DNA of 62,146 nt, filler included. It is 4 parts of 4 records of this genome, joined end to end, with 100 filler letters (N's around TTAATTAATTAA, not from the genome) between each part and the next. Parts side by side here need not be neighbours in the genome. Positions count along the whole stretch, not along the records: positions 11,717 to 26,652 come from SRR31156797_553; 3 more parts are not named here. One strand, written 5' to 3'. Below are positions 1 through 62,146 of the stretch, piece after piece. Below the pieces are notes generated by a model. That model was not told where the DNA came from, did not search any database, and worked only from the letters and a program-made list of their open reading frames with translations. The stretch's first letter is position 1. Each line of letters begins with the position of its first letter. A program made the translations under genes and the position numbers.

Positions 1-1
1 G

Positions 2-535
2 ATGCCATTTTTGCTTGTAGGTCTTGCAGAACTTGGTGACAAGACTCAGCTTGCGGTGCTTGTCTTATCTACCAAGACCAGAAAATATACGGCACTACTT
101 GCCGGTGTGATGCTTGCATTCATAATTACCGATGGTCTTGCTATACTTCTGGGTAATTTCATAGCTACCAGGATCCCGATGGACTATGTTCGCATAGGTG
201 CAGGTCTTCTGTTCATAATCTTTGGTATCACAACCCTGCTCAACAGGAAAGAAGATGACGATGACGATTCTTATGAGCTAAAAAGTCCTTTTATATCGGG
301 ATTCGGTCTTATTCTTGTATCTGAGATGGGGGACAAGACCCAGCTTGCATCTGCACTTTTCGCAACACAATATAATCCGTTTCTGGTTTTTATCGGTGTG
401 ATACTTGCTTTGTTAATCCTGTCCTCAATGGCTGTCTTTGTGGGAAAAATGCTAATGGAGAAAATTAACAAGAGGACTATTTCTACAGTTGCAGGTCTTT
501 TGTTCATTCTCATTGGAGTTTCTTTCTTCATGTGA
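2..535 (+). CDS. TMEM165/GDT1 (UPF0016) family Ca2+/Mn2+ transporter, probably 5'-truncated by the window edge
   Basis: Two copies of the E-x-G-D-K-T-Q motif (AELGDKTQLA, SEMGDKTQLA) and hydrophobic helices. Confidence 0.9.
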   Translation: MPFLLVGLAELGDKTQLAVLVLSTKTRKYTALLAGVMLAFIITDGLAILLGNFIATRIPMDYVRIGAGLLFIIFGITTLLNRKEDDDDDSYELKSPFISGFGLILVSEMGDKTQLASALFATQYNPFLVFIGVILALLILSSMAVFVGKMLMEKINKRTISTVAGLLFILIGVSFFM

Positions 536-620
536 AGTACGGCCATAAGACCACCTTTTATAGCAGTCAAAACAAAAATTAATAAAGCAGGAGATTCTAC
601 CTTATTCAGGAGGTTTTATC

Positions 621-839
621 ATAGTACATATACTTAGATGCAGGGATCTTGGATTCAATGATGATTTCATTGTCATAGACGCCGATCCTAAAAAAGCAAA
701 AGAAAGAATGATAGAACATGTAAAAACCGAACATAAGGATGAGTTCGAAGAATTATCCGAGTTCCATCAGGATGAGATTATTTCAAAAGTAGATTATCTT
801 CTAAACCGTGGTTGCGGGTGCGGTGTGTTAAAACTCTGA
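621..839 (+). CDS. DUF1059-like small metal-binding protein (72 aa) with apparent ATA start; absent from the ORF track
   Basis: Manual translation IVHILRCRDLGFNDDFIVIDADPKKAKERMIEHVKTEH...NRGCGCGVLKL*. The CxDxG...HxxxxH pattern resembles DUF1059. GGAGGT Shine-Dalgarno at 609-614; in-frame TAG at 561-563 with no ATG/GTG/TTG between it and the domain. Confidence 0.7.
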   Translation: MVHILRCRDLGFNDDFIVIDADPKKAKERMIEHVKTEHKDEFEELSEFHQDEIISKVDYLLNRGCGCGVLKL

Positions 840-925
840 CCCGGTCATACTTTTTCTTCTCTGTTTTTTATCCACGGGCAATTTTGCCTCATAAAGTATA
901 TATCGTTTAGCAGCCAGTCTGTGTC

Positions 926-1309
926 TGAGAGAGGAAGGACGGCTGCCGGGTCATTTGACCTGAGGAAAGTCTCCCCACCTTCTAAACACACGGGTACCTG
1001 TAAAGGGTATCGGGCGAGAGCCCGGGCAGTTGCTTTGCAACTCATGCGCACAGCGCATGCTGGCACAGAAACGATACCGCACCATGTTAATGCAATGATG
1101 CTTAACGGCTGAGGTCGCATGGAATGCGGATGGAACGGCGAATCCTCGTGGGTGCAAGTCAGTAGTAGGGGGCAATGGTTGTTTAGACCATTCCTGAAGT
1201 TTATGTACGCGTAGCCGAATGCCGTCAATGCAGTCCTTACGGGCGCATCATCCTGCCAGGCGGGATGAATGTATTGCATTAACAGAAGGGAGCTTACTCT
1301 CCTCACTCA
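926..1309 (+). ncRNA. rnpB: Archaeal RNase P RNA
   Basis: Conserved GAGGAAAGTC (962-971) and AACAGAAGGGAGCTTA (1281-1296). Terminal P1 pairing TGAGAGAGGA / TCCTCACTCA. AT-rich TATA-like element at about 891-904. Confidence 0.95.
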
Positions 1310-1446
1310 ACCATTAATATTTACTCCCAATCATCTTTTTCAGCTACAAAGGTCTAAAACCCTTTACAAAATATTTTCCAGGATCAGTATATTAAATCTT
1401 CTTCCGACAGAAGATCCTGAAAAGCCCTGCCCCAATTATTACGAGG

Positions 1447-2100
1447 TCACAGGTCTGCTTTCCCGTTATTATCACTGTTTTGATATGAAAGCATTTCAAA
1501 GGTTTCAAGAACACTTTCGTATTTCACTTCAGTGTTAAAACATCCGTCATTAAGCATTGGAATACCATAGGTAATCAGTTTCTTGCCTTTCAACCCCATC
1601 ATTACCTTATTTAGTTCATAATCACAGGCGATCAACAGTGCTGCATCATAGTCTCTCTCCTTTATGACATGCTTTACAAAAGATGAACCTGTTACAATAT
1701 AAAGATCATATCCATACTTAGCTGCATCTTCCTTGAGCCTGCTAAAAATACATTTTCCACAGGCAATACACTGTATTCCAGTTTTTTTGGATGTTGCCGG
1801 GCAGTCCATGGCACGCATGCAGTGAGGAGCAATGATCATTCGTTTTTCAGCTTTTTTAAAACTGTTTTTGCTGGATATATTCTTCAGGGAAACCATCCAC
1901 TTATCCAGGATGCGGGGATCTGAGAATTTATAGAAGAAATACTTAAGTGGCATATAGAAAAAGTCAAGTATCCCTGCAAAAAAACCTGCAAGCCATACAT
2001 GTCTGTTAAGACTGATGCGACTTACTGCCAGTGCAAGAGCTGCCAGTACAATTGACAATGTGGATGCAAGAGTTACCAGAATACCAATTATCTTATACAT
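1447..2100 (-). CDS. DUF116 family membrane-anchored Cys-rich protein
   Basis: N-terminal TM helices; PHCMR..CPA......CIACGKC and IACxxEL / DGCxNT motifs. ATG at 2100 follows GGAGG. Confidence 0.8.
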   Translation of the reverse strand: MYKIIGILVTLASTLSIVLAALALAVSRISLNRHVWLAGFFAGILDFFYMPLKYFFYKFSDPRILDKWMVSLKNISSKNSFKKAEKRMIIAPHCMRAMDCPATSKKTGIQCIACGKCIFSRLKEDAAKYGYDLYIVTGSSFVKHVIKERDYDAALLIACDYELNKVMMGLKGKKLITYGIPMLNDGCFNTEVKYESVLETFEMLSYQNSDNNGKADL

Positions 2101-2731
2101 CACATTCCTCCATTTTCCTGATGACATCGTCTACATCCACTTTTGTGTTGTAGCACCCATCTTGCAGGAGGGAAACTCCCTGTACAACCATAAAAGGTGA
2201 TGCTCCCTGCATAGACTCTGCTAATTCCGGATAGCATGCGACACCAATACAGCTTTTAGGCCTGTGAGCTTTGATTATTTTCTTAACAAAGCTTCCACCC
2301 GGAATAATGTATACCTTAAAATCCCTTTCATCTGCAGCTTCACAGATCTTTCCTATGTCACAAAGGCCACATATTTTGCATTCGTATCCTATGATAGGGT
2401 CACAGCGGGCTTTACAATTGGGATTTCGCAGACATTGCGGAAGGAATATAACTCTTCCATTCTTGATCTTCTTGAAGCTTTCAATCATAACGGCATTGCG
2501 TACCTCAACAAGAATCTCGTCAACCAGGGTATCCTTGATGCTGAATATCCTGCATATCCATTTTGCAGGTCCGTAGAAAAGGTAAAGGATGAATAGAACA
2601 AAATTTGGGAATAGTATCTTGTGCTTTTTAAAACTGTAAGCCCCGAGAAGCAAGGCAATTCCAAGCACTATAAGTATTGCTAGTACAAAAAGAATAAAGA
2701 CTTTTCCAAGTAATTCATAGGGAATTTGCAT
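2093..2731 (-). CDS. DUF116 family membrane-anchored Cys-rich protein (tandem paralogue)
   Basis: PQCLRNPNCKA...CKICGLC, IPGGS, VACYPEL, DGCYNT. Confidence 0.85.
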   Translation of the reverse strand: MQIPYELLGKVFILFVLAILIVLGIALLLGAYSFKKHKILFPNFVLFILYLFYGPAKWICRIFSIKDTLVDEILVEVRNAVMIESFKKIKNGRVIFLPQCLRNPNCKARCDPIIGYECKICGLCDIGKICEAADERDFKVYIIPGGSFVKKIIKAHRPKSCIGVACYPELAESMQGASPFMVVQGVSLLQDGCYNTKVDVDDVIRKMEECDV

Positions 2732-2801
2732 GAGATAAATAAATTGTACTAATAAGTATATTCAATTTGCCCTGAAAAAGGAATAAAGCAGAGTGATAAA
2801 A

Positions 2802-4046
2802 TCACTCTGGCGCGTCGCTGAGATCAATTCCCATTGCTTCAGCAGTGAGAACTACAACGTCCTCAACTTCAAGTTCCTTTGCACCTATTGCATCCCTTCC
2901 GTCACTGAGGTTTCTCTTACAGAATGGGCAGGCACTTGAAAGAAGATCTGCTTTTGTTGCAAGTGCATCTTCAACACGTGTTGAAGCAACGCCGAGTGCA
3001 AGGTCAGGAATACCTGCTTTCACTCCACCACCTGCTCCACAGCAGCGCTGGTTCTCTTCGATCCTTTCCATCTCGATGAACTGAATTCCTGGAATTGCTT
3101 CAAGAACTGCTCTTGGTGGTTCGAAGACACCTACGTGGCGTCCAAGATGGCATGGGTCATGGTATGTGACCTTCTTATCAATGGATTTCTCCCATTTGAT
3201 CTCGCCTTTCTCGATGAGACCCTGAAGGTACTCTGTGATGTGCATTACCTTAAATGGGAGTTCCTTTCCTGTGAGTCTTGGCCAGTCAATGAGTGATGCT
3301 CTGAAACATCCTGCACATGCGTAGAGTACGATCTTTGCACCCTTTGCCTTGATGTTGTCAATGTTTGCCTGAGCGTTGACCTTTGCAGTCTCGTTGATAA
3401 AGTACTGACCTGTCCTGATAAGTGCTGATCCACAGCATATCTCATCTTCGCCAAGCATTGTGAACTTAATGTCGAGCTTGTTGAGAAGACGTGTGGTTGC
3501 AAGTGCAAGTTTCCTCTGTTTGAGTTCTGCGGTACATCCTCCGAAGTAAAGAATCTCTGCCTTGTCTTCTACCTGGATGTCTTCAGGGAACCAGTTGACC
3601 CTGTTCTTGTTGTCTTCCATGTAAGGGTTCTTGTACTCTCCGATGAGCTTGAGGAAAGCACCCTGCTTACCGAATGGACCGTTTCCACGCTTTACAAGGT
3701 TTGCACGCATAGATTCCCAGAGTTCGACGGTGTTGATGGCTGATTCACAGACTGTTGCACACATACCGCATGTTGTACATCCATATACGTCGTCTTTGAA
3801 CTGCTCGATCTCTTCTTCAGGAATTGTTTTTGGACCAAAGAGTTTTGCACGAAGTCCGTAGGACTTGTTCATGTACTCTCTCCATCTGAGGATCTTATCC
3901 CTTGGTGCAAGTCCCGGATCACTGCCGGACGCATCATAGGTTGGGCACCAGTCCACACATTCGCCACAGCGACTGCATGAATCCAGTTCCATAAGCTGAA
4001 CTGCTGTAAAGTTCTCTGTATTAATAGAAGGTTCACGTTTTGCCAT
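2802..4046 (-). CDS. hdrD: Methanophenazine-dependent heterodisulfide reductase catalytic subunit D
   Basis: Two 4Fe-4S motifs ([23 protein letters not shown]) and two CCG domains ([13 protein letters not shown]). N-terminus MAKREPSI matches Methanosarcinales HdrD. Adjacent to hdrE. Confidence 0.92.
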
Positions 4047-4047
4047 T

Positions 4048-4842
4048 TTATTCTCCTCCCTTGTTTGCAAGGAGTGCGAGTGGTATTGCGATCATGTGAA
4101 TATATTTGCTGAATGGGATGTATGCGATACAGAACAGAAGTGAGATCACAACGTGGAAGAGTGATGCTGGTGGTGCCCATTCAACAGGCATATCGAATCC
4201 CCAGAATCTTCCGGTTCTGATTCCGTCTGCAATGAATCCTGATACTGTGATAACAGTAAGTCCGATAAGAAGTACTGAGTCGTACGCAATGGTTGCTTCC
4301 CTCAGCTTTGCAACGAACAGTCTTCTGTAAATTGCAATGATGATACCAACAAGTAAGATGTAACTGAATATGTCGTTTGGTACTGAAAGTATTTCCCTGA
4401 ATGTCTCAGGGTCTAAAAACTCAGGAAGTCCGTGAATTCCTATCTTCGCAGTTACCATGTGTATCATTTCTACTGCAAACATTGCAAGGGACATTATGAA
4501 AAGGACCATCCATCCAACGAAAATAGTGAAGTGCATAAACCATCTGAGGGGGCTTCTTCTTAGTATCCTTCTCTGGAACACTATGTCAAGGACAAAGGTT
4601 TCCAGGACAGATTGGTTGTGGACATGGGCATGCTCGCTCATCTGGTACATGAGCATCTTAGGGAAGGCAAGGATGCTTTTTGAAGGCGCCTGTCCATAGC
4701 CGGTGGAACCCATTCCCCACTTCTTTATGTTTATATACATTCCTATAATGAAAATACCAATGGACAGGTTTGCCATTATCATAACCTGCACAAATGTAAG
4801 TCTTAAGGCGTCACTTACGCCTGCAAAATACTCCATAGCCAT
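4048..4842 (-). CDS. hdrE: Heterodisulfide reductase membrane cytochrome b subunit E
   Basis: Multi-TM NarI-like protein with conserved His residues (RWFMH, LFHV, PFSKYIH), directly upstream of hdrD. Confidence 0.9.
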
Positions 4843-5096
4843 TTAGTTTTCTCCTGATATCGATATAGTTATAACTGTTATAAGGATCAAAGTTTTTTTT
4901 ACTTATAAGTAACCGGTTTGGTTTGCTTGTTTGTGGTGCCGATATTATTTAAACATTTTCATTAATGAAATCTATATCGGGAGGCTTATTGTTGTGCTTA
5001 ATTCCCACACAATGAGTCCTGTAGCTTAATTAAACTTATATTCAGTCACACACTTAAGTAGGAAAAACAAAATGAAGCAATTGGTAGTATCATCAA

Positions 5097-5828
5097 ATGG
5101 ATATCAGAATAGTACTCGTTGAACCACTTTATCAGGGAAATGTAGGTTCTGTCACAAGAGCAATGAAAAACTTCGGTTTCTCGGATCTTATACTTGTAAA
5201 CCCATGTAAGCTCGAGGGAGAAGCAAGAGCTATGTCTTCCCATGCCAGGGACTTATTGGAAAGTGCAAAAAGAGTTTCTTCCCTTGAAGAAGCAATTAAT
5301 GACTGCAGTATTGTCGTTGGCACAACCGGTATTGCCGGTTCAAGGTTCGATCTGCACCTGCGTGTTCCGGGTTACTCTCCCACAGAGATGAAAAAGCGTC
5401 TCAAAGGCACAGATGGAAAAGTAGCAGTGCTTTTTGGCAGGGAAGACAATGGTTTTACAAAAGAGGAGCTCAAAAAATGCGATATGATCATGACTATTCC
5501 CACATCAGAAATATACCCGGTCATGAACCTGTCCCATGCTGTGGCCGTTGTTCTCTATGAATTCAGCTCAATAGAACCCGGAGATACCCCACTGGCAGAT
5601 CCCTATGACATCAGGCTGTTGTATGAACATCTTTCAGAGCTTCTGGATAACATTGACTATCCCGAACACAAAAAGGAAAAGACTGACCTGATGCTCAAGC
5701 GGATATTCGGAAGAGCATGTCTTATGCCAAGGGAAGTGCAGACACTGCGTGGTATCATACGCAAGATGCAGCGAACATGCAGCAATGAAAATATAGAGTC
5801 CCATTCTTTTGACGAACTTGATGATTGA
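5097..5828 (+). CDS. trmJ: TrmJ/TrmH-family SPOUT tRNA 2'-O-methyltransferase
   Basis: VLVEP..GNVGSVTRAMKNFG, FGREDNG, MNLSHAV. Confidence 0.85.
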   Translation: MDIRIVLVEPLYQGNVGSVTRAMKNFGFSDLILVNPCKLEGEARAMSSHARDLLESAKRVSSLEEAINDCSIVVGTTGIAGSRFDLHLRVPGYSPTEMKKRLKGTDGKVAVLFGREDNGFTKEELKKCDMIMTIPTSEIYPVMNLSHAVAVVLYEFSSIEPGDTPLADPYDIRLLYEHLSELLDNIDYPEHKKEKTDLMLKRIFGRACLMPREVQTLRGIIRKMQRTCSNENIESHSFDELDD

Positions 5829-5916
5829 AACGCAGGGCTATGTTTCGAAATGTTCTTATCATTTGAACCCCATCTTGCATTCCCTGAATGATTTTTAATT
5901 AATTACTAGTGTAAAC

Positions 5917-8007
5917 ATGACAGAAGGTAAGTGGGACGAGAAATTCGTAGTTTTTCTCAAGAAATACTACTGGGACAGCATTCTGCAACTTGCAAATAAT
6001 TATCCTGATCAGCGAAGTCTGGAAGTGGATTTCTACGATCTTGATGTTTTTGACAACGAAATTGCCAACGAATTACTTTTTAATCCTGATGAGGTACTGC
6101 CAAGTGCTGACAATGCACTCCGACAGATCGATCTTCCAATAGAGAAGACCCTGATCGATGCAAAGGTACGCTTTATAAGGGTACCTAACAAGATTCCTAA
6201 CAGGGATCTCCGAAGTAAGCATCTTCTTCAGTTCATTGCCATTGAAGGCATGATACGTAAGGCTACAGAGGTTCGCCCCAAGGTAATTAATGCCGCATTC
6301 AAATGCATGCGTTGTGAACATGTCACAATGATTCCCCAGAACGAGGTCAAATTCGTGGAACCTGTTGAGTGTGAGAACGAGACCTGTGGCAGAAAAGGTC
6401 CTTTCAAAATAGTGGTAAATGAATCCGATTTTGTTGATGCCCAGAAACTCCAGATACAGGAATCTCCTGAGAACTTAAAAGGCGGTTCACAACCACAGAG
6501 TCTTGATGTGGATATTGAAGATGACCTTGCCGGAATTGTAAAACCCGGTGATCGTGTTATCATTAATGGGGTTCTGAGATCACACCAGAGAACTACAAGG
6601 GAAGGAAAATCCCCGTTCTATGATCTTGTTCTTCACGCAAATTCCATAGAGTACACAGATCTTGAGTTTGATGAACTTGAGATAAGTCCTGAGGAAGAGG
6701 AAGAGATCCTTGCCCTGAGCCGTGATCCTGAGGTATATAAGAAGGTCATTGGTTCTATCGCCCCTTCTATTTACGGTTATGATGAGGTGAAAGAGGCACT
6801 TTCACTTCAATTATTCTCAGGTGTTGCCAAGCACCTGCCTGATGGTTCCAGAGTAAGGGGTGACATTCACATGCTCTTTATGGGAGACCCGGGTGTTGCA
6901 AAAAGTCAGTTGCTCCGCTACATGGTAAAACTTTCACCACGTGGTGTATTCGCATCAGGTAAAAGTGCATCATCAAGTGGTCTTACTGCAGCAGCAGTAC
7001 GTGATGATCTTGGTGACGGTCGCTGGACCCTGGAAGCAGGTGCACTTGTCATGGCAGACATGGGTATAGCCGCAGTGGACGAGATGGATAAGATGAGCAC
7101 AGAGGATAAGAGTGCACTCCACGAGGCAATGGAACAGCAGACAATAAGTGTTGCGAAGGCAGGTATCCTTGCAACCCTGAAATCAAGATGTGCGCTCCTT
7201 GGTGCTGCCAATCCTAAATACGGACGTTTTGACCGGTACGAAGGTATATCCCAGCAAATAAACATGCCACCTGCGCTTATTTCAAGATTTGATATGATTT
7301 TTGTTATGCTGGATACGCCGGATGAGGATATGGACTCCAGAATAGCAAACCACATCCTAAAATCACACTATGCCGGTGAGCTCTCCGAACAACGTACCAA
7401 TGTTCCGACAAGTACCATCACCCAGGAGCAGGTGGATGACCATATGGAGGTTATAAAACCTGTAATTGAACCTGATTTCCTCAGAAAATATGTTGCTTAT
7501 TCAAGGAGGAATATTTTTCCTGTGATGGAGGAGGATGCACGTGATCATCTAGTCAAGTTCTACATGGACCTGCGAAAGATGGGAGAAGGAAAAGATGCTC
7601 CTGTGCCTGTGACTGCCCGTCAGCTCGAAGCCCTCGTAAGACTTGCCGAAGCAAGTGCACGTTTAAGACTCAGCAATGTTGCCAGCATGGAAGATGCAAA
7701 GAGAACGACACGTATAGTATACTCATGCCTCAAGCAGGTCGGTGTTGATCCTAACACAGGTGCATTCGATGTGGATGTCATAGCTTCCGGCACGAGTAAG
7801 AGCCAAAGAGACAGGATTAAGTCCATAAAAGAAATTATCAAGATGGTCGGTGAAAAACATCCCGGCGGTAAGGCTCCGTTGGAAGAAGTCTATGATGAAG
7901 CCATAAAACAGGATATAGACCGCCAGCATGCAGAGGATCTGATATCAAGGATGAGACGTTCTGGTGACCTGATAAAACCTGATAAGGAACACGTAAAGGT
8001 AGTTTGA
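5917..8007 (+). CDS. mcm: MCM replicative helicase
   Basis: Zn finger CMRC...CENETC, Walker A GDPGVAKSQ, DEMDKM, ALHEAMEQQTIS, Arg finger SRFD; no intein. Confidence 0.97.
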   Translation: MTEGKWDEKFVVFLKKYYWDSILQLANNYPDQRSLEVDFYDLDVFDNEIANELLFNPDEVLPSADNALRQIDLPIEKTLIDAKVRFIRVPNKIPNRDLRSKHLLQFIAIEGMIRKATEVRPKVINAAFKCMRCEHVTMIPQNEVKFVEPVECENETCGRKGPFKIVVNESDFVDAQKLQIQESPENLKGGSQPQSLDVDIEDDLAGIVKPGDRVIINGVLRSHQRTTREGKSPFYDLVLHANSIEYTDLEFDELEISPEEEEEILALSRDPEVYKKVIGSIAPSIYGYDEVKEALSLQLFSGVAKHLPDGSRVRGDIHMLFMGDPGVAKSQLLRYMVKLSPRGVFASGKSASSSGLTAAAVRDDLGDGRWTLEAGALVMADMGIAAVDEMDKMSTEDKSALHEAMEQQTISVAKAGILATLKSRCALLGAANPKYGRFDRYEGISQQINMPPALISRFDMIFVMLDTPDEDMDSRIANHILKSHYAGELSEQRTNVPTSTITQEQVDDHMEVIKPVIEPDFLRKYVAYSRRNIFPVMEEDARDHLVKFYMDLRKMGEGKDAPVPVTARQLEALVRLAEASARLRLSNVASMEDAKRTTRIVYSCLKQVGVDPNTGAFDVDVIASGTSKSQRDRIKSIKEIIKMVGEKHPGGKAPLEEVYDEAIKQDIDRQHAEDLISRMRRSGDLIKPDKEHVKVV

Positions 8008-8019
8008 AGAAGTGATCAT

Positions 8020-8310
8020 ATGTATATAAAGATACATAAGTCCGGTGACAATGTCATTGTTGCTCTGTGTGACAGGGAACTGATTGGAAAGACGCTTAAA
8101 GAAGGCAACATTAGTATTACTATAACAGAGGAATTCTACAAAGGGGAAATCATATCCCGGGAAGATGCAATTGATATACTCTCAAAAGTATCCAATGCCA
8201 ATATAATTGGCGAGAAAGCTGTTTCCTGCGCCGTTGAATGCGGTGTTGTAGATAAAGATCATGTTAAAATTATAGATAAAGTAGCACATGCCCAGGTGTT
8301 CAGGATATAA
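8020..8310 (+). CDS. DUF424 family protein
   Basis: VALCDRELIGK...EEFYKGE...ANIIGEKAV pattern. Confidence 0.8.
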   Translation: MYIKIHKSGDNVIVALCDRELIGKTLKEGNISITITEEFYKGEIISREDAIDILSKVSNANIIGEKAVSCAVECGVVDKDHVKIIDKVAHAQVFRI

Positions 8311-9005
8311 TGCTACGAGGTTTAGTTATGAATGAGGAAACAGCGGTTACAGGGCCAGAGACAACATCTCCGGATACCTTTGACAGGAAAGATCTGATCG
8401 AAGGTGTCGTGAAGAAGCACAAAAAGTTTCTGGACGAATATGGCAACGAATTCAGTGAACTTGGAAAGAAGATGAAGGAAGTTCAGGACAATATGGATTC
8501 TTCTAAGAAGGGTAGAGAGGATATCCTGGAAAAAGAAGAGATACTGGCTGAAAAGAGACAGTTGTTCTATCATCAGGCAGAGAAACTACTTGATGATCTC
8601 GAAGGCAAGTTTTCCAGTAACCTGGAGTTTTCCAGGCAGTTAGCCCTTGTAAAGGAGAAAATACTGAAGGTCAAGGGCTCTCTTGCCGTTGATGAGGAAA
8701 AGCAGCAGGTTACATCTATCCAGCAGGCACTGGATCCCCTTATTTCAAAGGAAGCAGCAGCAGAGAGTGACCTGAATGCTGTGAAGGAAAGGCTTAATGA
8801 AGCTTTATCTTCAAAGGTAGAATTGAGTTCACTCGATACTTCAGAGGAGAACTACAATAATACTGTCGCATCACTTGACAAAGAGATGGAAGAGATAGGC
8901 CCAAGGCATAAATGGCTCGATAACAGGATAAAGAGCCATCAGGATGCATTGAAGTACTGGGAAGGCCAGCCACTTGTCGAGGATGCGAAAGAGGTTAAAA
9001 CATGA
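8310..9005 (+). CDS. Coiled-coil hypothetical protein
   Basis: Charged heptad-rich sequence; overlaps both neighbours (TAATG, ATGA). Confidence 0.7.
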   Translation: MLRGLVMNEETAVTGPETTSPDTFDRKDLIEGVVKKHKKFLDEYGNEFSELGKKMKEVQDNMDSSKKGREDILEKEEILAEKRQLFYHQAEKLLDDLEGKFSSNLEFSRQLALVKEKILKVKGSLAVDEEKQQVTSIQQALDPLISKEAAAESDLNAVKERLNEALSSKVELSSLDTSEENYNNTVASLDKEMEEIGPRHKWLDNRIKSHQDALKYWEGQPLVEDAKEVKT

Positions 9006-9925
9006 CTGACATTGACGTTTCTTCCATGAGCGAGAAGGATCTGAAGAACAAGGTAAATGATCTGCGGACTGAGATCGGTCATCATGAGCGTGAGCTTAAG
9101 GGTCTGTTCCGTGAATTGAAACTGCACCGTAGCAATTCTGATGAACTTAAAGAGAAAAGGAATGCTCTTAATGGTCAGGTAAAGGAAATTGTTGCAAAGG
9201 CAAGAGATGCAAAGTCCAAAAGGGATTCTATCAATGCAAAAATCTCTGCTTTAAAGTCAGCAAGAAATGCTGTAAATGAAAAGACTCGTAAGTTCTCAGA
9301 TGATATCAAGGGTCTAAAGTCAAAGAGGGATGACCTGAACAAGATGTCAAAGGGCAGTGTTGAGACGCTCTCCAAAGCTTATGCTGCGGATCTTGACCTA
9401 TTTCTGAATGCTGATATTCCCCTAAAACACGAGATTGATCTTTTTGGCAGATTAATGGATCTTAAAACTCGTCTTGGCGCAGCTTTCGATGCAAATGCTA
9501 TCCACCAACAGTTAATGAAGACCTATGAGGCCTCAAAAGATGTTTTTGATTCAAAGGAAGAGGTTGGAGGAGATATCCACAAGCTTGCAGAGGAGTCTCA
9601 GAAGCATCATCTTGAAATGATCGATCTCTTTAATCAGGCTGATGAGTTAAGAAAAGCAGCAGATACAGCTCATGCCCAGATATCTGAAAAGTATGCGGTC
9701 ACTGCTCCCATCAGGGAAAAGATCGATCCTCTTAAGAAAAAGATTGCACTGCTCAGGGACGAGCTTAGTGTTTATCTCGAAAAACTTAACGATATCCAGA
9801 TTGAAAAAGATGACAAGAAGCAGGAAGAACACCTTGTTGTTGCCAAAGAGAAACTGGAAAAGAGTGGTCGTCTAAGTCTTGAGGATCTTAAAGTACTCAT
9901 GGAAAAGGGAGATTTGAAATTCTAA
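9002..9925 (+). CDS. Archaeal long coiled-coil protein (COG1340-like)
   Basis: K/E-rich heptads with KRN/KRD repeats and C-terminal KLEKSGRLSLEDL. Confidence 0.75.
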   Translation: MTDIDVSSMSEKDLKNKVNDLRTEIGHHERELKGLFRELKLHRSNSDELKEKRNALNGQVKEIVAKARDAKSKRDSINAKISALKSARNAVNEKTRKFSDDIKGLKSKRDDLNKMSKGSVETLSKAYAADLDLFLNADIPLKHEIDLFGRLMDLKTRLGAAFDANAIHQQLMKTYEASKDVFDSKEEVGGDIHKLAEESQKHHLEMIDLFNQADELRKAADTAHAQISEKYAVTAPIREKIDPLKKKIALLRDELSVYLEKLNDIQIEKDDKKQEEHLVVAKEKLEKSGRLSLEDLKVLMEKGDLKF

Positions 9926-9943
9926 TCCCTTTTTCACAATTTT

Positions 9944-10573
9944 CTATTTTTCAAAGACCCTTCTACATACAAGCAGGATCGAAGTGCCTGCAAAGGTCTG
10001 AAATATTGTAAAACCGCTGGTTTTTCCGGTATTATCAATATTTGCAGTCGATTCGTTCTGAGTATTCTGTGTCGTATTCACTTTTTCTTCTGAAAGAACC
10101 GGTCCAGGCAAGTCATAATCAAGGTACTGGTACACTGGTTTGAATGCTACAAGTTCTCCTTCCGGACTAATATATATTGTATCAACTGTGATGTTTAGAA
10201 TTTCTGCACCATCATCTTTCAAATAAACAAATGAATCCCCTTCGGAAAGAATTCTTTCCTTGATGATTTCATTTTTATATACATTCTCAAGAGTAATCCA
10301 GGCCTGTTTCTGGTCCAGGTTTACGCTTTTGACAGTTAATACATATCCCTGATAGAATTCCCACGAATCTCCCGTGGTTAAAAAAACCCCGCTTCCATTC
10401 TCAAGAAGTGTCTGCACAGGTTTTACCTGGAGCAAAGGCTCACTGTAATCTTTCAGAATAATATTTTCGGCATGTACTGGAGTTAACAGCGTTAAAAAAA
10501 ATAACGATACGGTCATGGATACAAAAATAATAACGGAAATGAGTGAAAGTGTCTTGCTTTTAGAATAATTCAT
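9944..10573 (-). CDS. Secreted S-layer-domain protein with a C-terminal PGF-CTERM-like anchor
   Basis: Signal peptide; GDSWEFYQGYVLTVKSV S-layer-like segment; T/N-rich linker; SGF + hydrophobic helix + RR tail. Confidence 0.65.
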   Translation of the reverse strand: MNYSKSKTLSLISVIIFVSMTVSLFFLTLLTPVHAENIILKDYSEPLLQVKPVQTLLENGSGVFLTTGDSWEFYQGYVLTVKSVNLDQKQAWITLENVYKNEIIKERILSEGDSFVYLKDDGAEILNITVDTIYISPEGELVAFKPVYQYLDYDLPGPVLSEEKVNTTQNTQNESTANIDNTGKTSGFTIFQTFAGTSILLVCRRVFEK

Positions 10574-10592
10574 GCAATATTCACATCACCAA

Positions 10593-11564
10593 TCAGTTGC
10601 GGTAGCGACAGTTTCCAGCTATAATCTCATGTTTTTCCTTATTTTTGTCAAGGATTAACAGAGCACCTCTTTCTGTGACTCCTACAGCCTTGCCTTCAAT
10701 GATCTTATTTGGTGTTGTGACTTTAACTTCTTTTCCTATTGTATCGGAGAGACTTATCCATTCGTCAACAATATCAGAAAATTGTCTCGTCTTAAACCTG
10801 ATGTATTGTTGTTCAAGTTCATAGAGAAGTGATGCAACAAATTCTGTCCTGTCAATGTTCTTTCCGATTTCATCCGAAATACTTGCAGAATTACTCCTGA
10901 TGTCCTCTTTTAGGCCTGCAATTTTGACATTAGCATTTATACCAATACCCAGTATTACATAGTCAACCTTTTCGACCTCTGCACTTAGCTCTGTAAGTAT
11001 ACCACTAACCTTTTTTCTTCTTACAAGCACATCATTAGGCCATTTTATGCGGGCATTGACTCCCATTTCCCTTAATGCGTTTGCCACAGCAATACCTGCA
11101 ACCAGCGTTATTTTTGACACATTCTCTATTGGAATCAACGGCTTTAAAATAACAGACAGGCAGATCCCGCCAGGAGATGACTGCCACTCAGAACCCATAC
11201 GTCCACGGCCCTTGCTCTGTGTCTCTGCAATAACAATGGTACCTTCGGGTGCATTGGATGCAATTTCCCGTGCAGCATCATTAGTTGAACTGAGTTCGGA
11301 ATAATATCTAATGTCAGTTCCTAAAAGGCTTGTTTTGAGAAGTTTTTTTAGTACCTCAGGGGAAATTCTGTCAGGACACGCTTCAAGAACGTATCCTGTT
11401 TTTGGAGAGGAGCGAATATCATATCCTTCTTTTCTCAGGGTTTTTACATACTTCCAGACCATTGCCCGGGTGATGCCAAGCTTTTCTCCTATCTCCTGAC
11501 CTGAAACTGCTTTTCCCTCTGATTGCCCCAATAACCTTATGATTTTATCCTTGTTATCGTTCAC
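10593..11564 (-). CDS. birA: Biotin-protein ligase with N-terminal HTH
   Basis: SGQEIGEKLGITRAMVWK HTH, STND, QSKGRGRMG, KWPND, KKVSGIL. GTG start at 11564 preferred over 11582. Confidence 0.93.
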   Translation of the reverse strand: MNDNKDKIIRLLGQSEGKAVSGQEIGEKLGITRAMVWKYVKTLRKEGYDIRSSPKTGYVLEACPDRISPEVLKKLLKTSLLGTDIRYYSELSSTNDAAREIASNAPEGTIVIAETQSKGRGRMGSEWQSSPGGICLSVILKPLIPIENVSKITLVAGIAVANALREMGVNARIKWPNDVLVRRKKVSGILTELSAEVEKVDYVILGIGINANVKIAGLKEDIRSNSASISDEIGKNIDRTEFVASLLYELEQQYIRFKTRQFSDIVDEWISLSDTIGKEVKVTTPNKIIEGKAVGVTERGALLILDKNKEKHEIIAGNCRYRN

Positions 11565-11616
11565 AGGTATTTCACCACACAAAAATAACGTACAAACCCT
11601 TCTCTTATATTGTTGC

Positions 11617-11716
11617 NNNNNNNNNNNNNNNNNNNNNNNNNNNNNNNNNNNNNNNNNNNNTTAATTAATTAANNNNNNNNNNNNNNNNNNNNNNNNNNNN
11701 NNNNNNNNNNNNNNNN
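11617..11716. other. Artificial contig linker (44 N + TTAATTAATTAA + 44 N)
   Basis: Identical 100-nt spacer occurs three times; the 12-mer gives stops in all six frames. Confidence 0.97.
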
Positions 11717-11772
11717 GCAAAAGGGGCTTTTCTGCAAGTGGCTCTGGCTAATAACTGAGAGGAAATATTATT

Positions 11773-12258
11773 ATGAGCGCAGAAGAGATCACAGTAAAGA
11801 AATCCCATAAGATCGACCAGAAAATAAGAGATATCTGCATCAACTATATGGAGCTTATGTTGGCCTGCGGCAGGGATGAAAAAAAACGCGACAGCTTTAT
11901 CGAGGATCCACGTCCCTATTTGAACGGTATCGGTATGGTGATACCGGAAAAGGTTTCCATCCATCTTAAGGTCGGGCAGAGTTTTCCTGCTCTCCACCTC
12001 AAGACGGCGGAAGGAAAGATTGCGATCTATGAGGGCAAACTATCCCTTAAGGTTGTCGAGGAGATGAGGGACCATACGAAACATATCGAAAAGGTCGTAT
12101 TGAAAGAGCCGGGCGAAATTGATGTCAACGTCCACGCATCATTGAATGATCCCGACGTACAGGGCGTTGTTGTGATGCCGTTTTTTGATCTCTATACCGA
12201 TATTCTCGGAGAGGTTAAATTCCAGGATGGTGCGGAGATTATCCTGACAAGCTGTTAG
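11773..12258 (+). CDS. Putative RiPP precursor with nitrile-hydratase-like (NHLP / BMA_0021-type) leader and C-terminal TSC
   Basis: YMELMLACGRDEKKRDSFIEDPRPYLNGIGMVIPEKV resembles the NHLP-type 'A..DE.F...L..DP...L...G..iP' leader. Ends EIILTSC. GAGG RBS. First gene of a YcaO/rSAM operon. Confidence 0.7.
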   Translation: MSAEEITVKKSHKIDQKIRDICINYMELMLACGRDEKKRDSFIEDPRPYLNGIGMVIPEKVSIHLKVGQSFPALHLKTAEGKIAIYEGKLSLKVVEEMRDHTKHIEKVVLKEPGEIDVNVHASLNDPDVQGVVVMPFFDLYTDILGEVKFQDGAEIILTSC

Positions 12259-12262
12259 TCAT

Positions 12263-12325
12263 AAAGCCTCTAATTGGGGATCATTGAACTATCGGAACTC
12301 TCCTTTTAGAGGCTTTTTCTTTTAG
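12263..12325 (+). terminator. Stem-loop plus U-tract after the precursor gene
   Basis: AAAGCCTCTAA (12263-12273) / TTAGAGGCTTT (12306-12316) perfect 11-bp inverted repeat followed by TTCTTTT. Confidence 0.7.
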
Positions 12326-12382
12326 TTATTTTGAGGTGTAAATCCTCTCGACAGGCTGTTACGGAATAGATAAGGGCCAGAT

Positions 12383-15300
12383 ATGAATATTGCCGATTAT
12401 AAGATAATGCAAAAGCTGTATCACAATCAGAAGTATATCGTTTACCGCGCCCGGCATAAAGAGACCGCTTCGTCCCGCATCTTGAAAGTACTGGAGAAAA
12501 AATCAGCATTGCACCTTAAATACCTGCACGGCCTTCAGAACGAATATGAGCTGCTTTGCCGGGTTACCTCGGACTATGTGGTTAAACCAATTGATTTTAT
12601 TACAACCGTTGATTTCAGTATCCTTGTACTGGAAGATATCGGCGGGCACACCCTGAAGGAGGAGATTCAAAGCGACCCCCTCTCCCTTGACGGGTTCCAG
12701 ATAATTTCAGGTCAACTCATGGAGGCCGTTTCAGCCGTTCACCAGCAGGATATCATTCACCGGAATATCAATCCCGACAATATCATATGGAATCCAGTCA
12801 GTGCCAAAATCAACCTTATCGATTTTGATATCGCCACGAAGTTCAACCAGAAAATTTCATACAACGGCAATCCCGATTCCCTGGAAGGTACATTGTCCTA
12901 TATTTCGCCGGAGCAGACCGGAAGGGTAAACCGCCGTGTGGACCATCGGTCGGACCTCTATTCCCTTGGCATCACCTTTTATGAAATGTTCACCGGCGTC
13001 CCTGTTTTCGATTATGAAAATCCCCTTGAAATCGTTTATGCCCACCTGGCCCGCTCCCCCTTGCCGCCCCATGAATTAAACACAACGCTACCGAACACTC
13101 TTTCCCGCATCATACTTAAATTGATAGAAAAAAATCCAAGGAAACGCTATCAATCCGTTCAGGGCCTGCAATATGATCTTTCCAGGGCGTTCAAAAACCT
13201 CGAGGCAACGTTCACCCTCGGAGAAAAAGATTACACGGGGAAACTGCAGGTTGCGGAGACGTTGTACGGCCGGATTGATGAGCGTTCATCCCTTTTAGCA
13301 GCATACCACAAGCTTGGGCAAAAAAAGAGGGAGGTGGTTCTGGTTGCCGGTCTTCCCGGAACTGGAAAAACATCCCTTGTAAGCGAACTGCATAAACCCA
13401 TAACCCGGGATCAGGGATATTTCCTCAGCGGGAAATTTGATCAGCTGCAGCGATCGGTTCCCTACTCGGCTTTTGGCCTAGCGCTCGGCCAGTTCTGCGA
13501 TCTGCTCTTGAGCGAGCCACCGGACGTACTGGATCAATGGAAGGAGCGTATTCTAAATGCTGTGAGTCCGCTGGGAAAGCTGTTGACGGATATTTTTCCC
13601 AACCTCGTGGAGATCATCGGCATACAACCCGACATCCCTGAAATCGGCGGCGACCAGGCGATGGGACGTTTTAACCATGTGTTTTCCTCTTTTTTAAAAG
13701 CCGTTGCAACCGAAGAGAAACCTGTCGTCCTGTTTATAGACGACCTGCAATGGGCCGACCTCGAATCCCTCTCCGTGTTAAGTCTGATCAGTGAAGACAT
13801 TGAAAATCCATATCTCCTCGTTGTCGGCGCATACAGGGATAACGAAATCACCACCGACCACCCCTTCCTGCCCTTCATCCAAAGGCTTTCTGAAAACGAT
13901 GTTCAAGTCACCACCATTAATGTCGGCAATCTTACGCCAGCCGATGTTAAAGCATGGCTTGCCCATACCTTGCGGTCCGATACGGATCCTGCGGCCACCG
14001 AGGATCTGGCTGACCTCATCTTTCAAAAAACCGGGGGTAATGCGTTCTTTTTCAAACAGTTTTTGAAGAATCTCCACGCAAGGGGTCTGCTGGACTTTGA
14101 TTTCAAATATCGAAGGTGGTCATGGGATACAGCCGAGATAAAGGCTTTGAACATAACGGACAATGTTGTGAACCTGCTGGTGCAGAAAATAGAACTGCTA
14201 TCAGATGAAGTACAGGGCATTTTAAGACTGGCCGCATGTATCGGTCAGGCCTTCGAAATTTCTACCCTGTCCATTATTTCAGGTCGATCAACAGAAACCC
14301 TGACCCTGCTGCTTGAAGCCGCCTTAATTCAGGAACTGATCCAGGCGGAAGGAGAAACCCGGTACAAATTCATTCATGATCGAGTTCAACAAGCCGTTTA
14401 CACCATGATCGATCTTTCGACCCGACAGAAACTGCACCTTTCCATCGGCCGCCTGCTGTTAAATTCCATGGCACTGCCGGATCGATTCCATGAGATAAAA
14501 GAGGTCGGAAATGTTCTTTTTAAGGTCGTCAACCATCTCAATATGGGCATGGACCGGATCTGCGATAATGATGAGAAACTGATCCTTGTAAGATTGAACC
14601 TCTCTGCAGGTAAAAAGGCAAAGCGCTCTGCAGCCTTCAAGATCAGTAAAGATTATATCAGGACGGCCCTTGCGCTTCTACCTGAAAACCACTGGCAAAA
14701 TCATTATGATCTGACCCGGGAAATATATGATCAAGCCATTCAATGTTATTTCCTGTCCCGGGATACCGAGCAGCTTGAAGCCCATATAGACACGGTTTTA
14801 TCATCGACAGTTTCAGTGTCCCACCGCTGCGTTGCCCATGAATACCGCATTATGAACCTTATCGCTCAAAATCAGCATCTTTTAGCTGCGGAAAAGATCC
14901 TGGAGATATTCACATCCCTGGGCGTTTCCATTCCAACCGAACCGGAACCTTCCCATATCGGCAGGGAAATCAACAGTACGCAAACCCTGATAGAACGTTA
15001 TGGTATGGATAAAATCATAAATCTGCCGCCGATGGACGACCCGGAAACAAGGCTGATCCTACGCCTTTATTATACGGGCGCAACGGCCTTTATGTTTTCC
15101 AAGTACCAGAACATACTGCCGCTTTTGACCTCAAGGATGACGGCATTGAGCATTGAGAACGGACTCTGTCCGGAAACGCCTTATGTTCTTTGCCTTTACG
15201 GCACCGTACGAATCGTCGTGGGCGATATTTCCGGGGCGTATAAAATCGGAAATATCGCCCGTGAGCTGATCAAAAACAGGTTATGCGACGATGCCATGAG

Positions 15301-17656
15301 CGTGAGATCCATCACCCCCTTTTACCTTTATATAGCTGGAAACCGGCAGCATTACAGGGAGGTATCGCAAAGCCTGATCGACCTTCACCCCTTTGCGCTC
15401 AATGCCGGCGATTATGTTTACGGCGGCTATATCATTGCCCACTACATGGCGTTTCTGGCACGTAGCGGTACCCCACTGTCCGTCTGGCATGAAAAACTCC
15501 TCTTCATACGCCCACATCTCTCCCTTCAGAAGGAGAAAATTATGCTTGCGCTCTTTGCCTCCGATATACAACTGAATGCCGAACTGACCGGCCGGGAGCC
15601 CCCTGCGGAGATCATCGAACTGGATTTTGAAAAGATATCCAGCGGTCTGCCCCCCGATGCCTTGAGGCTATGCAGGATGTGCGAGTATCTGATGAGGGTA
15701 AAGTCGGCATTCATCTTTGAACGCAACGACCGACTATCTTCCGATGTCGCGATTTTCGAAGAAAACTGGAGCCAAATCCGGGCACGCCTGACATACGTCA
15801 CCAGCGATTACTACCTCTATTTCACCCTGGCCTATCTGCACCTGCACACCATCACAGAGGATGAAAAAGAGAAAGCATCGTTCCTTACAAAGGCTGCGGC
15901 AGGCTTGAAAGTGATGAAAAACTGGGCAAGAATCGGCTCTACCAATTTCTCCCATAAATACCATCTGCTGCAAGCTGAAATGCACCGCATACAGGGAGAT
16001 TTTTTCCAGGCAGGGGAGCATTACGACAGGGCAATCGAAAAAGCAATTGAAAACGCGTATATTAACGAAGCTGCCATTGCAAACGAACTTGCGGCCAGAT
16101 TCTACATGCAAAACGGGCGCGACAGGATCGCCTCCCTGTATTTCAGCGAGGCCAGGGCATGTTATCAGCAATGGGGAGCCGCTGCAAAGGTGTCCCACCT
16201 CGATACCAATTATCCCAAGTATACGGGCCATTTATCATATCCGGGTAAGACCGCCATGAACTCCACGACGGGAACGATGCCCCGAACGAGCGCAGACCAC
16301 CTGGATATCGCCACCATTTTAAAGGCATCCCAGACCCTTTCCAGAGAGGTACAGTTGCAGCAGCTTCTGGACAGGATGCTCAGAATCCTGATGGAAAACG
16401 CAGGGGCCCGGAAAGTTGTCCTGATTCGGAATCAGGACGGTCGTCTGCTCATCCAGGGAGAAGGGCGCCTGGAGACCGGAACTCAGCTGCTCCAGGCACT
16501 GCCCGTTGACGATTCCCGGAACATCCCCCTTGCCGTGATCCATTTCGTGGTCCGTACCCGGGAGCCCCTGGTATTTGAAGACCTCTCCCGGAGTCCCGAA
16601 TACGGTTCAGATGATTATATCATCCGGCATCAGCCGAAATCCGCCGTCTGTTTTCCCATCATCAAGCAAACGGAACTTACCGGTATGGTTTACCTTGAAA
16701 ACAACCTGATCGAAGGGGCCTTCACGCCGTCACGCCTGGAGGTTCTCAGCATGCTTTCCACCCAGATTGCCATCTCCATGGAGAATGCTGAACTCTATGA
16801 AGACCTGGAGGAAAAGGTTCGGCAGCGAACCCACGACCTTCAGAGGGTGCACGAAGAACTCGAGGAGAGCCACAGGGAACTTGCTAAAAACCACAAGAAG
16901 ATCACCGACAGCGTCACACAGGCCGTGCGCATCCAGGACGCGGCGCTGCCCGACGATGGGATCATTGCGGAGCTTCTGCCGAACCATTTTATTTTTTTCC
17001 GCCCTTGTGCAACGGTCAGTGGAGATTTCTACTGGATTCGGAAAATCGAAGACAAGATCATCACGGCGGTTGCAGACTGTACGGGACACGGCGTCCCCGG
17101 TGCCCTGGTCAGCATGCTGGGCATCGCTTTTCTCAATGATATCGTGCCAAAGATGGCAGAACAAAAAAGGCTCTTTCCCGACCAGATCCTGGGAGAGCTC
17201 AGGACAAAGGTAAAAACCGCCCTCAAGCAGCAAGGTGATCCCGCCGAGCAGCAGGAGGGAATGGATATGGGGCTTTGCACCATCGATCTCAAAGCCCGCA
17301 GGATCCGGTTCGCAGGCGCCTATCATCCCCTGTTGATAATCAGGGGCAAAAAGCTCCTCGAGTTCAAGGGAGACAGGATGCCCATTGCCGTTCACCACAG
17401 GGAGAAGCCTTTCACGGCCCATGACATTTCATTCGAAGAAGGCGATATGCTCTATCTTTTTTCAGACGGTTTCACCGATCAGATCGGCGAGAAATCCGGA
17501 AAAAAGTTCATGAAGGGACATTTTAAAAAACTGCTCCTGGATATCTGCCAGACCCCCCTGCATCAACAGAAAGAAACACTATACACCCGGTTTAAAGAGT
17601 GGAAGGGCGACTTTCCGCAGGTCGACGACATCCTGATTCTTGGAATACGGCTTTAA
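12383..17656 (+). CDS. Multidomain signalling protein: Ser/Thr (pseudo)kinase - AAA_16-type NTPase - helical repeats - GAF - coiled coil - SpoIIE/PP2C phosphatase
   Basis: GTLSYISPEQTGR and SDLYSLG kinase motifs; Walker A GLPGTGKTS; Walker B FIDDLQWAD; GAF YLENN; PP2C motifs VSGDFY, ADCTGHG, FSDG, DDIL. Confidence 0.9.
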   Translation: MNIADYKIMQKLYHNQKYIVYRARHKETASSRILKVLEKKSALHLKYLHGLQNEYELLCRVTSDYVVKPIDFITTVDFSILVLEDIGGHTLKEEIQSDPLSLDGFQIISGQLMEAVSAVHQQDIIHRNINPDNIIWNPVSAKINLIDFDIATKFNQKISYNGNPDSLEGTLSYISPEQTGRVNRRVDHRSDLYSLGITFYEMFTGVPVFDYENPLEIVYAHLARSPLPPHELNTTLPNTLSRIILKLIEKNPRKRYQSVQGLQYDLSRAFKNLEATFTLGEKDYTGKLQVAETLYGRIDERSSLLAAYHKLGQKKREVVLVAGLPGTGKTSLVSELHKPITRDQGYFLSGKFDQLQRSVPYSAFGLALGQFCDLLLSEPPDVLDQWKERILNAVSPLGKLLTDIFPNLVEIIGIQPDIPEIGGDQAMGRFNHVFSSFLKAVATEEKPVVLFIDDLQWADLESLSVLSLISEDIENPYLLVVGAYRDNEITTDHPFLPFIQRLSENDVQVTTINVGNLTPADVKAWLAHTLRSDTDPAATEDLADLIFQKTGGNAFFFKQFLKNLHARGLLDFDFKYRRWSWDTAEIKALNITDNVVNLLVQKIELLSDEVQGILRLAACIGQAFEISTLSIISGRSTETLTLLLEAALIQELIQAEGETRYKFIHDRVQQAVYTMIDLSTRQKLHLSIGRLLLNSMALPDRFHEIKEVGNVLFKVVNHLNMGMDRICDNDEKLILVRLNLSAGKKAKRSAAFKISKDYIRTALALLPENHWQNHYDLTREIYDQAIQCYFLSRDTEQLEAHIDTVLSSTVSVSHRCVAHEYRIMNLIAQNQHLLAAEKILEIFTSLGVSIPTEPEPSHIGREINSTQTLIERYGMDKIINLPPMDDPETRLILRLYYTGATAFMFSKYQNILPLLTSRMTALSIENGLCPETPYVLCLYGTVRIVVGDISGAYKIGNIARELIKNRLCDDAMSVRSITPFYLYIAGNRQHYREVSQSLIDLHPFALNAGDYVYGGYIIAHYMAFLARSGTPLSVWHEKLLFIRPHLSLQKEKIMLALFASDIQLNAELTGREPPAEIIELDFEKISSGLPPDALRLCRMCEYLMRVKSAFIFERNDRLSSDVAIFEENWSQIRARLTYVTSDYYLYFTLAYLHLHTITEDEKEKASFLTKAAAGLKVMKNWARIGSTNFSHKYHLLQAEMHRIQGDFFQAGEHYDRAIEKAIENAYINEAAIANELAARFYMQNGRDRIASLYFSEARACYQQWGAAAKVSHLDTNYPKYTGHLSYPGKTAMNSTTGTMPRTSADHLDIATILKASQTLSREVQLQQLLDRMLRILMENAGARKVVLIRNQDGRLLIQGEGRLETGTQLLQALPVDDSRNIPLAVIHFVVRTREPLVFEDLSRSPEYGSDDYIIRHQPKSAVCFPIIKQTELTGMVYLENNLIEGAFTPSRLEVLSMLSTQIAISMENAELYEDLEEKVRQRTHDLQRVHEELEESHRELAKNHKKITDSVTQAVRIQDAALPDDGIIAELLPNHFIFFRPCATVSGDFYWIRKIEDKIITAVADCTGHGVPGALVSMLGIAFLNDIVPKMAEQKRLFPDQILGELRTKVKTALKQQGDPAEQQEGMDMGLCTIDLKARRIRFAGAYHPLLIIRGKKLLEFKGDRMPIAVHHREKPFTAHDISFEEGDMLYLFSDGFTDQIGEKSGKKFMKGHFKKLLLDICQTPLHQQKETLYTRFKEWKGDFPQVDDILILGIRL

Positions 17657-17690
17657 ACGGATCGGCCGGCGTCCCAACGAGTTTCATGCC

Positions 17691-19526
17691 ATGACCCAAA
17701 ACGAAGATAAAAATATAGCCCGCAGAATCAATTCAGCCCTGTCCGGCGGTGACGTCCTCTTTATCGTTCCGCCGTTTTCGAGATCCTGTCTCGGCGCCAT
17801 GCTGGATACCCATCTCCTTGAGGCCATCTCCATCGACAGCGGGCTTGAGGCCGAAGTCCTCTATTTGAACGTTCTACTCGCCTCCATGATCGGCATCGAT
17901 CGATTCGAAAAGACCGGGAACGCACCCAGGTCCTGGATGGTAGGGGAACGGCTGTTTGCCCGGGCCGCCCATGCTCTACCGCAGCTGGGCGTTCCCCAAG
18001 AGGAACTCTCCACCCTAGGGGAAAACAAAAAGAAAAAACCTGCTCAGGCTCCCCACCCGGTAGATCCTCAATTCGATCCCTTGCCCTGGCTCGACCTGGA
18101 AGAGACCTGCTTCTCATTCGCGGACTGGGTGGCACCTGTTGTAGCGGCAAGGGGATACAAGATCATCTGGCTCAATATCGGCTGGGAACAGATCAACTGC
18201 GCCCTTGCCCTTATCGACAGGATAAAGTCAGCCGCACCCGAGACCCTTTTCATGATAGGGGGGCTGAACTGCGAAGCTGCCATGGCAAGGGGCATCGCGG
18301 CGATGAACAGTAATGTGGATTATATATTCGAAGGAGAAACAGAGGCGGCATATGCTAAGTTCCTAAAAGGATATACCCAAGGAAAGCGCCCTGACCATCG
18401 CATCCTCAGGGGAGGCCCCGTAAAGGATATGGACCTGTTACCCCTGCCCGACTATGCCGCCTATTTTCATCAGGCGGATCTTTTTCTGGAAGACAATCGC
18501 CCGGAAAAACTGGCCCTGGCCTATGAAACCAGCAGGGGATGCTGGAAAGGGCAGAAGCAACGATGCGCATTCTGCGGCCTGAATTGCGATGAACGGATCC
18601 AATACCGCTTCAAGAGCCCTGCAAAGGTCCGCTCCGAACTGGCTGTGATCAGCGAAAAATATAAAAATATTATCGTGTTCATGACGGATCACACCCCGCC
18701 CTCCTCCTACTACCGGGAACTGTTTCCCACGCTTACGCTTCCGGACGGTTTTTCCATGCGCTATCAGCTGGTGGCCGCACTGACCCTCAAGGACCTGATT
18801 AACCTTAAAAAAGCTTGTGTCAACCGCATACAGCCCGGTATCGAGGCATTGACCACCCCGCTTTTGAACGCAATCCACAAGGGGGTAAAGGCCCACCAGA
18901 ATCTGGCTCTGCTTCGAAATTCCATGTCCACGAATATCTTTGTCTACTGGTATCTACTCTGGGGACTGCCGGGAGACCGACCCGAGGAGTATGAGAAGAC
19001 CATTGAGCTCATTCCCCTGCTGCGGCATCTGCAGCCGCCCGAACTTCTGGCCCACGTACGTTTTGAAAAATTCGGGCTCTATGTGGAGCGCCCGGAGGAT
19101 TACGGAATCACGAACCTGCAACCGGAAAAGGCCTATGCAGCGATCTTTCCTGAAAATGCCGACCGGGAGCAACTGGCATTCCGTTATACCGGTGATTACC
19201 CCTGCGGTTCCCATGATCGGCCCGACATAATTCAAAGGCTTGAAGAGGAGATTCGTACCTGGAAGGATTCCTGGAGAGCGGTCAGCCTGGCCATGGTCCT
19301 GTTCTGGGATCAATATGTGATCCATGACACCCGGTTCGCCAGTAAATCCCATAAAAAATATTCCATGGACCGCGACCAGGCTCAAGAGGTGATGCGCCAT
19401 TGCCGGTATACGGGTTCCCGGCATCAGGAGTGGGCCCTGGAACATAAGCTGGCCGTTATTGCCGACGCCCATTACGTACCCTTGGTAACCGCCTCTCCCG
19501 AACTACTGCTGGAACTGGGAGCTTAG
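17691..19526 (+). CDS. RiPP-maturation B12-dependent radical SAM protein (probable C-methyltransferase, TIGR03975-like)
   Basis: ETSRGCWKGQKQRCAFCGLN (CX7CX2C at 18540-18575); N-terminal cobalamin-binding-like domain (IGGLNCE, FEGETE); IQPGIE, LHLQPP-like motif. Confidence 0.85.
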   Translation: MTQNEDKNIARRINSALSGGDVLFIVPPFSRSCLGAMLDTHLLEAISIDSGLEAEVLYLNVLLASMIGIDRFEKTGNAPRSWMVGERLFARAAHALPQLGVPQEELSTLGENKKKKPAQAPHPVDPQFDPLPWLDLEETCFSFADWVAPVVAARGYKIIWLNIGWEQINCALALIDRIKSAAPETLFMIGGLNCEAAMARGIAAMNSNVDYIFEGETEAAYAKFLKGYTQGKRPDHRILRGGPVKDMDLLPLPDYAAYFHQADLFLEDNRPEKLALAYETSRGCWKGQKQRCAFCGLNCDERIQYRFKSPAKVRSELAVISEKYKNIIVFMTDHTPPSSYYRELFPTLTLPDGFSMRYQLVAALTLKDLINLKKACVNRIQPGIEALTTPLLNAIHKGVKAHQNLALLRNSMSTNIFVYWYLLWGLPGDRPEEYEKTIELIPLLRHLQPPELLAHVRFEKFGLYVERPEDYGITNLQPEKAYAAIFPENADREQLAFRYTGDYPCGSHDRPDIIQRLEEEIRTWKDSWRAVSLAMVLFWDQYVIHDTRFASKSHKKYSMDRDQAQEVMRHCRYTGSRHQEWALEHKLAVIADAHYVPLVTASPELLLELGA

Positions 19527-19554
19527 AATAAAAAAAGGCTGCGAAAACAAGATT

Positions 19555-21816
19555 ATGATAAAGAATCCGAGACTCACATACTGTTACCATGCGGAATTTA
19601 TAGGCGACAACAATGTACTCCTGTCCAGTGAAAAGGACAATGTACTGCTGACCGAAAGGTCCTGCTGCCTTGTGCTCTCCGCCATAACCGAAAACGATCT
19701 CTCCCTCGACGACCTGCTTGCCCGTCTCGACGGTCAGATGCCCTACACGGAAACGCTGTATGCGGTGGCCAAACTTTCCCAGGGAGGTTACATCACCGAG
19801 GCTGAACCCACCCTTTCTCCCGAGGAACGGGCGTTCTGGAGTGGCCTTGGAATGGACCCAGGAAGGCTGGCGGCGTTACTTACGAACAAAACCGTATCCA
19901 TCGTTTCCACGGATACGGACAGCCCTGCCGAGCTGATCCATGCCCTTTCACAGGCCGGACTCAAGGTTCAGGAGAACGCAGATCTTACGATCGTCATTAC
20001 CGGCGACTACGAAGATCCCATGATCCGGCGGATCAATCTCGATGCCCTTAGGAGCGAGAAACCCTGGATGCTGCTCAAGACAAACGGTATCGAGCCGTGG
20101 CTGGGACCGCTCTTTATCCCGGGCAAAACAGCCTGCTGGGAGTGCCTGGCCAACCGACTGAGCTATAACCGCCAGATCAACACCTTCTTCAAGGCCCACA
20201 CCGGGACCGACCGGAACCTGCGCATCCCTTCCGCCGGAACTCCCCTGTCCCGGCAAACGGCCGCGGGCCTTGCGGTTCAGGAGATCGTCAAATGGCTCTA
20301 TTCCGGTACAAACGACCGGTTGGAAGGAACGATCATCACCCTTTCGAACATGCCCCTTGATATCCAGTCCCACCTTCTGGTCCGGCGCCCCCAGTGTCCG
20401 GCCTGCGGAAAAGAAGACTACAGGATCGCCCCAAGACCGGTTACATTAAAAAAGAACCGGGCCTGTTCCGCCAGCCTTGCAGGCGGTTACCGGGAGGCCT
20501 CCCCGGAGGCAACATTCAAGAAATACCGTCATCATATCAGCACCATCACCGGCGTCGTGCAGAAGCTCACCCCCTACCACGCCATAGCGGACGCCCCCAT
20601 CCACAACTTCTCCTCGGGTCACAACATGGCATTCAGGAGCAAATCCATGCACTGGCTCAACAACCATGTGAGGAGCGGTTGCGGCGGCAAGGGTGCCGGC
20701 AGATCCCAGGCAAAGGCCGGGGCCCTGTGTGAGGCCATAGAACGTTACAGCCTGACCTGGCACGGAGACGAACCCCGCATAAAGAGCAGCCTTACAGACC
20801 TGGGGGAAGAGGGGATACACCCCAATGAGTGCATGAACTTCAGCGAAAAGCAGTATCAGAACCGGGAGGCCCTCAATCTTGAATGCTCCAGGTTTTACGC
20901 ATTGATTCCCGTTCCCTTCGACGAAACAGAAAAGATGCACTGGACACCGGCCTGGTCCATGGGCTTTGGCGAACTCCGCTACCTGCCCTCCTGTTTCTGT
21001 TATGCCCAGTATCCGGTGGAAGATGAACAAAAGGCATACGCATATCCGGACAGCAACGGATGCGCCGCCGGAAACTCTGTTGCGGAGGCTGCCCTGCAGG
21101 GGTTTCTGGAGCTGCTGGAAAGGGACAGCGTGGCCCTGTGGTGGTACAATCGCCTGGAAAAACCTTCGGTGGACCTTACAAGCTTCAATCAACCCTATTT
21201 CCAAACACTTTCAGCATATTACAGATCCATCGAGCGCAGTCTTACGGTCCTTGACCTCACAAGCGACCTGGGCATACCCGCCTTTGGGGCGATCTCACAC
21301 CGGCTGAATAACGAACGCGAGGATATTGTCTTCGGGTTCGGCGCCCATGTGGATGCGACCATCGCAGTTGAGCGAGCCCTGGTGGAACTTAACCAAATCC
21401 TGCCCATCGTGCATCCGCCAAAGGAAAAGGGCGGTTCCGCCCAATATCTTACCGGAGATAAAAACTTTCTCTCCTGGCTCCATTCCGCCACCATGGAAAA
21501 CCAGCCCTACCTCTCGCCGGTAAGGTCGTTGCCCCCTAAAACACTTTCGGACTACAGCAAGCTCTGTGAACCCGGCGTTGAGGAGAGCCTGAACTTCTGC
21601 ATCCTTCGGGCGGCCGAAAAGGGCATGGACACCCTGATTCTCGATATGACAAGGCCGGACGTCGGCCTCAACGTGGTCAAGGTCATGGTTCCGGGGCTCC
21701 GCCATTTCTGGAAACGCCTGGCCCCAGGAAGACTCTACGATGCTCCGGTGGGCTCCGGCCTACTGAATCGCCCCCTTGAAGAGCACGAACTGAACCCGGT
21801 GGGACTGTTTATCTGA
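19555..21816 (+). CDS. Fused leader-binding/E1-like + YcaO cyclodehydratase (TruD/PatD-like heterocyclase)
   Basis: GPLFIPGKTACWECL and RPQCPACG; GKG...ALCEAIERYS; DSNGCAAGN...ELLERD; FGAH; TRPDVGLNVVKVMVPGLRHFW..GRLYD. Confidence 0.93.
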   Translation: MIKNPRLTYCYHAEFIGDNNVLLSSEKDNVLLTERSCCLVLSAITENDLSLDDLLARLDGQMPYTETLYAVAKLSQGGYITEAEPTLSPEERAFWSGLGMDPGRLAALLTNKTVSIVSTDTDSPAELIHALSQAGLKVQENADLTIVITGDYEDPMIRRINLDALRSEKPWMLLKTNGIEPWLGPLFIPGKTACWECLANRLSYNRQINTFFKAHTGTDRNLRIPSAGTPLSRQTAAGLAVQEIVKWLYSGTNDRLEGTIITLSNMPLDIQSHLLVRRPQCPACGKEDYRIAPRPVTLKKNRACSASLAGGYREASPEATFKKYRHHISTITGVVQKLTPYHAIADAPIHNFSSGHNMAFRSKSMHWLNNHVRSGCGGKGAGRSQAKAGALCEAIERYSLTWHGDEPRIKSSLTDLGEEGIHPNECMNFSEKQYQNREALNLECSRFYALIPVPFDETEKMHWTPAWSMGFGELRYLPSCFCYAQYPVEDEQKAYAYPDSNGCAAGNSVAEAALQGFLELLERDSVALWWYNRLEKPSVDLTSFNQPYFQTLSAYYRSIERSLTVLDLTSDLGIPAFGAISHRLNNEREDIVFGFGAHVDATIAVERALVELNQILPIVHPPKEKGGSAQYLTGDKNFLSWLHSATMENQPYLSPVRSLPPKTLSDYSKLCEPGVEESLNFCILRAAEKGMDTLILDMTRPDVGLNVVKVMVPGLRHFWKRLAPGRLYDAPVGSGLLNRPLEEHELNPVGLFI

Positions 21817-21929
21817 TCAGATTGTGAATAGACTCAACCTATTCGCCATCCGAAAAAAAGTCAAGAATTGAAAGAGGCGGACAAAGCACAAATAGTGCCT
21901 AAGCCGCCCCATATTCAGCCCGTTGTGGT

Positions 21930-24900
21930 TTATAACGCAACCTGGTCTTCAACCTCTTCAAACAATCTGCATAATTCCGGATCAAGGTCCCAGGTCTTTT
22001 TCAATTTATCATAAAAATCGTGGAACACCAGGGGGCCGGAACTTTTCGTGATCCACTTGCTCACAAACCGGTTAAAACGATCAAAACCAATGGTTCCGGC
22101 CAATTTGTACAGGGCCATTGTTCCTTTGTTTCCCTCCAGATAATCGATATGATCGGCAAAGATCAGCGGCGGTTCACGGATGGGCTCATTGGTCCGATCC
22201 TTGTGATAGGTCTTGCGCATCTTGACAAAAAGCGCTTCAACCTCCCGGGTGCCCACCCGGCTGTCCACAACCTGCAATGCAAGGGCGCTAGGCAGTGCCG
22301 TCCAGATCATATCCGCCCCCTGAACATCGGCAATAAAGCCGTTTGCCGAAATCCACTGCCGGATCAGATCCCGGGCCAGGACATACTGGATATAGCCCCG
22401 TATTTCGCCCACATTACAGTCTCCATACCACCCCTCTTTTTCCGAAAGGGCAATGGCTTCAGCCATGGCATAGGAATCTTTCTGGTGATATGGAATTTCA
22501 GCCACCCGGAGTTTGGTATAGGGATAGACGCCAAGCTCCTTGTCAATAAATGCAATACCCGCCCCAATGGCCTGTTGAAATTCATTTAGATTGTAGTCAT
22601 GGCCGGGATGATACAGCAGGTTGACCTCAACCCGTCCTAACAGGCTTTTGCGGCTCCGATAGCAGGCCGAACCGATATACGGATGGACCATTTTGGGGGT
22701 ATCCACCTGAAAAAAGGCATAGTTTCTGTCGCCCTCCTGCCACGTCCGGATGAGCCGGCCCGGGGCAAAGGGGTGTTGGGGCGCACTTGTGCTCACGGTC
22801 AGGTTCAACTTTTGTCCGCCGTCGGGCTGCTGCCAGGGAGAGACAAATCCCCGGCGCAACCCATGGGCATCGTCAATGGGGTCAAGACGCGAGACTAATT
22901 TGCTTAAGTGATAGCTTTCCCTGTCCCGGTTGTCCTGGAGGGTTTTATCCTGGTCAAAGCCGGTCAAGTGAAGCGCCTCGGTTAAAAACAGGCCGTTAAA
23001 GGCAAGATCTGCCTGGGGTTCTTCAGCAGTCTGGGGAAATCCCCGGTATTGACGAACTGCCTTAATAAAAAGTTTTGCCTTTTCTCCGGGTTGAATGGGT
23101 TCAGGCAGTTTGTAAACAGACATGCCAAGCTCACGATCTCTTTTGACAGGTTCCAGGGAAGCGTTTTGGATGGTCAAAAGCGAAATATTCGTGTGCGCGT
23201 CCACATTAAGGTAAAGCGTTTCACAAAATTCAGCTGAAAGGTTGGTCAGGGTCACCGTTGCAGCATACTCAGCTTTTCTCTGTTCGGGAAACAGGTCGAT
23301 TTGCACCTCATTAACCTGTCTCACCAACCGGCTGCTGCCTGCTGTCTTTGAATACTTTTTTTCATACAAGACAGATTCGGCATCTGCCTGGTCGGAAGAG
23401 ATGTAGTTTCGCAATCCATTGGATTGGGACACAATAAATCCCTGCAGCACAAAAAACACAAGCAACCCAACAAGGCCGACAGCTTTGACCCCAGGGGTCA
23501 GCTCTCCAGCCAACAGCCGCTTGAGGGTAAATACCCGCTGTCCTGTGCCGCGACGCCAGAACTGAATCCCGGCCAGAATAAACACCACGGCAAGGGCTGT
23601 CCAGGTCAGGAAAAAAAAGAACGAGGACCGATCCCAGATGCCGTAGCCCATCATTTCCGAATAATCGTCCAGTCCCGGAACCAGTGAATAGCCAAAACGC
23701 ACCTGCTCAATCAGTCCGATGTCAAAACTGATAATAATGAACAGGTAATACCCAATGGCAACCACATGGGTCAAGTAGCGGTTATTGAACAGGCCGGCCA
23801 GGAAAAAAACCAGGACAATGTTGAACATATAGGTGATCCATCCAAATTTGTAGCCGAATATATCCCCGATATAAAGTGCCAGGTCCATGTCCCAGAATCC
23901 CTGCAGCGCCTGTGCACAGACCCCGCCTGAAAAAATGGCCAGGGCAAAGACAAAGGCAACGGCGAACATAGCCAAAAGCTTTGGCACCTGTAGGACCCAG
24001 GTGGGTGAAGGCGTGGCCCCTGTAATCTGCCAGAATCCGCTGGTTCGTTCCTTGAAAAAAAGCTCTCCGGCCAGCAGCATGAGAATGATCATGAACAAAA
24101 ACCCGTTGGCCAGTCTGACATTGCACATCCCTGACGTCAGCGGCACCTGATGGCCGACGTAATAGGCGGAATTCCAGAACAGGTTCTGCATAAAAATGAT
24201 AAAGATGAGCAGGCCGAAAATAATTTTAAATGACCCCGGCCTGACCACGGAAAGAAATTCAACTTTTGCCAACCGCAGCACTTTGAACAAATTTTCTTTG
24301 CGGCCGTATTGACACAGGACGTTTGGAATCGACACGCCGTCACTGAATGAACAGGCACAGACGCCATTTTTTTTGATAATTTTTTGCCGAATGCCGCCTG
24401 CCGGAGCCCTAAGGAAATATTGAAAAGAAAATCGCTTGTAACTCAAATAAAGGCTGGCCAGACTCACCAAAACCCAAAACAGGCGATTAACCCAGAACGA
24501 GGCGGTCATTGGGAGAAACCCGCTGTTTTTCAAGGCCACCGGCAGTTCCTGGACCAGCAGCTTGCAGTAGACATAACCAAAGGGGTCCATCACCTCCAGG
24601 AAGAACCGGTAAGGCGAATTCTCGCTCATCACCTCACTGACCACAAACAGTACGGTCAATGCCACCGCCCCGATATAGGCAGCCGATATTTTTCGCACAT
24701 GGACCAGGCAGAAAAAACAGACCGCGGTTAAGACAAAAAGGTTGGGAACGCAAAAAATCAGATAGCCGTGGATCAGTTCCAGCCACTGTGTCGGGCCCAA
24801 CTGGTGGGGCTCCCCCAACCCGGAATACTTGACCAGAACCATGCCCGCAGGATAGGCCGCAACCAGGAACAGGTTGATGGAATAAGCGGTAATGAAATGG

Positions 24901-25220
24901 GTGAGAAAAAAGCGTTTTTCATCCAGGGGACATGCATACACATAATCGGCCGATCCCACGGCGATATCCCGGTACAAAGTCGTGCCGCTGATCATTGCCA
25001 CAATGGCCACAAGCAGCATCCCCCCGCCGGCCATACACTGGTAAAAAACACCTGCACCGTTGAGCAGGGCTTCATCACTGGTGTAATAGTCATAGATGCC
25101 AAGGGTATACCAGACGCCCTGTCCGGCCAGCATTAAGAGAATCAGATAGGTGAGCGGATGCCTGAACCGGTACCTTAACTCAAAAGAAAAGATGTTGGAC
25201 ATTATAAAGGAATTTTTCAT
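21930..25220 (-). CDS. ABC-2 type double permease fused to a degenerate M1 aminopeptidase domain
   Basis: Two multi-TM permease halves (FELRYRFR, GELFFKER), then an M1-like domain (YPYTKLRVAEIP, DVQGA, YLEGNKG) in which HExxH is replaced by RDLIR. Confidence 0.85.
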   Translation of the reverse strand: MKNSFIMSNIFSFELRYRFRHPLTYLILLMLAGQGVWYTLGIYDYYTSDEALLNGAGVFYQCMAGGGMLLVAIVAMISGTTLYRDIAVGSADYVYACPLDEKRFFLTHFITAYSINLFLVAAYPAGMVLVKYSGLGEPHQLGPTQWLELIHGYLIFCVPNLFVLTAVCFFCLVHVRKISAAYIGAVALTVLFVVSEVMSENSPYRFFLEVMDPFGYVYCKLLVQELPVALKNSGFLPMTASFWVNRLFWVLVSLASLYLSYKRFSFQYFLRAPAGGIRQKIIKKNGVCACSFSDGVSIPNVLCQYGRKENLFKVLRLAKVEFLSVVRPGSFKIIFGLLIFIIFMQNLFWNSAYYVGHQVPLTSGMCNVRLANGFLFMIILMLLAGELFFKERTSGFWQITGATPSPTWVLQVPKLLAMFAVAFVFALAIFSGGVCAQALQGFWDMDLALYIGDIFGYKFGWITYMFNIVLVFFLAGLFNNRYLTHVVAIGYYLFIIISFDIGLIEQVRFGYSLVPGLDDYSEMMGYGIWDRSSFFFFLTWTALAVVFILAGIQFWRRGTGQRVFTLKRLLAGELTPGVKAVGLVGLLVFFVLQGFIVSQSNGLRNYISSDQADAESVLYEKKYSKTAGSSRLVRQVNEVQIDLFPEQRKAEYAATVTLTNLSAEFCETLYLNVDAHTNISLLTIQNASLEPVKRDRELGMSVYKLPEPIQPGEKAKLFIKAVRQYRGFPQTAEEPQADLAFNGLFLTEALHLTGFDQDKTLQDNRDRESYHLSKLVSRLDPIDDAHGLRRGFVSPWQQPDGGQKLNLTVSTSAPQHPFAPGRLIRTWQEGDRNYAFFQVDTPKMVHPYIGSACYRSRKSLLGRVEVNLLYHPGHDYNLNEFQQAIGAGIAFIDKELGVYPYTKLRVAEIPYHQKDSYAMAEAIALSEKEGWYGDCNVGEIRGYIQYVLARDLIRQWISANGFIADVQGADMIWTALPSALALQVVDSRVGTREVEALFVKMRKTYHKDRTNEPIREPPLIFADHIDYLEGNKGTMALYKLAGTIGFDRFNRFVSKWITKSSGPLVFHDFYDKLKKTWDLDPELCRLFEEVEDQVAL

Positions 25221-25232
25221 AACAAGCTCCTA

Positions 25233-26126
25233 TCAATTGGCCGGGATTGTTTTCAGGGTATGAAAATAAGTATCCGCCAAACTGGGCGGCTTAGGGACAA
25301 AACCGTTACCGGGGTCTGCCTTGGAACAGATGGTAAGATTGAGAGTACCCAGGTGAAAGTGGCTGGAAAGCACATCGTTGCGCTCACGATACCCCACCAG
25401 TTCATCTTTTTGAATTGCTTTGGTCCACAAAAGACCGTTAAGGCTTTGTTCAAGCTCCCCGGGGGTGCCCACACGAAGAACCCTGCCCTGCCCCAGGATG
25501 GCCATGTGGTTGCAAAGAGTGCTCACGTCCTCCACAATATGGGTGGACAGGATCACCACCGTGTGTTCCCCGATTTCCGACAGCAGGTTGTAAAAGCGGT
25601 TGCGCTCAACCGGGTCCAGGCCGGCAGTGGGTTCATCAACAATAATCAACTTTGGGTTGCCCAAAAGGGCCTGGGCAATGCCGAACCGCTGTTTCATGCC
25701 TCCGGAAAACCCGCCGATCTTTCTTTTGCGTTGATCCCAAAGGTTCACCTTTTGCAGCAGTGCACCCACCTGATCTTTTCGTTCGCCAACATTTACAATC
25801 CCTTTTAAATCCGCAATATGGGAAAGCAGTTCTTCAGCGCTCACCGAAGGGTAGACCCCAAACTCCTGGGGCAGGTACCCCAGTTGTCTTCGAAGCTTTT
25901 CCGGGGCGGAAAGTACATCAATATCATTGAAACGAACCGTTCCGGAATCTGCATCCTGCAAGGTAGCCAAGATGCGCATCAAGGTGGATTTGCCGGCCCC
26001 GTTTTCACCGAGCAGGCCGAACATACCGGTCCCGATGGTAAGGGAGACGTCCTTTAACGCTGCGACTTCGCCTGCATAGGTCTTGTTTAAATTTGTTATT
26101 TCAAGCTGCATATGATGATTCTCCAT
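25233..26126 (-). CDS. ABC transporter ATP-binding protein
   Basis: GENGAGKST, FSGGMKQR, IVDEPTAGLD, STH. Confidence 0.95.
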   Translation of the reverse strand: MENHHMQLEITNLNKTYAGEVAALKDVSLTIGTGMFGLLGENGAGKSTLMRILATLQDADSGTVRFNDIDVLSAPEKLRRQLGYLPQEFGVYPSVSAEELLSHIADLKGIVNVGERKDQVGALLQKVNLWDQRKRKIGGFSGGMKQRFGIAQALLGNPKLIIVDEPTAGLDPVERNRFYNLLSEIGEHTVVILSTHIVEDVSTLCNHMAILGQGRVLRVGTPGELEQSLNGLLWTKAIQKDELVGYRERNDVLSSHFHLGTLNLTICSKADPGNGFVPKPPSLADTYFHTLKTIPAN

Positions 26127-26183
26127 TCTTTAAATTGGTAATAGCGCCACTATAAAAAACGGCATAATGACAAATATTTGACA

Positions 26184-26225
26184 AAAAAACTGTCTTTTTA
26201 CGAACAAAGACTGTCTTTGGATGAA
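26184..26225 (-). promoter_or_regulatory. 21-bp-period direct repeat upstream of the ABC operon (LytTR-type site candidate)
   Basis: ACTGTCTTT at 26189-26197 and 26210-26218; flanks are also similar (..TACGAA / ..GATGAA). Confidence 0.45.
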
Positions 26226-26652
26226 TTTAATTTAGACATGAAAGACATTGATTGATACGAGTTACAGAAAAAAATACGCCCGATTAAAAGAGTCACAAAT
26301 TGATAGCGTCCCTCCCAAGGCAGGACCAAACCTATAAGAAACAAAAACAAATAGGATACCGTTTTAGTCATTTAGAAGGACTATAAAAAATGAAACTATT
26401 CGTTTTAAACACCAAGAGGGCCAGCCCCAATTTTGAAATGATCCCCCCACAATACTCTTGTTTTTAAATTCTATTTTGAAATAAGCTTGGGCGAGAATGA
26501 ATACCATAAGTATATCGTTTTGATTGACTATATTTTATTAGGCAACTTGTTTTTTAAAGCTGGATTGTGTACCGTTAATATCATTCGATTACAGGGCAAG
26601 GAATCAATTCTCCCGGTCTATTAAGCTTGATTTAGGAAAATGATATGAGACG

Positions 26653-26752
26653 NNNNNNNNNNNNNNNNNNNNNNNNNNNNNNNNNNNNNNNNNNNNTTAA
26701 TTAATTAANNNNNNNNNNNNNNNNNNNNNNNNNNNNNNNNNNNNNNNNNNNN
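26653..26752. other. Artificial contig linker
   Basis: Same 100-nt N/TTAATTAATTAA spacer. Confidence 0.97.
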
Positions 26753-26886
26753 ACAACGATGATCGAATCCTTATTGATAAATTCCTGCAACTGTTCAAGC
26801 AAATCCTCAATCATCTCAAGCCTTTTCTGGTAAACCCCAAGAGGTGCCTTTAATAATCGTTTTGAGTGCGCCCTTTTTCTTTGCAT
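26753..26886 (-). CDS. N-terminal fragment of a probable archaeal Toprim-domain protein, cut by the contig end
   Basis: YQKRLEMIEDLLEQLQEFINKDSIIV runs into the linker and resembles the segment preceding the VEG motif; start uncertain. Confidence 0.4.
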
Positions 26887-27287
26887 GAAAATGTCCGTCT
26901 GCTTTTTTTAAAAATACGTATCAATACTTATCCTTCATCAGATTAAAGAGTGACCTTTAGATTCTGACTGTGTTTGATATCAGTATACGAAAATATGAAA
27001 ATACGAAAAATAGTAAGCTAAAAGATTGTAAACGTCAGTTACAAGTAAATGCCCTGCCACAATAAAGCAAATGTTTAGGGATCGGAGGGAACCTTTGTAG
27101 CAGAGCGTGATTATTTTTACTTGTAATAACGAACGAAATCTTCAAATTGCTCATAGTAGTTTGCTCTTTCTACCAGATTACCGAAATATTCATCCATGTA
27201 TTTCACCTCAGATACTAGATTATCACGAGCATATATTAAGCGAAGGCAAGCATGGTGAAAGTATTTTTGACAAACTTCTATTAGAGA

Positions 27288-27623
27288 TTAATCACATTGC
27301 TCCGGCAACTTATCAGACAAGACACTAGCAACAGATGAATATTCCACACCTTCAAGAAGAAGAGATTTCTTTGAATTATGCATCCCATTTACAATTGATA
27401 TGGCAGATGTTTTAATTCCAAAAAGATCGGAAAGACTGGATATGAGCTGTTCGTTAGCCTTACCCTTTTGGGCATTCTGTGACAAACGCACTTCAATTCT
27501 CTTTCTCCACAGATTGTAACCACTCGGGACACAGAGGGACTTGGAACCCGGAGTTACCTCTATATCAATTATAACTCCACCATCAACCTGTTTTAACGCA
27601 TCTTCAAAAGACATGCAGGACAC
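27288..27623 (-). CDS. DUF167 / YggU family protein
   Basis: IEVTPGS, AQKGKANEQL, G..SKKS motifs. Confidence 0.85.
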   Translation of the reverse strand: MSCMSFEDALKQVDGGVIIDIEVTPGSKSLCVPSGYNLWRKRIEVRLSQNAQKGKANEQLISSLSDLFGIKTSAISIVNGMHNSKKSLLLEGVEYSSVASVLSDKLPEQCD

Positions 27624-27669
27624 CAGCCAAAAGACAGTGCTAACTGAGATATTAACACATAAAAAGATA

Positions 27670-27862
27670 ATCAGTAGGATAATGCTGTCGTCTGACGCAC
27701 TAACTCCGGGATATCACTCTATTGGATTCTCCGCTGTCCATCCCAGTTTCCCTCGTGACAGACTTTGTCGCACTATCCAGTGTATCGCATTGAGGTTGTC
27801 TGTACAATCACAGATAGGCTCTGCCATAATCTCATGCAAGGACCTAAAAATGCGCAGCTCCA
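27670..27862 (-). ncRNA. Candidate structured ncRNA (two long hairpins) of unknown family
   Basis: Upstream TATA (TTTATATG on minus, about 27878-27885) and downstream TCTTTTT. Multiple helices whose G-U wobbles work only on the minus strand. Confidence 0.55.
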
Positions 27863-27947
27863 GTATTAGACAGGAGGCATATAAATATGGCGTGTGATTT
27901 AAAATTGCCAGTGTGCAGAAAAAGAGTTGAATACAATATATTTTTAT

Positions 27948-28532
27948 TCAATACACTTCAGAACGCATTTCCTTTTCCTTTCTACGAATAAACTCTTCAA
28001 AATCTTCTTTGTATTTTACAGTGTATGGATGTGACCGAACTCTCTCAATTTTACGCTCAAATAAATAGTACAGTAGTTTGATCAATGGAACAAAAATGAT
28101 TACAGCAAATAACGCAGTGCCATACCTACTCAAAAAGCGATTATCAGAGTATATGTTATGATAACCATAAATAATTGTAGCAACAAAAGCGACTACCAGG
28201 CATAAAACAAAAACAACATGTACAACTTTTATTTTTAGGTCAACATCCCAGCGTACTTTATTTTCAAGTACTTCTTCTTCAATGTTAATTGCAATAAAAT
28301 CGAATCTCAACTTTTGTTTACTTTTCTTATGTACCAAAACAGAAATTTCCGAAAAATTACCCGTATTTTCAATTGGTTCTAACGGATTGTAATCCTCGCA
28401 ATCAATATCATCATCTTCTCCCCTATAAATTTTGATTGTCTTATGACCCATTGTCCAGTAAAAATCACAGATAGCATGAACTAATTTTTCTTTTGGGATT
28501 TTAGTTGTTAGTTCTAAAACTGGTTCATCCAT
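27948..28532 (-). CDS. AT-rich hypothetical membrane protein with two TM helices
   Basis: 194-aa ORF with GGTG RBS and two hydrophobic segments. Confidence 0.6.
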   Translation of the reverse strand: MDEPVLELTTKIPKEKLVHAICDFYWTMGHKTIKIYRGEDDDIDCEDYNPLEPIENTGNFSEISVLVHKKSKQKLRFDFIAINIEEEVLENKVRWDVDLKIKVVHVVFVLCLVVAFVATIIYGYHNIYSDNRFLSRYGTALFAVIIFVPLIKLLYYLFERKIERVRSHPYTVKYKEDFEEFIRRKEKEMRSEVY

Positions 28533-28728
28533 AATACACCTTCAGTGAACACACCATTTTTATCTGGCATAACTATCAGCTTTTAATTTACAACATGCAA
28601 AATAATTTTTATCTTATTTGATACTGTCGTTTTAGTTCTAACCACTAATCAGAACTTCAGATATCGTCCTGGGAACAGCGCCCAACTCACACATTTTTTT
28701 AAACCATTACATCCATAGTATATTGTCC

Positions 28729-29826
28729 ATGCCATCCGAACAGACTATCCACGGCAAGATAATATACGGACCTGAAGCAGAGGTCATTGAAGGTTACATC
28801 GTCATAGAGGATGGTATCATCAGGGAAGTGCATGAGAAGAGGAATAATTCCAACAACATAATTGCACCCTGTTTTGTTAATGCCCATACACACATCGGAG
28901 ATTCCGTATGTAAAGATCCTGTACTTGGAAATGTGTCCGGGCACTACGTAGAGAGAGACTTAAGCCAGCTGGTTCAGCCACCTCACGGACTGAAACATCG
29001 TATACTCAACAGGACCTCGCATAAGAATATGGTGAAGGCGATGCAAAGGTCATTACAGGACATGCATGACACAGGAACATTTGCCTTTGCAGACTTCAGG
29101 GAAGGAGGAATCAAAGGAGTTCTTGCACTGAAGGAGGCACTTGAAGATTCTGAAGTCAAAGGACGAATATTCGGAAGACCTGTTTCCAGAGATATAAAAG
29201 ACCTTCCTGTGGAACTGGAAGAACTAATTGAACATGCTGATGGCCTTGGCATGAGTGGTGCTAACGACATCGATATGGAATTCATCAGAACTGCAAGGAA
29301 TTGTTCATCTGACAGGGACAGTACATTTGCGATCCATGCCGGAGAGAACAGCCGGCAGGACATTGAAAAGGCACTGTCGCTTAACCCCGACATACTCATT
29401 CATATGACACAGGCAAACCCCTCTGACCTCAGGGAAGTTGCAGACAGGGACATACCGGTAGTCGTTTGCCCGAGATCGAATTTCATAACCGGTGTTGGAA
29501 TGGCTCCTGTCATTGAAATGCTTGACCAGGGAGTCAAGGTCGCTGTTGGAACGGACAATATGATGCTGAATTCTGCTAACATGTTCGCTGAAATGGAGTT
29601 CTTATCCAAAATTTTTGGCATAGAGGACAGACAAGTATTTATGATGTGTACGCTTATGGGTGCAACAATATTGGGACTTGATGCAGCAGGTTCCATTCTC
29701 GAAGGAAATCTGGCAAAGATAATGATCCTCAACGGGAATTCAAATAATCTCACAGGTATAAAGGACCCGATCAGTGGAATTGTAAGGAGAGGGCGGCCTG
29801 ACGATATACTATCAGTAATGATATAA
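28729..29826 (+). CDS. Metal-dependent amidohydrolase family protein
   Basis: FVNAHTHIGD, IHAGE, CPRSN, GTDN. Confidence 0.88.
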   Translation: MPSEQTIHGKIIYGPEAEVIEGYIVIEDGIIREVHEKRNNSNNIIAPCFVNAHTHIGDSVCKDPVLGNVSGHYVERDLSQLVQPPHGLKHRILNRTSHKNMVKAMQRSLQDMHDTGTFAFADFREGGIKGVLALKEALEDSEVKGRIFGRPVSRDIKDLPVELEELIEHADGLGMSGANDIDMEFIRTARNCSSDRDSTFAIHAGENSRQDIEKALSLNPDILIHMTQANPSDLREVADRDIPVVVCPRSNFITGVGMAPVIEMLDQGVKVAVGTDNMMLNSANMFAEMEFLSKIFGIEDRQVFMMCTLMGATILGLDAAGSILEGNLAKIMILNGNSNNLTGIKDPISGIVRRGRPDDILSVMI

Positions 29827-29855
29827 CAGGGAATATTCAAAAGGAGAGGGATTTT

Positions 29856-30320
29856 ATGACAAGTACTCTGTATAAGAACATATTTATTGCAACCGACGGA
29901 TCAAAACAGAACGAAAAAGCAGTTGAACACAGCGTTGAACTGGCAAAGTTAAGCGGGGCAAAATTGTATGCGGGATATGTTGTTGATACTGCAGCTTTTG
30001 CGTCAATCCCAATGGATGCCGGATGGGAAATGATGTATGAGCTTCTTGAAAAAGAGGCAAACGGCGCAACCGACTCTGTTGAAGACAAAGCAAAAGCAGT
30101 AGGAGTAGAAGTTGAAACCGCCATCCTTGAAGGAAACCCAAGTCATGAGATTATTGAATTTGCAGACAATAACAAAATTGACCTGATAGTAATGGGAACT
30201 CTTGGAAAGACAGGTTTTGACAGGTTCCTTCTTGGAAGCGTAGCAGAAAAGGTCACAAGAAACTCCAAAGTACCGGTTCTCGTAGTACGTGGAGACTCCG
30301 ACGAAGAAAACAAGGAGTAA
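29856..30320 (+). CDS. Universal stress protein (UspA family)
   Basis: [24 protein letters not shown]. Confidence 0.93.
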
Positions 30321-30326
30321 TAACGC

Positions 30327-31181
30327 ATGCCAAAAAACACAAAAGTTTCTGACATTATGAGAAAGGAAGTAGCATTTGCCACACTTCCAGGATCAAGAGA
30401 TGAAGTTCACACACTCCTGAAAGAAAAGAAAGTATCAGGAGTTCCAGTATTAAAAGATGGAAAAGTAGTGGGAGTTGTCAGCAGGGCAAATCTTCTGAAA
30501 AACCCCGAAGAAGAACAGCTTGCACTTCTAATGACACGCAACCCTCTGACCATCGATCCTGATGTGGATATTACAGTAGCTTCAAAAATGCTTCTGGAAA
30601 ACAATATCAGAAGATTGCCGGTTGTCAAGGACGAAAAGCTCATGGGAATAATCTCTGTAGCAGATATTGTTGCCTCAATTGCAGAAATGGATATTACCGA
30701 CCATGTAGGACAATACCTCAATAAAACAGTAGTTCCTATATGGACAGACACACCACTTAATGTTGCAGCAAGAGTAATGGAGCTTGCAAAAACAAAAGCT
30801 GCTCCGGTCATTGACAGTAGCCTTGAAGTTGTTGGTATAATCACAGACCGTGACGTCATCAGCGCCAGTGTAATCGAGGACTCCGTAGAGATGTCAGACA
30901 TGTCAAATGGTTCAGATGATGACGAGTGGACATGGGAGTCCATGAGAGATACAATGAGTATTTACTACAGTGTTTCAAGAGTAAAAGTACCTGATATTCC
31001 TGTCAAGGACGTAATGGTATCTGACCTTGTAAAGGCGGCGTATATCTCAGGCGTCAGTGAATGTGCATTGAAGATGAAGAGGAACAAGATTGACCAGATA
31101 CCTATCGTCAATGCAAACCAGAGATTCCTCGGGCTTCTGCGTGATCGTAACCTCATGCAGGCCATCACCGATATGGAATAA
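30327..31181 (+). CDS. CBS-domain protein (four CBS repeats)
   Basis: [26 protein letters not shown]. Confidence 0.9.
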
Positions 31182-31258
31182 TACTAATTAATCGGTTTCA
31201 GGGCAGCAGTAAATACATTTTACTCACCCTCTATTCTTTTTTTCTAAAAGTGATTCAG

Positions 31259-31942
31259 ATGGAACGTCCTTTTATATTCATAAATTCAGCAATGTCCGCA
31301 GACGGCAAGATATCCACAAAAGAAAGAAAACAAGTCAGGATTTCAGGACAGGTGGATTTTAACCGCATGGATGAACTAAGAGCAGGAGCTGATGCAATCA
31401 TGGTAGGAATTGGAACCGTCCTTGCAGACGACCCCAGTCTGACTGTCAAATCTCCCACCCTGCGGGAATCAAGAACCAATAAAGGTCTGGACGAAAATCC
31501 TGCAAGGATTATCGTTGACAGTAAAGCAAGAACCCCCATTGATGCGGATATTTTTAAAAAAGGCGACGGAAAAAGAATAGTAATTGTTTCCGAATCAGCT
31601 TCTCTTGACAAGATTTCCATCCTTAAAGAAAAAGCAGAGATAATTGTAGCCGGCAAAGAAAGAGTTGACCTGACCGCTGCAATGTCCGAACTTAAGAAAC
31701 TTGGAATTAATCGGCTAATGGTCGAAGGTGGAGCAACACTAAATTGGGGAATGATTTCCAATGCCCTTGTTGATGAAATGTATACTTTTGTGGGAAACCT
31801 GATAATCGGCGGAAACAATGCGCCAACTTTTGTTGATGGAGAGGGGTTCCCTGAAAAGGAGATTCAGAAACTGGAACTTCTGGATGCTGAAAAAATAGAA
31901 GATGGCATCCTTTTAAAATGGAAAGTACTGAAAGATAACTAA
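31259..31942 (+). CDS. 2,5-diamino-6-ribosylamino-4(3H)-pyrimidinone 5'-phosphate reductase (RibD C-terminal / Rib7 type)
   Basis: AMSADGKI, VGIGTVLADDPSL, LMVEGGATL. Confidence 0.9.
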   Translation: MERPFIFINSAMSADGKISTKERKQVRISGQVDFNRMDELRAGADAIMVGIGTVLADDPSLTVKSPTLRESRTNKGLDENPARIIVDSKARTPIDADIFKKGDGKRIVIVSESASLDKISILKEKAEIIVAGKERVDLTAAMSELKKLGINRLMVEGGATLNWGMISNALVDEMYTFVGNLIIGGNNAPTFVDGEGFPEKEIQKLELLDAEKIEDGILLKWKVLKDN

Positions 31943-32048
31943 GCCATTTTTTCTTACTTTTTGGTAAGGAATGTATCGGAAACCAAATGTTTTTACTACA
32001 TATTCAAAACAATATGGTTTTATACTAGACGAACGATTATAGGATAAT

Positions 32049-32528
32049 ATGAGCATGAACAAAATAATTCTTCCTGTTTTAGCAATCATGATCCTGCTCT
32101 TTTTAGTTGCTGGAAACTCTAACGGCGACAGTGAAGAAGCAGTTGTCAGCTCACTTGCAACAGTCGCCGATATAGAACAGCTAAATGCTGCAGTTGAGGA
32201 AGGACCGGTACTAGTGGAAATCGGAACCAGCAATTGTCCGTCCTGTGCTGCCCAGAAACCTATTCTTATTGATATTGCAAATGATTACCAAGGCAAAGCT
32301 TCAATACTATACATAGACGGAGATAAAACCAGAGTACTAGTCAGCAGGTTTAATGTTTATGCCGTTCCGGACATGTTTGTCATCGTTGAGAACAGCGACA
32401 ATGGGTATGTATACATGGATGCAGAAGGAAAAACCACAACTGACAGAAACGAAGCCAGGTTTGTAGGTCTGACATCTAAAGGGACACTTACAGATGCCCT
32501 TGATGCAGCAATCGAATACAGGCAATAA
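32049..32528 (+). CDS. Exported or membrane-anchored thioredoxin-like protein
   Basis: N-terminal hydrophobic signal; CPSC active site; cis-Pro motif AVPD. Confidence 0.8.
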   Translation: MSMNKIILPVLAIMILLFLVAGNSNGDSEEAVVSSLATVADIEQLNAAVEEGPVLVEIGTSNCPSCAAQKPILIDIANDYQGKASILYIDGDKTRVLVSRFNVYAVPDMFVIVENSDNGYVYMDAEGKTTTDRNEARFVGLTSKGTLTDALDAAIEYRQ

Positions 32529-33200
32529 GTGACTGGTGAACCAAGTATGCTGGAATCCACTGCCATTACACCTATAGCAGCGTTTTTTGCAGGTATTGTG
32601 AGTGTGCTCTCCCCCTGTGTACTACCACTCTTACCCATCGTACTCGCATATTCCACAGGCAACAGCAAGCTCCGTCCCCTTGCAATAATTCTGGGACTGA
32701 CCATATCCTTTACAGCAATGGGCATTGCTGCCTCAGCCTTTGGAGAATACATTCTGCCATACCTTGGCGAACTGAAGATAATCGCCGAGCTAATAATAAT
32801 CCTTATGGGACTTTCAATGCTCATAGAAATGGATATCTTTTCTTTTCTTGCACAGTACACCGGAAAGATACATGCTGAAGGAAAAGGACTCTTTGGAGGA
32901 CTGATGATAGGTGTCTCGCTGGGAATCGTATGGATCCCATGTGTCGGCCCCATACTTGCGTCCATACTTACACTTGTGGCACTTGAAAGTAATGTAGCCT
33001 ACGGAGCCACTCTTTTGATAATATACTCAATGGGTTTTGCCATCCCGATGCTGCTTATTGCCTATTCCGCAAAGCTTTCCGGCGACAGGTTGAGTAAACT
33101 ATCCGAATATGATATTGAACTCAAAAAAGTAGCTGGTGTTATTCTTGTGGTCGTTGGACTTTGGATGGTTTACACTAACCACATTGCTGGATATCTATAA
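32529..33200 (+). CDS. ccdA: CcdA/DsbD-beta family disulfide transporter
   Basis: LSPCVLPLLP and WIPCVGPIL motifs in TM helices. Confidence 0.85.
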   Translation: MTGEPSMLESTAITPIAAFFAGIVSVLSPCVLPLLPIVLAYSTGNSKLRPLAIILGLTISFTAMGIAASAFGEYILPYLGELKIIAELIIILMGLSMLIEMDIFSFLAQYTGKIHAEGKGLFGGLMIGVSLGIVWIPCVGPILASILTLVALESNVAYGATLLIIYSMGFAIPMLLIAYSAKLSGDRLSKLSEYDIELKKVAGVILVVVGLWMVYTNHIAGYL

Positions 33201-33244
33201 GGCAAGACAAAAGAGAAAAACGAAATCAAAAATGGTGAATGTGT

Positions 33245-33964
33245 TTAATCAATTACACATTCATCGTCATTTGCTATTGCAACAAGTTCATTGACACAGG
33301 CAACTGCCATTGGTGTTCCGCCACGTGTTCCCACACATGTGATGGAAGGAACATCTGCGCCCCTGACAACTTCCTTTGATTCTGCAGCGTTGACAAATCC
33401 CACGGGAGTGCCTACTACAATTGCTGGCTTGATGCCGTGCTCGATCATCCTGCACACTGCAAATGCTGCAGATGGTGCATTGCCGATAGCTACAATTGAA
33501 CCTTCAAGAATATCCTTGCATTTCAGGAAACCTGCTGCTGTCCTTGTGATACCGTGCTTTTTAGCAAGCTCTGCATCCTCATCCTTATCGAGCACACAGA
33601 TGATTTCACAGTTATGACCCCTCTTGGTGACACCTGACTTAACCATATTGATGTCAACAAGTATAGGAGCACCTGCTTTGATGGCTGCTACGCCTGCCTT
33701 GATAGGGTCGTTGACAAAACGCATGATGTCTGCTACCGCAGGGTCACCTGTAGAGGTAACGCAGCGCTGTCTTACCTTATCTTCAAGCGTGTCATCACCT
33801 ACTAGTTTACGAGCGATGTTACGGCTGGTCATGTAGATGGCCTTAGCCTCAGCTGTCTGTGAACCAAGATCAGTACAGATATCTACTAGCTCTGGATCGA
33901 TCTCAGTTGTCATTTCCACAAGTTCTTCTATACTTGTGTCTGTCTTTTTGGCTTCAGTAGTCAT
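33245..33964 (-). CDS. cbiC: Cobalt-precorrin-8 methylmutase
   Basis: IGNAPSA, GTPVGFVNAAESKE, GTRGG. Confidence 0.92.
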   Translation of the reverse strand: MTTEAKKTDTSIEELVEMTTEIDPELVDICTDLGSQTAEAKAIYMTSRNIARKLVGDDTLEDKVRQRCVTSTGDPAVADIMRFVNDPIKAGVAAIKAGAPILVDINMVKSGVTKRGHNCEIICVLDKDEDAELAKKHGITRTAAGFLKCKDILEGSIVAIGNAPSAAFAVCRMIEHGIKPAIVVGTPVGFVNAAESKEVVRGADVPSITCVGTRGGTPMAVACVNELVAIANDDECVID

Positions 33965-34745
33965 ACTTCCGATGGTACCCCCTGGGTGTAATTATCCTCT
34001 TGCCGTGTGGCGAATCCCAGACACGGGAATCATTGGTTGTGATAAGAATGGTTGTGCTCATATCAACCCAGTCATTGTGCTCCATGACCTCTCCAAGGGT
34101 TGTAACGATGTAATCCTGATCAGTTTCCCTCAGGGCGTTCTTAACGAGTGCTACAGGAACAGAATCATCCTTGTGCTTCCTTATGATCTCAATGGCTCTT
34201 GAGAAATTGGACTTGCGCTGGCGGCTCTTTGGATTGTACAGTGACATCACGAAATCTGCAGATGATGCTGCATCAAGCCTTTTCTCGATGACTTCCCATG
34301 GTGTAAGAAGGTCACTGAGACTGACGGTACACATATCATTTACAATTGGTGCACCGACAACACTTGCTGATGCTGTAATTGCAGTTACACCAGGCAGAAC
34401 TTCTATCTCAACGTCAAGACCTGCATGCTCTGCAACCTCAAGGACAAGACCTGCCATACCGTAAACGTTGGCATCTCCACCGCTTATCATGGAAACAACA
34501 TTGTCCTGTGCAAGCTCCACTGCCTTGCTTGAGCGATCGACTTCCTTACCCATGGCACTGCGGACGATCTCCTGTTTGTCCAGCAGGCTTGCCATCTGGT
34601 CAAGATAGGTACCGTTTCCGACAATGTAATCTGAGGTCAGTATTACATCCCTTGCCTTTACTGTAAGCTGTTCAACTGAACCCGGACCTATACCAATAAT
34701 GTAAAGCTTCCCTTTACTCTGCGATTGCGATTGTGACCCTTCCAT
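33954..34745 (-). CDS. cbiH: Cobalt-precorrin-3 C17-methyltransferase
   Basis: IGIGPG, ISGGDANVYGMAG, SLSDLLTPW, YNPKS, TPRGY. Confidence 0.92.
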   Translation of the reverse strand: MEGSQSQSQSKGKLYIIGIGPGSVEQLTVKARDVILTSDYIVGNGTYLDQMASLLDKQEIVRSAMGKEVDRSSKAVELAQDNVVSMISGGDANVYGMAGLVLEVAEHAGLDVEIEVLPGVTAITASASVVGAPIVNDMCTVSLSDLLTPWEVIEKRLDAASSADFVMSLYNPKSRQRKSNFSRAIEIIRKHKDDSVPVALVKNALRETDQDYIVTTLGEVMEHNDWVDMSTTILITTNDSRVWDSPHGKRIITPRGYHRKYDY

Positions 34746-35067
34746 ATGCCTTCTTCCTTAGTATCAATTCCTTTTTTTTCGACAACGCCAGTGCGGCAGG
34801 CTCTGCCACACCCTTAAGCCCGAAGCGTTTTGCCTGCGAAGCCGATGGCGCATCATAGTTATTCAATTCGTCGTGATCTATGAACGTAATAGTGAGTCCG
34901 AAGAACTTTGCTGCCTCATGCAGACCTGTCTCGTCCTCTTTCAGTTTTGCCGATGCCAGTCCTTCCACATCATCGATGCTCCTGCCGATCTCAGCAAGTG
35001 CATTGTTTACGGCATCGATGGCTTCCTGACCTTCAATACCTTTTCGTGCCCCCATACCTATGATCAT
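34714..35067 (-). CDS. cbiG: CbiG C-terminal domain protein (split cbiG)
   Basis: IGMGARKG, GVAEPAAL, VTIAIAE. Confidence 0.8.
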   Translation of the reverse strand: MIIGMGARKGIEGQEAIDAVNNALAEIGRSIDDVEGLASAKLKEDETGLHEAAKFFGLTITFIDHDELNNYDAPSASQAKRFGLKGVAEPAALALSKKKELILRKKAYGRVTIAIAE

Positions 35068-35606
35068 TCGTCCTCAGCCTTTTCTTCTCTTTTAAGGACA
35101 GACACATCGTCCCCGACAATGACGATCTTAGGGCCTTTTATATCAAGGACCTCTACATCCTCGTCCAGCAGGGCGCAGTTAACCTGCACCGTAGAAGGCT
35201 TATTGACAATGTCACATCCGAGTGACTTTGCTATACCCTCCACAGAGTTTCTGTTGTGAACCTCCGTAGCCGTGGTGACAACGGGTACAGGACCAATTTC
35301 GGCTATCTTCCTGACAGCCTCATTGCCTCCGTGATGACCCCCAAGTAGCGGGATTGCGAAGTTCATATTGGAATCAACCACTATGACCGCAGGATCTTTC
35401 CACTTATCCTCGATCAGAGGTGCGATCTCACGCACTACGATGCCAGTGGCAAATACTGCCACGATGACATCATATTCCTCAAAGGCCATTTTAAAGACTG
35501 TTTTGTCAAACATCAGGACATCAGCATCCAGATGTCCTGCCAGGCGCTCTGCAACCTTAAGATTTCTCTCAAAGGTTATGACAGCGGTTCTTGTGCTACT
35601 CCGTAT
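35064..35606 (-). CDS. cbiG: CbiG N-terminal domain protein (cobalt-precorrin-5A hydrolase), apparent ATA start at 35606
   Basis: [29 protein letters not shown]. The frame stays open 31 codons upstream of the track's Met (35513), to an ATA 7 nt after GGAGGT. Confidence 0.8.
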
Positions 35607-36319
35607 AAGTAAGACCTCCCGAAGTTACCATATTCCACAGGTTCTACAACTCCTCCAATGAGGATCATTGCGGAGCGCTTGATACCTGCTTCCTTGACCT
35701 TTCCGGCAATGTCAGCAACAGTGCCCTTGATGACCTTCTGGTCTGGCCATGATGCATGGAAGACCACTGCAACAGGAGTGTCGTCAGGGTATTCCACCTT
35801 CTCCATGATCTGCTCGATCTTCTGGGTTCCCAGGAATACGGCCATTGTAGCACCGTGTCTGGAAAGTTCTGTTATTTTGTCTTCCTCAAGTGTCTTACCT
35901 GCAGGACGTGTAATTATAAGGGTCTCTGAGACCTCGTTAAGTGTAAGCTGGGTCTGCAATGCGGCTGCAGTTGCAAACACAGAGGAGACACCAGGTATGA
36001 CCTCAACCTCTACGTCGAACTTCTTCAGTTCCTCGAACTGCTCAACTATGGAACCGTAGAGTGAAGGATCACCACTGTGTAATCTTACTACATTCTTACC
36101 TGCTTCAAGGTTGTCAACTATGAGCTTGGTAGTCTCTGCAAGAGTTAGTCCATAACTGTCTATCTTCTCACCTTTACAGTAATTGACAACTTCCGGGTTC
36201 ACAAGGGAACCTGCATATATTACAAGGTCTGCGCCTTCAAGAAGCTCTTTGCCCATTACAGTGATGTACTTTGCATTTCCAGGGCCGGAGCCTACAAAAT
36301 ATACTTTCTTATCTGTCAT
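35576..36319 (-). CDS. cbiF: Cobalt-precorrin-4 C11-methyltransferase
   Basis: [29 protein letters not shown]. Confidence 0.93.
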
Positions 36320-36335
36320 TGGATTCACCCTGTGA

Positions 36336-36950
36336 TCATTCTTCTTTTTCTGCGAAGACTATACTGAAATAGTTGCCTTTTTCAGGGATATTTTCCCTCT
36401 CAGTGATTATGACTTCCTTGTCACTGAAAAGACGTTCACAGAAAGTAAATTTATTGAAACCTTCTTTTTCAAAGGATTCTATTATATCAAGTGGCTTACT
36501 GGCCTTGAGCCTTATCTTATACTTGCTGTCAGAGCCATCACTGACCTCGAAAGATGAGTCGACCTCTGCCCCAGTCTGTGCAGCGAAGGATGTTATTGAG
36601 CTGATACCCGGAATGGTAGCGGTCTCCACATCAGGATAGAACTTCTTCATCACACGCTTTAAGTGAGTGAATGTTGAGAAGAAATTAGGATCACCGATAA
36701 GACCGAAAACAATAAGATTGTCCTTTGATTCCTCGGCAAGCATGTCAGCATTCTTCTTCCAGACAGCATTGAGAACCTCATAATCCGTTAACATAGGGAA
36801 TTCAAGGATCTCTGCTTCTGCATAAGGTGCTACCAGGTCTGCTGCCATACGACCGGGAACATACACTTTAGATGCTTTCTTCAGGCTTTCAACAGCTTTC
36901 AATGTAAGAAGTTCCGGATCTCCCGGACCAAGTCCAACTCCAACAAGCAT
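36336..36950 (-). CDS. cbiL: Cobalt-precorrin-2 / factor II C20-methyltransferase
   Basis: [32 protein letters not shown]. Confidence 0.88.
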
Positions 36951-36989
36951 TTTTTATCACCAATTATTAAATCAAATGTCAGATCAAAT

Positions 36990-37550
36990 TCAAGATTTCT
37001 TTTCCCCGGACCTTCCGATAACAATGTATATCGGATTCTCAGGTTTGAACATAGTCTCACCGGTAATAGGTGCGCCACGTGAAACTATTATATGCAGTAC
37101 CTCATCGAATAAGTCAAGTTCTTTCATCTTATTTATTACATTTACGACAGTTTCGATCCTTACCGCATTCAGTACGATACTCTTTGCCTTCTTCTCGGCA
37201 AGCACTTCAAGCACATGGGAAATGTTCTTTGTGCCACCTATAAAAGCACAGTCGATAGAACCAACTTCCTGTTTTTCAAGGATCTGCGATGACTCATCGA
37301 AAAATACCTCGGCATTGTTAATGTTAAATGTTTCGAAATTTTTCTTCGTAACACTAATTGCCTCTTCCCTTGCATCAATAGCAGTGATATTGATATCACG
37401 CACCATTTTTGAAGCCTCTATTGATACGGCACCCGTGCCACAACCTATGTCGAAGAATCTGCAGCCATCAGCTAAATCAAGTTTAGATAATGATACTGCG
37501 ATAATCTCAGGTTTTGTCGGGCCGCCACTTACATGCAGAAGTTCAGTCAT
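36990..37550 (-). CDS. cbiT: Cobalt-precorrin-6B C15-methyltransferase (decarboxylating)
   Basis: PTKPEI, DIGCGTGAVSIE, FIGG, ENPIYI. Confidence 0.9.
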   Translation of the reverse strand: MTELLHVSGGPTKPEIIAVSLSKLDLADGCRFFDIGCGTGAVSIEASKMVRDINITAIDAREEAISVTKKNFETFNINNAEVFFDESSQILEKQEVGSIDCAFIGGTKNISHVLEVLAEKKAKSIVLNAVRIETVVNVINKMKELDLFDEVLHIIVSRGAPITGETMFKPENPIYIVIGRSGEKKS

Positions 37551-37664
37551 GTTCCACCTAACTAAGATAAACTGGAGTTAAGTAGATATAAGTTGCCCTT
37601 CATAAAACTGTTGCATACTCACGAATTTGTATAATATATCAAAAATAAATAAAGGGCGGTTGCA

Positions 37665-39146
37665 ATGGAAAACAAAAAAAATGCTAAGAAGTTACTTGTA
37701 CTTGGTACTGCATCAGATGTCGGGAAAAGCATAATGGTCACTGGCCTTTGCAGGATACTTTCAAGAAAATACAAGGTTGCACCATTTAAGGCCCAGAACA
37801 TGAGCCTGAACTCGTGGATAACAAAAGATGGAAAAGAAATAGGAATTGCACAGGCAATACAGGCTAAAGCTGCAGGTGTCGACCCAACTGCCGACATGAA
37901 CCCTGTCCTGCTTAAACCAAAAGGAGACCGAACTTCACAGGTTATCGTACTCGGTGAACCATATGCCGACAAGACTGCAGGCAACTATTACGATTCAATA
38001 GAAGAAATGCATGAAGTCCTCAGAGGCGCACTCGAAAGACTGGAATCCGAATATGACCTGATAGTTATGGAAGGAGCAGGCGGTGCTGCTGAAATTAACC
38101 TTTACGACCGTGATATCGTAAATATCGGAACAGCACGTATCACACAGGCACCCATCATACTTGTAGGAGATATCGAATCTGGCGGTGTATTTGCAAGCCT
38201 TTACGGAACAAAAGCACTCCTACCGGAAGATGTAAGCGAGAACCTCAAAGCTTTCGTAATCAACAAGTTCAGGGGCGACCCTGCAATACTTGAGCCCGGA
38301 CTGAAACAACTTGAGGACCTTACAGGTGTACCGGTCCTTGGAGTACTGCCCTATTACAAGATCAAGATACCATCCGAGGATTCAATGGCCATCCGAAAGA
38401 AGAAAGGAAGAGAAGAGGACGAGGATATCAATGATGTTGACATTGCAATCATCCGCCTGCCAAGGATATCCAATTTCACTGACTTCGAACCCCTTGAGAG
38501 AATCGCAAAGGTCAGGTATGTGGACCTTGATGAAGAACTTGGAACCCCCGATTGCGTAATTATCCCAGGAACAAAGAACACTGTAAGCGACCTGCTGGAC
38601 CTTCAGGAAAGTGGAATGGACACCAAAATAAAAGCACTTGAAGGTAAGGCGACCATCTTCGGCATTTGCGGCGGCTACCAGATGCTTGGGAAGGTCATCC
38701 ACGATTCAGGAGTGGAGAACGGAGTTGAGGCAGACTATGAAGGTCTCGGTCTTCTGGATATCGAAACTGCCTTTGGAGAATACAAGAAGAGAACCGTCCA
38801 GGTAAAGAAAGAGATAGTTGCCGACGGACCAATCTTCAAGAACATCAAAGGTGACGAGATATGGGGCTACGAGATACACATGGGAGCCACAAAAACCCCC
38901 AGAACCGTATTTGGCAATGACGGCAGCATCGATGAAAGCGGAACTGTAGTAGGCACATACCTCCACGGACTTTTCGAGAACGAGAACATCCGCCATGCTC
39001 TGATGATATATCTTGCCGAGAAGAAAGGCGTGGATTATCACCCCGAGACCGTTACAACAGAGGATGAGGCATACGATGAACTTGCAGAGATAGTAGAGAG
39101 CTGTCTTGACATGGATAAGATCTACGAGCTCATCGAGAGCCAGTAG
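37665..39146 (+). CDS. cbiP: Cobyric acid synthase
   Basis: GTASDVGKS, PFKAQNMSLNS, MNPVLLKP, SNFTDF, GICGGYQMLG, GYEIH, GTYLHGLF. Confidence 0.96.
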   Translation: MENKKNAKKLLVLGTASDVGKSIMVTGLCRILSRKYKVAPFKAQNMSLNSWITKDGKEIGIAQAIQAKAAGVDPTADMNPVLLKPKGDRTSQVIVLGEPYADKTAGNYYDSIEEMHEVLRGALERLESEYDLIVMEGAGGAAEINLYDRDIVNIGTARITQAPIILVGDIESGGVFASLYGTKALLPEDVSENLKAFVINKFRGDPAILEPGLKQLEDLTGVPVLGVLPYYKIKIPSEDSMAIRKKKGREEDEDINDVDIAIIRLPRISNFTDFEPLERIAKVRYVDLDEELGTPDCVIIPGTKNTVSDLLDLQESGMDTKIKALEGKATIFGICGGYQMLGKVIHDSGVENGVEADYEGLGLLDIETAFGEYKKRTVQVKKEIVADGPIFKNIKGDEIWGYEIHMGATKTPRTVFGNDGSIDESGTVVGTYLHGLFENENIRHALMIYLAEKKGVDYHPETVTTEDEAYDELAEIVESCLDMDKIYELIESQ

Positions 39147-39351
39147 AATCATTCTTTTTTCTTTTTCTGGCCCGTAGATAGTCTGCAGGCCACTGATATT
39201 TTTATTTCCGGCATATGATTGCTTAGCTTTGCGTTCAGTTAAGATACATAGCTTCTTTTTTGTGCATCCGGTAAAATTGCCCACACTACTCATTCTAATA
39301 TAGGCTACCATAACAAGCCAATCAAAATTAATATATACTTGTTTAATCATG

Positions 39352-39365
39352 TTAGGTGTACCTAC
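39352..39365. promoter_or_regulatory. DtxR-family operator candidate upstream of feoA
   Basis: TTAGG-TGTA-CCTAC near-palindrome just downstream of the AT-rich TATA region (39327-39340). Confidence 0.55.
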
Positions 39366-39392
39366 AAAAAAAATCGAACAAAAGGCAATAAC

Positions 39393-39629
39393 ATGAAAGA
39401 AAAGACACTGGATCTTATTGAACCTGAAATATCAGTGAAGGTTCTGAAAGTAACTGGCCAGAAGTCCTCAAGAAAGAGGATCCTGGACATGGGAGTAACT
39501 CCCGGGACAAGAATTGATGTCATCAGAAGGGCTCCTCTTGGTGACCCGGTGGAGTTCAAACTGAAAGGATACAACCTGTCCCTCAGAAAGAGAGAAGCTG
39601 AAACTATTCTTGTAGAGATGCTAGGGTAA
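39393..39629 (+). CDS. feoA: Ferrous iron transport protein A
   Basis: RILDMGVTPG, APLGDPV, LSLRKREA. Confidence 0.93.
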   Translation: MKEKTLDLIEPEISVKVLKVTGQKSSRKRILDMGVTPGTRIDVIRRAPLGDPVEFKLKGYNLSLRKREAETILVEMLG

Positions 39630-39659
39630 GCGCAGGCAAATTGCTACAATGGTGGTAAA

Positions 39660-41681
39660 ATGACTGAAAAAATTACAGTGGCACTTACCGGCAATCCAAA
39701 CGTCGGGAAGACCTCTATATTCAATGCAATAACAGGCTCCAAGCAGCACGTAGGAAACTGGCCCGGCGTTACGGTGGAACGTAAGATCGGTAAAAGAGTT
39801 CATAACGATGTTATGATGGAGGTAGTTGACCTCCCTGGCACATACAGCCTTACAGCCTACTCACTTGATGAAATCATTGCCCGTGACTTCATCATTGAAG
39901 AAAAGCCGGACATTGTAGTGCAGGTGATCGATGCAACCAATCTTGAAAGAAACCTGTATCTTACAACCCAGTTGATGGAACTTGGTGTTAAGCTCATCAT
40001 TGCGCTGAATATGACAGACCTTGCCCTTGCAAAAGGCGACAACATCGAAGAAGCAAAGATGCAGGAATTCCTGGAAGTCCCGGTAGTATCAACTATTGGA
40101 AGCAAAGGCAACGGCATAGAAGGGCTTCTTGATGCAGTCACCGGAGAAATACACAAAACAAGAGCCTCTGAGAACGTATTCACCTATGATGAAGGAATCG
40201 AAGAAAAGGCAGGGAAACTGGAAGTAATCCTTGAAATGGATCCATTCTTTGCACATTATCCTTCAAGATGGTTCAGCATGAAGTTGCTTGAGGGCGACGA
40301 GAACATAATCAAAAAAGCAAAGGAAAGCGATAGCTACCAGAAAATAGAAAAGATATTGAATGAAAGCGATGCCGACATTCTTGAAGCTAAGATCGCAGAC
40401 CAGCGATACAAGACAATACAGACAATGCTGAGGCAGGTATGTGATATCAACACCGAGCACCTCAGTGGTTCAGACATGGTTGACCGCGTGGTAACTAACA
40501 AGGCACTTGGAATTCCCATATTCCTGGCCCTGATGTGGGCAGCCTTTGAAGTCACATTCACTTTCGCAACCCCATTCATGAATATAATTGACATGTTCTT
40601 CGGATGGCTGGCAGAGACTGCTGTAAACGTAATTCCTGTCCCGTGGCTTGCATCCCTTGTAGGAGAGGGAATGATTGCAGGAGTAGGTTCAGTAATCATA
40701 TTCCTTCCTAACATCCTCCTGTTGTTCTTCATGTTGTCCCTTATGGAAGACAGTGGTTACATGGCAAGAGCTGCATTCATCATGGACAGGATAATGAGCA
40801 AAGTAGGACTGCATGGAAAGTCATTTATACCGCTTGTCATGGGATTCGGATGCAACGTGCCTGCCATCATGGCAACACGTACAATCGAAGATACAAGGGA
40901 CCGACTCATAACTATCCTGATAACTCCCTTTATGTCCTGCGGGGCAAGGCTTCCAGTCTATGTTCTCCTGGCCGGGGCGTTCTTTGGCAGAGACGCAGGA
41001 GTTGTGATCTTCAGCCTGTACGCACTGGGAATCCTGGTTGCCATTGTAAGTGCAAAGCTTATGCGCAGTACGATCCTCAGAGGAGAGGATGCACCATTCA
41101 TAATGGAGCTACCATCATACAAGATACCCACACTGAAAGGAAGCTTCATCCACATGTGGGAAAGAGGAAAGATCTATCTTAAGAAAGCAGGAACTATCAT
41201 TCTCATCGGAGTTGTCGGAGTATGGCTCCTTGCTTCTATCCCGGCTCCGGGAAGTCAGGGGGCATTTGCTTCAGAGGAAGTATATGGAAGCACCCAGTCC
41301 GCCATTGGAGTCATAGGACAGATGATAGAACCCCTTGTGGCACCCCTCGGATTTGACTGGAGAATTGCAGTAGCACTGTTGTTTGGTGTTGTTGCAAAGG
41401 AGATAGTTGTCGGATCCATGGGCGTGCTCTATGGGGCAGGAGAGGATGAGGATACCCTTTCAAAGATACTTGCAGCCGGGGCTATGACACCCCTTGCAGG
41501 TCTTGGACTAATGGTGTTCACCCTTCTATACGCACCGTGTTTCGCTTGTATCGGTGTTATCAAAAGAGAGACAGGTTCATGGAAGTGGACCCTGTTTCAG
41601 CTTGCTTACGGAACGACGCTTGCCTGGAGCTTTGCATTTGTGATATATCAGGTAGGAACACGCGTGGGATTTCTGGCCTGA
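39660..41681 (+). CDS. feoB: Ferrous iron transport protein B
   Basis: GNPNVGKT, NWPGVTVE, DLPGTYSL, NMTD, GFGCNVPA, MSCGAR. Confidence 0.97.
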   Translation: MTEKITVALTGNPNVGKTSIFNAITGSKQHVGNWPGVTVERKIGKRVHNDVMMEVVDLPGTYSLTAYSLDEIIARDFIIEEKPDIVVQVIDATNLERNLYLTTQLMELGVKLIIALNMTDLALAKGDNIEEAKMQEFLEVPVVSTIGSKGNGIEGLLDAVTGEIHKTRASENVFTYDEGIEEKAGKLEVILEMDPFFAHYPSRWFSMKLLEGDENIIKKAKESDSYQKIEKILNESDADILEAKIADQRYKTIQTMLRQVCDINTEHLSGSDMVDRVVTNKALGIPIFLALMWAAFEVTFTFATPFMNIIDMFFGWLAETAVNVIPVPWLASLVGEGMIAGVGSVIIFLPNILLLFFMLSLMEDSGYMARAAFIMDRIMSKVGLHGKSFIPLVMGFGCNVPAIMATRTIEDTRDRLITILITPFMSCGARLPVYVLLAGAFFGRDAGVVIFSLYALGILVAIVSAKLMRSTILRGEDAPFIMELPSYKIPTLKGSFIHMWERGKIYLKKAGTIILIGVVGVWLLASIPAPGSQGAFASEEVYGSTQSAIGVIGQMIEPLVAPLGFDWRIAVALLFGVVAKEIVVGSMGVLYGAGEDEDTLSKILAAGAMTPLAGLGLMVFTLLYAPCFACIGVIKRETGSWKWTLFQLAYGTTLAWSFAFVIYQVGTRVGFLA

Positions 41682-41692
41682 TACCAACAGAG

Positions 41693-42163
41693 ATGATAGA
41701 TATGACTCACAGTTACGGAAATAAGGAAATAGCATTTGCAGCACTCGTAGGAGTGCTTTATGCCCTCTTCGGACTCCTGCACATTGTAGAGGGGCTTGGT
41801 ATAGATACAGGGATGAGCGGATCATTGTTCATTCCGGGAGATATCCTTGGAGGATTCTGCCTCATGGTCATTGGTGCCGTGTTCCTGACCGGATTCAGGG
41901 AAATGAAACAGGGAATTAACGCTGGAGTTTCCTTTGTTTATGTAGGAATACTCATGTCACTGATATTCGCTGCGGTTTACCTGCTTATCATGGGCGGGAA
42001 CCTGCTGGATTCATTCATAGTTCCAGATGACTATGAAGGCTGGAGCGTAATAGAAACCTTCAGACCGGGAATCTATCTGGGACTGCTTTCCCTTATTGGA
42101 ATACTGCACTGGAAGGACAGATTCTCACTTAACGAGGTACTGGTGTTCCGGGAGGGGGCATAA
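41693..42163 (+). CDS. Hypothetical membrane protein (about 4 TM) in the feo operon
   Basis: Hydrophobic ORF between feoB and the feoC-like gene. The start near 41693/41702 is preferred because 41537 overlaps feoB. Confidence 0.65.
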   Translation: MIDMTHSYGNKEIAFAALVGVLYALFGLLHIVEGLGIDTGMSGSLFIPGDILGGFCLMVIGAVFLTGFREMKQGINAGVSFVYVGILMSLIFAAVYLLIMGGNLLDSFIVPDDYEGWSVIETFRPGIYLGLLSLIGILHWKDRFSLNEVLVFREGA

Positions 42164-42462
42164 TGGTTGTCGGCTACAGGTATTTCCTGAGAAGGATAGC
42201 AGAGATAATGGATTCCAGAGAGAATCTCACCATCCACACCATTGCCGACAGGCTGAACCTCAGACATGATGAGTTCAGGGATATACTGAACATCATGATC
42301 CACAAAGGTGATATCGAGTGCATAGAAGAAAGTTCGGCCGGATGCAGCGGGAGCTGCAGCGGTTGTTCAAAGTTGTGTGCCGGACCGGTACTTTCAGGCA
42401 TAACAGGGAATGTCAGGTCATACAGGTTGACAGAAAAAGGCAGGATGGCATGTAAAGGATAG
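42163..42462 (+). CDS. FeoC-like winged-helix / Fe-S protein
   Basis: HTH-like N-terminus and CSGSCSGCSKLC cluster; last gene of the feo operon. Confidence 0.7.
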   Translation: MVVGYRYFLRRIAEIMDSRENLTIHTIADRLNLRHDEFRDILNIMIHKGDIECIEESSAGCSGSCSGCSKLCAGPVLSGITGNVRSYRLTEKGRMACKG

Positions 42463-43058
42463 GTAAGGAATAACCCAATAACATTAAATCCCGTTCTTTT
42501 TTCACTGAACCCTGCTTTTCCTTTCATCTTTTTTTACTGTATCCACCTTTGAATCATTTCAAACTGCTTTTGTGTTGACAGAAGAAAAAGCGGCTCTGTA
42601 AAAATCCTCATTTGAATGCAGAAATAAAGTTTAAGCAGCATATCTTTAAATCCACTTTTTCGTACCGTGCCGACTTCGCCGGAACCCTCCGAGATGGTTA
42701 TAGCTGTTTGTGATTTCTGATCAGTCGATCTTATTATCCCCTGCAACCGTGTATTTCTGATCGATCTACAAAAGATTATGGAAAAACAAAGGACAATGCT
42801 ACCACCCGCCGCAGGCGGCATGTTCCCTCACTGCTATCCTGAAGACAATTGAAATAATATAGTCATTCAAAGTTGCTGAGTTCAAAGTTACAAGTGGAAT
42901 GATCCCTACAAAGCCCTTAAGGTCGGCTTTTTGTAAAAAGTCGATGTTGTGTAAAAACTAACTGTTCTGTGTAAAAAGTCAAGTAAATATAGTATTTTTT
43001 ACACAAGGCCCTCAAAGTCATAACCTTTAAATACAATCAACCATTTCTTAACCATTAG

Positions 43059-43074
43059 TGTACAACTATATACA
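43059..43074. promoter_or_regulatory. TRP-box pair (TrpY operator candidate) upstream of trpD
   Basis: TGTACA-ACTA-TATACA, downstream of TATA-like CTTTAAATA (43025-43033). Confidence 0.55.
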
Positions 43075-43097
43075 TTGTTGCGTTAAAAGGTGCTACC

Positions 43098-44129
43098 ATG
43101 AAGGACTACATCAAGAAAGTAAGTGAAAAGCAGGACCTCACAATAACAGAAGCAGAGGATGCTATCACAAAGATATTCACAGAGGCAACGGACGCACAGA
43201 TCGCAGGCCTCCTTATTGCCCTCAAGATGAAAGAGGAGACGCCGGATGAGATCGCAGGTTTTGCCACCGGCATGAAAAAGGCTGCTAACACCATCGCGCC
43301 CAAAGTCGAAGGCGCACTTGTGGATGTTGTGGGGACTGGCGGTGACAGTCACAATACCATCAACATCTCGACCACATCCGCAATAGTTACCGCTGCAGCA
43401 GGTGTGGCAGTTGCAAAGCATGGTAACCGTTCCATAACCTCACTTTCCGGTAGTGCCGATGTCCTGAAAGCTCTCAGGATCAAAGTGGACAAATCACCTG
43501 AAGAGGTTACCGAGTCCATTGAAAAGAACGGCATCGGTTTCATGTTTGCACCGATATTCCACCCTGCTATGAAGAGGGTCGGACCCATTAGACAGGAAAT
43601 GGGTGTCAGGACGGTTTTCAACATGCTTGGTCCACTCACAAATCCTGCAAATGCAAAAGTCCAGCTTGTGGGTGTCTTCGACAAGAAACTCTGTGAGCCT
43701 TTCGCCCATGTAATGAAGAAACTTGGAGTCCAGAGGGCAATGGTCGTCCACGGTGACGGCATGGATGAGATCTCCAGTATCTCAGAGACATACGTTGCCG
43801 AATTGAAAGACGGTGAGATAACAACATATACGCTCGCACCTGAGGAACTGGGCATCACTAGGGCAACAATAGATGACATTGCAGGTGGCACCCCTGAAGA
43901 GAACGCAAAGGATATCATACGCATACTGAAAGGCGTGAAAGGACCGAAGAGGGACATCATTGTGATCAACTCTGCTGCAGCACTTTATGTCGCAGGCAGG
44001 GCAAACTCCGTCAAAGAAGCGGTCCCGATGGTCGAGGAAGTACTTGACAGCGGTAAGGCACTTCAGAAGCTGATCGAGTTCAGTGACGATGACAATCTAA
44101 AAGAGGTCATAGATGAAACATCTGCCTAA
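43098..44129 (+). CDS. trpD: Anthranilate phosphoribosyltransferase
   Basis: DVVGTGGD, NISTT, KHGNRS, GPLTNP, GMDEIS. Confidence 0.96.
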   Translation: MKDYIKKVSEKQDLTITEAEDAITKIFTEATDAQIAGLLIALKMKEETPDEIAGFATGMKKAANTIAPKVEGALVDVVGTGGDSHNTINISTTSAIVTAAAGVAVAKHGNRSITSLSGSADVLKALRIKVDKSPEEVTESIEKNGIGFMFAPIFHPAMKRVGPIRQEMGVRTVFNMLGPLTNPANAKVQLVGVFDKKLCEPFAHVMKKLGVQRAMVVHGDGMDEISSISETYVAELKDGEITTYTLAPEELGITRATIDDIAGGTPEENAKDIIRILKGVKGPKRDIIVINSAAALYVAGRANSVKEAVPMVEEVLDSGKALQKLIEFSDDDNLKEVIDETSA

Positions 44130-44790
44130 GGTCAAGATATGCGGAATGAAGACTGCTGAGGACATCGAACTGGCAGTGAGCTGCGGAGCCGATGCTGTGG
44201 GTTTTATCACAGAGGTTCCGGTGAACACTCCAAGGAAACTGGATGCTCAGACAGCTTCTGAACTTATCAGGAAAGTACCTCTCTTTGTGGACTCAGTGCT
44301 TGTGATCATGCAGGAAAACGGACATGCGGCACTGGACCTCATAGAGAGGACAAAGCCGGATGTAGTCCAGCTTCACAGGGACCTCAGCGCAGATGAGATC
44401 GAGATAATACGTAACGGCACGCACCAGAAGATCATCAGGACGTTTGTCATACCTGTTGACAGCAGGGAACTGCCCGGCGACATGATGAGAGAGATAGATT
44501 CGCTTTTCGACAATGACCTGATCGATGCCGTATTGCTCGACTCAGGGAAAGCAGGAGCAAGTGGCGGCACAGGACTGGTTCATGACTGGTCAATAAGCAG
44601 ACAAGTAGTTGAGAATACGGATGCTCCGGCAATGCTTGCAGGCGGGCTAAAGCCCGGGAATGTAAGAGATGCCGTAAATGAGGTAAGGCCATTTGCCGTG
44701 GACACTGCCTCAGGTGTAGAGACAGATGGAAAGAAAGATCCTGCAAAGGTATGCAGGTTTATAGAAGAGGCCAGGTGTATAAATGGTTGA
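44113..44790 (+). CDS. trpF: Phosphoribosylanthranilate isomerase
   Basis: VKICG, VQLH, GGTG..HDW, LAGGL, VDTASGVE. Confidence 0.95.
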   Translation: MKHLPKVKICGMKTAEDIELAVSCGADAVGFITEVPVNTPRKLDAQTASELIRKVPLFVDSVLVIMQENGHAALDLIERTKPDVVQLHRDLSADEIEIIRNGTHQKIIRTFVIPVDSRELPGDMMREIDSLFDNDLIDAVLLDSGKAGASGGTGLVHDWSISRQVVENTDAPAMLAGGLKPGNVRDAVNEVRPFAVDTASGVETDGKKDPAKVCRFIEEARCING

Positions 44791-46354
44791 TTTTGATCTT
44801 AGTAAAGAGGATTTCGCAACCCTCGTTGATAATTCACAGAAGCCTGCCATAGTGCAGCTTATGACGAAAGTGGATAGCATTTGCAGCCCCCTGCAATTGT
44901 ATGCGACCCTGCAGAACGCAGGGCATTCATATCTGCTTGAATCCGTAGAGAAGGAAAAAAGACATGCTAGATATTCATTCGTCGGATACGAACCCGAGAT
45001 GGTTGTATCTTTAAAGGACAGATACATCACAATCGAGTGCCAGATGAACTCCGAGCTTACAAAAAACATCTACAACAAGCTCAAGGCCATGGGAGATGTG
45101 GAATCACTCATTGGTGGTAAGTTTAGGGTGAAGGTAAATGATGGTGACGATGCCCTCGCAGCCTTCAGAAAGATATACCCCACAAGCACCGATACCAATC
45201 TGCTCAACCAGACACGTTTTGACAGGCAGACATTCCTCGGTGGCGCCATTGGCTACAACAGCTACGACCTTGTCTATGATGCATGGTTGGACCGGGACAA
45301 GAAGCCCGATGCTGACACACCGGATATGCATTTCGCAATAATGTCGAAGACATTTGTCTTCGACCACATCACGAACGAGACATATATAGTAATCACACCG
45401 TTTGTCTCAGAGGCAAGCGACTTGAACGATGTCTATGAACACGCGGTCTCAGAAGCGCAGCTCATGGAGAGATCACTCCAGATGGCCTCGGTTATAAGCA
45501 TCAGTGAGGATATCCCTGTGACAGACTCAGAGGAAACGGTTGCCAACATGGATCAGGCTGCCTATGAGGAAGCTGTGAAGATAGCAAAGCAGCACATTAT
45601 AGATGGTGACATATTCCAGGTGGTTCCTGCCCGCAGATACACGGTCAAAATGAAGCAGACACCCCTGCAACTCTACATCAGACTCAGGAACATCAATCCA
45701 AGTCCTTACATGTACATCTTCAATTTCAAGGATATTGGCATCGTGGGCGCAAGTCCTGAAACTCTTGTGACGGTCTTTGACAGGAAAGTCATCACAAACC
45801 CGATTGCAGGAACCTGTCCCCGTGGAAAGGATGGTGAAGAGGACAAAGTACTTGCAGATGAGATGCTTGGTGATGAGAAAGAACGTGCGGAACACGTCAT
45901 GCTTGTGGATCTCGGACGCAATGATGTCAGGATGGTTTCAAAAGGCGGGACCGTTAAGGTCGATGACCTTATGAGCGTAGTGAAGTACTCACACCTCCAG
46001 CACATCGAGAGTACTGTAAGTGGCGAACTAAGAGATGAATGTGACCAGTTCGATGCCACACGTGCAATATTCCCTGCAGGTACATTATCCGGTGCACCAA
46101 AGATAAGAGCAATGGAGATAATAGATGACCTTGAGCCGGAATCCAGAGGGATATACGGCGGAGGGGTCGGCTATTATTCATGGAACGGCGACGCTGACTT
46201 TGCCATTGTCATCAGGACAGTACTCATCAAGAACAACACAGCCTACGTACAGGCAGGAGCAGGTATTGTGGCTGATTCAGACCCGACATACGAATACAAC
46301 GAGACCGAAAGGAAAATGGCTGCTATGATAAAGGCCATAGGAGGCAAACAATGA
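44783..46354 (+). CDS. trpE: Anthranilate synthase component I
   Basis: LLESVE, NPSPYM, SPE, EHVMLVDLGRND, PAGTLSGAPK, QAGAGIVADS. Confidence 0.96.
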   Translation: MVDFDLSKEDFATLVDNSQKPAIVQLMTKVDSICSPLQLYATLQNAGHSYLLESVEKEKRHARYSFVGYEPEMVVSLKDRYITIECQMNSELTKNIYNKLKAMGDVESLIGGKFRVKVNDGDDALAAFRKIYPTSTDTNLLNQTRFDRQTFLGGAIGYNSYDLVYDAWLDRDKKPDADTPDMHFAIMSKTFVFDHITNETYIVITPFVSEASDLNDVYEHAVSEAQLMERSLQMASVISISEDIPVTDSEETVANMDQAAYEEAVKIAKQHIIDGDIFQVVPARRYTVKMKQTPLQLYIRLRNINPSPYMYIFNFKDIGIVGASPETLVTVFDRKVITNPIAGTCPRGKDGEEDKVLADEMLGDEKERAEHVMLVDLGRNDVRMVSKGGTVKVDDLMSVVKYSHLQHIESTVSGELRDECDQFDATRAIFPAGTLSGAPKIRAMEIIDDLEPESRGIYGGGVGYYSWNGDADFAIVIRTVLIKNNTAYVQAGAGIVADSDPTYEYNETERKMAAMIKAIGGKQ

Positions 46355-46941
46355 AAGTATTGTTCATCAACAACAAGGATTCATTTGTATGGAACCTCGT
46401 GGACTACGTGTCAATATACGAGCCAGACACCATGGTCGTGCCTAACACCATTTCCCTTGAAGAGATAAAGAAAATCAATCCCGGCGCCATTGTTGTGTCC
46501 CCGGGACCTGGTACACCTCATAAGGCAGAGGATATCGGTTCCTGTCTTGCCGTGATCAGGGAATTCGGTCCGAAGATACCAGTACTTGGAGTATGTCTGG
46601 GACACCAGGCAATAAACACCGCATTCGGTGGAAAGATAGGGCATGCAAAGGGCGGCCCCATCCACGGAAAGACATCTGACATAAGTCATGAGGAGTCGCC
46701 GCTATTTAAGGGAATCACTGACACGTTCAAAGGTGGAAGATACCACTCCCTTGCCATTCAGGAACTGGCAGAGGATCTTAAGGTCACCGCAAGGACGGAT
46801 GATGACATAATCATGGCCGTGGAACATAAGGAATACCCGGTTTACGGTGTGCAGTTCCATCCCGAGTCCATACTTACAGAAGATGGATTGTGGATCATCA
46901 AGAACTTCCTGAAGATAGCCGAGAGCATGCATAAGAACTAA
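46351..46941 (+). CDS. trpG: Anthranilate synthase component II (glutamine amidotransferase)
   Basis: SPGPG, GVCLGHQ, RYHSL, QFHPES. Confidence 0.95.
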   Translation: MKVLFINNKDSFVWNLVDYVSIYEPDTMVVPNTISLEEIKKINPGAIVVSPGPGTPHKAEDIGSCLAVIREFGPKIPVLGVCLGHQAINTAFGGKIGHAKGGPIHGKTSDISHEESPLFKGITDTFKGGRYHSLAIQELAEDLKVTARTDDDIIMAVEHKEYPVYGVQFHPESILTEDGLWIIKNFLKIAESMHKN

Positions 46942-46959
46942 GCACTTGCAGGCGTATTA

Positions 46960-47517
46960 TTGACTATGCTTATCGGTATAACCGGAACACCGGGGACAGG
47001 AAAGACCTCGGTGACAAAATTTCTTGAAAAGGACCCTTTCTTTCAGGTGATTCATCTCAATGAGCTGATAAAAGAAGAGAAACTCTACTCAGAGGTGGAT
47101 ACCGAAAGAGACTGTGTAGTTGCTGATATGGACAGGGTGTATGACAGGGTCCTGGACTTACAGGACAGTTTCTACGCCATTACCATAGTTGACAGTCATC
47201 TCTCCCACCATATTGCTGATATTGTGATCGTGCTAAGGACATCCCCTGCGATACTGAAGGGAAGACTGGAAAAAAGGAACTATTCAACTGATAAAGTGCA
47301 AGAGAATCTCGAAGCAGAAGCCCTTGACATCATTCTTGCAGAAGCAGTGGAATGGTGCACGAAGGTCTTTGAGATCAATACGACAACAGAGGATGTGGAA
47401 GGAACCCTCCGGGACATAGATAGAATAATAAAAGGGCTTCGAAGTGGCGACACAGAGGAGCTTGAAAAGGAATTCAAGCCAGGTTCTGTGGACTGGAGCG
47501 ACCATTTCTTTGACTAA
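46960..47517 (+). CDS. Archaeal adenylate kinase family (AK6/Fap7-like) NMP kinase
   Basis: ITGTPGTGKTS, DSHLSH, KVQENLEAE. Confidence 0.85.
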   Translation: MTMLIGITGTPGTGKTSVTKFLEKDPFFQVIHLNELIKEEKLYSEVDTERDCVVADMDRVYDRVLDLQDSFYAITIVDSHLSHHIADIVIVLRTSPAILKGRLEKRNYSTDKVQENLEAEALDIILAEAVEWCTKVFEINTTTEDVEGTLRDIDRIIKGLRSGDTEELEKEFKPGSVDWSDHFFD

Positions 47518-49088
47518 CTATAATCACTTATACTTTTTTCCTGCAAAATCTGTTGAGAGAAGCCCGATGGATTTGCAGGCAACTTTAGAGTGAATTTACT
47601 TCCTTTTCCATACTCACTTTCCACATAAATCACACCCTTATGCATTTTCACATATTCCCTGACAAGCATCAGCCCCAGGCCTGCACCACCCTGTTTGCGT
47701 GTTGCTGAACCGTCCACCTGAACAAAAGGCTCAAATATTCTTTCCTTGTCCTCATCCTTTATACCAATGCCTGAATCTGTAACAGATATGCATATCCATT
47801 CGTCTGCTTTCCAGGTATTTACTGATATTGTACCCCCTTCATGAGTAAACTTCAGGGAATTTTCAACCAGATTATACAATATTTCCATAATCTTATCGAC
47901 ATCGCCAACTATAGTCACAACATCCGGTTCAATATATGTGCTGATTTTAATGTCTTTTTTAGCTGCCAGTGAACTTGTTCTGCTCAGGACCACCTGAATA
48001 ATGTATCCAGGATCAAAGTTCTCAAAGACCAGATCCATTTTCCCGGATTCAATCCTGGAAAGATCAAGCATCTTATTAATCAAATCAAGCAAGCGGATTC
48101 CATTTTTATGAATGGTACATACGTGACTTTTCTGCCTCTGGTTCAGACTTCCTGACAAGCCCTCCATCAACACATCGGAAAAGCCGATTACTGAACTTAA
48201 AGGAGTTTTTAGTTCATGACTTATATTTGCAAGTAATTCGTTCTTATAACGGTTCGCCTCTTCCGCAGCCATTCTTGCACGTAACATCTGTTGCTCGGCA
48301 AGTTTCCTGCTGGTGATATCAATAAAAGTACCAATTGCCCTGTGAGGAACACCTTTATCGTCGACATCAAATGGCTTGCCGCGGCCGGTTACCCAAACCC
48401 ATCTTCCTGAACGAGACTGCATTCTGAAATCCATCTGAAATATTTCAAGTTTTTTCAATTGATAAAGCAACTTAGAGACCACACGGTCCCTGTCATTAGG
48501 ATGAAGAAGAGATTTCCATGAATCAAGGGTTCCCGGAAGTTCATCTGGTGCATAACCAAACATAGAATACCAGCCCGGACTAAAATAAACATCGTCAGAA
48601 TCCATATTCCAGTCCCAGAAACCATGCTCGGAAACTTCCATCGCGAGATTGAGACGCTCCTCACTTTCACGAAGTGATGACTCTGCTGTTTCTTTTGCCA
48701 TAAGAACATGTTTTTTGTTAATGGCATCCCTGAGCGAAAACGGAAGTCTCCTTATACGATCCTTCAGAACATAATCCGTTGCCCCGGCTTTCATACATTT
48801 AACAGCAGTTTCTTCGTTAAGGGAGCCTGTAAAAATAATAAAAGGTATAGTGTCATCAAAATCAATCAGAATGTTTAATGCCTGCATACCATCAAACATC
48901 GGAAGACTGTAATCAGATATTACTATATCCGGATTAAATTCTACAAGTTGTTTAGAAAACTCCTCGCTGGTTTCCACTCTTATTGACTGAAATTCTATCC
49001 CATGTTTGGCAAGAGTTCTTTCTGCCAGTTCCGTATCAGATGGAAGATCTTCAACGAATAGAATTCGCAGCTTTGAGTGGTTTTCCAT
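47514..49088 (-). CDS. Hybrid receiver - PAS - histidine kinase
   Basis: Receiver (VED, ISDYSLP, DYVLK), PAS_3 (LHPND), SHELKTPL, NLVENS, DSGIG, GAGLGL. Confidence 0.92.
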   Translation of the reverse strand: MENHSKLRILFVEDLPSDTELAERTLAKHGIEFQSIRVETSEEFSKQLVEFNPDIVISDYSLPMFDGMQALNILIDFDDTIPFIIFTGSLNEETAVKCMKAGATDYVLKDRIRRLPFSLRDAINKKHVLMAKETAESSLRESEERLNLAMEVSEHGFWDWNMDSDDVYFSPGWYSMFGYAPDELPGTLDSWKSLLHPNDRDRVVSKLLYQLKKLEIFQMDFRMQSRSGRWVWVTGRGKPFDVDDKGVPHRAIGTFIDITSRKLAEQQMLRARMAAEEANRYKNELLANISHELKTPLSSVIGFSDVLMEGLSGSLNQRQKSHVCTIHKNGIRLLDLINKMLDLSRIESGKMDLVFENFDPGYIIQVVLSRTSSLAAKKDIKISTYIEPDVVTIVGDVDKIMEILYNLVENSLKFTHEGGTISVNTWKADEWICISVTDSGIGIKDEDKERIFEPFVQVDGSATRKQGGAGLGLMLVREYVKMHKGVIYVESEYGKGSKFTLKLPANPSGFSQQILQEKSISDYS

Positions 49089-49096
49089 TTGTTCCC

Positions 49097-49546
49097 CTAT
49101 TTTTTGAACTCATTCATAAGCAACCAGTAGAAACCAATCTTCTTGATAGACTCAACAAAGTTATCAAAGTCTACTGGCTTTACTATATAACTATTAACAC
49201 CCAAACGATAACTCTCTACAATATCACATTCCTGTTTTGAAGATGTCAGCATAACAACAGGTATAGATTTTGTATTCATGTCATTCTTTATTACTTTAAG
49301 CACTTCCAGGCCATCAACCTTTGGGAGCTTAAGATCAAGAAGAATTAATCGGGGGCTGGAATTTATATCCCTCCCCTCAAATTCTCCCTGACCATAAATG
49401 AAATCAAGGGCCTTCTCACCATCACCAATTACAACAACATTGTTTGCAATATTGTTCTTTTTCAAAGCCCTTATAGCCAGTTCAACATCATTCGGATTGT
49501 CTTCTACAAGTAAAATTTCTACTTCATTCTCCACACACATAATCAT
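49097..49546 (-). CDS. Single-domain response regulator (Rcp1-like)
   Basis: [35 protein letters not shown]. Confidence 0.92.
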
Positions 49547-52373
49547 TCTCCCTTAAAGGTAATGAAAAATAAAATGTAGCACCTTGATTTACCTTGCCCT
49601 CTGCCCAGATCCTTCCACCGTGCCTGTGCACAATGCGCTGTACGATAGCAAGTCCCACACCCGTGCCCTCAAAATCTTTTTCACTGTGCAGGCGCTGGAA
49701 GATACCAAAAAGCTTTTCGCTGTATTTTTGATCAAAACCTACACCATTGTCTTTCACAAAATACACGTTCATCCCATCTTCAGTATAGACCCCAACCTCG
49801 ATCTTTATCTCCTCATTCTTCATGCTGTACTTGACAGCATTTGAAAGAAGATTTGTCCATAATTGCCTGATTAAAGTAGAATCTGCATAAGCATGCGGAA
49901 TGTCAGGGACTGCGACTACAAAGTTTTTTTCATCTTTATGTACAACCATATCTACAATGATTGATCTCACCATAGCAGCCATATCGATATCAACCAGATT
50001 CATCTCATTTCTTCCGATTCTGGAAAGAGAGAGCAGATCAGTTATTAGCTTGTCCATTTTTTTAGTATTGGACCTTATTACGCCAAAAAGACGCTTTGCT
50101 TCATCATCAAAAACATCTTCATAGTCTTCAGTTAGAATCCTTGAGAAGCCATCAATTGCACGCAAAGGAGCACGCAGGTCATGAGACACAGAATATGTAA
50201 ATGACTCAAGTTCTTTATTAGCCGTTTCCAGTTGCTCTGTACGCTCAATAACGCGTTGTTCAAGCTCCTGATTTAGTTCGTAGATTTCTTCCTCAGCCTT
50301 TTTACGATCTGTTATATCCTGCATCGAGCCTGTTATTTTTATAACCACATCATCCTCGATTACCGGGCGGCCAAGCGAGCGTACCCACTTACGGACACCT
50401 TTAGCAGAAATCAATTCCAGTTCAAGATCATATGGTTTTCTTTTTTCAATCGCATCTTTAATTGCATTTTCAATGAGACTTGTTGAATCAGGGGTGTAGA
50501 AACTCAATCCAAAATCCCTGTTTGTATTATCAGCAGAATCAAGATCATGAATAAAGGCAACTTCGAGCGTCCAGGTACCTTCTCCACTGGAAACATCAAA
50601 CTCCCAGCCACCTATGTGGGCAATACTGCTTACCTCACTTAACAAAGACTCTGTTTTCATTAATTCTTTTTCTGTTTTCTTAAGATCAGTTATATCCCTG
50701 AATACTGTAAGCAGGTAATTCTCATCTCCTATTCTTACCCTGTCACCTGAAACAAGAACATATTCACTCTCATCTGAATTTGTTTTGAGTGTCGTTTCAA
50801 AGTTTCTTACAGATCCTATTTCTTTTAACATGGAAACATATTCAGCCCTTTGTACAGAATCGGACCAAAGGCCGACATCCAGAGTTGTCTTACCAACAAC
50901 AAAATCTTTATCAAAACCGGTGTTTTTCTCAAAACTTTCATTAACATTAATTATTTTCTCATCAGTAGAAGTAAGTATTATGCTATCAGGTACAGTATTG
51001 AATAATCTTGAGAACATCTCTTCCGACCTTTTAAGAGCCTCTTCAGCTCTTTTCCTTTCAGTGATATCACGGGCTGCAACAAGAACACCTGACCTTATTG
51101 TTTCACCTTTGATTAAAGATGAACTGATTTCCACAGGGAATTCAGTGCCATCCTTTCTCATATGAACAGACCGGAACCGGATGTTGTGATCAAGAAGATT
51201 ATTCATATAAAATGTGGATGCCTCTTGCTCATCCAGCGAGAATAAATCAGATAGGGATTTTTCTACGACCTCATCTCCGGTATAGCCATAATAGTTTAGG
51301 GCAACCATGTTTGCATCCAGTATAGCTGCATCTGCATCAATAAGGAAAAGTGCATCAGAACTATTGTCAAATAATTGTTGATAACGTTTCTCAGACTCAT
51401 TAAGCGAAGCTGTTCTCTCTATCACTTTAAATTTAAGAGCACTGTAATGACTAAGAAGAACGTAGACAAGAAGAGAAAAAAGAAGTGCGACTACAAATCC
51501 ACCTTTCTGGAAAATGCTTAGCGGATCTTTGATGGAAGCCGACCAGCCTTCTACCGGAACAGCAGCAAGCTCCAGCCTTCCTTCCGGAAGTCCTATGTTA
51601 TAAAGCTCTGGCTGCATAAGGAAGGTATCAGAAGAACCAAAATACATCTGACCGGAACCATCGCGTAAAGCAATGTTTATGTTTTCAGAAGTTTCATACA
51701 AACCGGTGTTTTGAAGTAAAGATTGCATATCAATAATTATAAAAGCAAGACCCCACAATGAATCATCAATATAGATTGCATGCATGGCTACCAGGACAGT
51801 TTCACCGTCCTCAAGTTCGTATGGCCCGCCTATTGCTACCTGTCGTGTTTGTACAGCCCTTTGTACATCCACATGGACCTTTGAAACCTCGTCATTAATC
51901 AGGTCACTATAACTGTTACCCATAAAAGAAGAATTGTCTAAGCCCGGATAAACATAAACCTCATTAGAAACAGGAAATAACTGTATGGAACGAATGTTTT
52001 TTGCACCGGAATATAAACCAAAAGAGAATGTATCAAAATTATCGAAAAGATGGTATTTTGAAGGATTTGCCTGGACAAATGTTTCCACTCCTTGAAGATG
52101 GGCAATGTCCAGACTGATATGATTTGTGAGGGTGTTTCCGTAGGCCAGCAATTGCATTTCAACCTGGGACTTCTGTTCACTCATCAGGCTCTCCTGATAT
52201 ATAGCACTGAATTGCCACAGTAAGGACAGCAGTATTGCAAACGTTATCAATGCACCTAAAAGCGCCAGATGGCTCTGCCTGACATGAGGGAAAGCACCCA
52301 GAGTCTTTTGAGGACCACTGTTAATTTCCAAATCACACCCCTTGCAATCTTTTCTATCCATTGTTACCTGCAT
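49524..52373 (-). CDS. Membrane sensor histidine kinase, CHASE-like + three PAS domains
   Basis: Two TM helices flanking a CHASE-like domain (GPYEL), PAS repeats, [33 protein letters not shown]. Confidence 0.9.
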
Positions 52374-52857
52374 AGAACTGTTTTACGAGCAAATTCTAAC
52401 TGTATGGCCCAGAATTTACTTTTTAGAACAGTTCGTTTGATTTATTGTCAAAATATATGTAAGACCTTGATCCGAATAAAACATAAACAATAACTATAAA
52501 TAATTTTTTATACTCATATAAATAAATATCGGATTGATAGTTACAATTTACACAATAGAGCATCTTTCACCCATAAAAGAAAATTCCAGCTTTAAGACTT
52601 CATATCCTTCTAAAATTACATAGTTGGTTTACGGCAAAAATGGTTGCTATAAGAAAGCATATATCTCTTTCAGGACTAGTCTTGTATGTTCTTCAATTTG
52701 TATGCATACTAATCAGTACAGCGAACCAAAGTTGAAAAAAACTACATGTAGTGAATTAGTTTGGAAAAGTGAATGATGTAAAGCACTACTTTCCGAAGAG
52801 AACAAATAAATAAAGTAAAAGAGATATTTATAAAATACAACTTTTAGATATTCTTGC

Positions 52858-52930
52858 GCCGAGGTGACAGAGTGGCTAATGTGACCGCCTGCAGAGCGGT
52901 TTTTCGGGAGTTCGAATCTTCCCCTCGGCA
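52858..52930 (+). tRNA. tRNA-Cys (GCA); CCA not encoded; discriminator reads A
   Basis: Acceptor GCCGAGG/CCTCGGC; D arm ACAG..ATGT; anticodon stem ACCGC/GCGGT with loop CT-GCA-GA; T arm GGGAG-TTCGAAT-CTTCC; TATA at about 52826-52834. Confidence 0.9.
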
Positions 52931-52957
52931 TTACTTCACGACCAAAGGAGTCCTACT

Positions 52958-54391
52958 GTGGCACTGAAGATATATAATACACTGACAAGGGAACTGGAAG
53001 ATTTCATCCCCCTTCATGAAAAGAAGGTGAACATGTATGTTTGCGGACCTACAGTGTATGACCACTGTCATCTGGGACACGCAAGGAGTTATGTTTCCTT
53101 TGATGTGATCAGACGCTACCTGAACTATAGAGGATATAATGTCAACTATATCTCCAATATCACAGACGTAGACGACAAGGTGATCAATAGGGCCAGAGAG
53201 AGTGGGGAAGATCCCCTTGAACTGTCCCATAAATTCACCGATTCCTTCATAGAAGACATGGAAACACTTGTAGTATTGCCACCTGATAATCGCCCCAAGG
53301 TCACGGAGCACATACAAGATATCATCGATACTATTGGAACACTTGTACAGAAAGATGCTGCCTATGTGACCCACAAAGGCAATGTCTACTATGACCTTAG
53401 AAAATCGGAAGAGAAGATAGGAGTATTGAGCCACCAGACCGCAGAAGGACTTCTGGAAGGCTCCGGTAACAGGGTAGATGTGGAAAATGACAAGCGATAC
53501 CAGCTTGACTTTGTTCTCTGGAAAAACTCACCGGAAGATGAGATTGGATGGGACAGCCCATGGAGCAGGGGAAGACCCGGATGGCACATAGAATGTTCAG
53601 TGATGTCCGCCAAGTATGGATCAGAACAGCTTGATGTCCACGGCGGTGGCATGGACCTTGTGTTCCCTCACCATGAAGCCGAGATACACCAGTCTGAGAG
53701 CTGCACCGGGAAGCATCCATTCAGCAAGTACTGGATGCATAACGGATTCCTTACTATTGATAAGGAAAAAATGTCAAAGTCCCTCGGGAACTTCTTCACC
53801 ATAAAGGAGGTACTCGGGAAATTCCCTGCCGGAACCATACGCTTCTTCATAGTATACACTCATTACAGAAGCACTATCGACTTCAGCGAGGATGTACTGA
53901 AGGAAGCTGGCAGGGCAAGGAAAAGACTGTTAAACTCCATATCCAATGTCGAACATGCACTGGATATTGCACCTGAAGATAACAAAGATTACGGACTGGA
54001 TGAGCTTATCGATACAACAAGAGAGGAATTCATCGCAGCAATGGATGATGACTTCAATACAAGGGAAGCCATCGGCAGTATGTTTGTTTTCGCACGCAAT
54101 GTCAATTCCATCATCGATGGTAAAAAACCGGGAAGTGCAGCACTTAGAAGAGTACTCGACTTCTTTGAAGAGATAGATGGAGTTCTCGGTATCTTCACTG
54201 AGAAAGAAAGTATTTCCACGTCCGATGATACCGGCCTTTCGGATGAAGAGATCACCGGGATGATAGAACTCAGGGAAATGGCACGTGCAGAGAAGGACTG
54301 GGCAAAGGCTGATGCCATAAGAGATGAACTCAAGGAGAAAGGTATAGGCATAGAGGACGGCAAAGAAGGAGTAAGGTGGCAGCGTATGTGA
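52958..54391 (+). CDS. cysS: Cysteine--tRNA ligase
   Basis: CGPTVYD..HLGHAR, GRPGWHIECS, HGGG.DL.FPHHE, KMSKS, DDFNT. Confidence 0.97.
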   Translation: MALKIYNTLTRELEDFIPLHEKKVNMYVCGPTVYDHCHLGHARSYVSFDVIRRYLNYRGYNVNYISNITDVDDKVINRARESGEDPLELSHKFTDSFIEDMETLVVLPPDNRPKVTEHIQDIIDTIGTLVQKDAAYVTHKGNVYYDLRKSEEKIGVLSHQTAEGLLEGSGNRVDVENDKRYQLDFVLWKNSPEDEIGWDSPWSRGRPGWHIECSVMSAKYGSEQLDVHGGGMDLVFPHHEAEIHQSESCTGKHPFSKYWMHNGFLTIDKEKMSKSLGNFFTIKEVLGKFPAGTIRFFIVYTHYRSTIDFSEDVLKEAGRARKRLLNSISNVEHALDIAPEDNKDYGLDELIDTTREEFIAAMDDDFNTREAIGSMFVFARNVNSIIDGKKPGSAALRRVLDFFEEIDGVLGIFTEKESISTSDDTGLSDEEITGMIELREMARAEKDWAKADAIRDELKEKGIGIEDGKEGVRWQRM

Positions 54392-54416
54392 TGATTCAGG
54401 CTTTGTTTGCACCTTT

Positions 54417-55067
54417 TTATATGAACATGGCATTGAGTTTCTTCACAGCATCTTCCGCATTTTCAGCATAGATATCAGCACCAATCCTGTTTGCCCACTT
54501 TTGAGTAACAGGTGCACCACCAACCATTGTTATTACGCTGTTCCTGAAACCTGCTTCCTGAAGTTCCTTCTCTATAAGCTCCTGATTGAACATTGTTATG
54601 GTCATAAGTGCTGATGAGGCGACTACATCAGCTTTGACCTCTATTGCTTTTTTCACATAAGTTTCGATAGGCACATCCCTGCCAAGATCTACAACATTGT
54701 ACCCTGACATCCTGAGTGTGGTTGCTACGATATCCTTCCCAATGGAATGAATATCTCCCTCAATGGTGCCAATAACAACCGTGCCCTTGGACACTGTTTC
54801 AACACCTGTCTTTTTCATCTCAGGTGAAAGGATGCTCATCGCAGCCTGCATTGCATCGGTTGCTGCTATTACATGAGGAAGGAAGAAAACACCGTCTTCA
54901 AACCGTTCACCGACTACTTTCATTGCTGCTGTGAAACCTTCCTCTATCAGCTCGGCAGGATCAATACCTGAAGCAATGGCTTCATTAGCAACATTTCTTG
55001 CTGCGTCAGGATCAAATTCTATGATGGCCTGTCTTGCTTTCACAATAATATTTTGCTTTTTGAGCAT
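54417..55067 (-). CDS. Methylotrophic corrinoid protein (MtbC/MttC/MtaC family)
   Basis: EGDIHSIGK (DxHxxG), DLGRDVP, SSALMT, MVGGAP, IGADIYAENA. Confidence 0.9.
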   Translation of the reverse strand: MLKKQNIIVKARQAIIEFDPDAARNVANEAIASGIDPAELIEEGFTAAMKVVGERFEDGVFFLPHVIAATDAMQAAMSILSPEMKKTGVETVSKGTVVIGTIEGDIHSIGKDIVATTLRMSGYNVVDLGRDVPIETYVKKAIEVKADVVASSALMTITMFNQELIEKELQEAGFRNSVITMVGGAPVTQKWANRIGADIYAENAEDAVKKLNAMFI

Positions 55068-55560
55068 TGTGATTTCCTTTTCAATTTAGCCCTGAAATCC
55101 TACTGATAACGAAGTCGGTAGTGTAATAACTATAAAATTACCATCACAACGAACTATATAACATAAACTGAATGCAATGTGTCTATTGCACATGAATCAG
55201 AAAATGGTGGTATAATGTATAACAAGCATTGTAATATTACAGTGCGATGATAATGGGAAAGATGATTCCTGAATATCCCGGATACATCTCAATAATTGAG
55301 GCAATTATAGTTCCATAGGTGAAAAATACCACGAGAATAAGAATTCAACAAAAAGGCAGAGCTTTTTGCTTAAGGAAAAAACAAACCTAGTTTTCCACCT
55401 TCCCGTAGTTAAAAACTAATCAGCCATACATTTAAACTTTTTAGATGAACAGAAAGATCCTAAAAACCTGAAAATATCCAGTGAGCAGATAAAAACAGAA
55501 AGCAATACTACTATTGATCAATCAATTATAATGTTTAGAGAGATCACAAATTAAGAATAA

Positions 55561-56088
55561 CTATTCTTTATAGTCCTTATCAGACTTTGCAACGCTTTTG
55601 AGTCTATTAACACCATCAATCTCATCGATCACATCAACAACCTCCACAGGAACAAGTTCTTTCCAGTCTTCATCGGCCAGCATACGTCTCCTGATCTCAC
55701 TACCTGAATAACCGTCCCTCTGATACATGGGGGGCTGTTCCACGGTGATGCCAGCTTCTTCAAAAAGACGTACAACTAAAGGATTATTAGAATAAACCAC
55801 ATCAAATGGTGGTGTCATAGAAATAATGTGAGAGACCCACACTGCATTCCTTTGCAGGTCTTCCAGCGGGATAGCGTAATGCATCACGTCAGCATCCTCA
55901 AGAGCATGACGAATCATCATTACGCGCTCACCTGCGGTAAATGGATTCTTAGGCTCGTGGCTTTTCTGCGCACTGCCTATACCAATTACTACTTCATCCA
56001 CATCCCGGGCAATATCATTTATAATTGAATAATGTCCGAGATGGAATGGTTGGAAGCGTCCAATATAGAACGCTCTTCTCATATGCAT
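55561..56088 (-). CDS. nadM: Nicotinamide-nucleotide adenylyltransferase
   Basis: [29 protein letters not shown]. Confidence 0.93.
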
Positions 56089-56100
56089 ATGTGATAACCA

Positions 56101-56743
56101 TCAGTGAATGCCACATTCATCGAATGTGAACTTCTCACAGACTTCAAGATAGTGTCCTGAGTTGTTATCGTGTTTCATCTTGGCAAGTTTCTGAATAAGA
56201 TCCATACCTGGTTTTGGATCCTCCATTATCTCGACCTTATCCCTGATAAGCTCGAACACCTTCTTGCCTACGTCTGTGCGGATGAGCACACAATTCCAGC
56301 CATCTGGTGTACCGACCGATCCCAGTGAAATATCTGCGGACACTGAGGTATAGTCGCAACAATTGTGACATGGGTTCCTTGCGTAGTGAGCAACTTCAGG
56401 GATCTTCACGTTGTGGGCTTCGCCGTCCTTTGTGTAGTTCCAGAATTTACCCTTGCCGAAATCCATCTTGACAACATCTTCAGCTTTAAGCCCCATTACT
56501 TCAGGGACAATCTTCTCGGTCATGATGTCGTGATAGAAACTCTCCATACACAGCAGACCAAGGATCACAACGATCTGGTCACATGCATTCTCAACAATGA
56601 GACGTGCACCATGTGCCTGGCAGGGTACGCCAATTACGCCTATCTTATCGTATTTCTCAAAAGGTTCCTTGAGTGCTGAAAGTACGGAATCATAGGTATA
56701 CTTGGTACCTGTTGTCCTGTCAACATCCTCCGGCTTGGTCATA
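56101..56743 (-). CDS. fpoF: F420H2 dehydrogenase subunit F / FrhB family protein, 5'-truncated by the contig end
   Basis: GTKY, GVPCQ, GLLCMESF, CHNCCDYTSVSADISLGSVG. Confidence 0.7.
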
Positions 56744-56843
56744 NNNNNNNNNNNNNNNNNNNNNNNNNNNNNNNNNNNNNNNNNNNNTTAATTAATTAAN
56801 NNNNNNNNNNNNNNNNNNNNNNNNNNNNNNNNNNNNNNNNNNN
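56744..56843. other. Artificial contig linker
   Basis: Same 100-nt spacer. Confidence 0.97.
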
Positions 56844-57110
56844 AGCGGCATTCTTGACCTTGGACTTATTGATTACGGCACCTTTGACCTTGGAATCCTT
56901 CATATTTACGGAGCCCATGTTTGCTGTGTTGTCCTTGCCGATGGCGATATTTCCCGCATTTTTGATGTTGGACTTATTAATGACAACGCCCTTGACTTTT
57001 GAATCTGTAATCTTGACGGAACCCGTGTTGGCCGTATTGTCTTTGCCGCCGGAAATGTTAACTGCATTCTTAACTTTGGATTTGTTAATGACGGCTCCTT
57101 TTACCTTGGA
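56844..57110 (-). repeat. 108-bp coding tandem repeat (2 complete copies + 1 partial)
   Basis: Units 57110-57003, 57002-56895 and 56894-56844 (partial). Confidence 0.85.
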
Positions 57111-57176
57111 TTCGGCAAAGGAAATACCTGTCAACGCGAATACGGTTACAATTGTTAGTACAATTATTCTTTTCAT
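56844..57176 (-). CDS. Secreted protein with 36-aa N/G/K/V-rich tandem repeats, 3'-truncated
   Basis: Sec signal MKRIIVLTIVTVFALTGISFA; AGGAGG RBS; at least 2.5 repeats of SKVKGxVINKSxxKNAxNIxxGKDNTANxGSVxxxD. Confidence 0.85.
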
Positions 57177-57398
57177 GACATCCCTCCTAAAATTAAGATT
57201 TAGTTTCAGTATTCAACTGTTTTATGTTATGGACTTGCTTGAATCCAGCGTAATATATTACTGAGCGAAAAATTCTGTCTACCTAATAAAGAAAATTCTG
57301 CCCAAATTTGGTGCCCAATTTTTAATTTTTAATGATAATATAAGTACGATTATAGACAAAAAACAACCAAGTTGCAAGAAAAATAAGGAGAGTAACCC

Positions 57399-58151
57399 AT
57401 GACGCAATGGAAAGCTTTATATTTAGGGTGTCTGGTGTTTTTTTTGTTCCCCGGAGCTTTTTACTGCATCGGATCAGCCGGTGCATCGGATCTGTCTGTC
57501 AATGTTCAGATGGCAGACAGTTTGACCAGCAGCCATATTAACGATGACAGTGATCAAAACAACGGGGACTGTCTGCGTGGAAACGGGGTTAGAAAAAAGG
57601 CACAAAGGGCCTTAAAAGGCTTTGATAAAATTATGGTCAACGGCGTATTTAACCTCAATATTCGACAGCAGCAGGATTTTGTGGTGGAAATTTCTTGTGA
57701 CGCCAACCTTTACCCGCAAATTCAAACTCGAGTGGTCAATGGCAGGCTTGAAATCGATACCGACCGGTCAATTTGCCCCAAACGGCCCGTTAACATCCGT
57801 ATTGGCCTGCCGGAATTTTTAGAACTCAATGCCCTGGGAACCGATGACATTATTGTTTCAGACCTGAATAATAATCTATTTATTATAACCGTGGAGGGCA
57901 GCAGTGATGTTAAGATTACAGGAAACACTAAGCGATTTATCGCACAACTCAATGGGGCAGGGGATTTGGATGCATCCGGATTTCGTGCGGGAAAGGTTCT
58001 TGTAACCTCCTGCGGTAGCGGTGATGCGATTGTTCATGCAGACAAGGAAATTACTACTGTTCTGGATGGGGCCGGTGATGTGACATATATAGGCGCTCCG
58101 GATCGGGTTACCCAAAGCGGTGATGGCGTTGGTGATTTAAGTGCTGAATGA
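57399..58151 (+). CDS. DUF2807 / GIN-domain beta-helix protein, exported
   Basis: Signal-like N-terminus; GNG..., FDKIMVNG, repeated GSSDV/GAGDL/GSGDA/GAGDV turns; YIGAP. Confidence 0.85.
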   Translation: MTQWKALYLGCLVFFLFPGAFYCIGSAGASDLSVNVQMADSLTSSHINDDSDQNNGDCLRGNGVRKKAQRALKGFDKIMVNGVFNLNIRQQQDFVVEISCDANLYPQIQTRVVNGRLEIDTDRSICPKRPVNIRIGLPEFLELNALGTDDIIVSDLNNNLFIITVEGSSDVKITGNTKRFIAQLNGAGDLDASGFRAGKVLVTSCGSGDAIVHADKEITTVLDGAGDVTYIGAPDRVTQSGDGVGDLSAE

Positions 58152-58276
58152 TCTCCTGATTACCAAGGCCCTGAAAGAAAAAAAATCATTATGCGAATTG
58201 ACAATATCAGCGTTCATAGCATATACCTTAATCATCAAACTACAATTTGTATCAGTATATTTTTCAGGAGTTCGGT

Positions 58277-58912
58277 ATGACTATGAAGCTGAAAGTGGTT
58301 CTGATTGTCCTTTTATGGGGGGGCTTGGTTAGCGGCTATAGCCTTGCAGGTGACTTGACTGAGCCAAAAACCCTGTTTGTATCCGGGATAAAAGATGAAA
58401 CTAATAATAAAGAGTGGCGCAATTTGCTAATTGCCCACGGCATAGTAAATCTGGTGGAGGAAGAGTTGTTTGCCACCGGGCTTTTTGTACCACTTGAAAA
58501 CAAATCGGAAATTGAGGATCAGATTCGGCAGATGATTGAATATGCTTGGCGTTCGCCCTTGGAACAAGCGGGGGAGCCGGTCCAAAGTATTCACACATCT
58601 GTCAAGAGCGATGTTCAAGTGTCAGGCATCGTAAAAAATTTCAGGAAAAAAAGAAGCCGGGCATTTGCAGGGCCTTTTTCCAAGGCAACGGTGACCATAT
58701 CTTTTGTGGTTGAGTTGTTCTTAAAGGAAAAAGGGGAGCTGATCTGTTCAGGTCAGGGAAAGGGCCACGGGAAAACAAACTCAAAGGCTGTTTTTTTTCA
58801 GATAAGGGAAGATAAAATTCAATTTGACAAAACCTCAGTGGGAAAAGCCGCCCGCAAAGCTGTCGGTGCGGCGGTAAAAGAAATGGTGGAAAATTATGAA
58901 AGCACTCGTTAA
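58277..58912 (+). CDS. Exported protein with a CsgG/TolB-N-like fold (tentative)
   Basis: Signal peptide; 'GIVNLVEEELFATGLFVPLE' parallels the CsgG-family helix + F.vvE motif of the next gene. Confidence 0.5.
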   Translation: MTMKLKVVLIVLLWGGLVSGYSLAGDLTEPKTLFVSGIKDETNNKEWRNLLIAHGIVNLVEEELFATGLFVPLENKSEIEDQIRQMIEYAWRSPLEQAGEPVQSIHTSVKSDVQVSGIVKNFRKKRSRAFAGPFSKATVTISFVVELFLKEKGELICSGQGKGHGKTNSKAVFFQIREDKIQFDKTSVGKAARKAVGAAVKEMVENYESTR

Positions 58913-59537
58913 GCTGTTAATCCTGTGGTTGACTCTATCCGGTTGTGCATCCACCTCTGTGGAAGGCGATTCACAAGAGTCCACATTTCAACCCATGGAG
59001 TTGAAACAGCTTTCGTCTTACAATGGACCGCAAACTGTGGTGGCGATATTACCCCTGGGGCTGTCCGAGCGTGCTGCGAAACGGTATCCCCACCTTTTAA
59101 AAAAATCAGTGGGCATGGGGGTTCATCATCTTGTGCTTGAAACCTTGTTTGACACCAACCGGTTTAAGTTCGTGGAGGAAAACCCCGAAATGGTGAAGGA
59201 TATAATGAACCGGCAATGGATGAGCGCTTCAGGCTTTGTCTCCCAGAAAGAGGCGGTTGAATACGGAAAAATGCTGGGAGCTGAAAAGATAATTTACGGT
59301 GAAGTCTATGATTATTCAGAAGGTGGAGAACAGATATCCGGATTTCAAAGTAAGAAGAATTTCATTATTTCAGTGGGCATACAGATTGTGTGCACTGACA
59401 TTACAACGGGTGAAAAAGTTGCCCTGGGCACTGCCAATGCCCAGGCTGCCACTTATTCTCAAGCTAGTAAACGCGCGATTTCAAATGCTGTGTACAAATT
59501 GATTTCAAGGCTTGAAAGAAGGAAGTTAAGTCAATAA
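58896..59537 (+). CDS. CsgG/HfaB-family lipoprotein
   Basis: Lipobox LSGC (Cys17); TLFDTNRFKFVE, GKMLGAEKIIYGEV, DITTGE. Confidence 0.75.
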   Translation: MKALVKLLILWLTLSGCASTSVEGDSQESTFQPMELKQLSSYNGPQTVVAILPLGLSERAAKRYPHLLKKSVGMGVHHLVLETLFDTNRFKFVEENPEMVKDIMNRQWMSASGFVSQKEAVEYGKMLGAEKIIYGEVYDYSEGGEQISGFQSKKNFIISVGIQIVCTDITTGEKVALGTANAQAATYSQASKRAISNAVYKLISRLERRKLSQ

Positions 59538-59570
59538 TGCAGTTTTGTTAAATTACCAAAAGGAGAAAAG

Positions 59571-60779
59571 ATGATGAAACGATTTACAAAATGGGCTGTT
59601 CTATTATTGTTGGTATTGATGCTTACCCTGCCGCAGGTGGTCTTTGCAGATGATTTTTTTGATACAATAGATAGTTCCGTTACAACAGATTCGGATACGG
59701 GGATCAGTTCCTTTGATACAACAATCAATGGTGCAAGGGTAACAGGCAGCTGGTTCGATTCAGATCTCGACGGAAATCTTGATGACGGGGAATCTATGAA
59801 TGATCAGGTTATGATTTATAACAGGGGGGGGGACCTTGAGCTGACATCGGATTCGGGCGTACAAAATAGGGACCAACTTGAAACCTGGGCCGAAGAAAAC
59901 GCGGAAACCATACTGGGCATTATTTTTCCAGGTGGGCTTGAAGACGCAACCGGGATGACCAGCGACGCTATTTTAACCAAGGCAACATTCGATAAAAAGA
60001 TGTTTCAAAAGGCAATGACTGCTGTTCAGCAACAACAGGCGCTTTCAGAATTTAAAGGCGTCCTTGAATATCAGCATCTCGACGTTAATGATAGTTCGGG
60101 TAATGCATATTCTCTGGTTTTGGGATATACTAATACTATGGAATCGGGCTTTGAACTTGGATTTACCTTGCCTTATCGCTATGCAGACCTTTCAGACGAC
60201 ATTGATACCAAATCCCATTATCTTGGGTTGGATATTTACGGGAAAAAAGCGATAATGGAATGGGATGATATGGAGTGGAGCTTGGGTGGCGAGCTTTTTG
60301 GGTCCATTACCTATGTCCAATCAGATGCCATCGAACATCTGGGAAGTTTAAAATATGGCGCCGGTATTTTTACCTCTTTTGTCAAAGAGTTTACAAAGGG
60401 GGTTCTCAGCGTTGGCCTGGATGTAAAAATTTCTGAAGCATATATTCCCTCAAGCCTGGTAGACGATAATGATAATACATATATCGAAGAAGGTATTGAA
60501 TATGTAAACGACCTGGATTGTGTTACAACTATCACTTATGGTGTCAACTACGGTATTCCTTTCATGAATGATACCATGGCCGTCAACGTGGAAGTGATCC
60601 GGTCCGATTATATCAGCAGTGACATTGACTCGGACAGAGATTCTTCGACGACTGCCGGCGTCTACTATTCTTATTTCCCTACAGACACATTTAGCCTGGA
60701 TGTGGGTGTTTACAATACCTTTGAACTTGAGGATATTGATGTGCTGGGGTTTGTGGTTGGTGCAATCTTTAAATTTTAA
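59571..60779 (+). CDS. Outer-membrane beta-barrel protein with acidic N-terminal domain
   Basis: Signal peptide; alternating aromatic/hydrophobic strands; C-terminal Phe (GAIFKF); DSDLDGNLDDGE loop. Confidence 0.7.
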   Translation: MMKRFTKWAVLLLLVLMLTLPQVVFADDFFDTIDSSVTTDSDTGISSFDTTINGARVTGSWFDSDLDGNLDDGESMNDQVMIYNRGGDLELTSDSGVQNRDQLETWAEENAETILGIIFPGGLEDATGMTSDAILTKATFDKKMFQKAMTAVQQQQALSEFKGVLEYQHLDVNDSSGNAYSLVLGYTNTMESGFELGFTLPYRYADLSDDIDTKSHYLGLDIYGKKAIMEWDDMEWSLGGELFGSITYVQSDAIEHLGSLKYGAGIFTSFVKEFTKGVLSVGLDVKISEAYIPSSLVDDNDNTYIEEGIEYVNDLDCVTTITYGVNYGIPFMNDTMAVNVEVIRSDYISSDIDSDRDSSTTAGVYYSYFPTDTFSLDVGVYNTFELEDIDVLGFVVGAIFKF

Positions 60780-60796
60780 TATTACCACCTGCAAGG

Positions 60797-61963
60797 ATGG
60801 GAATCATGATATTTATTTTTTCGGTTTTCAAACGATGTTTGCACTTGGTCTCAGTCTGCATGATTTTGATGCTTTTCTCAAGTCAGGGGGCAGCATCGGA
60901 ATTTGTCAAGGCGGAGGGCAGTGGCGAAACCAAAAATGAATCCCTTTATGATGCCCAGCGCAATGCAGTATCCCAGGTGCTCGGGGTGATGCTTTCAAGC
61001 CAGACCATGGTTGAGAATTTTGTCCTCCTTGAGGACAAAATTCTCACCAAGGTTAAGGGATATGTTAAAGAATATAATATTATTTCCCAGACATGCAGTC
61101 AGGCAGGTTGTACATCAATCATCAGTGCAAGGGTGGAGGAGGCTGAACTTGCTGATGACGTGGCTGCCCTGACTCATATCCTTCCCCGGATGAATTTTCC
61201 CACCATTGTGGTTTCTGTGGCCCAGAAGGCATTGACAACGCAGTTGGGACGTATTGGCCTTGACATGTCTACGGTTGAGCTTGCCATGGGAAGAAATATG
61301 TCGGCCAAGGGCTTTAGGGTTGCCGAAGCATCTGCGCTGGAGGCAGAAAAACTGCGCCAGTCAAACCTTGCCAAGATGACGGGAAATACACTGGGCAGTG
61401 CATTGGAAATTGCAAGTCACCTGGCCCAGGTCATTGTTTCCGGTCAGGCGGTGGTTCAGGATAACGGGGCATCTCCCTTCAATGACAGAATTCATTCCTA
61501 CGGTGCATTTCTCTCAGTTAAAGCCTATCAGACAGGAACAGGCCAGTTGCTGGCTTCAGCATCGGCCGAGGCCAATGCTCCCCACCACAGCTTTGCCATT
61601 GGTTCCCAGAAAGTACTGGAAATGGCTGCCGGCAAGGCTGTTGAGAAATTATCCGATCAAATCATCCAGGCTTGGTTGGACGATTGCTACAATGATAATG
61701 ATATTACCCTGGTTGTGGAAAATATTCCATTTGGCAAGCTCGGCAAGTTAAAAAAGAAGATTATATCCGAAATAAATGGGGTCTCCCGGATCAGCCAGAG
61801 AAGCTACCTCCGAAAAAGAGCGGAACTGCTTGTCGGTTGGCGTAATTGCAATACACAGCGATTTGCTGAAAAAATTTCAGAGAGACCGGCCATGGCCAAA
61901 CTGATCGAAATCACGGAAGTCCAGGGAAATATTATTCGGTGTATCTATTCGGCTGTAAACTGA
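60797..61963 (+). CDS. Exported FlgT-N/LPP20-like protein
   Basis: VKAEGSG...DAQRNAVSQVLGV.LSSQT.V.N.....D.I.....GYVK pattern typical of FlgT N-terminal domains. Confidence 0.6.
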   Translation: MGIMIFIFSVFKRCLHLVSVCMILMLFSSQGAASEFVKAEGSGETKNESLYDAQRNAVSQVLGVMLSSQTMVENFVLLEDKILTKVKGYVKEYNIISQTCSQAGCTSIISARVEEAELADDVAALTHILPRMNFPTIVVSVAQKALTTQLGRIGLDMSTVELAMGRNMSAKGFRVAEASALEAEKLRQSNLAKMTGNTLGSALEIASHLAQVIVSGQAVVQDNGASPFNDRIHSYGAFLSVKAYQTGTGQLLASASAEANAPHHSFAIGSQKVLEMAAGKAVEKLSDQIIQAWLDDCYNDNDITLVVENIPFGKLGKLKKKIISEINGVSRISQRSYLRKRAELLVGWRNCNTQRFAEKISERPAMAKLIEITEVQGNIIRCIYSAVN

Positions 61964-61977
61964 TTGACAGAAGGTTT

Positions 61978-62145
61978 TTAAAGGCGCCCTGTATGAGATA
62001 ACTCTTCCAGGCCTTTTTGATCTAAAATCAAAATTTTTTTTCCATCAGCCTTAATAAATTCGGCCTGGCCCATCTTTTTGAATACACGGGAAATGGTCTC
62101 AGGCGTTGTCCCGATAAGGCTTGCCAGTTGAACCTTGGAAACAGG
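61978..62145 (-). CDS. C-terminal HTH of a Crp/Fnr family regulator, truncated by the window edge; absent from the ORF track
   Basis: Manual translation PVSKVQLASLIGTTPETISRVFKKM...TGRL* with the Crp-type 'G.T.ET.SR' recognition helix. Confidence 0.85.
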   Translation of the reverse strand, partial: PVSKVQLASLIGTTPETISRVFKKMGQAEFIKADGKKILILDQKGLEELSHTGRL

Positions 62146-62146
62146 C

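Follow-up and report, generated by a model that had tools for sequence, protein, structure and literature searches.

Four co-oriented genes in a 62,146-nucleotide stretch of joined contigs (hereafter the window), encoding a putative precursor protein, a 1757-aa kinase-like/STAND/GAF/PP2C protein, a radical SAM (rSAM) enzyme, and a YcaO heterocyclase, correspond by sequence comparison to the right half of an accessory island of Desulfobacter, ~14.8 kb long. The locus is a variant of the uncharacterised NHLP-Burk/TOMM-kinase system. Since the genes for the modifying enzymes share a block with that for the large sensor-phosphatase of a biofilm-type (c-di-GMP) switch, the modified precursor may serve in signalling and not as an antibiotic. 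Our explanation of the whole locus, a protein modified by the YcaO and rSAM enzymes, read by the large sensor, and acting through a Sia switch on c-di-GMP, is a tentative one, which we hold at somewhat less than even confidence.

The gene block and its island

Four contigs compose the window, with joins formed by N44-TTAATTAATTAA-N44 linkers. Nucleotide comparison identifies the cluster contig (SRR31156797_553, at 11717-26652 of the window) as Desulfobacter-like: positions 11748-21819 are ~94% identical to three Desulfobacter genomes, and the ABC permease beside the block has 85-87% orthologues within the genus. Among proteins sampled from the other three contigs, archaeal types came from two (MCM and TfrB on contig 1, archaeal TrpE on contig 3). 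All four ORFs lie on the plus strand with the domains that the earlier note had described, separated by gaps of only 124, 34, and 28 nt.

11717..26652, no strand: cluster contig, 14,936 bp, GC 50.8%, of Desulfobacter origin; bounds from N-runs and GC
11748..21819, plus strand: homology to the right half of the island; right border 3 nt past the YcaO stop, from blastn and border alignments
11773..12258, plus strand: precursor ORF, a 161-aa NHLP-clan protein ending ...KFQDGAEIILTSC
12263..12323, plus strand: terminator-like hairpin and U-run between precursor and large gene; possible attenuator
12383..17656, plus strand: large-protein ORF, 1757 aa, kinase-like / STAND NTPase / TPR / GAF / SiaA-type PP2C
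17691..19526, plus strand: rSAM ORF, TIGR03975 family, 611 aa from ATG; alternative TTG start at 17640
19555..21816, plus strand: YcaO ORF, fused heterocyclase with winged-helix RRE, E1-like, and YcaO domains
21930-26126: ABC permease and ATPase (exporter pair) adjoining the gene block in the window

Of 25 Desulfobacter genomes, three carry the block (G417, G419, and D. vibrioformis; blastn 94.4-95.0%), and the island copies have sharp borders and different flanks in each of the three. A search for the four-gene architecture elsewhere, as the earlier note had proposed, thus finds it in these genomes and also on metagenome contig L091, where all four families are present at 26-55% identity with the gene order changed: YcaO at 55%, two rSAM genes at 41%, the large protein at 51% (residues 1-466), and the precursor at 26% (E 1.4e-9). 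The precursor directly precedes the large gene on L091, as in the window. The L091 large protein is the nearest to that of the window (51%, against at most 41% for 29 other relatives), and its rSAM genes (41%) are nearer than the 13 other sampled TIGR03975 members (24-31%); the contig ends before Sia genes could show. Judged on these sequences, the grouping of the four genes exceeds chance, because of the tight gaps, the sharp-bordered block in three genomes, and the recurrence of the same four families on the metagenome contig.

From left to right the island encodes a SiaB-like kinase, a SiaC-like phosphoprotein, a hybrid histidine kinase, a REC-GGDEF cyclase, the precursor, the large protein, the rSAM enzyme, and the YcaO protein, and the PP2C, SiaB-like, SiaC-like, and GGDEF kinds occur together in the island of G001, G417, and G419. 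The earlier note had seen no dehydrogenase or leader protease on the contig, and the island in three complete genomes likewise holds no recognisable gene for either; nor does it hold a recognisable transporter gene. The Sia-like left half is not joined to the window's own contig. In the probable source run (X1) it lies on a separate 4749-bp contig at a depth of 20.4, versus 19.7 for the cluster contig, and in run X7 the GGDEF gene is bridged to the precursor. The idea that the four genes are a cassette separable from the SiaC module, which arose from homology starting 23 nt before the precursor ATG, was dropped on two grounds: the equal depth of the left half in run X1, and a border alignment in which the cluster contig opens with 30 nt of the relatives' spacer in diverged form. 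At the left end of the island, a 260-aa ORF on the minus strand was rejected as a gene in favour of the plus-strand SiaB-like ORF (L001 5512-6096). A riboswitch search with Rfam gave none on the window contig or in the island left half (one chance-level match, E 0.42).

The hairpin at 12263..12323 is, from its sequence, a possible attenuator. Its dG is -27.8 kcal/mol (z -3.6), equally good folding was seen in 0 of 200 shuffles, and it is also kept in D. vibrioformis, where two arm changes preserve pairing as G-U. It is absent from the list of a simple terminator scan, probably because of its long loop.

The precursor and its predicted modifying enzymes

The precursor falls in an NHLP-clan family that is uncurated and comprises 73 clusters, several of them found on contigs of 19-302 kb. 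It matches the TIGR03793 NHLP leader model over residues 28-65 only, at 19.2 bits (E 8.4e-4) against a cut-off of 50.9, and weak matches to that model also come from all seven close relatives and from 28 of the 64 family members. Membership of the BMA_0021 type (TIGR03795), to which the earlier note had looked, is not borne out: none of the seven (searched at E<=10) and none of the 64 (at E<=0.01) match the model, whose cut-off is 41 bits, and hhalign against four true TIGR03795 members gave E 0.054 in motif 1 only. The locus has one precursor gene, whose product has a terminal Cys; on some other contigs two family members occur together. A C-terminal Cys is found in 46 of 69 family members, and (S/T)(S/T/C)C is the ending of most members. 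Ser and Thr are abundant in the tail, the last ~30 residues are conserved family-wide and modelled as strands, and the 161-aa sequence has no Gly-Gly leader-cleavage motif.

An AF2 model built on a 64-sequence alignment (pLDDT 95.2, pTM 0.85, with only the last block lower, at 62) supersedes an earlier run on a shallow 7-sequence alignment (pLDDT 55) and predicts, with confidence, a globular protein with just its T-S-C end (the last ~3 residues) projecting. Its helical N-terminal portion is similar to the NHLP fold, of which 8TB1 is a solved example (Foldseek probability 0.90 over 49 columns). Foldseek of the whole 64-sequence model returned 0 matches at E<=0.001, a PDB sequence search with the precursor (A1) profile none below E 0.1, and a metagenome scan with A1 patterns none; a protein atlas search gave scores of 0.82-0.83 only, under its useful range. 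Like the proteusin/NHLP precursors (TIGR03793, 8TB1), the protein thus has an NHLP-like helical N-terminal part and a recognisable motif 1, but it differs from them in its sub-cut-off score, its lack of a Gly-Gly site, a C-terminus that is conserved and not variable, and an extra beta-rich domain with no PDB match.

The rSAM enzyme scores 391.8 bits against TIGR03975, above the cut-off of 281.85, in agreement with the earlier note's view that an enzyme of a methylating-type family had been added to the cluster, and methyl transfer is predicted from this assignment. It has the cluster motif CX7CX2C at residues 301-312, as in other TIGR03975 members, and is a divergent one, with just 24-31% identity to the 13 sampled members and no PDB relative at E<=0.001. 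Its start is probably the ATG at 17691, which matches D. vibrioformis. Proteins that pass the TIGR03975 cut-off are common, being present in 154 of 401 genomes, so the family name by itself is no proof of a RiPP role or of methylation.

The YcaO protein passes the cut-offs of both TIGR03882 (140.8 bits; cut-off 36.9) and TIGR03604 (257.5; cut-off 219.25) and matches LynD (4V1T) with E 3.1e-179 over residues 10-749; TruD and MusD also match. By homology it is a fused heterocyclase of the LynD type that includes a domain for leader binding. The likeness to LynD, TruD, and MusD is full-length, including the N-terminal leader-binding, E1-like, and YcaO domains, whereas the putative substrate here is a folded 161-aa protein with targets in its last three residues, and the island has no PatA/PatG-type proteases. 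We consider the precursor likely to be the substrate of both the YcaO and rSAM enzymes.

The large protein and its proposed Sia-like output

Pfam recognises Pkinase, AAA_16, GAF, and SpoIIE/PP2C domains in the large protein:

12440..13171, plus strand: protein-kinase-like domain, residues 20-263; no Gly-rich loop, HRN at 126-128, DFD for DFG
13262..13825, plus strand: AAA_16 NTPase domain, residues 294-481; Walker A GLPGTGKT at 323-330, Walker B hhhhDD within 448-459
16355..16777, plus strand: GAF domain, residues 1325-1465
17051..17650, plus strand: PP2C/SpoIIE phosphatase domain, residues 1557-1756; acidic motifs SGDFY, DCTGHG, SDG, and DDI

From these motifs, the P-loop NTPase and the SiaA-like PP2C domain, with its metal-binding motifs, are intact, and the kinase domain is atypical. 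The window copy lacks the Gly-rich loop, catalytic HRD Asp, and DFG of an active Ser/Thr kinase; Asn128 stands at the position of the catalytic-loop Asp, where all three orthologues have HRD, and the L091 kinase domain has N-K-D for H-R-D. The earlier note had compared the protein with the TIGR03903 kinase/cyclase/ATPase fusion while seeing a PP2C output in place of the cyclase. The latter holds, as Pfam shows PP2C and no cyclase domain; membership of TIGR03903 does not, with 134.1 bits against a cut-off of 705.75 and a match to the kinase and NTPase parts only.

The PP2C domain matches the SiaA model NF038263 with E 6.4e-60 and 203.4 bits over profile positions 383-657, the PP2C part, below a cut-off of 700 bits that applies to the whole protein, and it matches the SiaA PP2C domain in PDB 6K4E with E 1.1e-44. 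In three genomes this domain is the top SiaA match (204-210 bits); the next-best scores 77-81 bits in two of them, and the third has no second match. Of the curated models, SiaA, SiaB, SiaC (NCBIfam), and SiaD are each matched at a score under the cut-off. The SiaB-like protein, with one match per genome, within the island, scores 90 versus 225, and the SiaD-like match 159 versus 290. The SiaC-like protein scores 86.6 against the NCBIfam model, under its cut-off of 150, and 127.7 bits versus 24.5 for PF09345, where it is the sole match in G001; it has a Ser aligned to the phospho-Thr68 of P. aeruginosa. The earlier note had proposed a partner-switching output of the RsbU/SpoIIE type. A partner switch is favoured by context, given the SiaB/C/D-like genes upstream in relatives and the best SiaA-like PP2C; the RsbU/SpoIIE type gives way to a Sia-type output, an assignment that rests on homology and context. 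The Sia link is known from one island lineage (95-97% identical copies) and so counts as a single observation.

The large protein is itself one of a common kind, most of whose members lack neighbouring RiPP genes. Its NTPase-GAF-PP2C region is matched in 154 of 401 Desulfobacterales genomes, compared with 8 of 401 for YcaO, and at 29 other large-protein loci no precursor, rSAM, YcaO, or SiaC gene was found within 1.5 kb, so such sensors normally read other signals; the island clade is the only large-sensor clade found beside RiPP genes. Large bacterial sensors such as PknK of M. tuberculosis and the cyanobacterial HstK-type proteins share the domain order of kinase, STAND NTPase, helical repeats, GAF, and output, from which the island clade differs in its SiaA-type PP2C output and altered DFG motif. 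A complex prediction for residues 690-1480 (TPR and GAF) with the precursor scored 0.00 against a mark of 0.34, a value that, given an uncertain partner fold and no controls, weighs neither for nor against binding.

Proposed function, alternatives, and known systems

In the explanation that we favour, the heterocyclase would form one or more azolines from the Cys at the end of the folded protein, perhaps also from Ser or Thr, and the rSAM enzyme would add one or more C-methyl groups. The product, either the modified protein or a very small C-terminal product, would be kept inside the cell, where the large protein would sense it through its STAND/GAF part. The SiaB-like kinase would phosphorylate the SiaC-like protein and the PP2C domain remove the phosphate, and the state of the SiaC-like protein would set the activity of the pair of hybrid kinase and REC-GGDEF protein and thereby the c-di-GMP level. 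The parts differ in strength: the PP2C domain probably acts on the SiaC-like protein, while the role of the modified protein or its product as ligand of the sensor is a candidate that we consider rather unlikely.

Alternatively, the locus could be a conventional RiPP cluster with a resident regulator, a reading that is possible though somewhat improbable. The precursor would be cleaved and a small peptide or other small molecule, bearing azoline or methyl groups, released or exported by unlinked proteins, and the large protein and Sia module would only time production or respond to export, the signal flowing from sensor to biosynthesis. The YcaO protein is closest to the cyanobactin heterocyclases, makers of released peptides, the rSAM family is named for RiPP maturation, and a hairpin after the precursor is a common device for setting the ratio of precursor to enzymes. 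However, the island of the three complete genomes has no recognisable protease, transporter, or dehydrogenase gene, the precursor has no Gly-Gly site, and no DNA-binding domain is among the recognised domains of the large protein. The 'core', moreover, is conserved family-wide and lies inside a confident modelled fold, unlike hypervariable antibiotic cores. An ABC exporter pair does adjoin the block in the window, but it was ruled out as the product exporter as it is host backbone, with its 85-87% orthologues found elsewhere without an adjoining block.

The large protein might instead be a maturation enzyme or scaffold, whose kinase-like domain phosphorylates Ser/Thr of the tail (cf. LanL/LanKC) or holds the precursor for the YcaO and rSAM enzymes and whose PP2C domain reverses or proofreads the tail step. 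The Ser/Thr-rich tail, the adjacency of precursor and large gene across two lineages, the kinase that likewise accompanies NHLP-Burk precursors, and generic kinase-domain matches to class III and IV lanthionine synthetases (E 7e-13 and 4e-22) would fit. Those matches are not better than matches to PknB-type kinases, however, and the protein has no lyase domain. The Gly-rich loop is missing from the whole kinase-STAND family, DFG is replaced by DFD or DFN in the RiPP-linked clade, the catalytic Asp is Asn in the window copy (N-K-D in L091), and the PP2C domain is specifically SiaA-like with SiaB and SiaC in the island, all of which makes this reading unlikely. A chance neighbourhood, with a signalling gene between unrelated RiPP genes, is very improbable. 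The large-protein family and TIGR03975, each in 154 of 401 genomes, are so common in the order that random adjacency is possible, but the tight spacing, the sharp island borders in three genome contexts, the recurrence of the same four families at 26-55% identity in rearranged order, and the analogous association in NHLP-Burk speak against it.

NHLP-Burk/TOMM kinase-cyclase clusters (TIGR03795 with TIGR03882 and TIGR03903) were described by Haft, Basu & Mitchell (2010; PMC2887384) from bioinformatics only; their precursors end in Cys or Cys-Cys and adjoin genes for a large Ser/Thr kinase and a fused cyclodehydratase, and they have no known transporter. The earlier note's analogy with this system holds. 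Both have a long nitrile-hydratase-like precursor with a Cys end and no Gly-Gly site, a fused E1-like/YcaO cyclodehydratase with no linked transporter, and a very large protein that starts with a Ser/Thr-kinase domain, contains an AAA_16/TPR NTPase, and carries or feeds a nucleotide second-messenger output. The island differs in its precursor, which is of another family, a single gene and not a tandem pair, and ~160 aa long with an added beta domain; in the GAF and PP2C domains that take the place of the cyclase domain; and in the added rSAM enzyme and the surrounding SiaB/SiaC/HK/GGDEF genes. The classic system was found in two Desulfobacterales genomes. Our literature search found no functional study of NHLP-Burk clusters; supplementary tables of Haft 2010 and Cox 2015 may list related clusters. 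P. aeruginosa SiaABCD, as described in PMC7647112, likewise combines in one block a SiaA-like PP2C, a SiaB-like kinase, a SiaC/DUF1987 protein with a phospho-site hydroxyl, and a GGDEF cyclase. The island differs in that its SiaA-like part forms the C-terminal end of a 1757-aa kinase-like/STAND/GAF protein; it also has an inserted hybrid histidine kinase, a REC domain on the cyclase, and interleaved RiPP-type genes.

A heterocyclase beside a giant sensor, without recognisable export or cleavage genes, is seen both here and in NHLP-Burk. In the island the predicted substrate is well folded, with a tail of three conserved residues. Most work on RiPP enzymes treats them as producers of secreted antibiotics or toxins. 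If modification of the tail is the STAND/PP2C input that sets c-di-GMP, it would be a new bacterial way of writing and reading an internal signal and would give a function to a gene association unexplained since 2010. A broader and more doubtful possibility is that folded NHLP-like proteins (at least 73 clusters), modified by YcaO and rSAM enzymes at their last two or three residues, are an intracellular signal or cofactor read by kinase-like STAND NTPases, with second-messenger outputs of c-di-GMP via the Sia switch here and of the cyclase domain in NHLP-Burk; RiPP chemistry would then serve signal transduction rather than secreted antibiotics. The question is directly testable because a cultured strain, D. 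vibrioformis DSM 8776, carries the whole island.

Gene content and source of the block

An earlier note on this DNA had described four co-oriented genes for an NHLP-like precursor, a kinase-like/NTPase/GAF/PP2C protein, a B12 radical SAM enzyme, and a YcaO heterocyclase, and the ORFs at 11773-21816 and their Pfam and NCBIfam domains agree.

Features in the window
11773-12258, + strand: precursor ORF, 161 aa
12263-12323, + strand: hairpin with U-run, inside the 124-nt gap between precursor and large gene
12383-17656, + strand: large-protein ORF, 1757 aa
17640-19526, + strand: radical SAM ORF (likelier ATG at 17691)
19555-21816, + strand: YcaO ORF (Pfam/NCBIfam)
11617-11716, 26653-26752, and 56744-56843: N44-TTAATTAATTAA-N44 linkers joining the four contigs

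With the radical SAM gene starting at the ATG at 17691, most likely its true start judged against D. vibrioformis, the intergenic gaps are 124, 34, and 28 nt. Both enzymes are identified with good support, and each scores above the cut-off of the NCBIfam model suggested earlier for it: the radical SAM protein matches TIGR03975 ('RiPP maturation radical SAM C-methyltransferase') at 391.8 bits (cut-off 281.85), and the YcaO protein matches TIGR03882 at 140.8 bits (cut-off 36.9). The latter also matches TIGR03604 at 257.5 bits (cut-off 219.25), with a winged-helix domain at its N-terminus and full-length matches to LynD (E 3.1e-179), TruD, and MusD. The hairpin (dG -27.8 kcal/mol, z -3.6, 0/200 shuffles equally stable) is conserved in D. 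vibrioformis, where two arm substitutions still pair, as G-U; it is absent from the output of a simple terminator scan. Between stop codon and hairpin, D. vibrioformis carries a degenerate repeat of the final ~19 nt of the precursor gene (10487-10520 of its island locus, L001) that is missing from the window.

The GC content of the cluster contig (11717-26652) is 50.8%, and that of the remaining contigs 42-44%. Proteins sampled from two of the three other contigs include MCM (E 4.9e-236), a TfrB-like protein, and an archaeal-type TrpE (above cut-off), the archaeal-type ORFs lying at 5917-8007, 2802-4070, and 44783-46354, and 19 kb of one non-cluster contig gave zero nucleotide matches in D. 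vibrioformis. Because the four block proteins are 93-94% identical to their counterparts in D. vibrioformis DSM 8776 and orthologues of the adjoining ABC permease, at 85-87% identity, are present in 4 of the 25 genomes of Desulfobacter, we assign the cluster contig, by sequence similarity, to Desulfobacter, within an assembly whose other sampled contigs look archaeal. Since the proteins sampled from those contigs include archaeal types, it is probably a contaminant or mis-binned piece of an archaeal assembly, and the flanks beyond 11717-26652 are uninformative on the cluster. The permease (21930-25220, - strand, ABC-2-type, 1096 aa) has a long C-terminal domain without a Pfam match and lies beside an ABC ATPase (25233-26126, - strand); the orthologues of this pair in the four genomes have no island alongside, and in genome G407 the permease adjoins a paralogue of the large sensor protein at 30% identity (L059).

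An island with Sia-like genes

Among 25 genomes of the genus, three have the precursor, namely D. vibrioformis (G001), G417, and G419, and the four-gene architecture, which the earlier note had thought worth seeking elsewhere, is likewise found in these three. Window positions 11748-21819 are 94.4-95.0% identical to these three at the DNA level, with homology ending 3 nt past the YcaO stop. The three genomes have in common a block of ~14.8 kb (L001 5371-20131; 95-97% identity) between unrelated outer flanks, and its left half holds Sia-like genes.

Left half of the island
L001 5512-6096: SiaB-like kinase (NF038264, 89-90 bits; single match in each genome)
Left half: SiaC/DUF1987 protein (PF09345, 127.7 bits; sole match in G001)
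Left half: hybrid histidine kinase, HisKA-HATPase-REC-Hpt
Left half: REC-GGDEF cyclase (SiaD model, 159 bits, under cut-off)

The SiaC-like protein matches P. aeruginosa SiaC structures at E 7e-15, and one of its serines aligns to phospho-Thr68 of P. aeruginosa SiaC (PMC7647112). The REC-GGDEF protein of G417 (L063 13680-14909) has an additional C-terminal tautomerase domain (Pfam), and the G419 copy (L065 13672-14901) is of the same size, 409 aa; the domain is missing from the D. vibrioformis protein (L001 8672-9721, 349 aa).

Sequencing run X1, a possible source of the window DNA, contains a 4749-bp contig (depth 20.4) spanning the left half (L001 5375-9913) and a 14,938-bp contig (depth 19.7) starting at L001 9995; in run X7 one contig spans the GGDEF gene through to the precursor. 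That the assemblies of runs X1, X2, and X4 and the window contig all stop in the GGDEF/precursor spacer (L001 9906-9997) suggests that the spacer is variable or structure-prone, and the first 30 nt of the window resemble a diverged copy of it. Given the left-half contig at like depth, the X7 bridge, and this spacer-like start, the window organism very probably has the whole island, its halves presumably joined across the two X1 contigs.

In the large protein, Pfam recognizes the following domains, together with a single weak TPR match.

Domains of the large protein
Residues 20-263: Pkinase
Residues 294-481: AAA_16
Residues 1325-1465: GAF
Residues 1557-1756: SpoIIE/PP2C

Walker A (323-330) and Walker B (within 448-459) are intact, as are the acidic motifs of the PP2C domain. 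The kinase domain, like the whole family, is missing the Gly-rich loop, DFG is replaced by DFD in the RiPP-linked clade and by DFN in a distant metagenome relative (L091), and the catalytic Asp is Asn128 in the window copy only (12764-12766), with Asp in G417, G419, and D. vibrioformis. The PP2C domain is SiaA-like (NF038263, E 6.4e-60; PDB 6K4E, the SiaA PP2C domain, E 1.1e-44), and in all three genomes it is what matches SiaA best (204-210 bits). The runner-up scores 77-81 bits in G001 and in G419, and G417 has none at the threshold used. Homology and the context of one island point to a Sia-type output. The partner switch proposed earlier gains support from the PP2C domain and the Sia-like neighbours, its probable type being Sia rather than RsbU/SpoIIE.

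The precursor family

Of the models named earlier for the precursor, TIGR03793 (NHLP leader) matches under threshold (19.2 versus 50.9 bits), and TIGR03795 does not match, even at E<=10. Weak TIGR03793 matches occur in 28 of 64 family members and TIGR03795 matches in 0 of 64, and NCBIfam holds no model covering the family. A word-based search found 6 relatives; a full HMM scan, run over 1.84 billion representatives, yielded 73 precursor clusters at E<=1e-3, and at the stricter E<=1e-10 the number is 37. Nearly all members looked up are metagenome sequences, and among 401 genomes sampled across the phylum the one carrier is D. vibrioformis. Clusters P0087 and P0091 are both on longest contigs of 238,476 bp and 4,110 bp, and because these coincide, other lineages may have two paralogous precursors per locus, as in NHLP-Burk.

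The tail was surveyed in 74 sequences, 69 of which passed a crude motif filter. Among these 69, Cys is terminal in 46, doubled as Cys-Cys in 17, and within the last four residues in 58; two of the five filtered-out sequences also terminate ...TC or ...PC, and at least 3 of the 11 sequences without Cys in the last four residues look truncated. The tail consensus is LPFFD...D.L...KF.D..EI.L(S/T)xC. An AF2 model from a 64-sequence alignment (pLDDT 95.2, pTM 0.85) shows three helices at the N-terminus, followed by a beta-rich domain up to residue 158, the final block alone being less certain (62); the modelled conserved 'core' would therefore be part of a folded protein, with T-S-C alone exposed. 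Foldseek of the model against PDB returned nothing at E<=0.001. The helical part is similar to that of proteusin precursor 8TB1 (probability 0.90, 49 columns, rmsd 3.2), in agreement with PMC12537861 and PMC12455567, according to which NHLP leaders are structured.

Linkage of signalling and putative modification genes

Tight spacing, sharp island borders, and the parallel with NHLP-Burk described below favour the large gene as part of the system, and chance adjacency of the signalling and RiPP genes seems very improbable: the large gene, whose absence from homologous clusters the earlier note had raised as a possibility, is present in G001, G417, G419, and L091. This 10.9-kb metagenome contig has the order rSAM, rSAM, YcaO, precursor, large protein (ended by the contig edge), at identities of 41%, 41%, 55%, 26% (E 1.4e-9), and 51%; the order is unlike that of the island, and the precursor is again immediately before the large gene. 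Compared with the window's large protein, the best of 29 other relatives reaches 41%, and compared with its radical SAM enzyme, 13 other TIGR03975 members reach 24-31%, L091 being nearer in both cases. A FixC/ETF-QO-like flavoprotein and a ferredoxin precede the L091 radical SAM genes (378-2002) and could be their electron supply.

Against a general link, 154 of the 401 Desulfobacterales genomes sampled have relatives of the NTPase-GAF-PP2C region, and the 29 other large-protein loci (1.5-kb flanks each) have no precursor, rSAM, YcaO, or SiaC gene. TIGR03975 members above cut-off also occur in 154 of the 401, mostly one of ~620 aa per genome (L079-L090). Since sensor family and TIGR03975 are widespread and the other 29 loci are without RiPP genes, the RiPP link is a recruitment peculiar to a single clade within this sensor family. 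The name 'RiPP maturation' may suit most TIGR03975 members poorly, given that YcaO relatives occur in 8 of the 401 genomes and the precursor in 1 of 401 (a separate phylum sample).

The most likely course, which we infer as a chain, is that the heterocyclase would form azoline(s) at the C-terminal Cys of the precursor, perhaps also at Ser/Thr, and the radical SAM enzyme would methylate the tail; the product, a modified protein or tiny tail-derived molecule, would remain intracellular and serve as input to the large protein's STAND/GAF sensor. In turn, the phosphate that the SiaB-like kinase would place on the SiaC-like protein would be removed by the SiaA-like PP2C domain, a step that would govern both the hybrid kinase and the REC-GGDEF cyclase, and with them c-di-GMP. 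The step in which the modified protein or tail product is the putative ligand of the sensor is speculative. A somewhat less probable account than this chain is a conventional RiPP cluster whose regulator resides within it; that the large protein is a maturation kinase or scaffold is unlikely.

Literature searches, covering few subscription journals, found among the matches listed no functional study of TIGR03795, TIGR03903, TIGR03975, or NHLP-Burk and no description of this system for YcaO, NHLP, kinase, and STAND, and no paper joining at least three of RiPP, YcaO, PP2C, and diguanylate cyclase. The NHLP-Burk/TOMM-kinase kind is already known; the precursor family and the predicted Sia-type output are new. 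PMC2887384 describes NHLP-Burk precursors as having no Gly-Gly site and ending in Cys or Cys-Cys, accompanied by a large kinase of the Ser/Thr type, with no transporter known. The island likewise combines a Cys-ending NHLP-type precursor, a fused YcaO, and a large kinase-type protein, and differs in its precursor family and predicted Sia-type output. Two of the 8 YcaO-bearing Desulfobacterales genomes have the classic NHLP-Burk arrangement: in G283 (L015 8879-20000, HMM-confirmed), genes for a TIGR03903 protein (scored at 1269 bits) and for a pair of TIGR03795 proteins (91.9 and 123.7 bits, one of the pair ending TCC) stand ahead of a fused YcaO, and G326 (L018) has a like layout, by similarity. 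This classic system follows genes for a sigma-54 activator and for a histidine kinase of the hybrid type, so it, too, has signalling neighbours.
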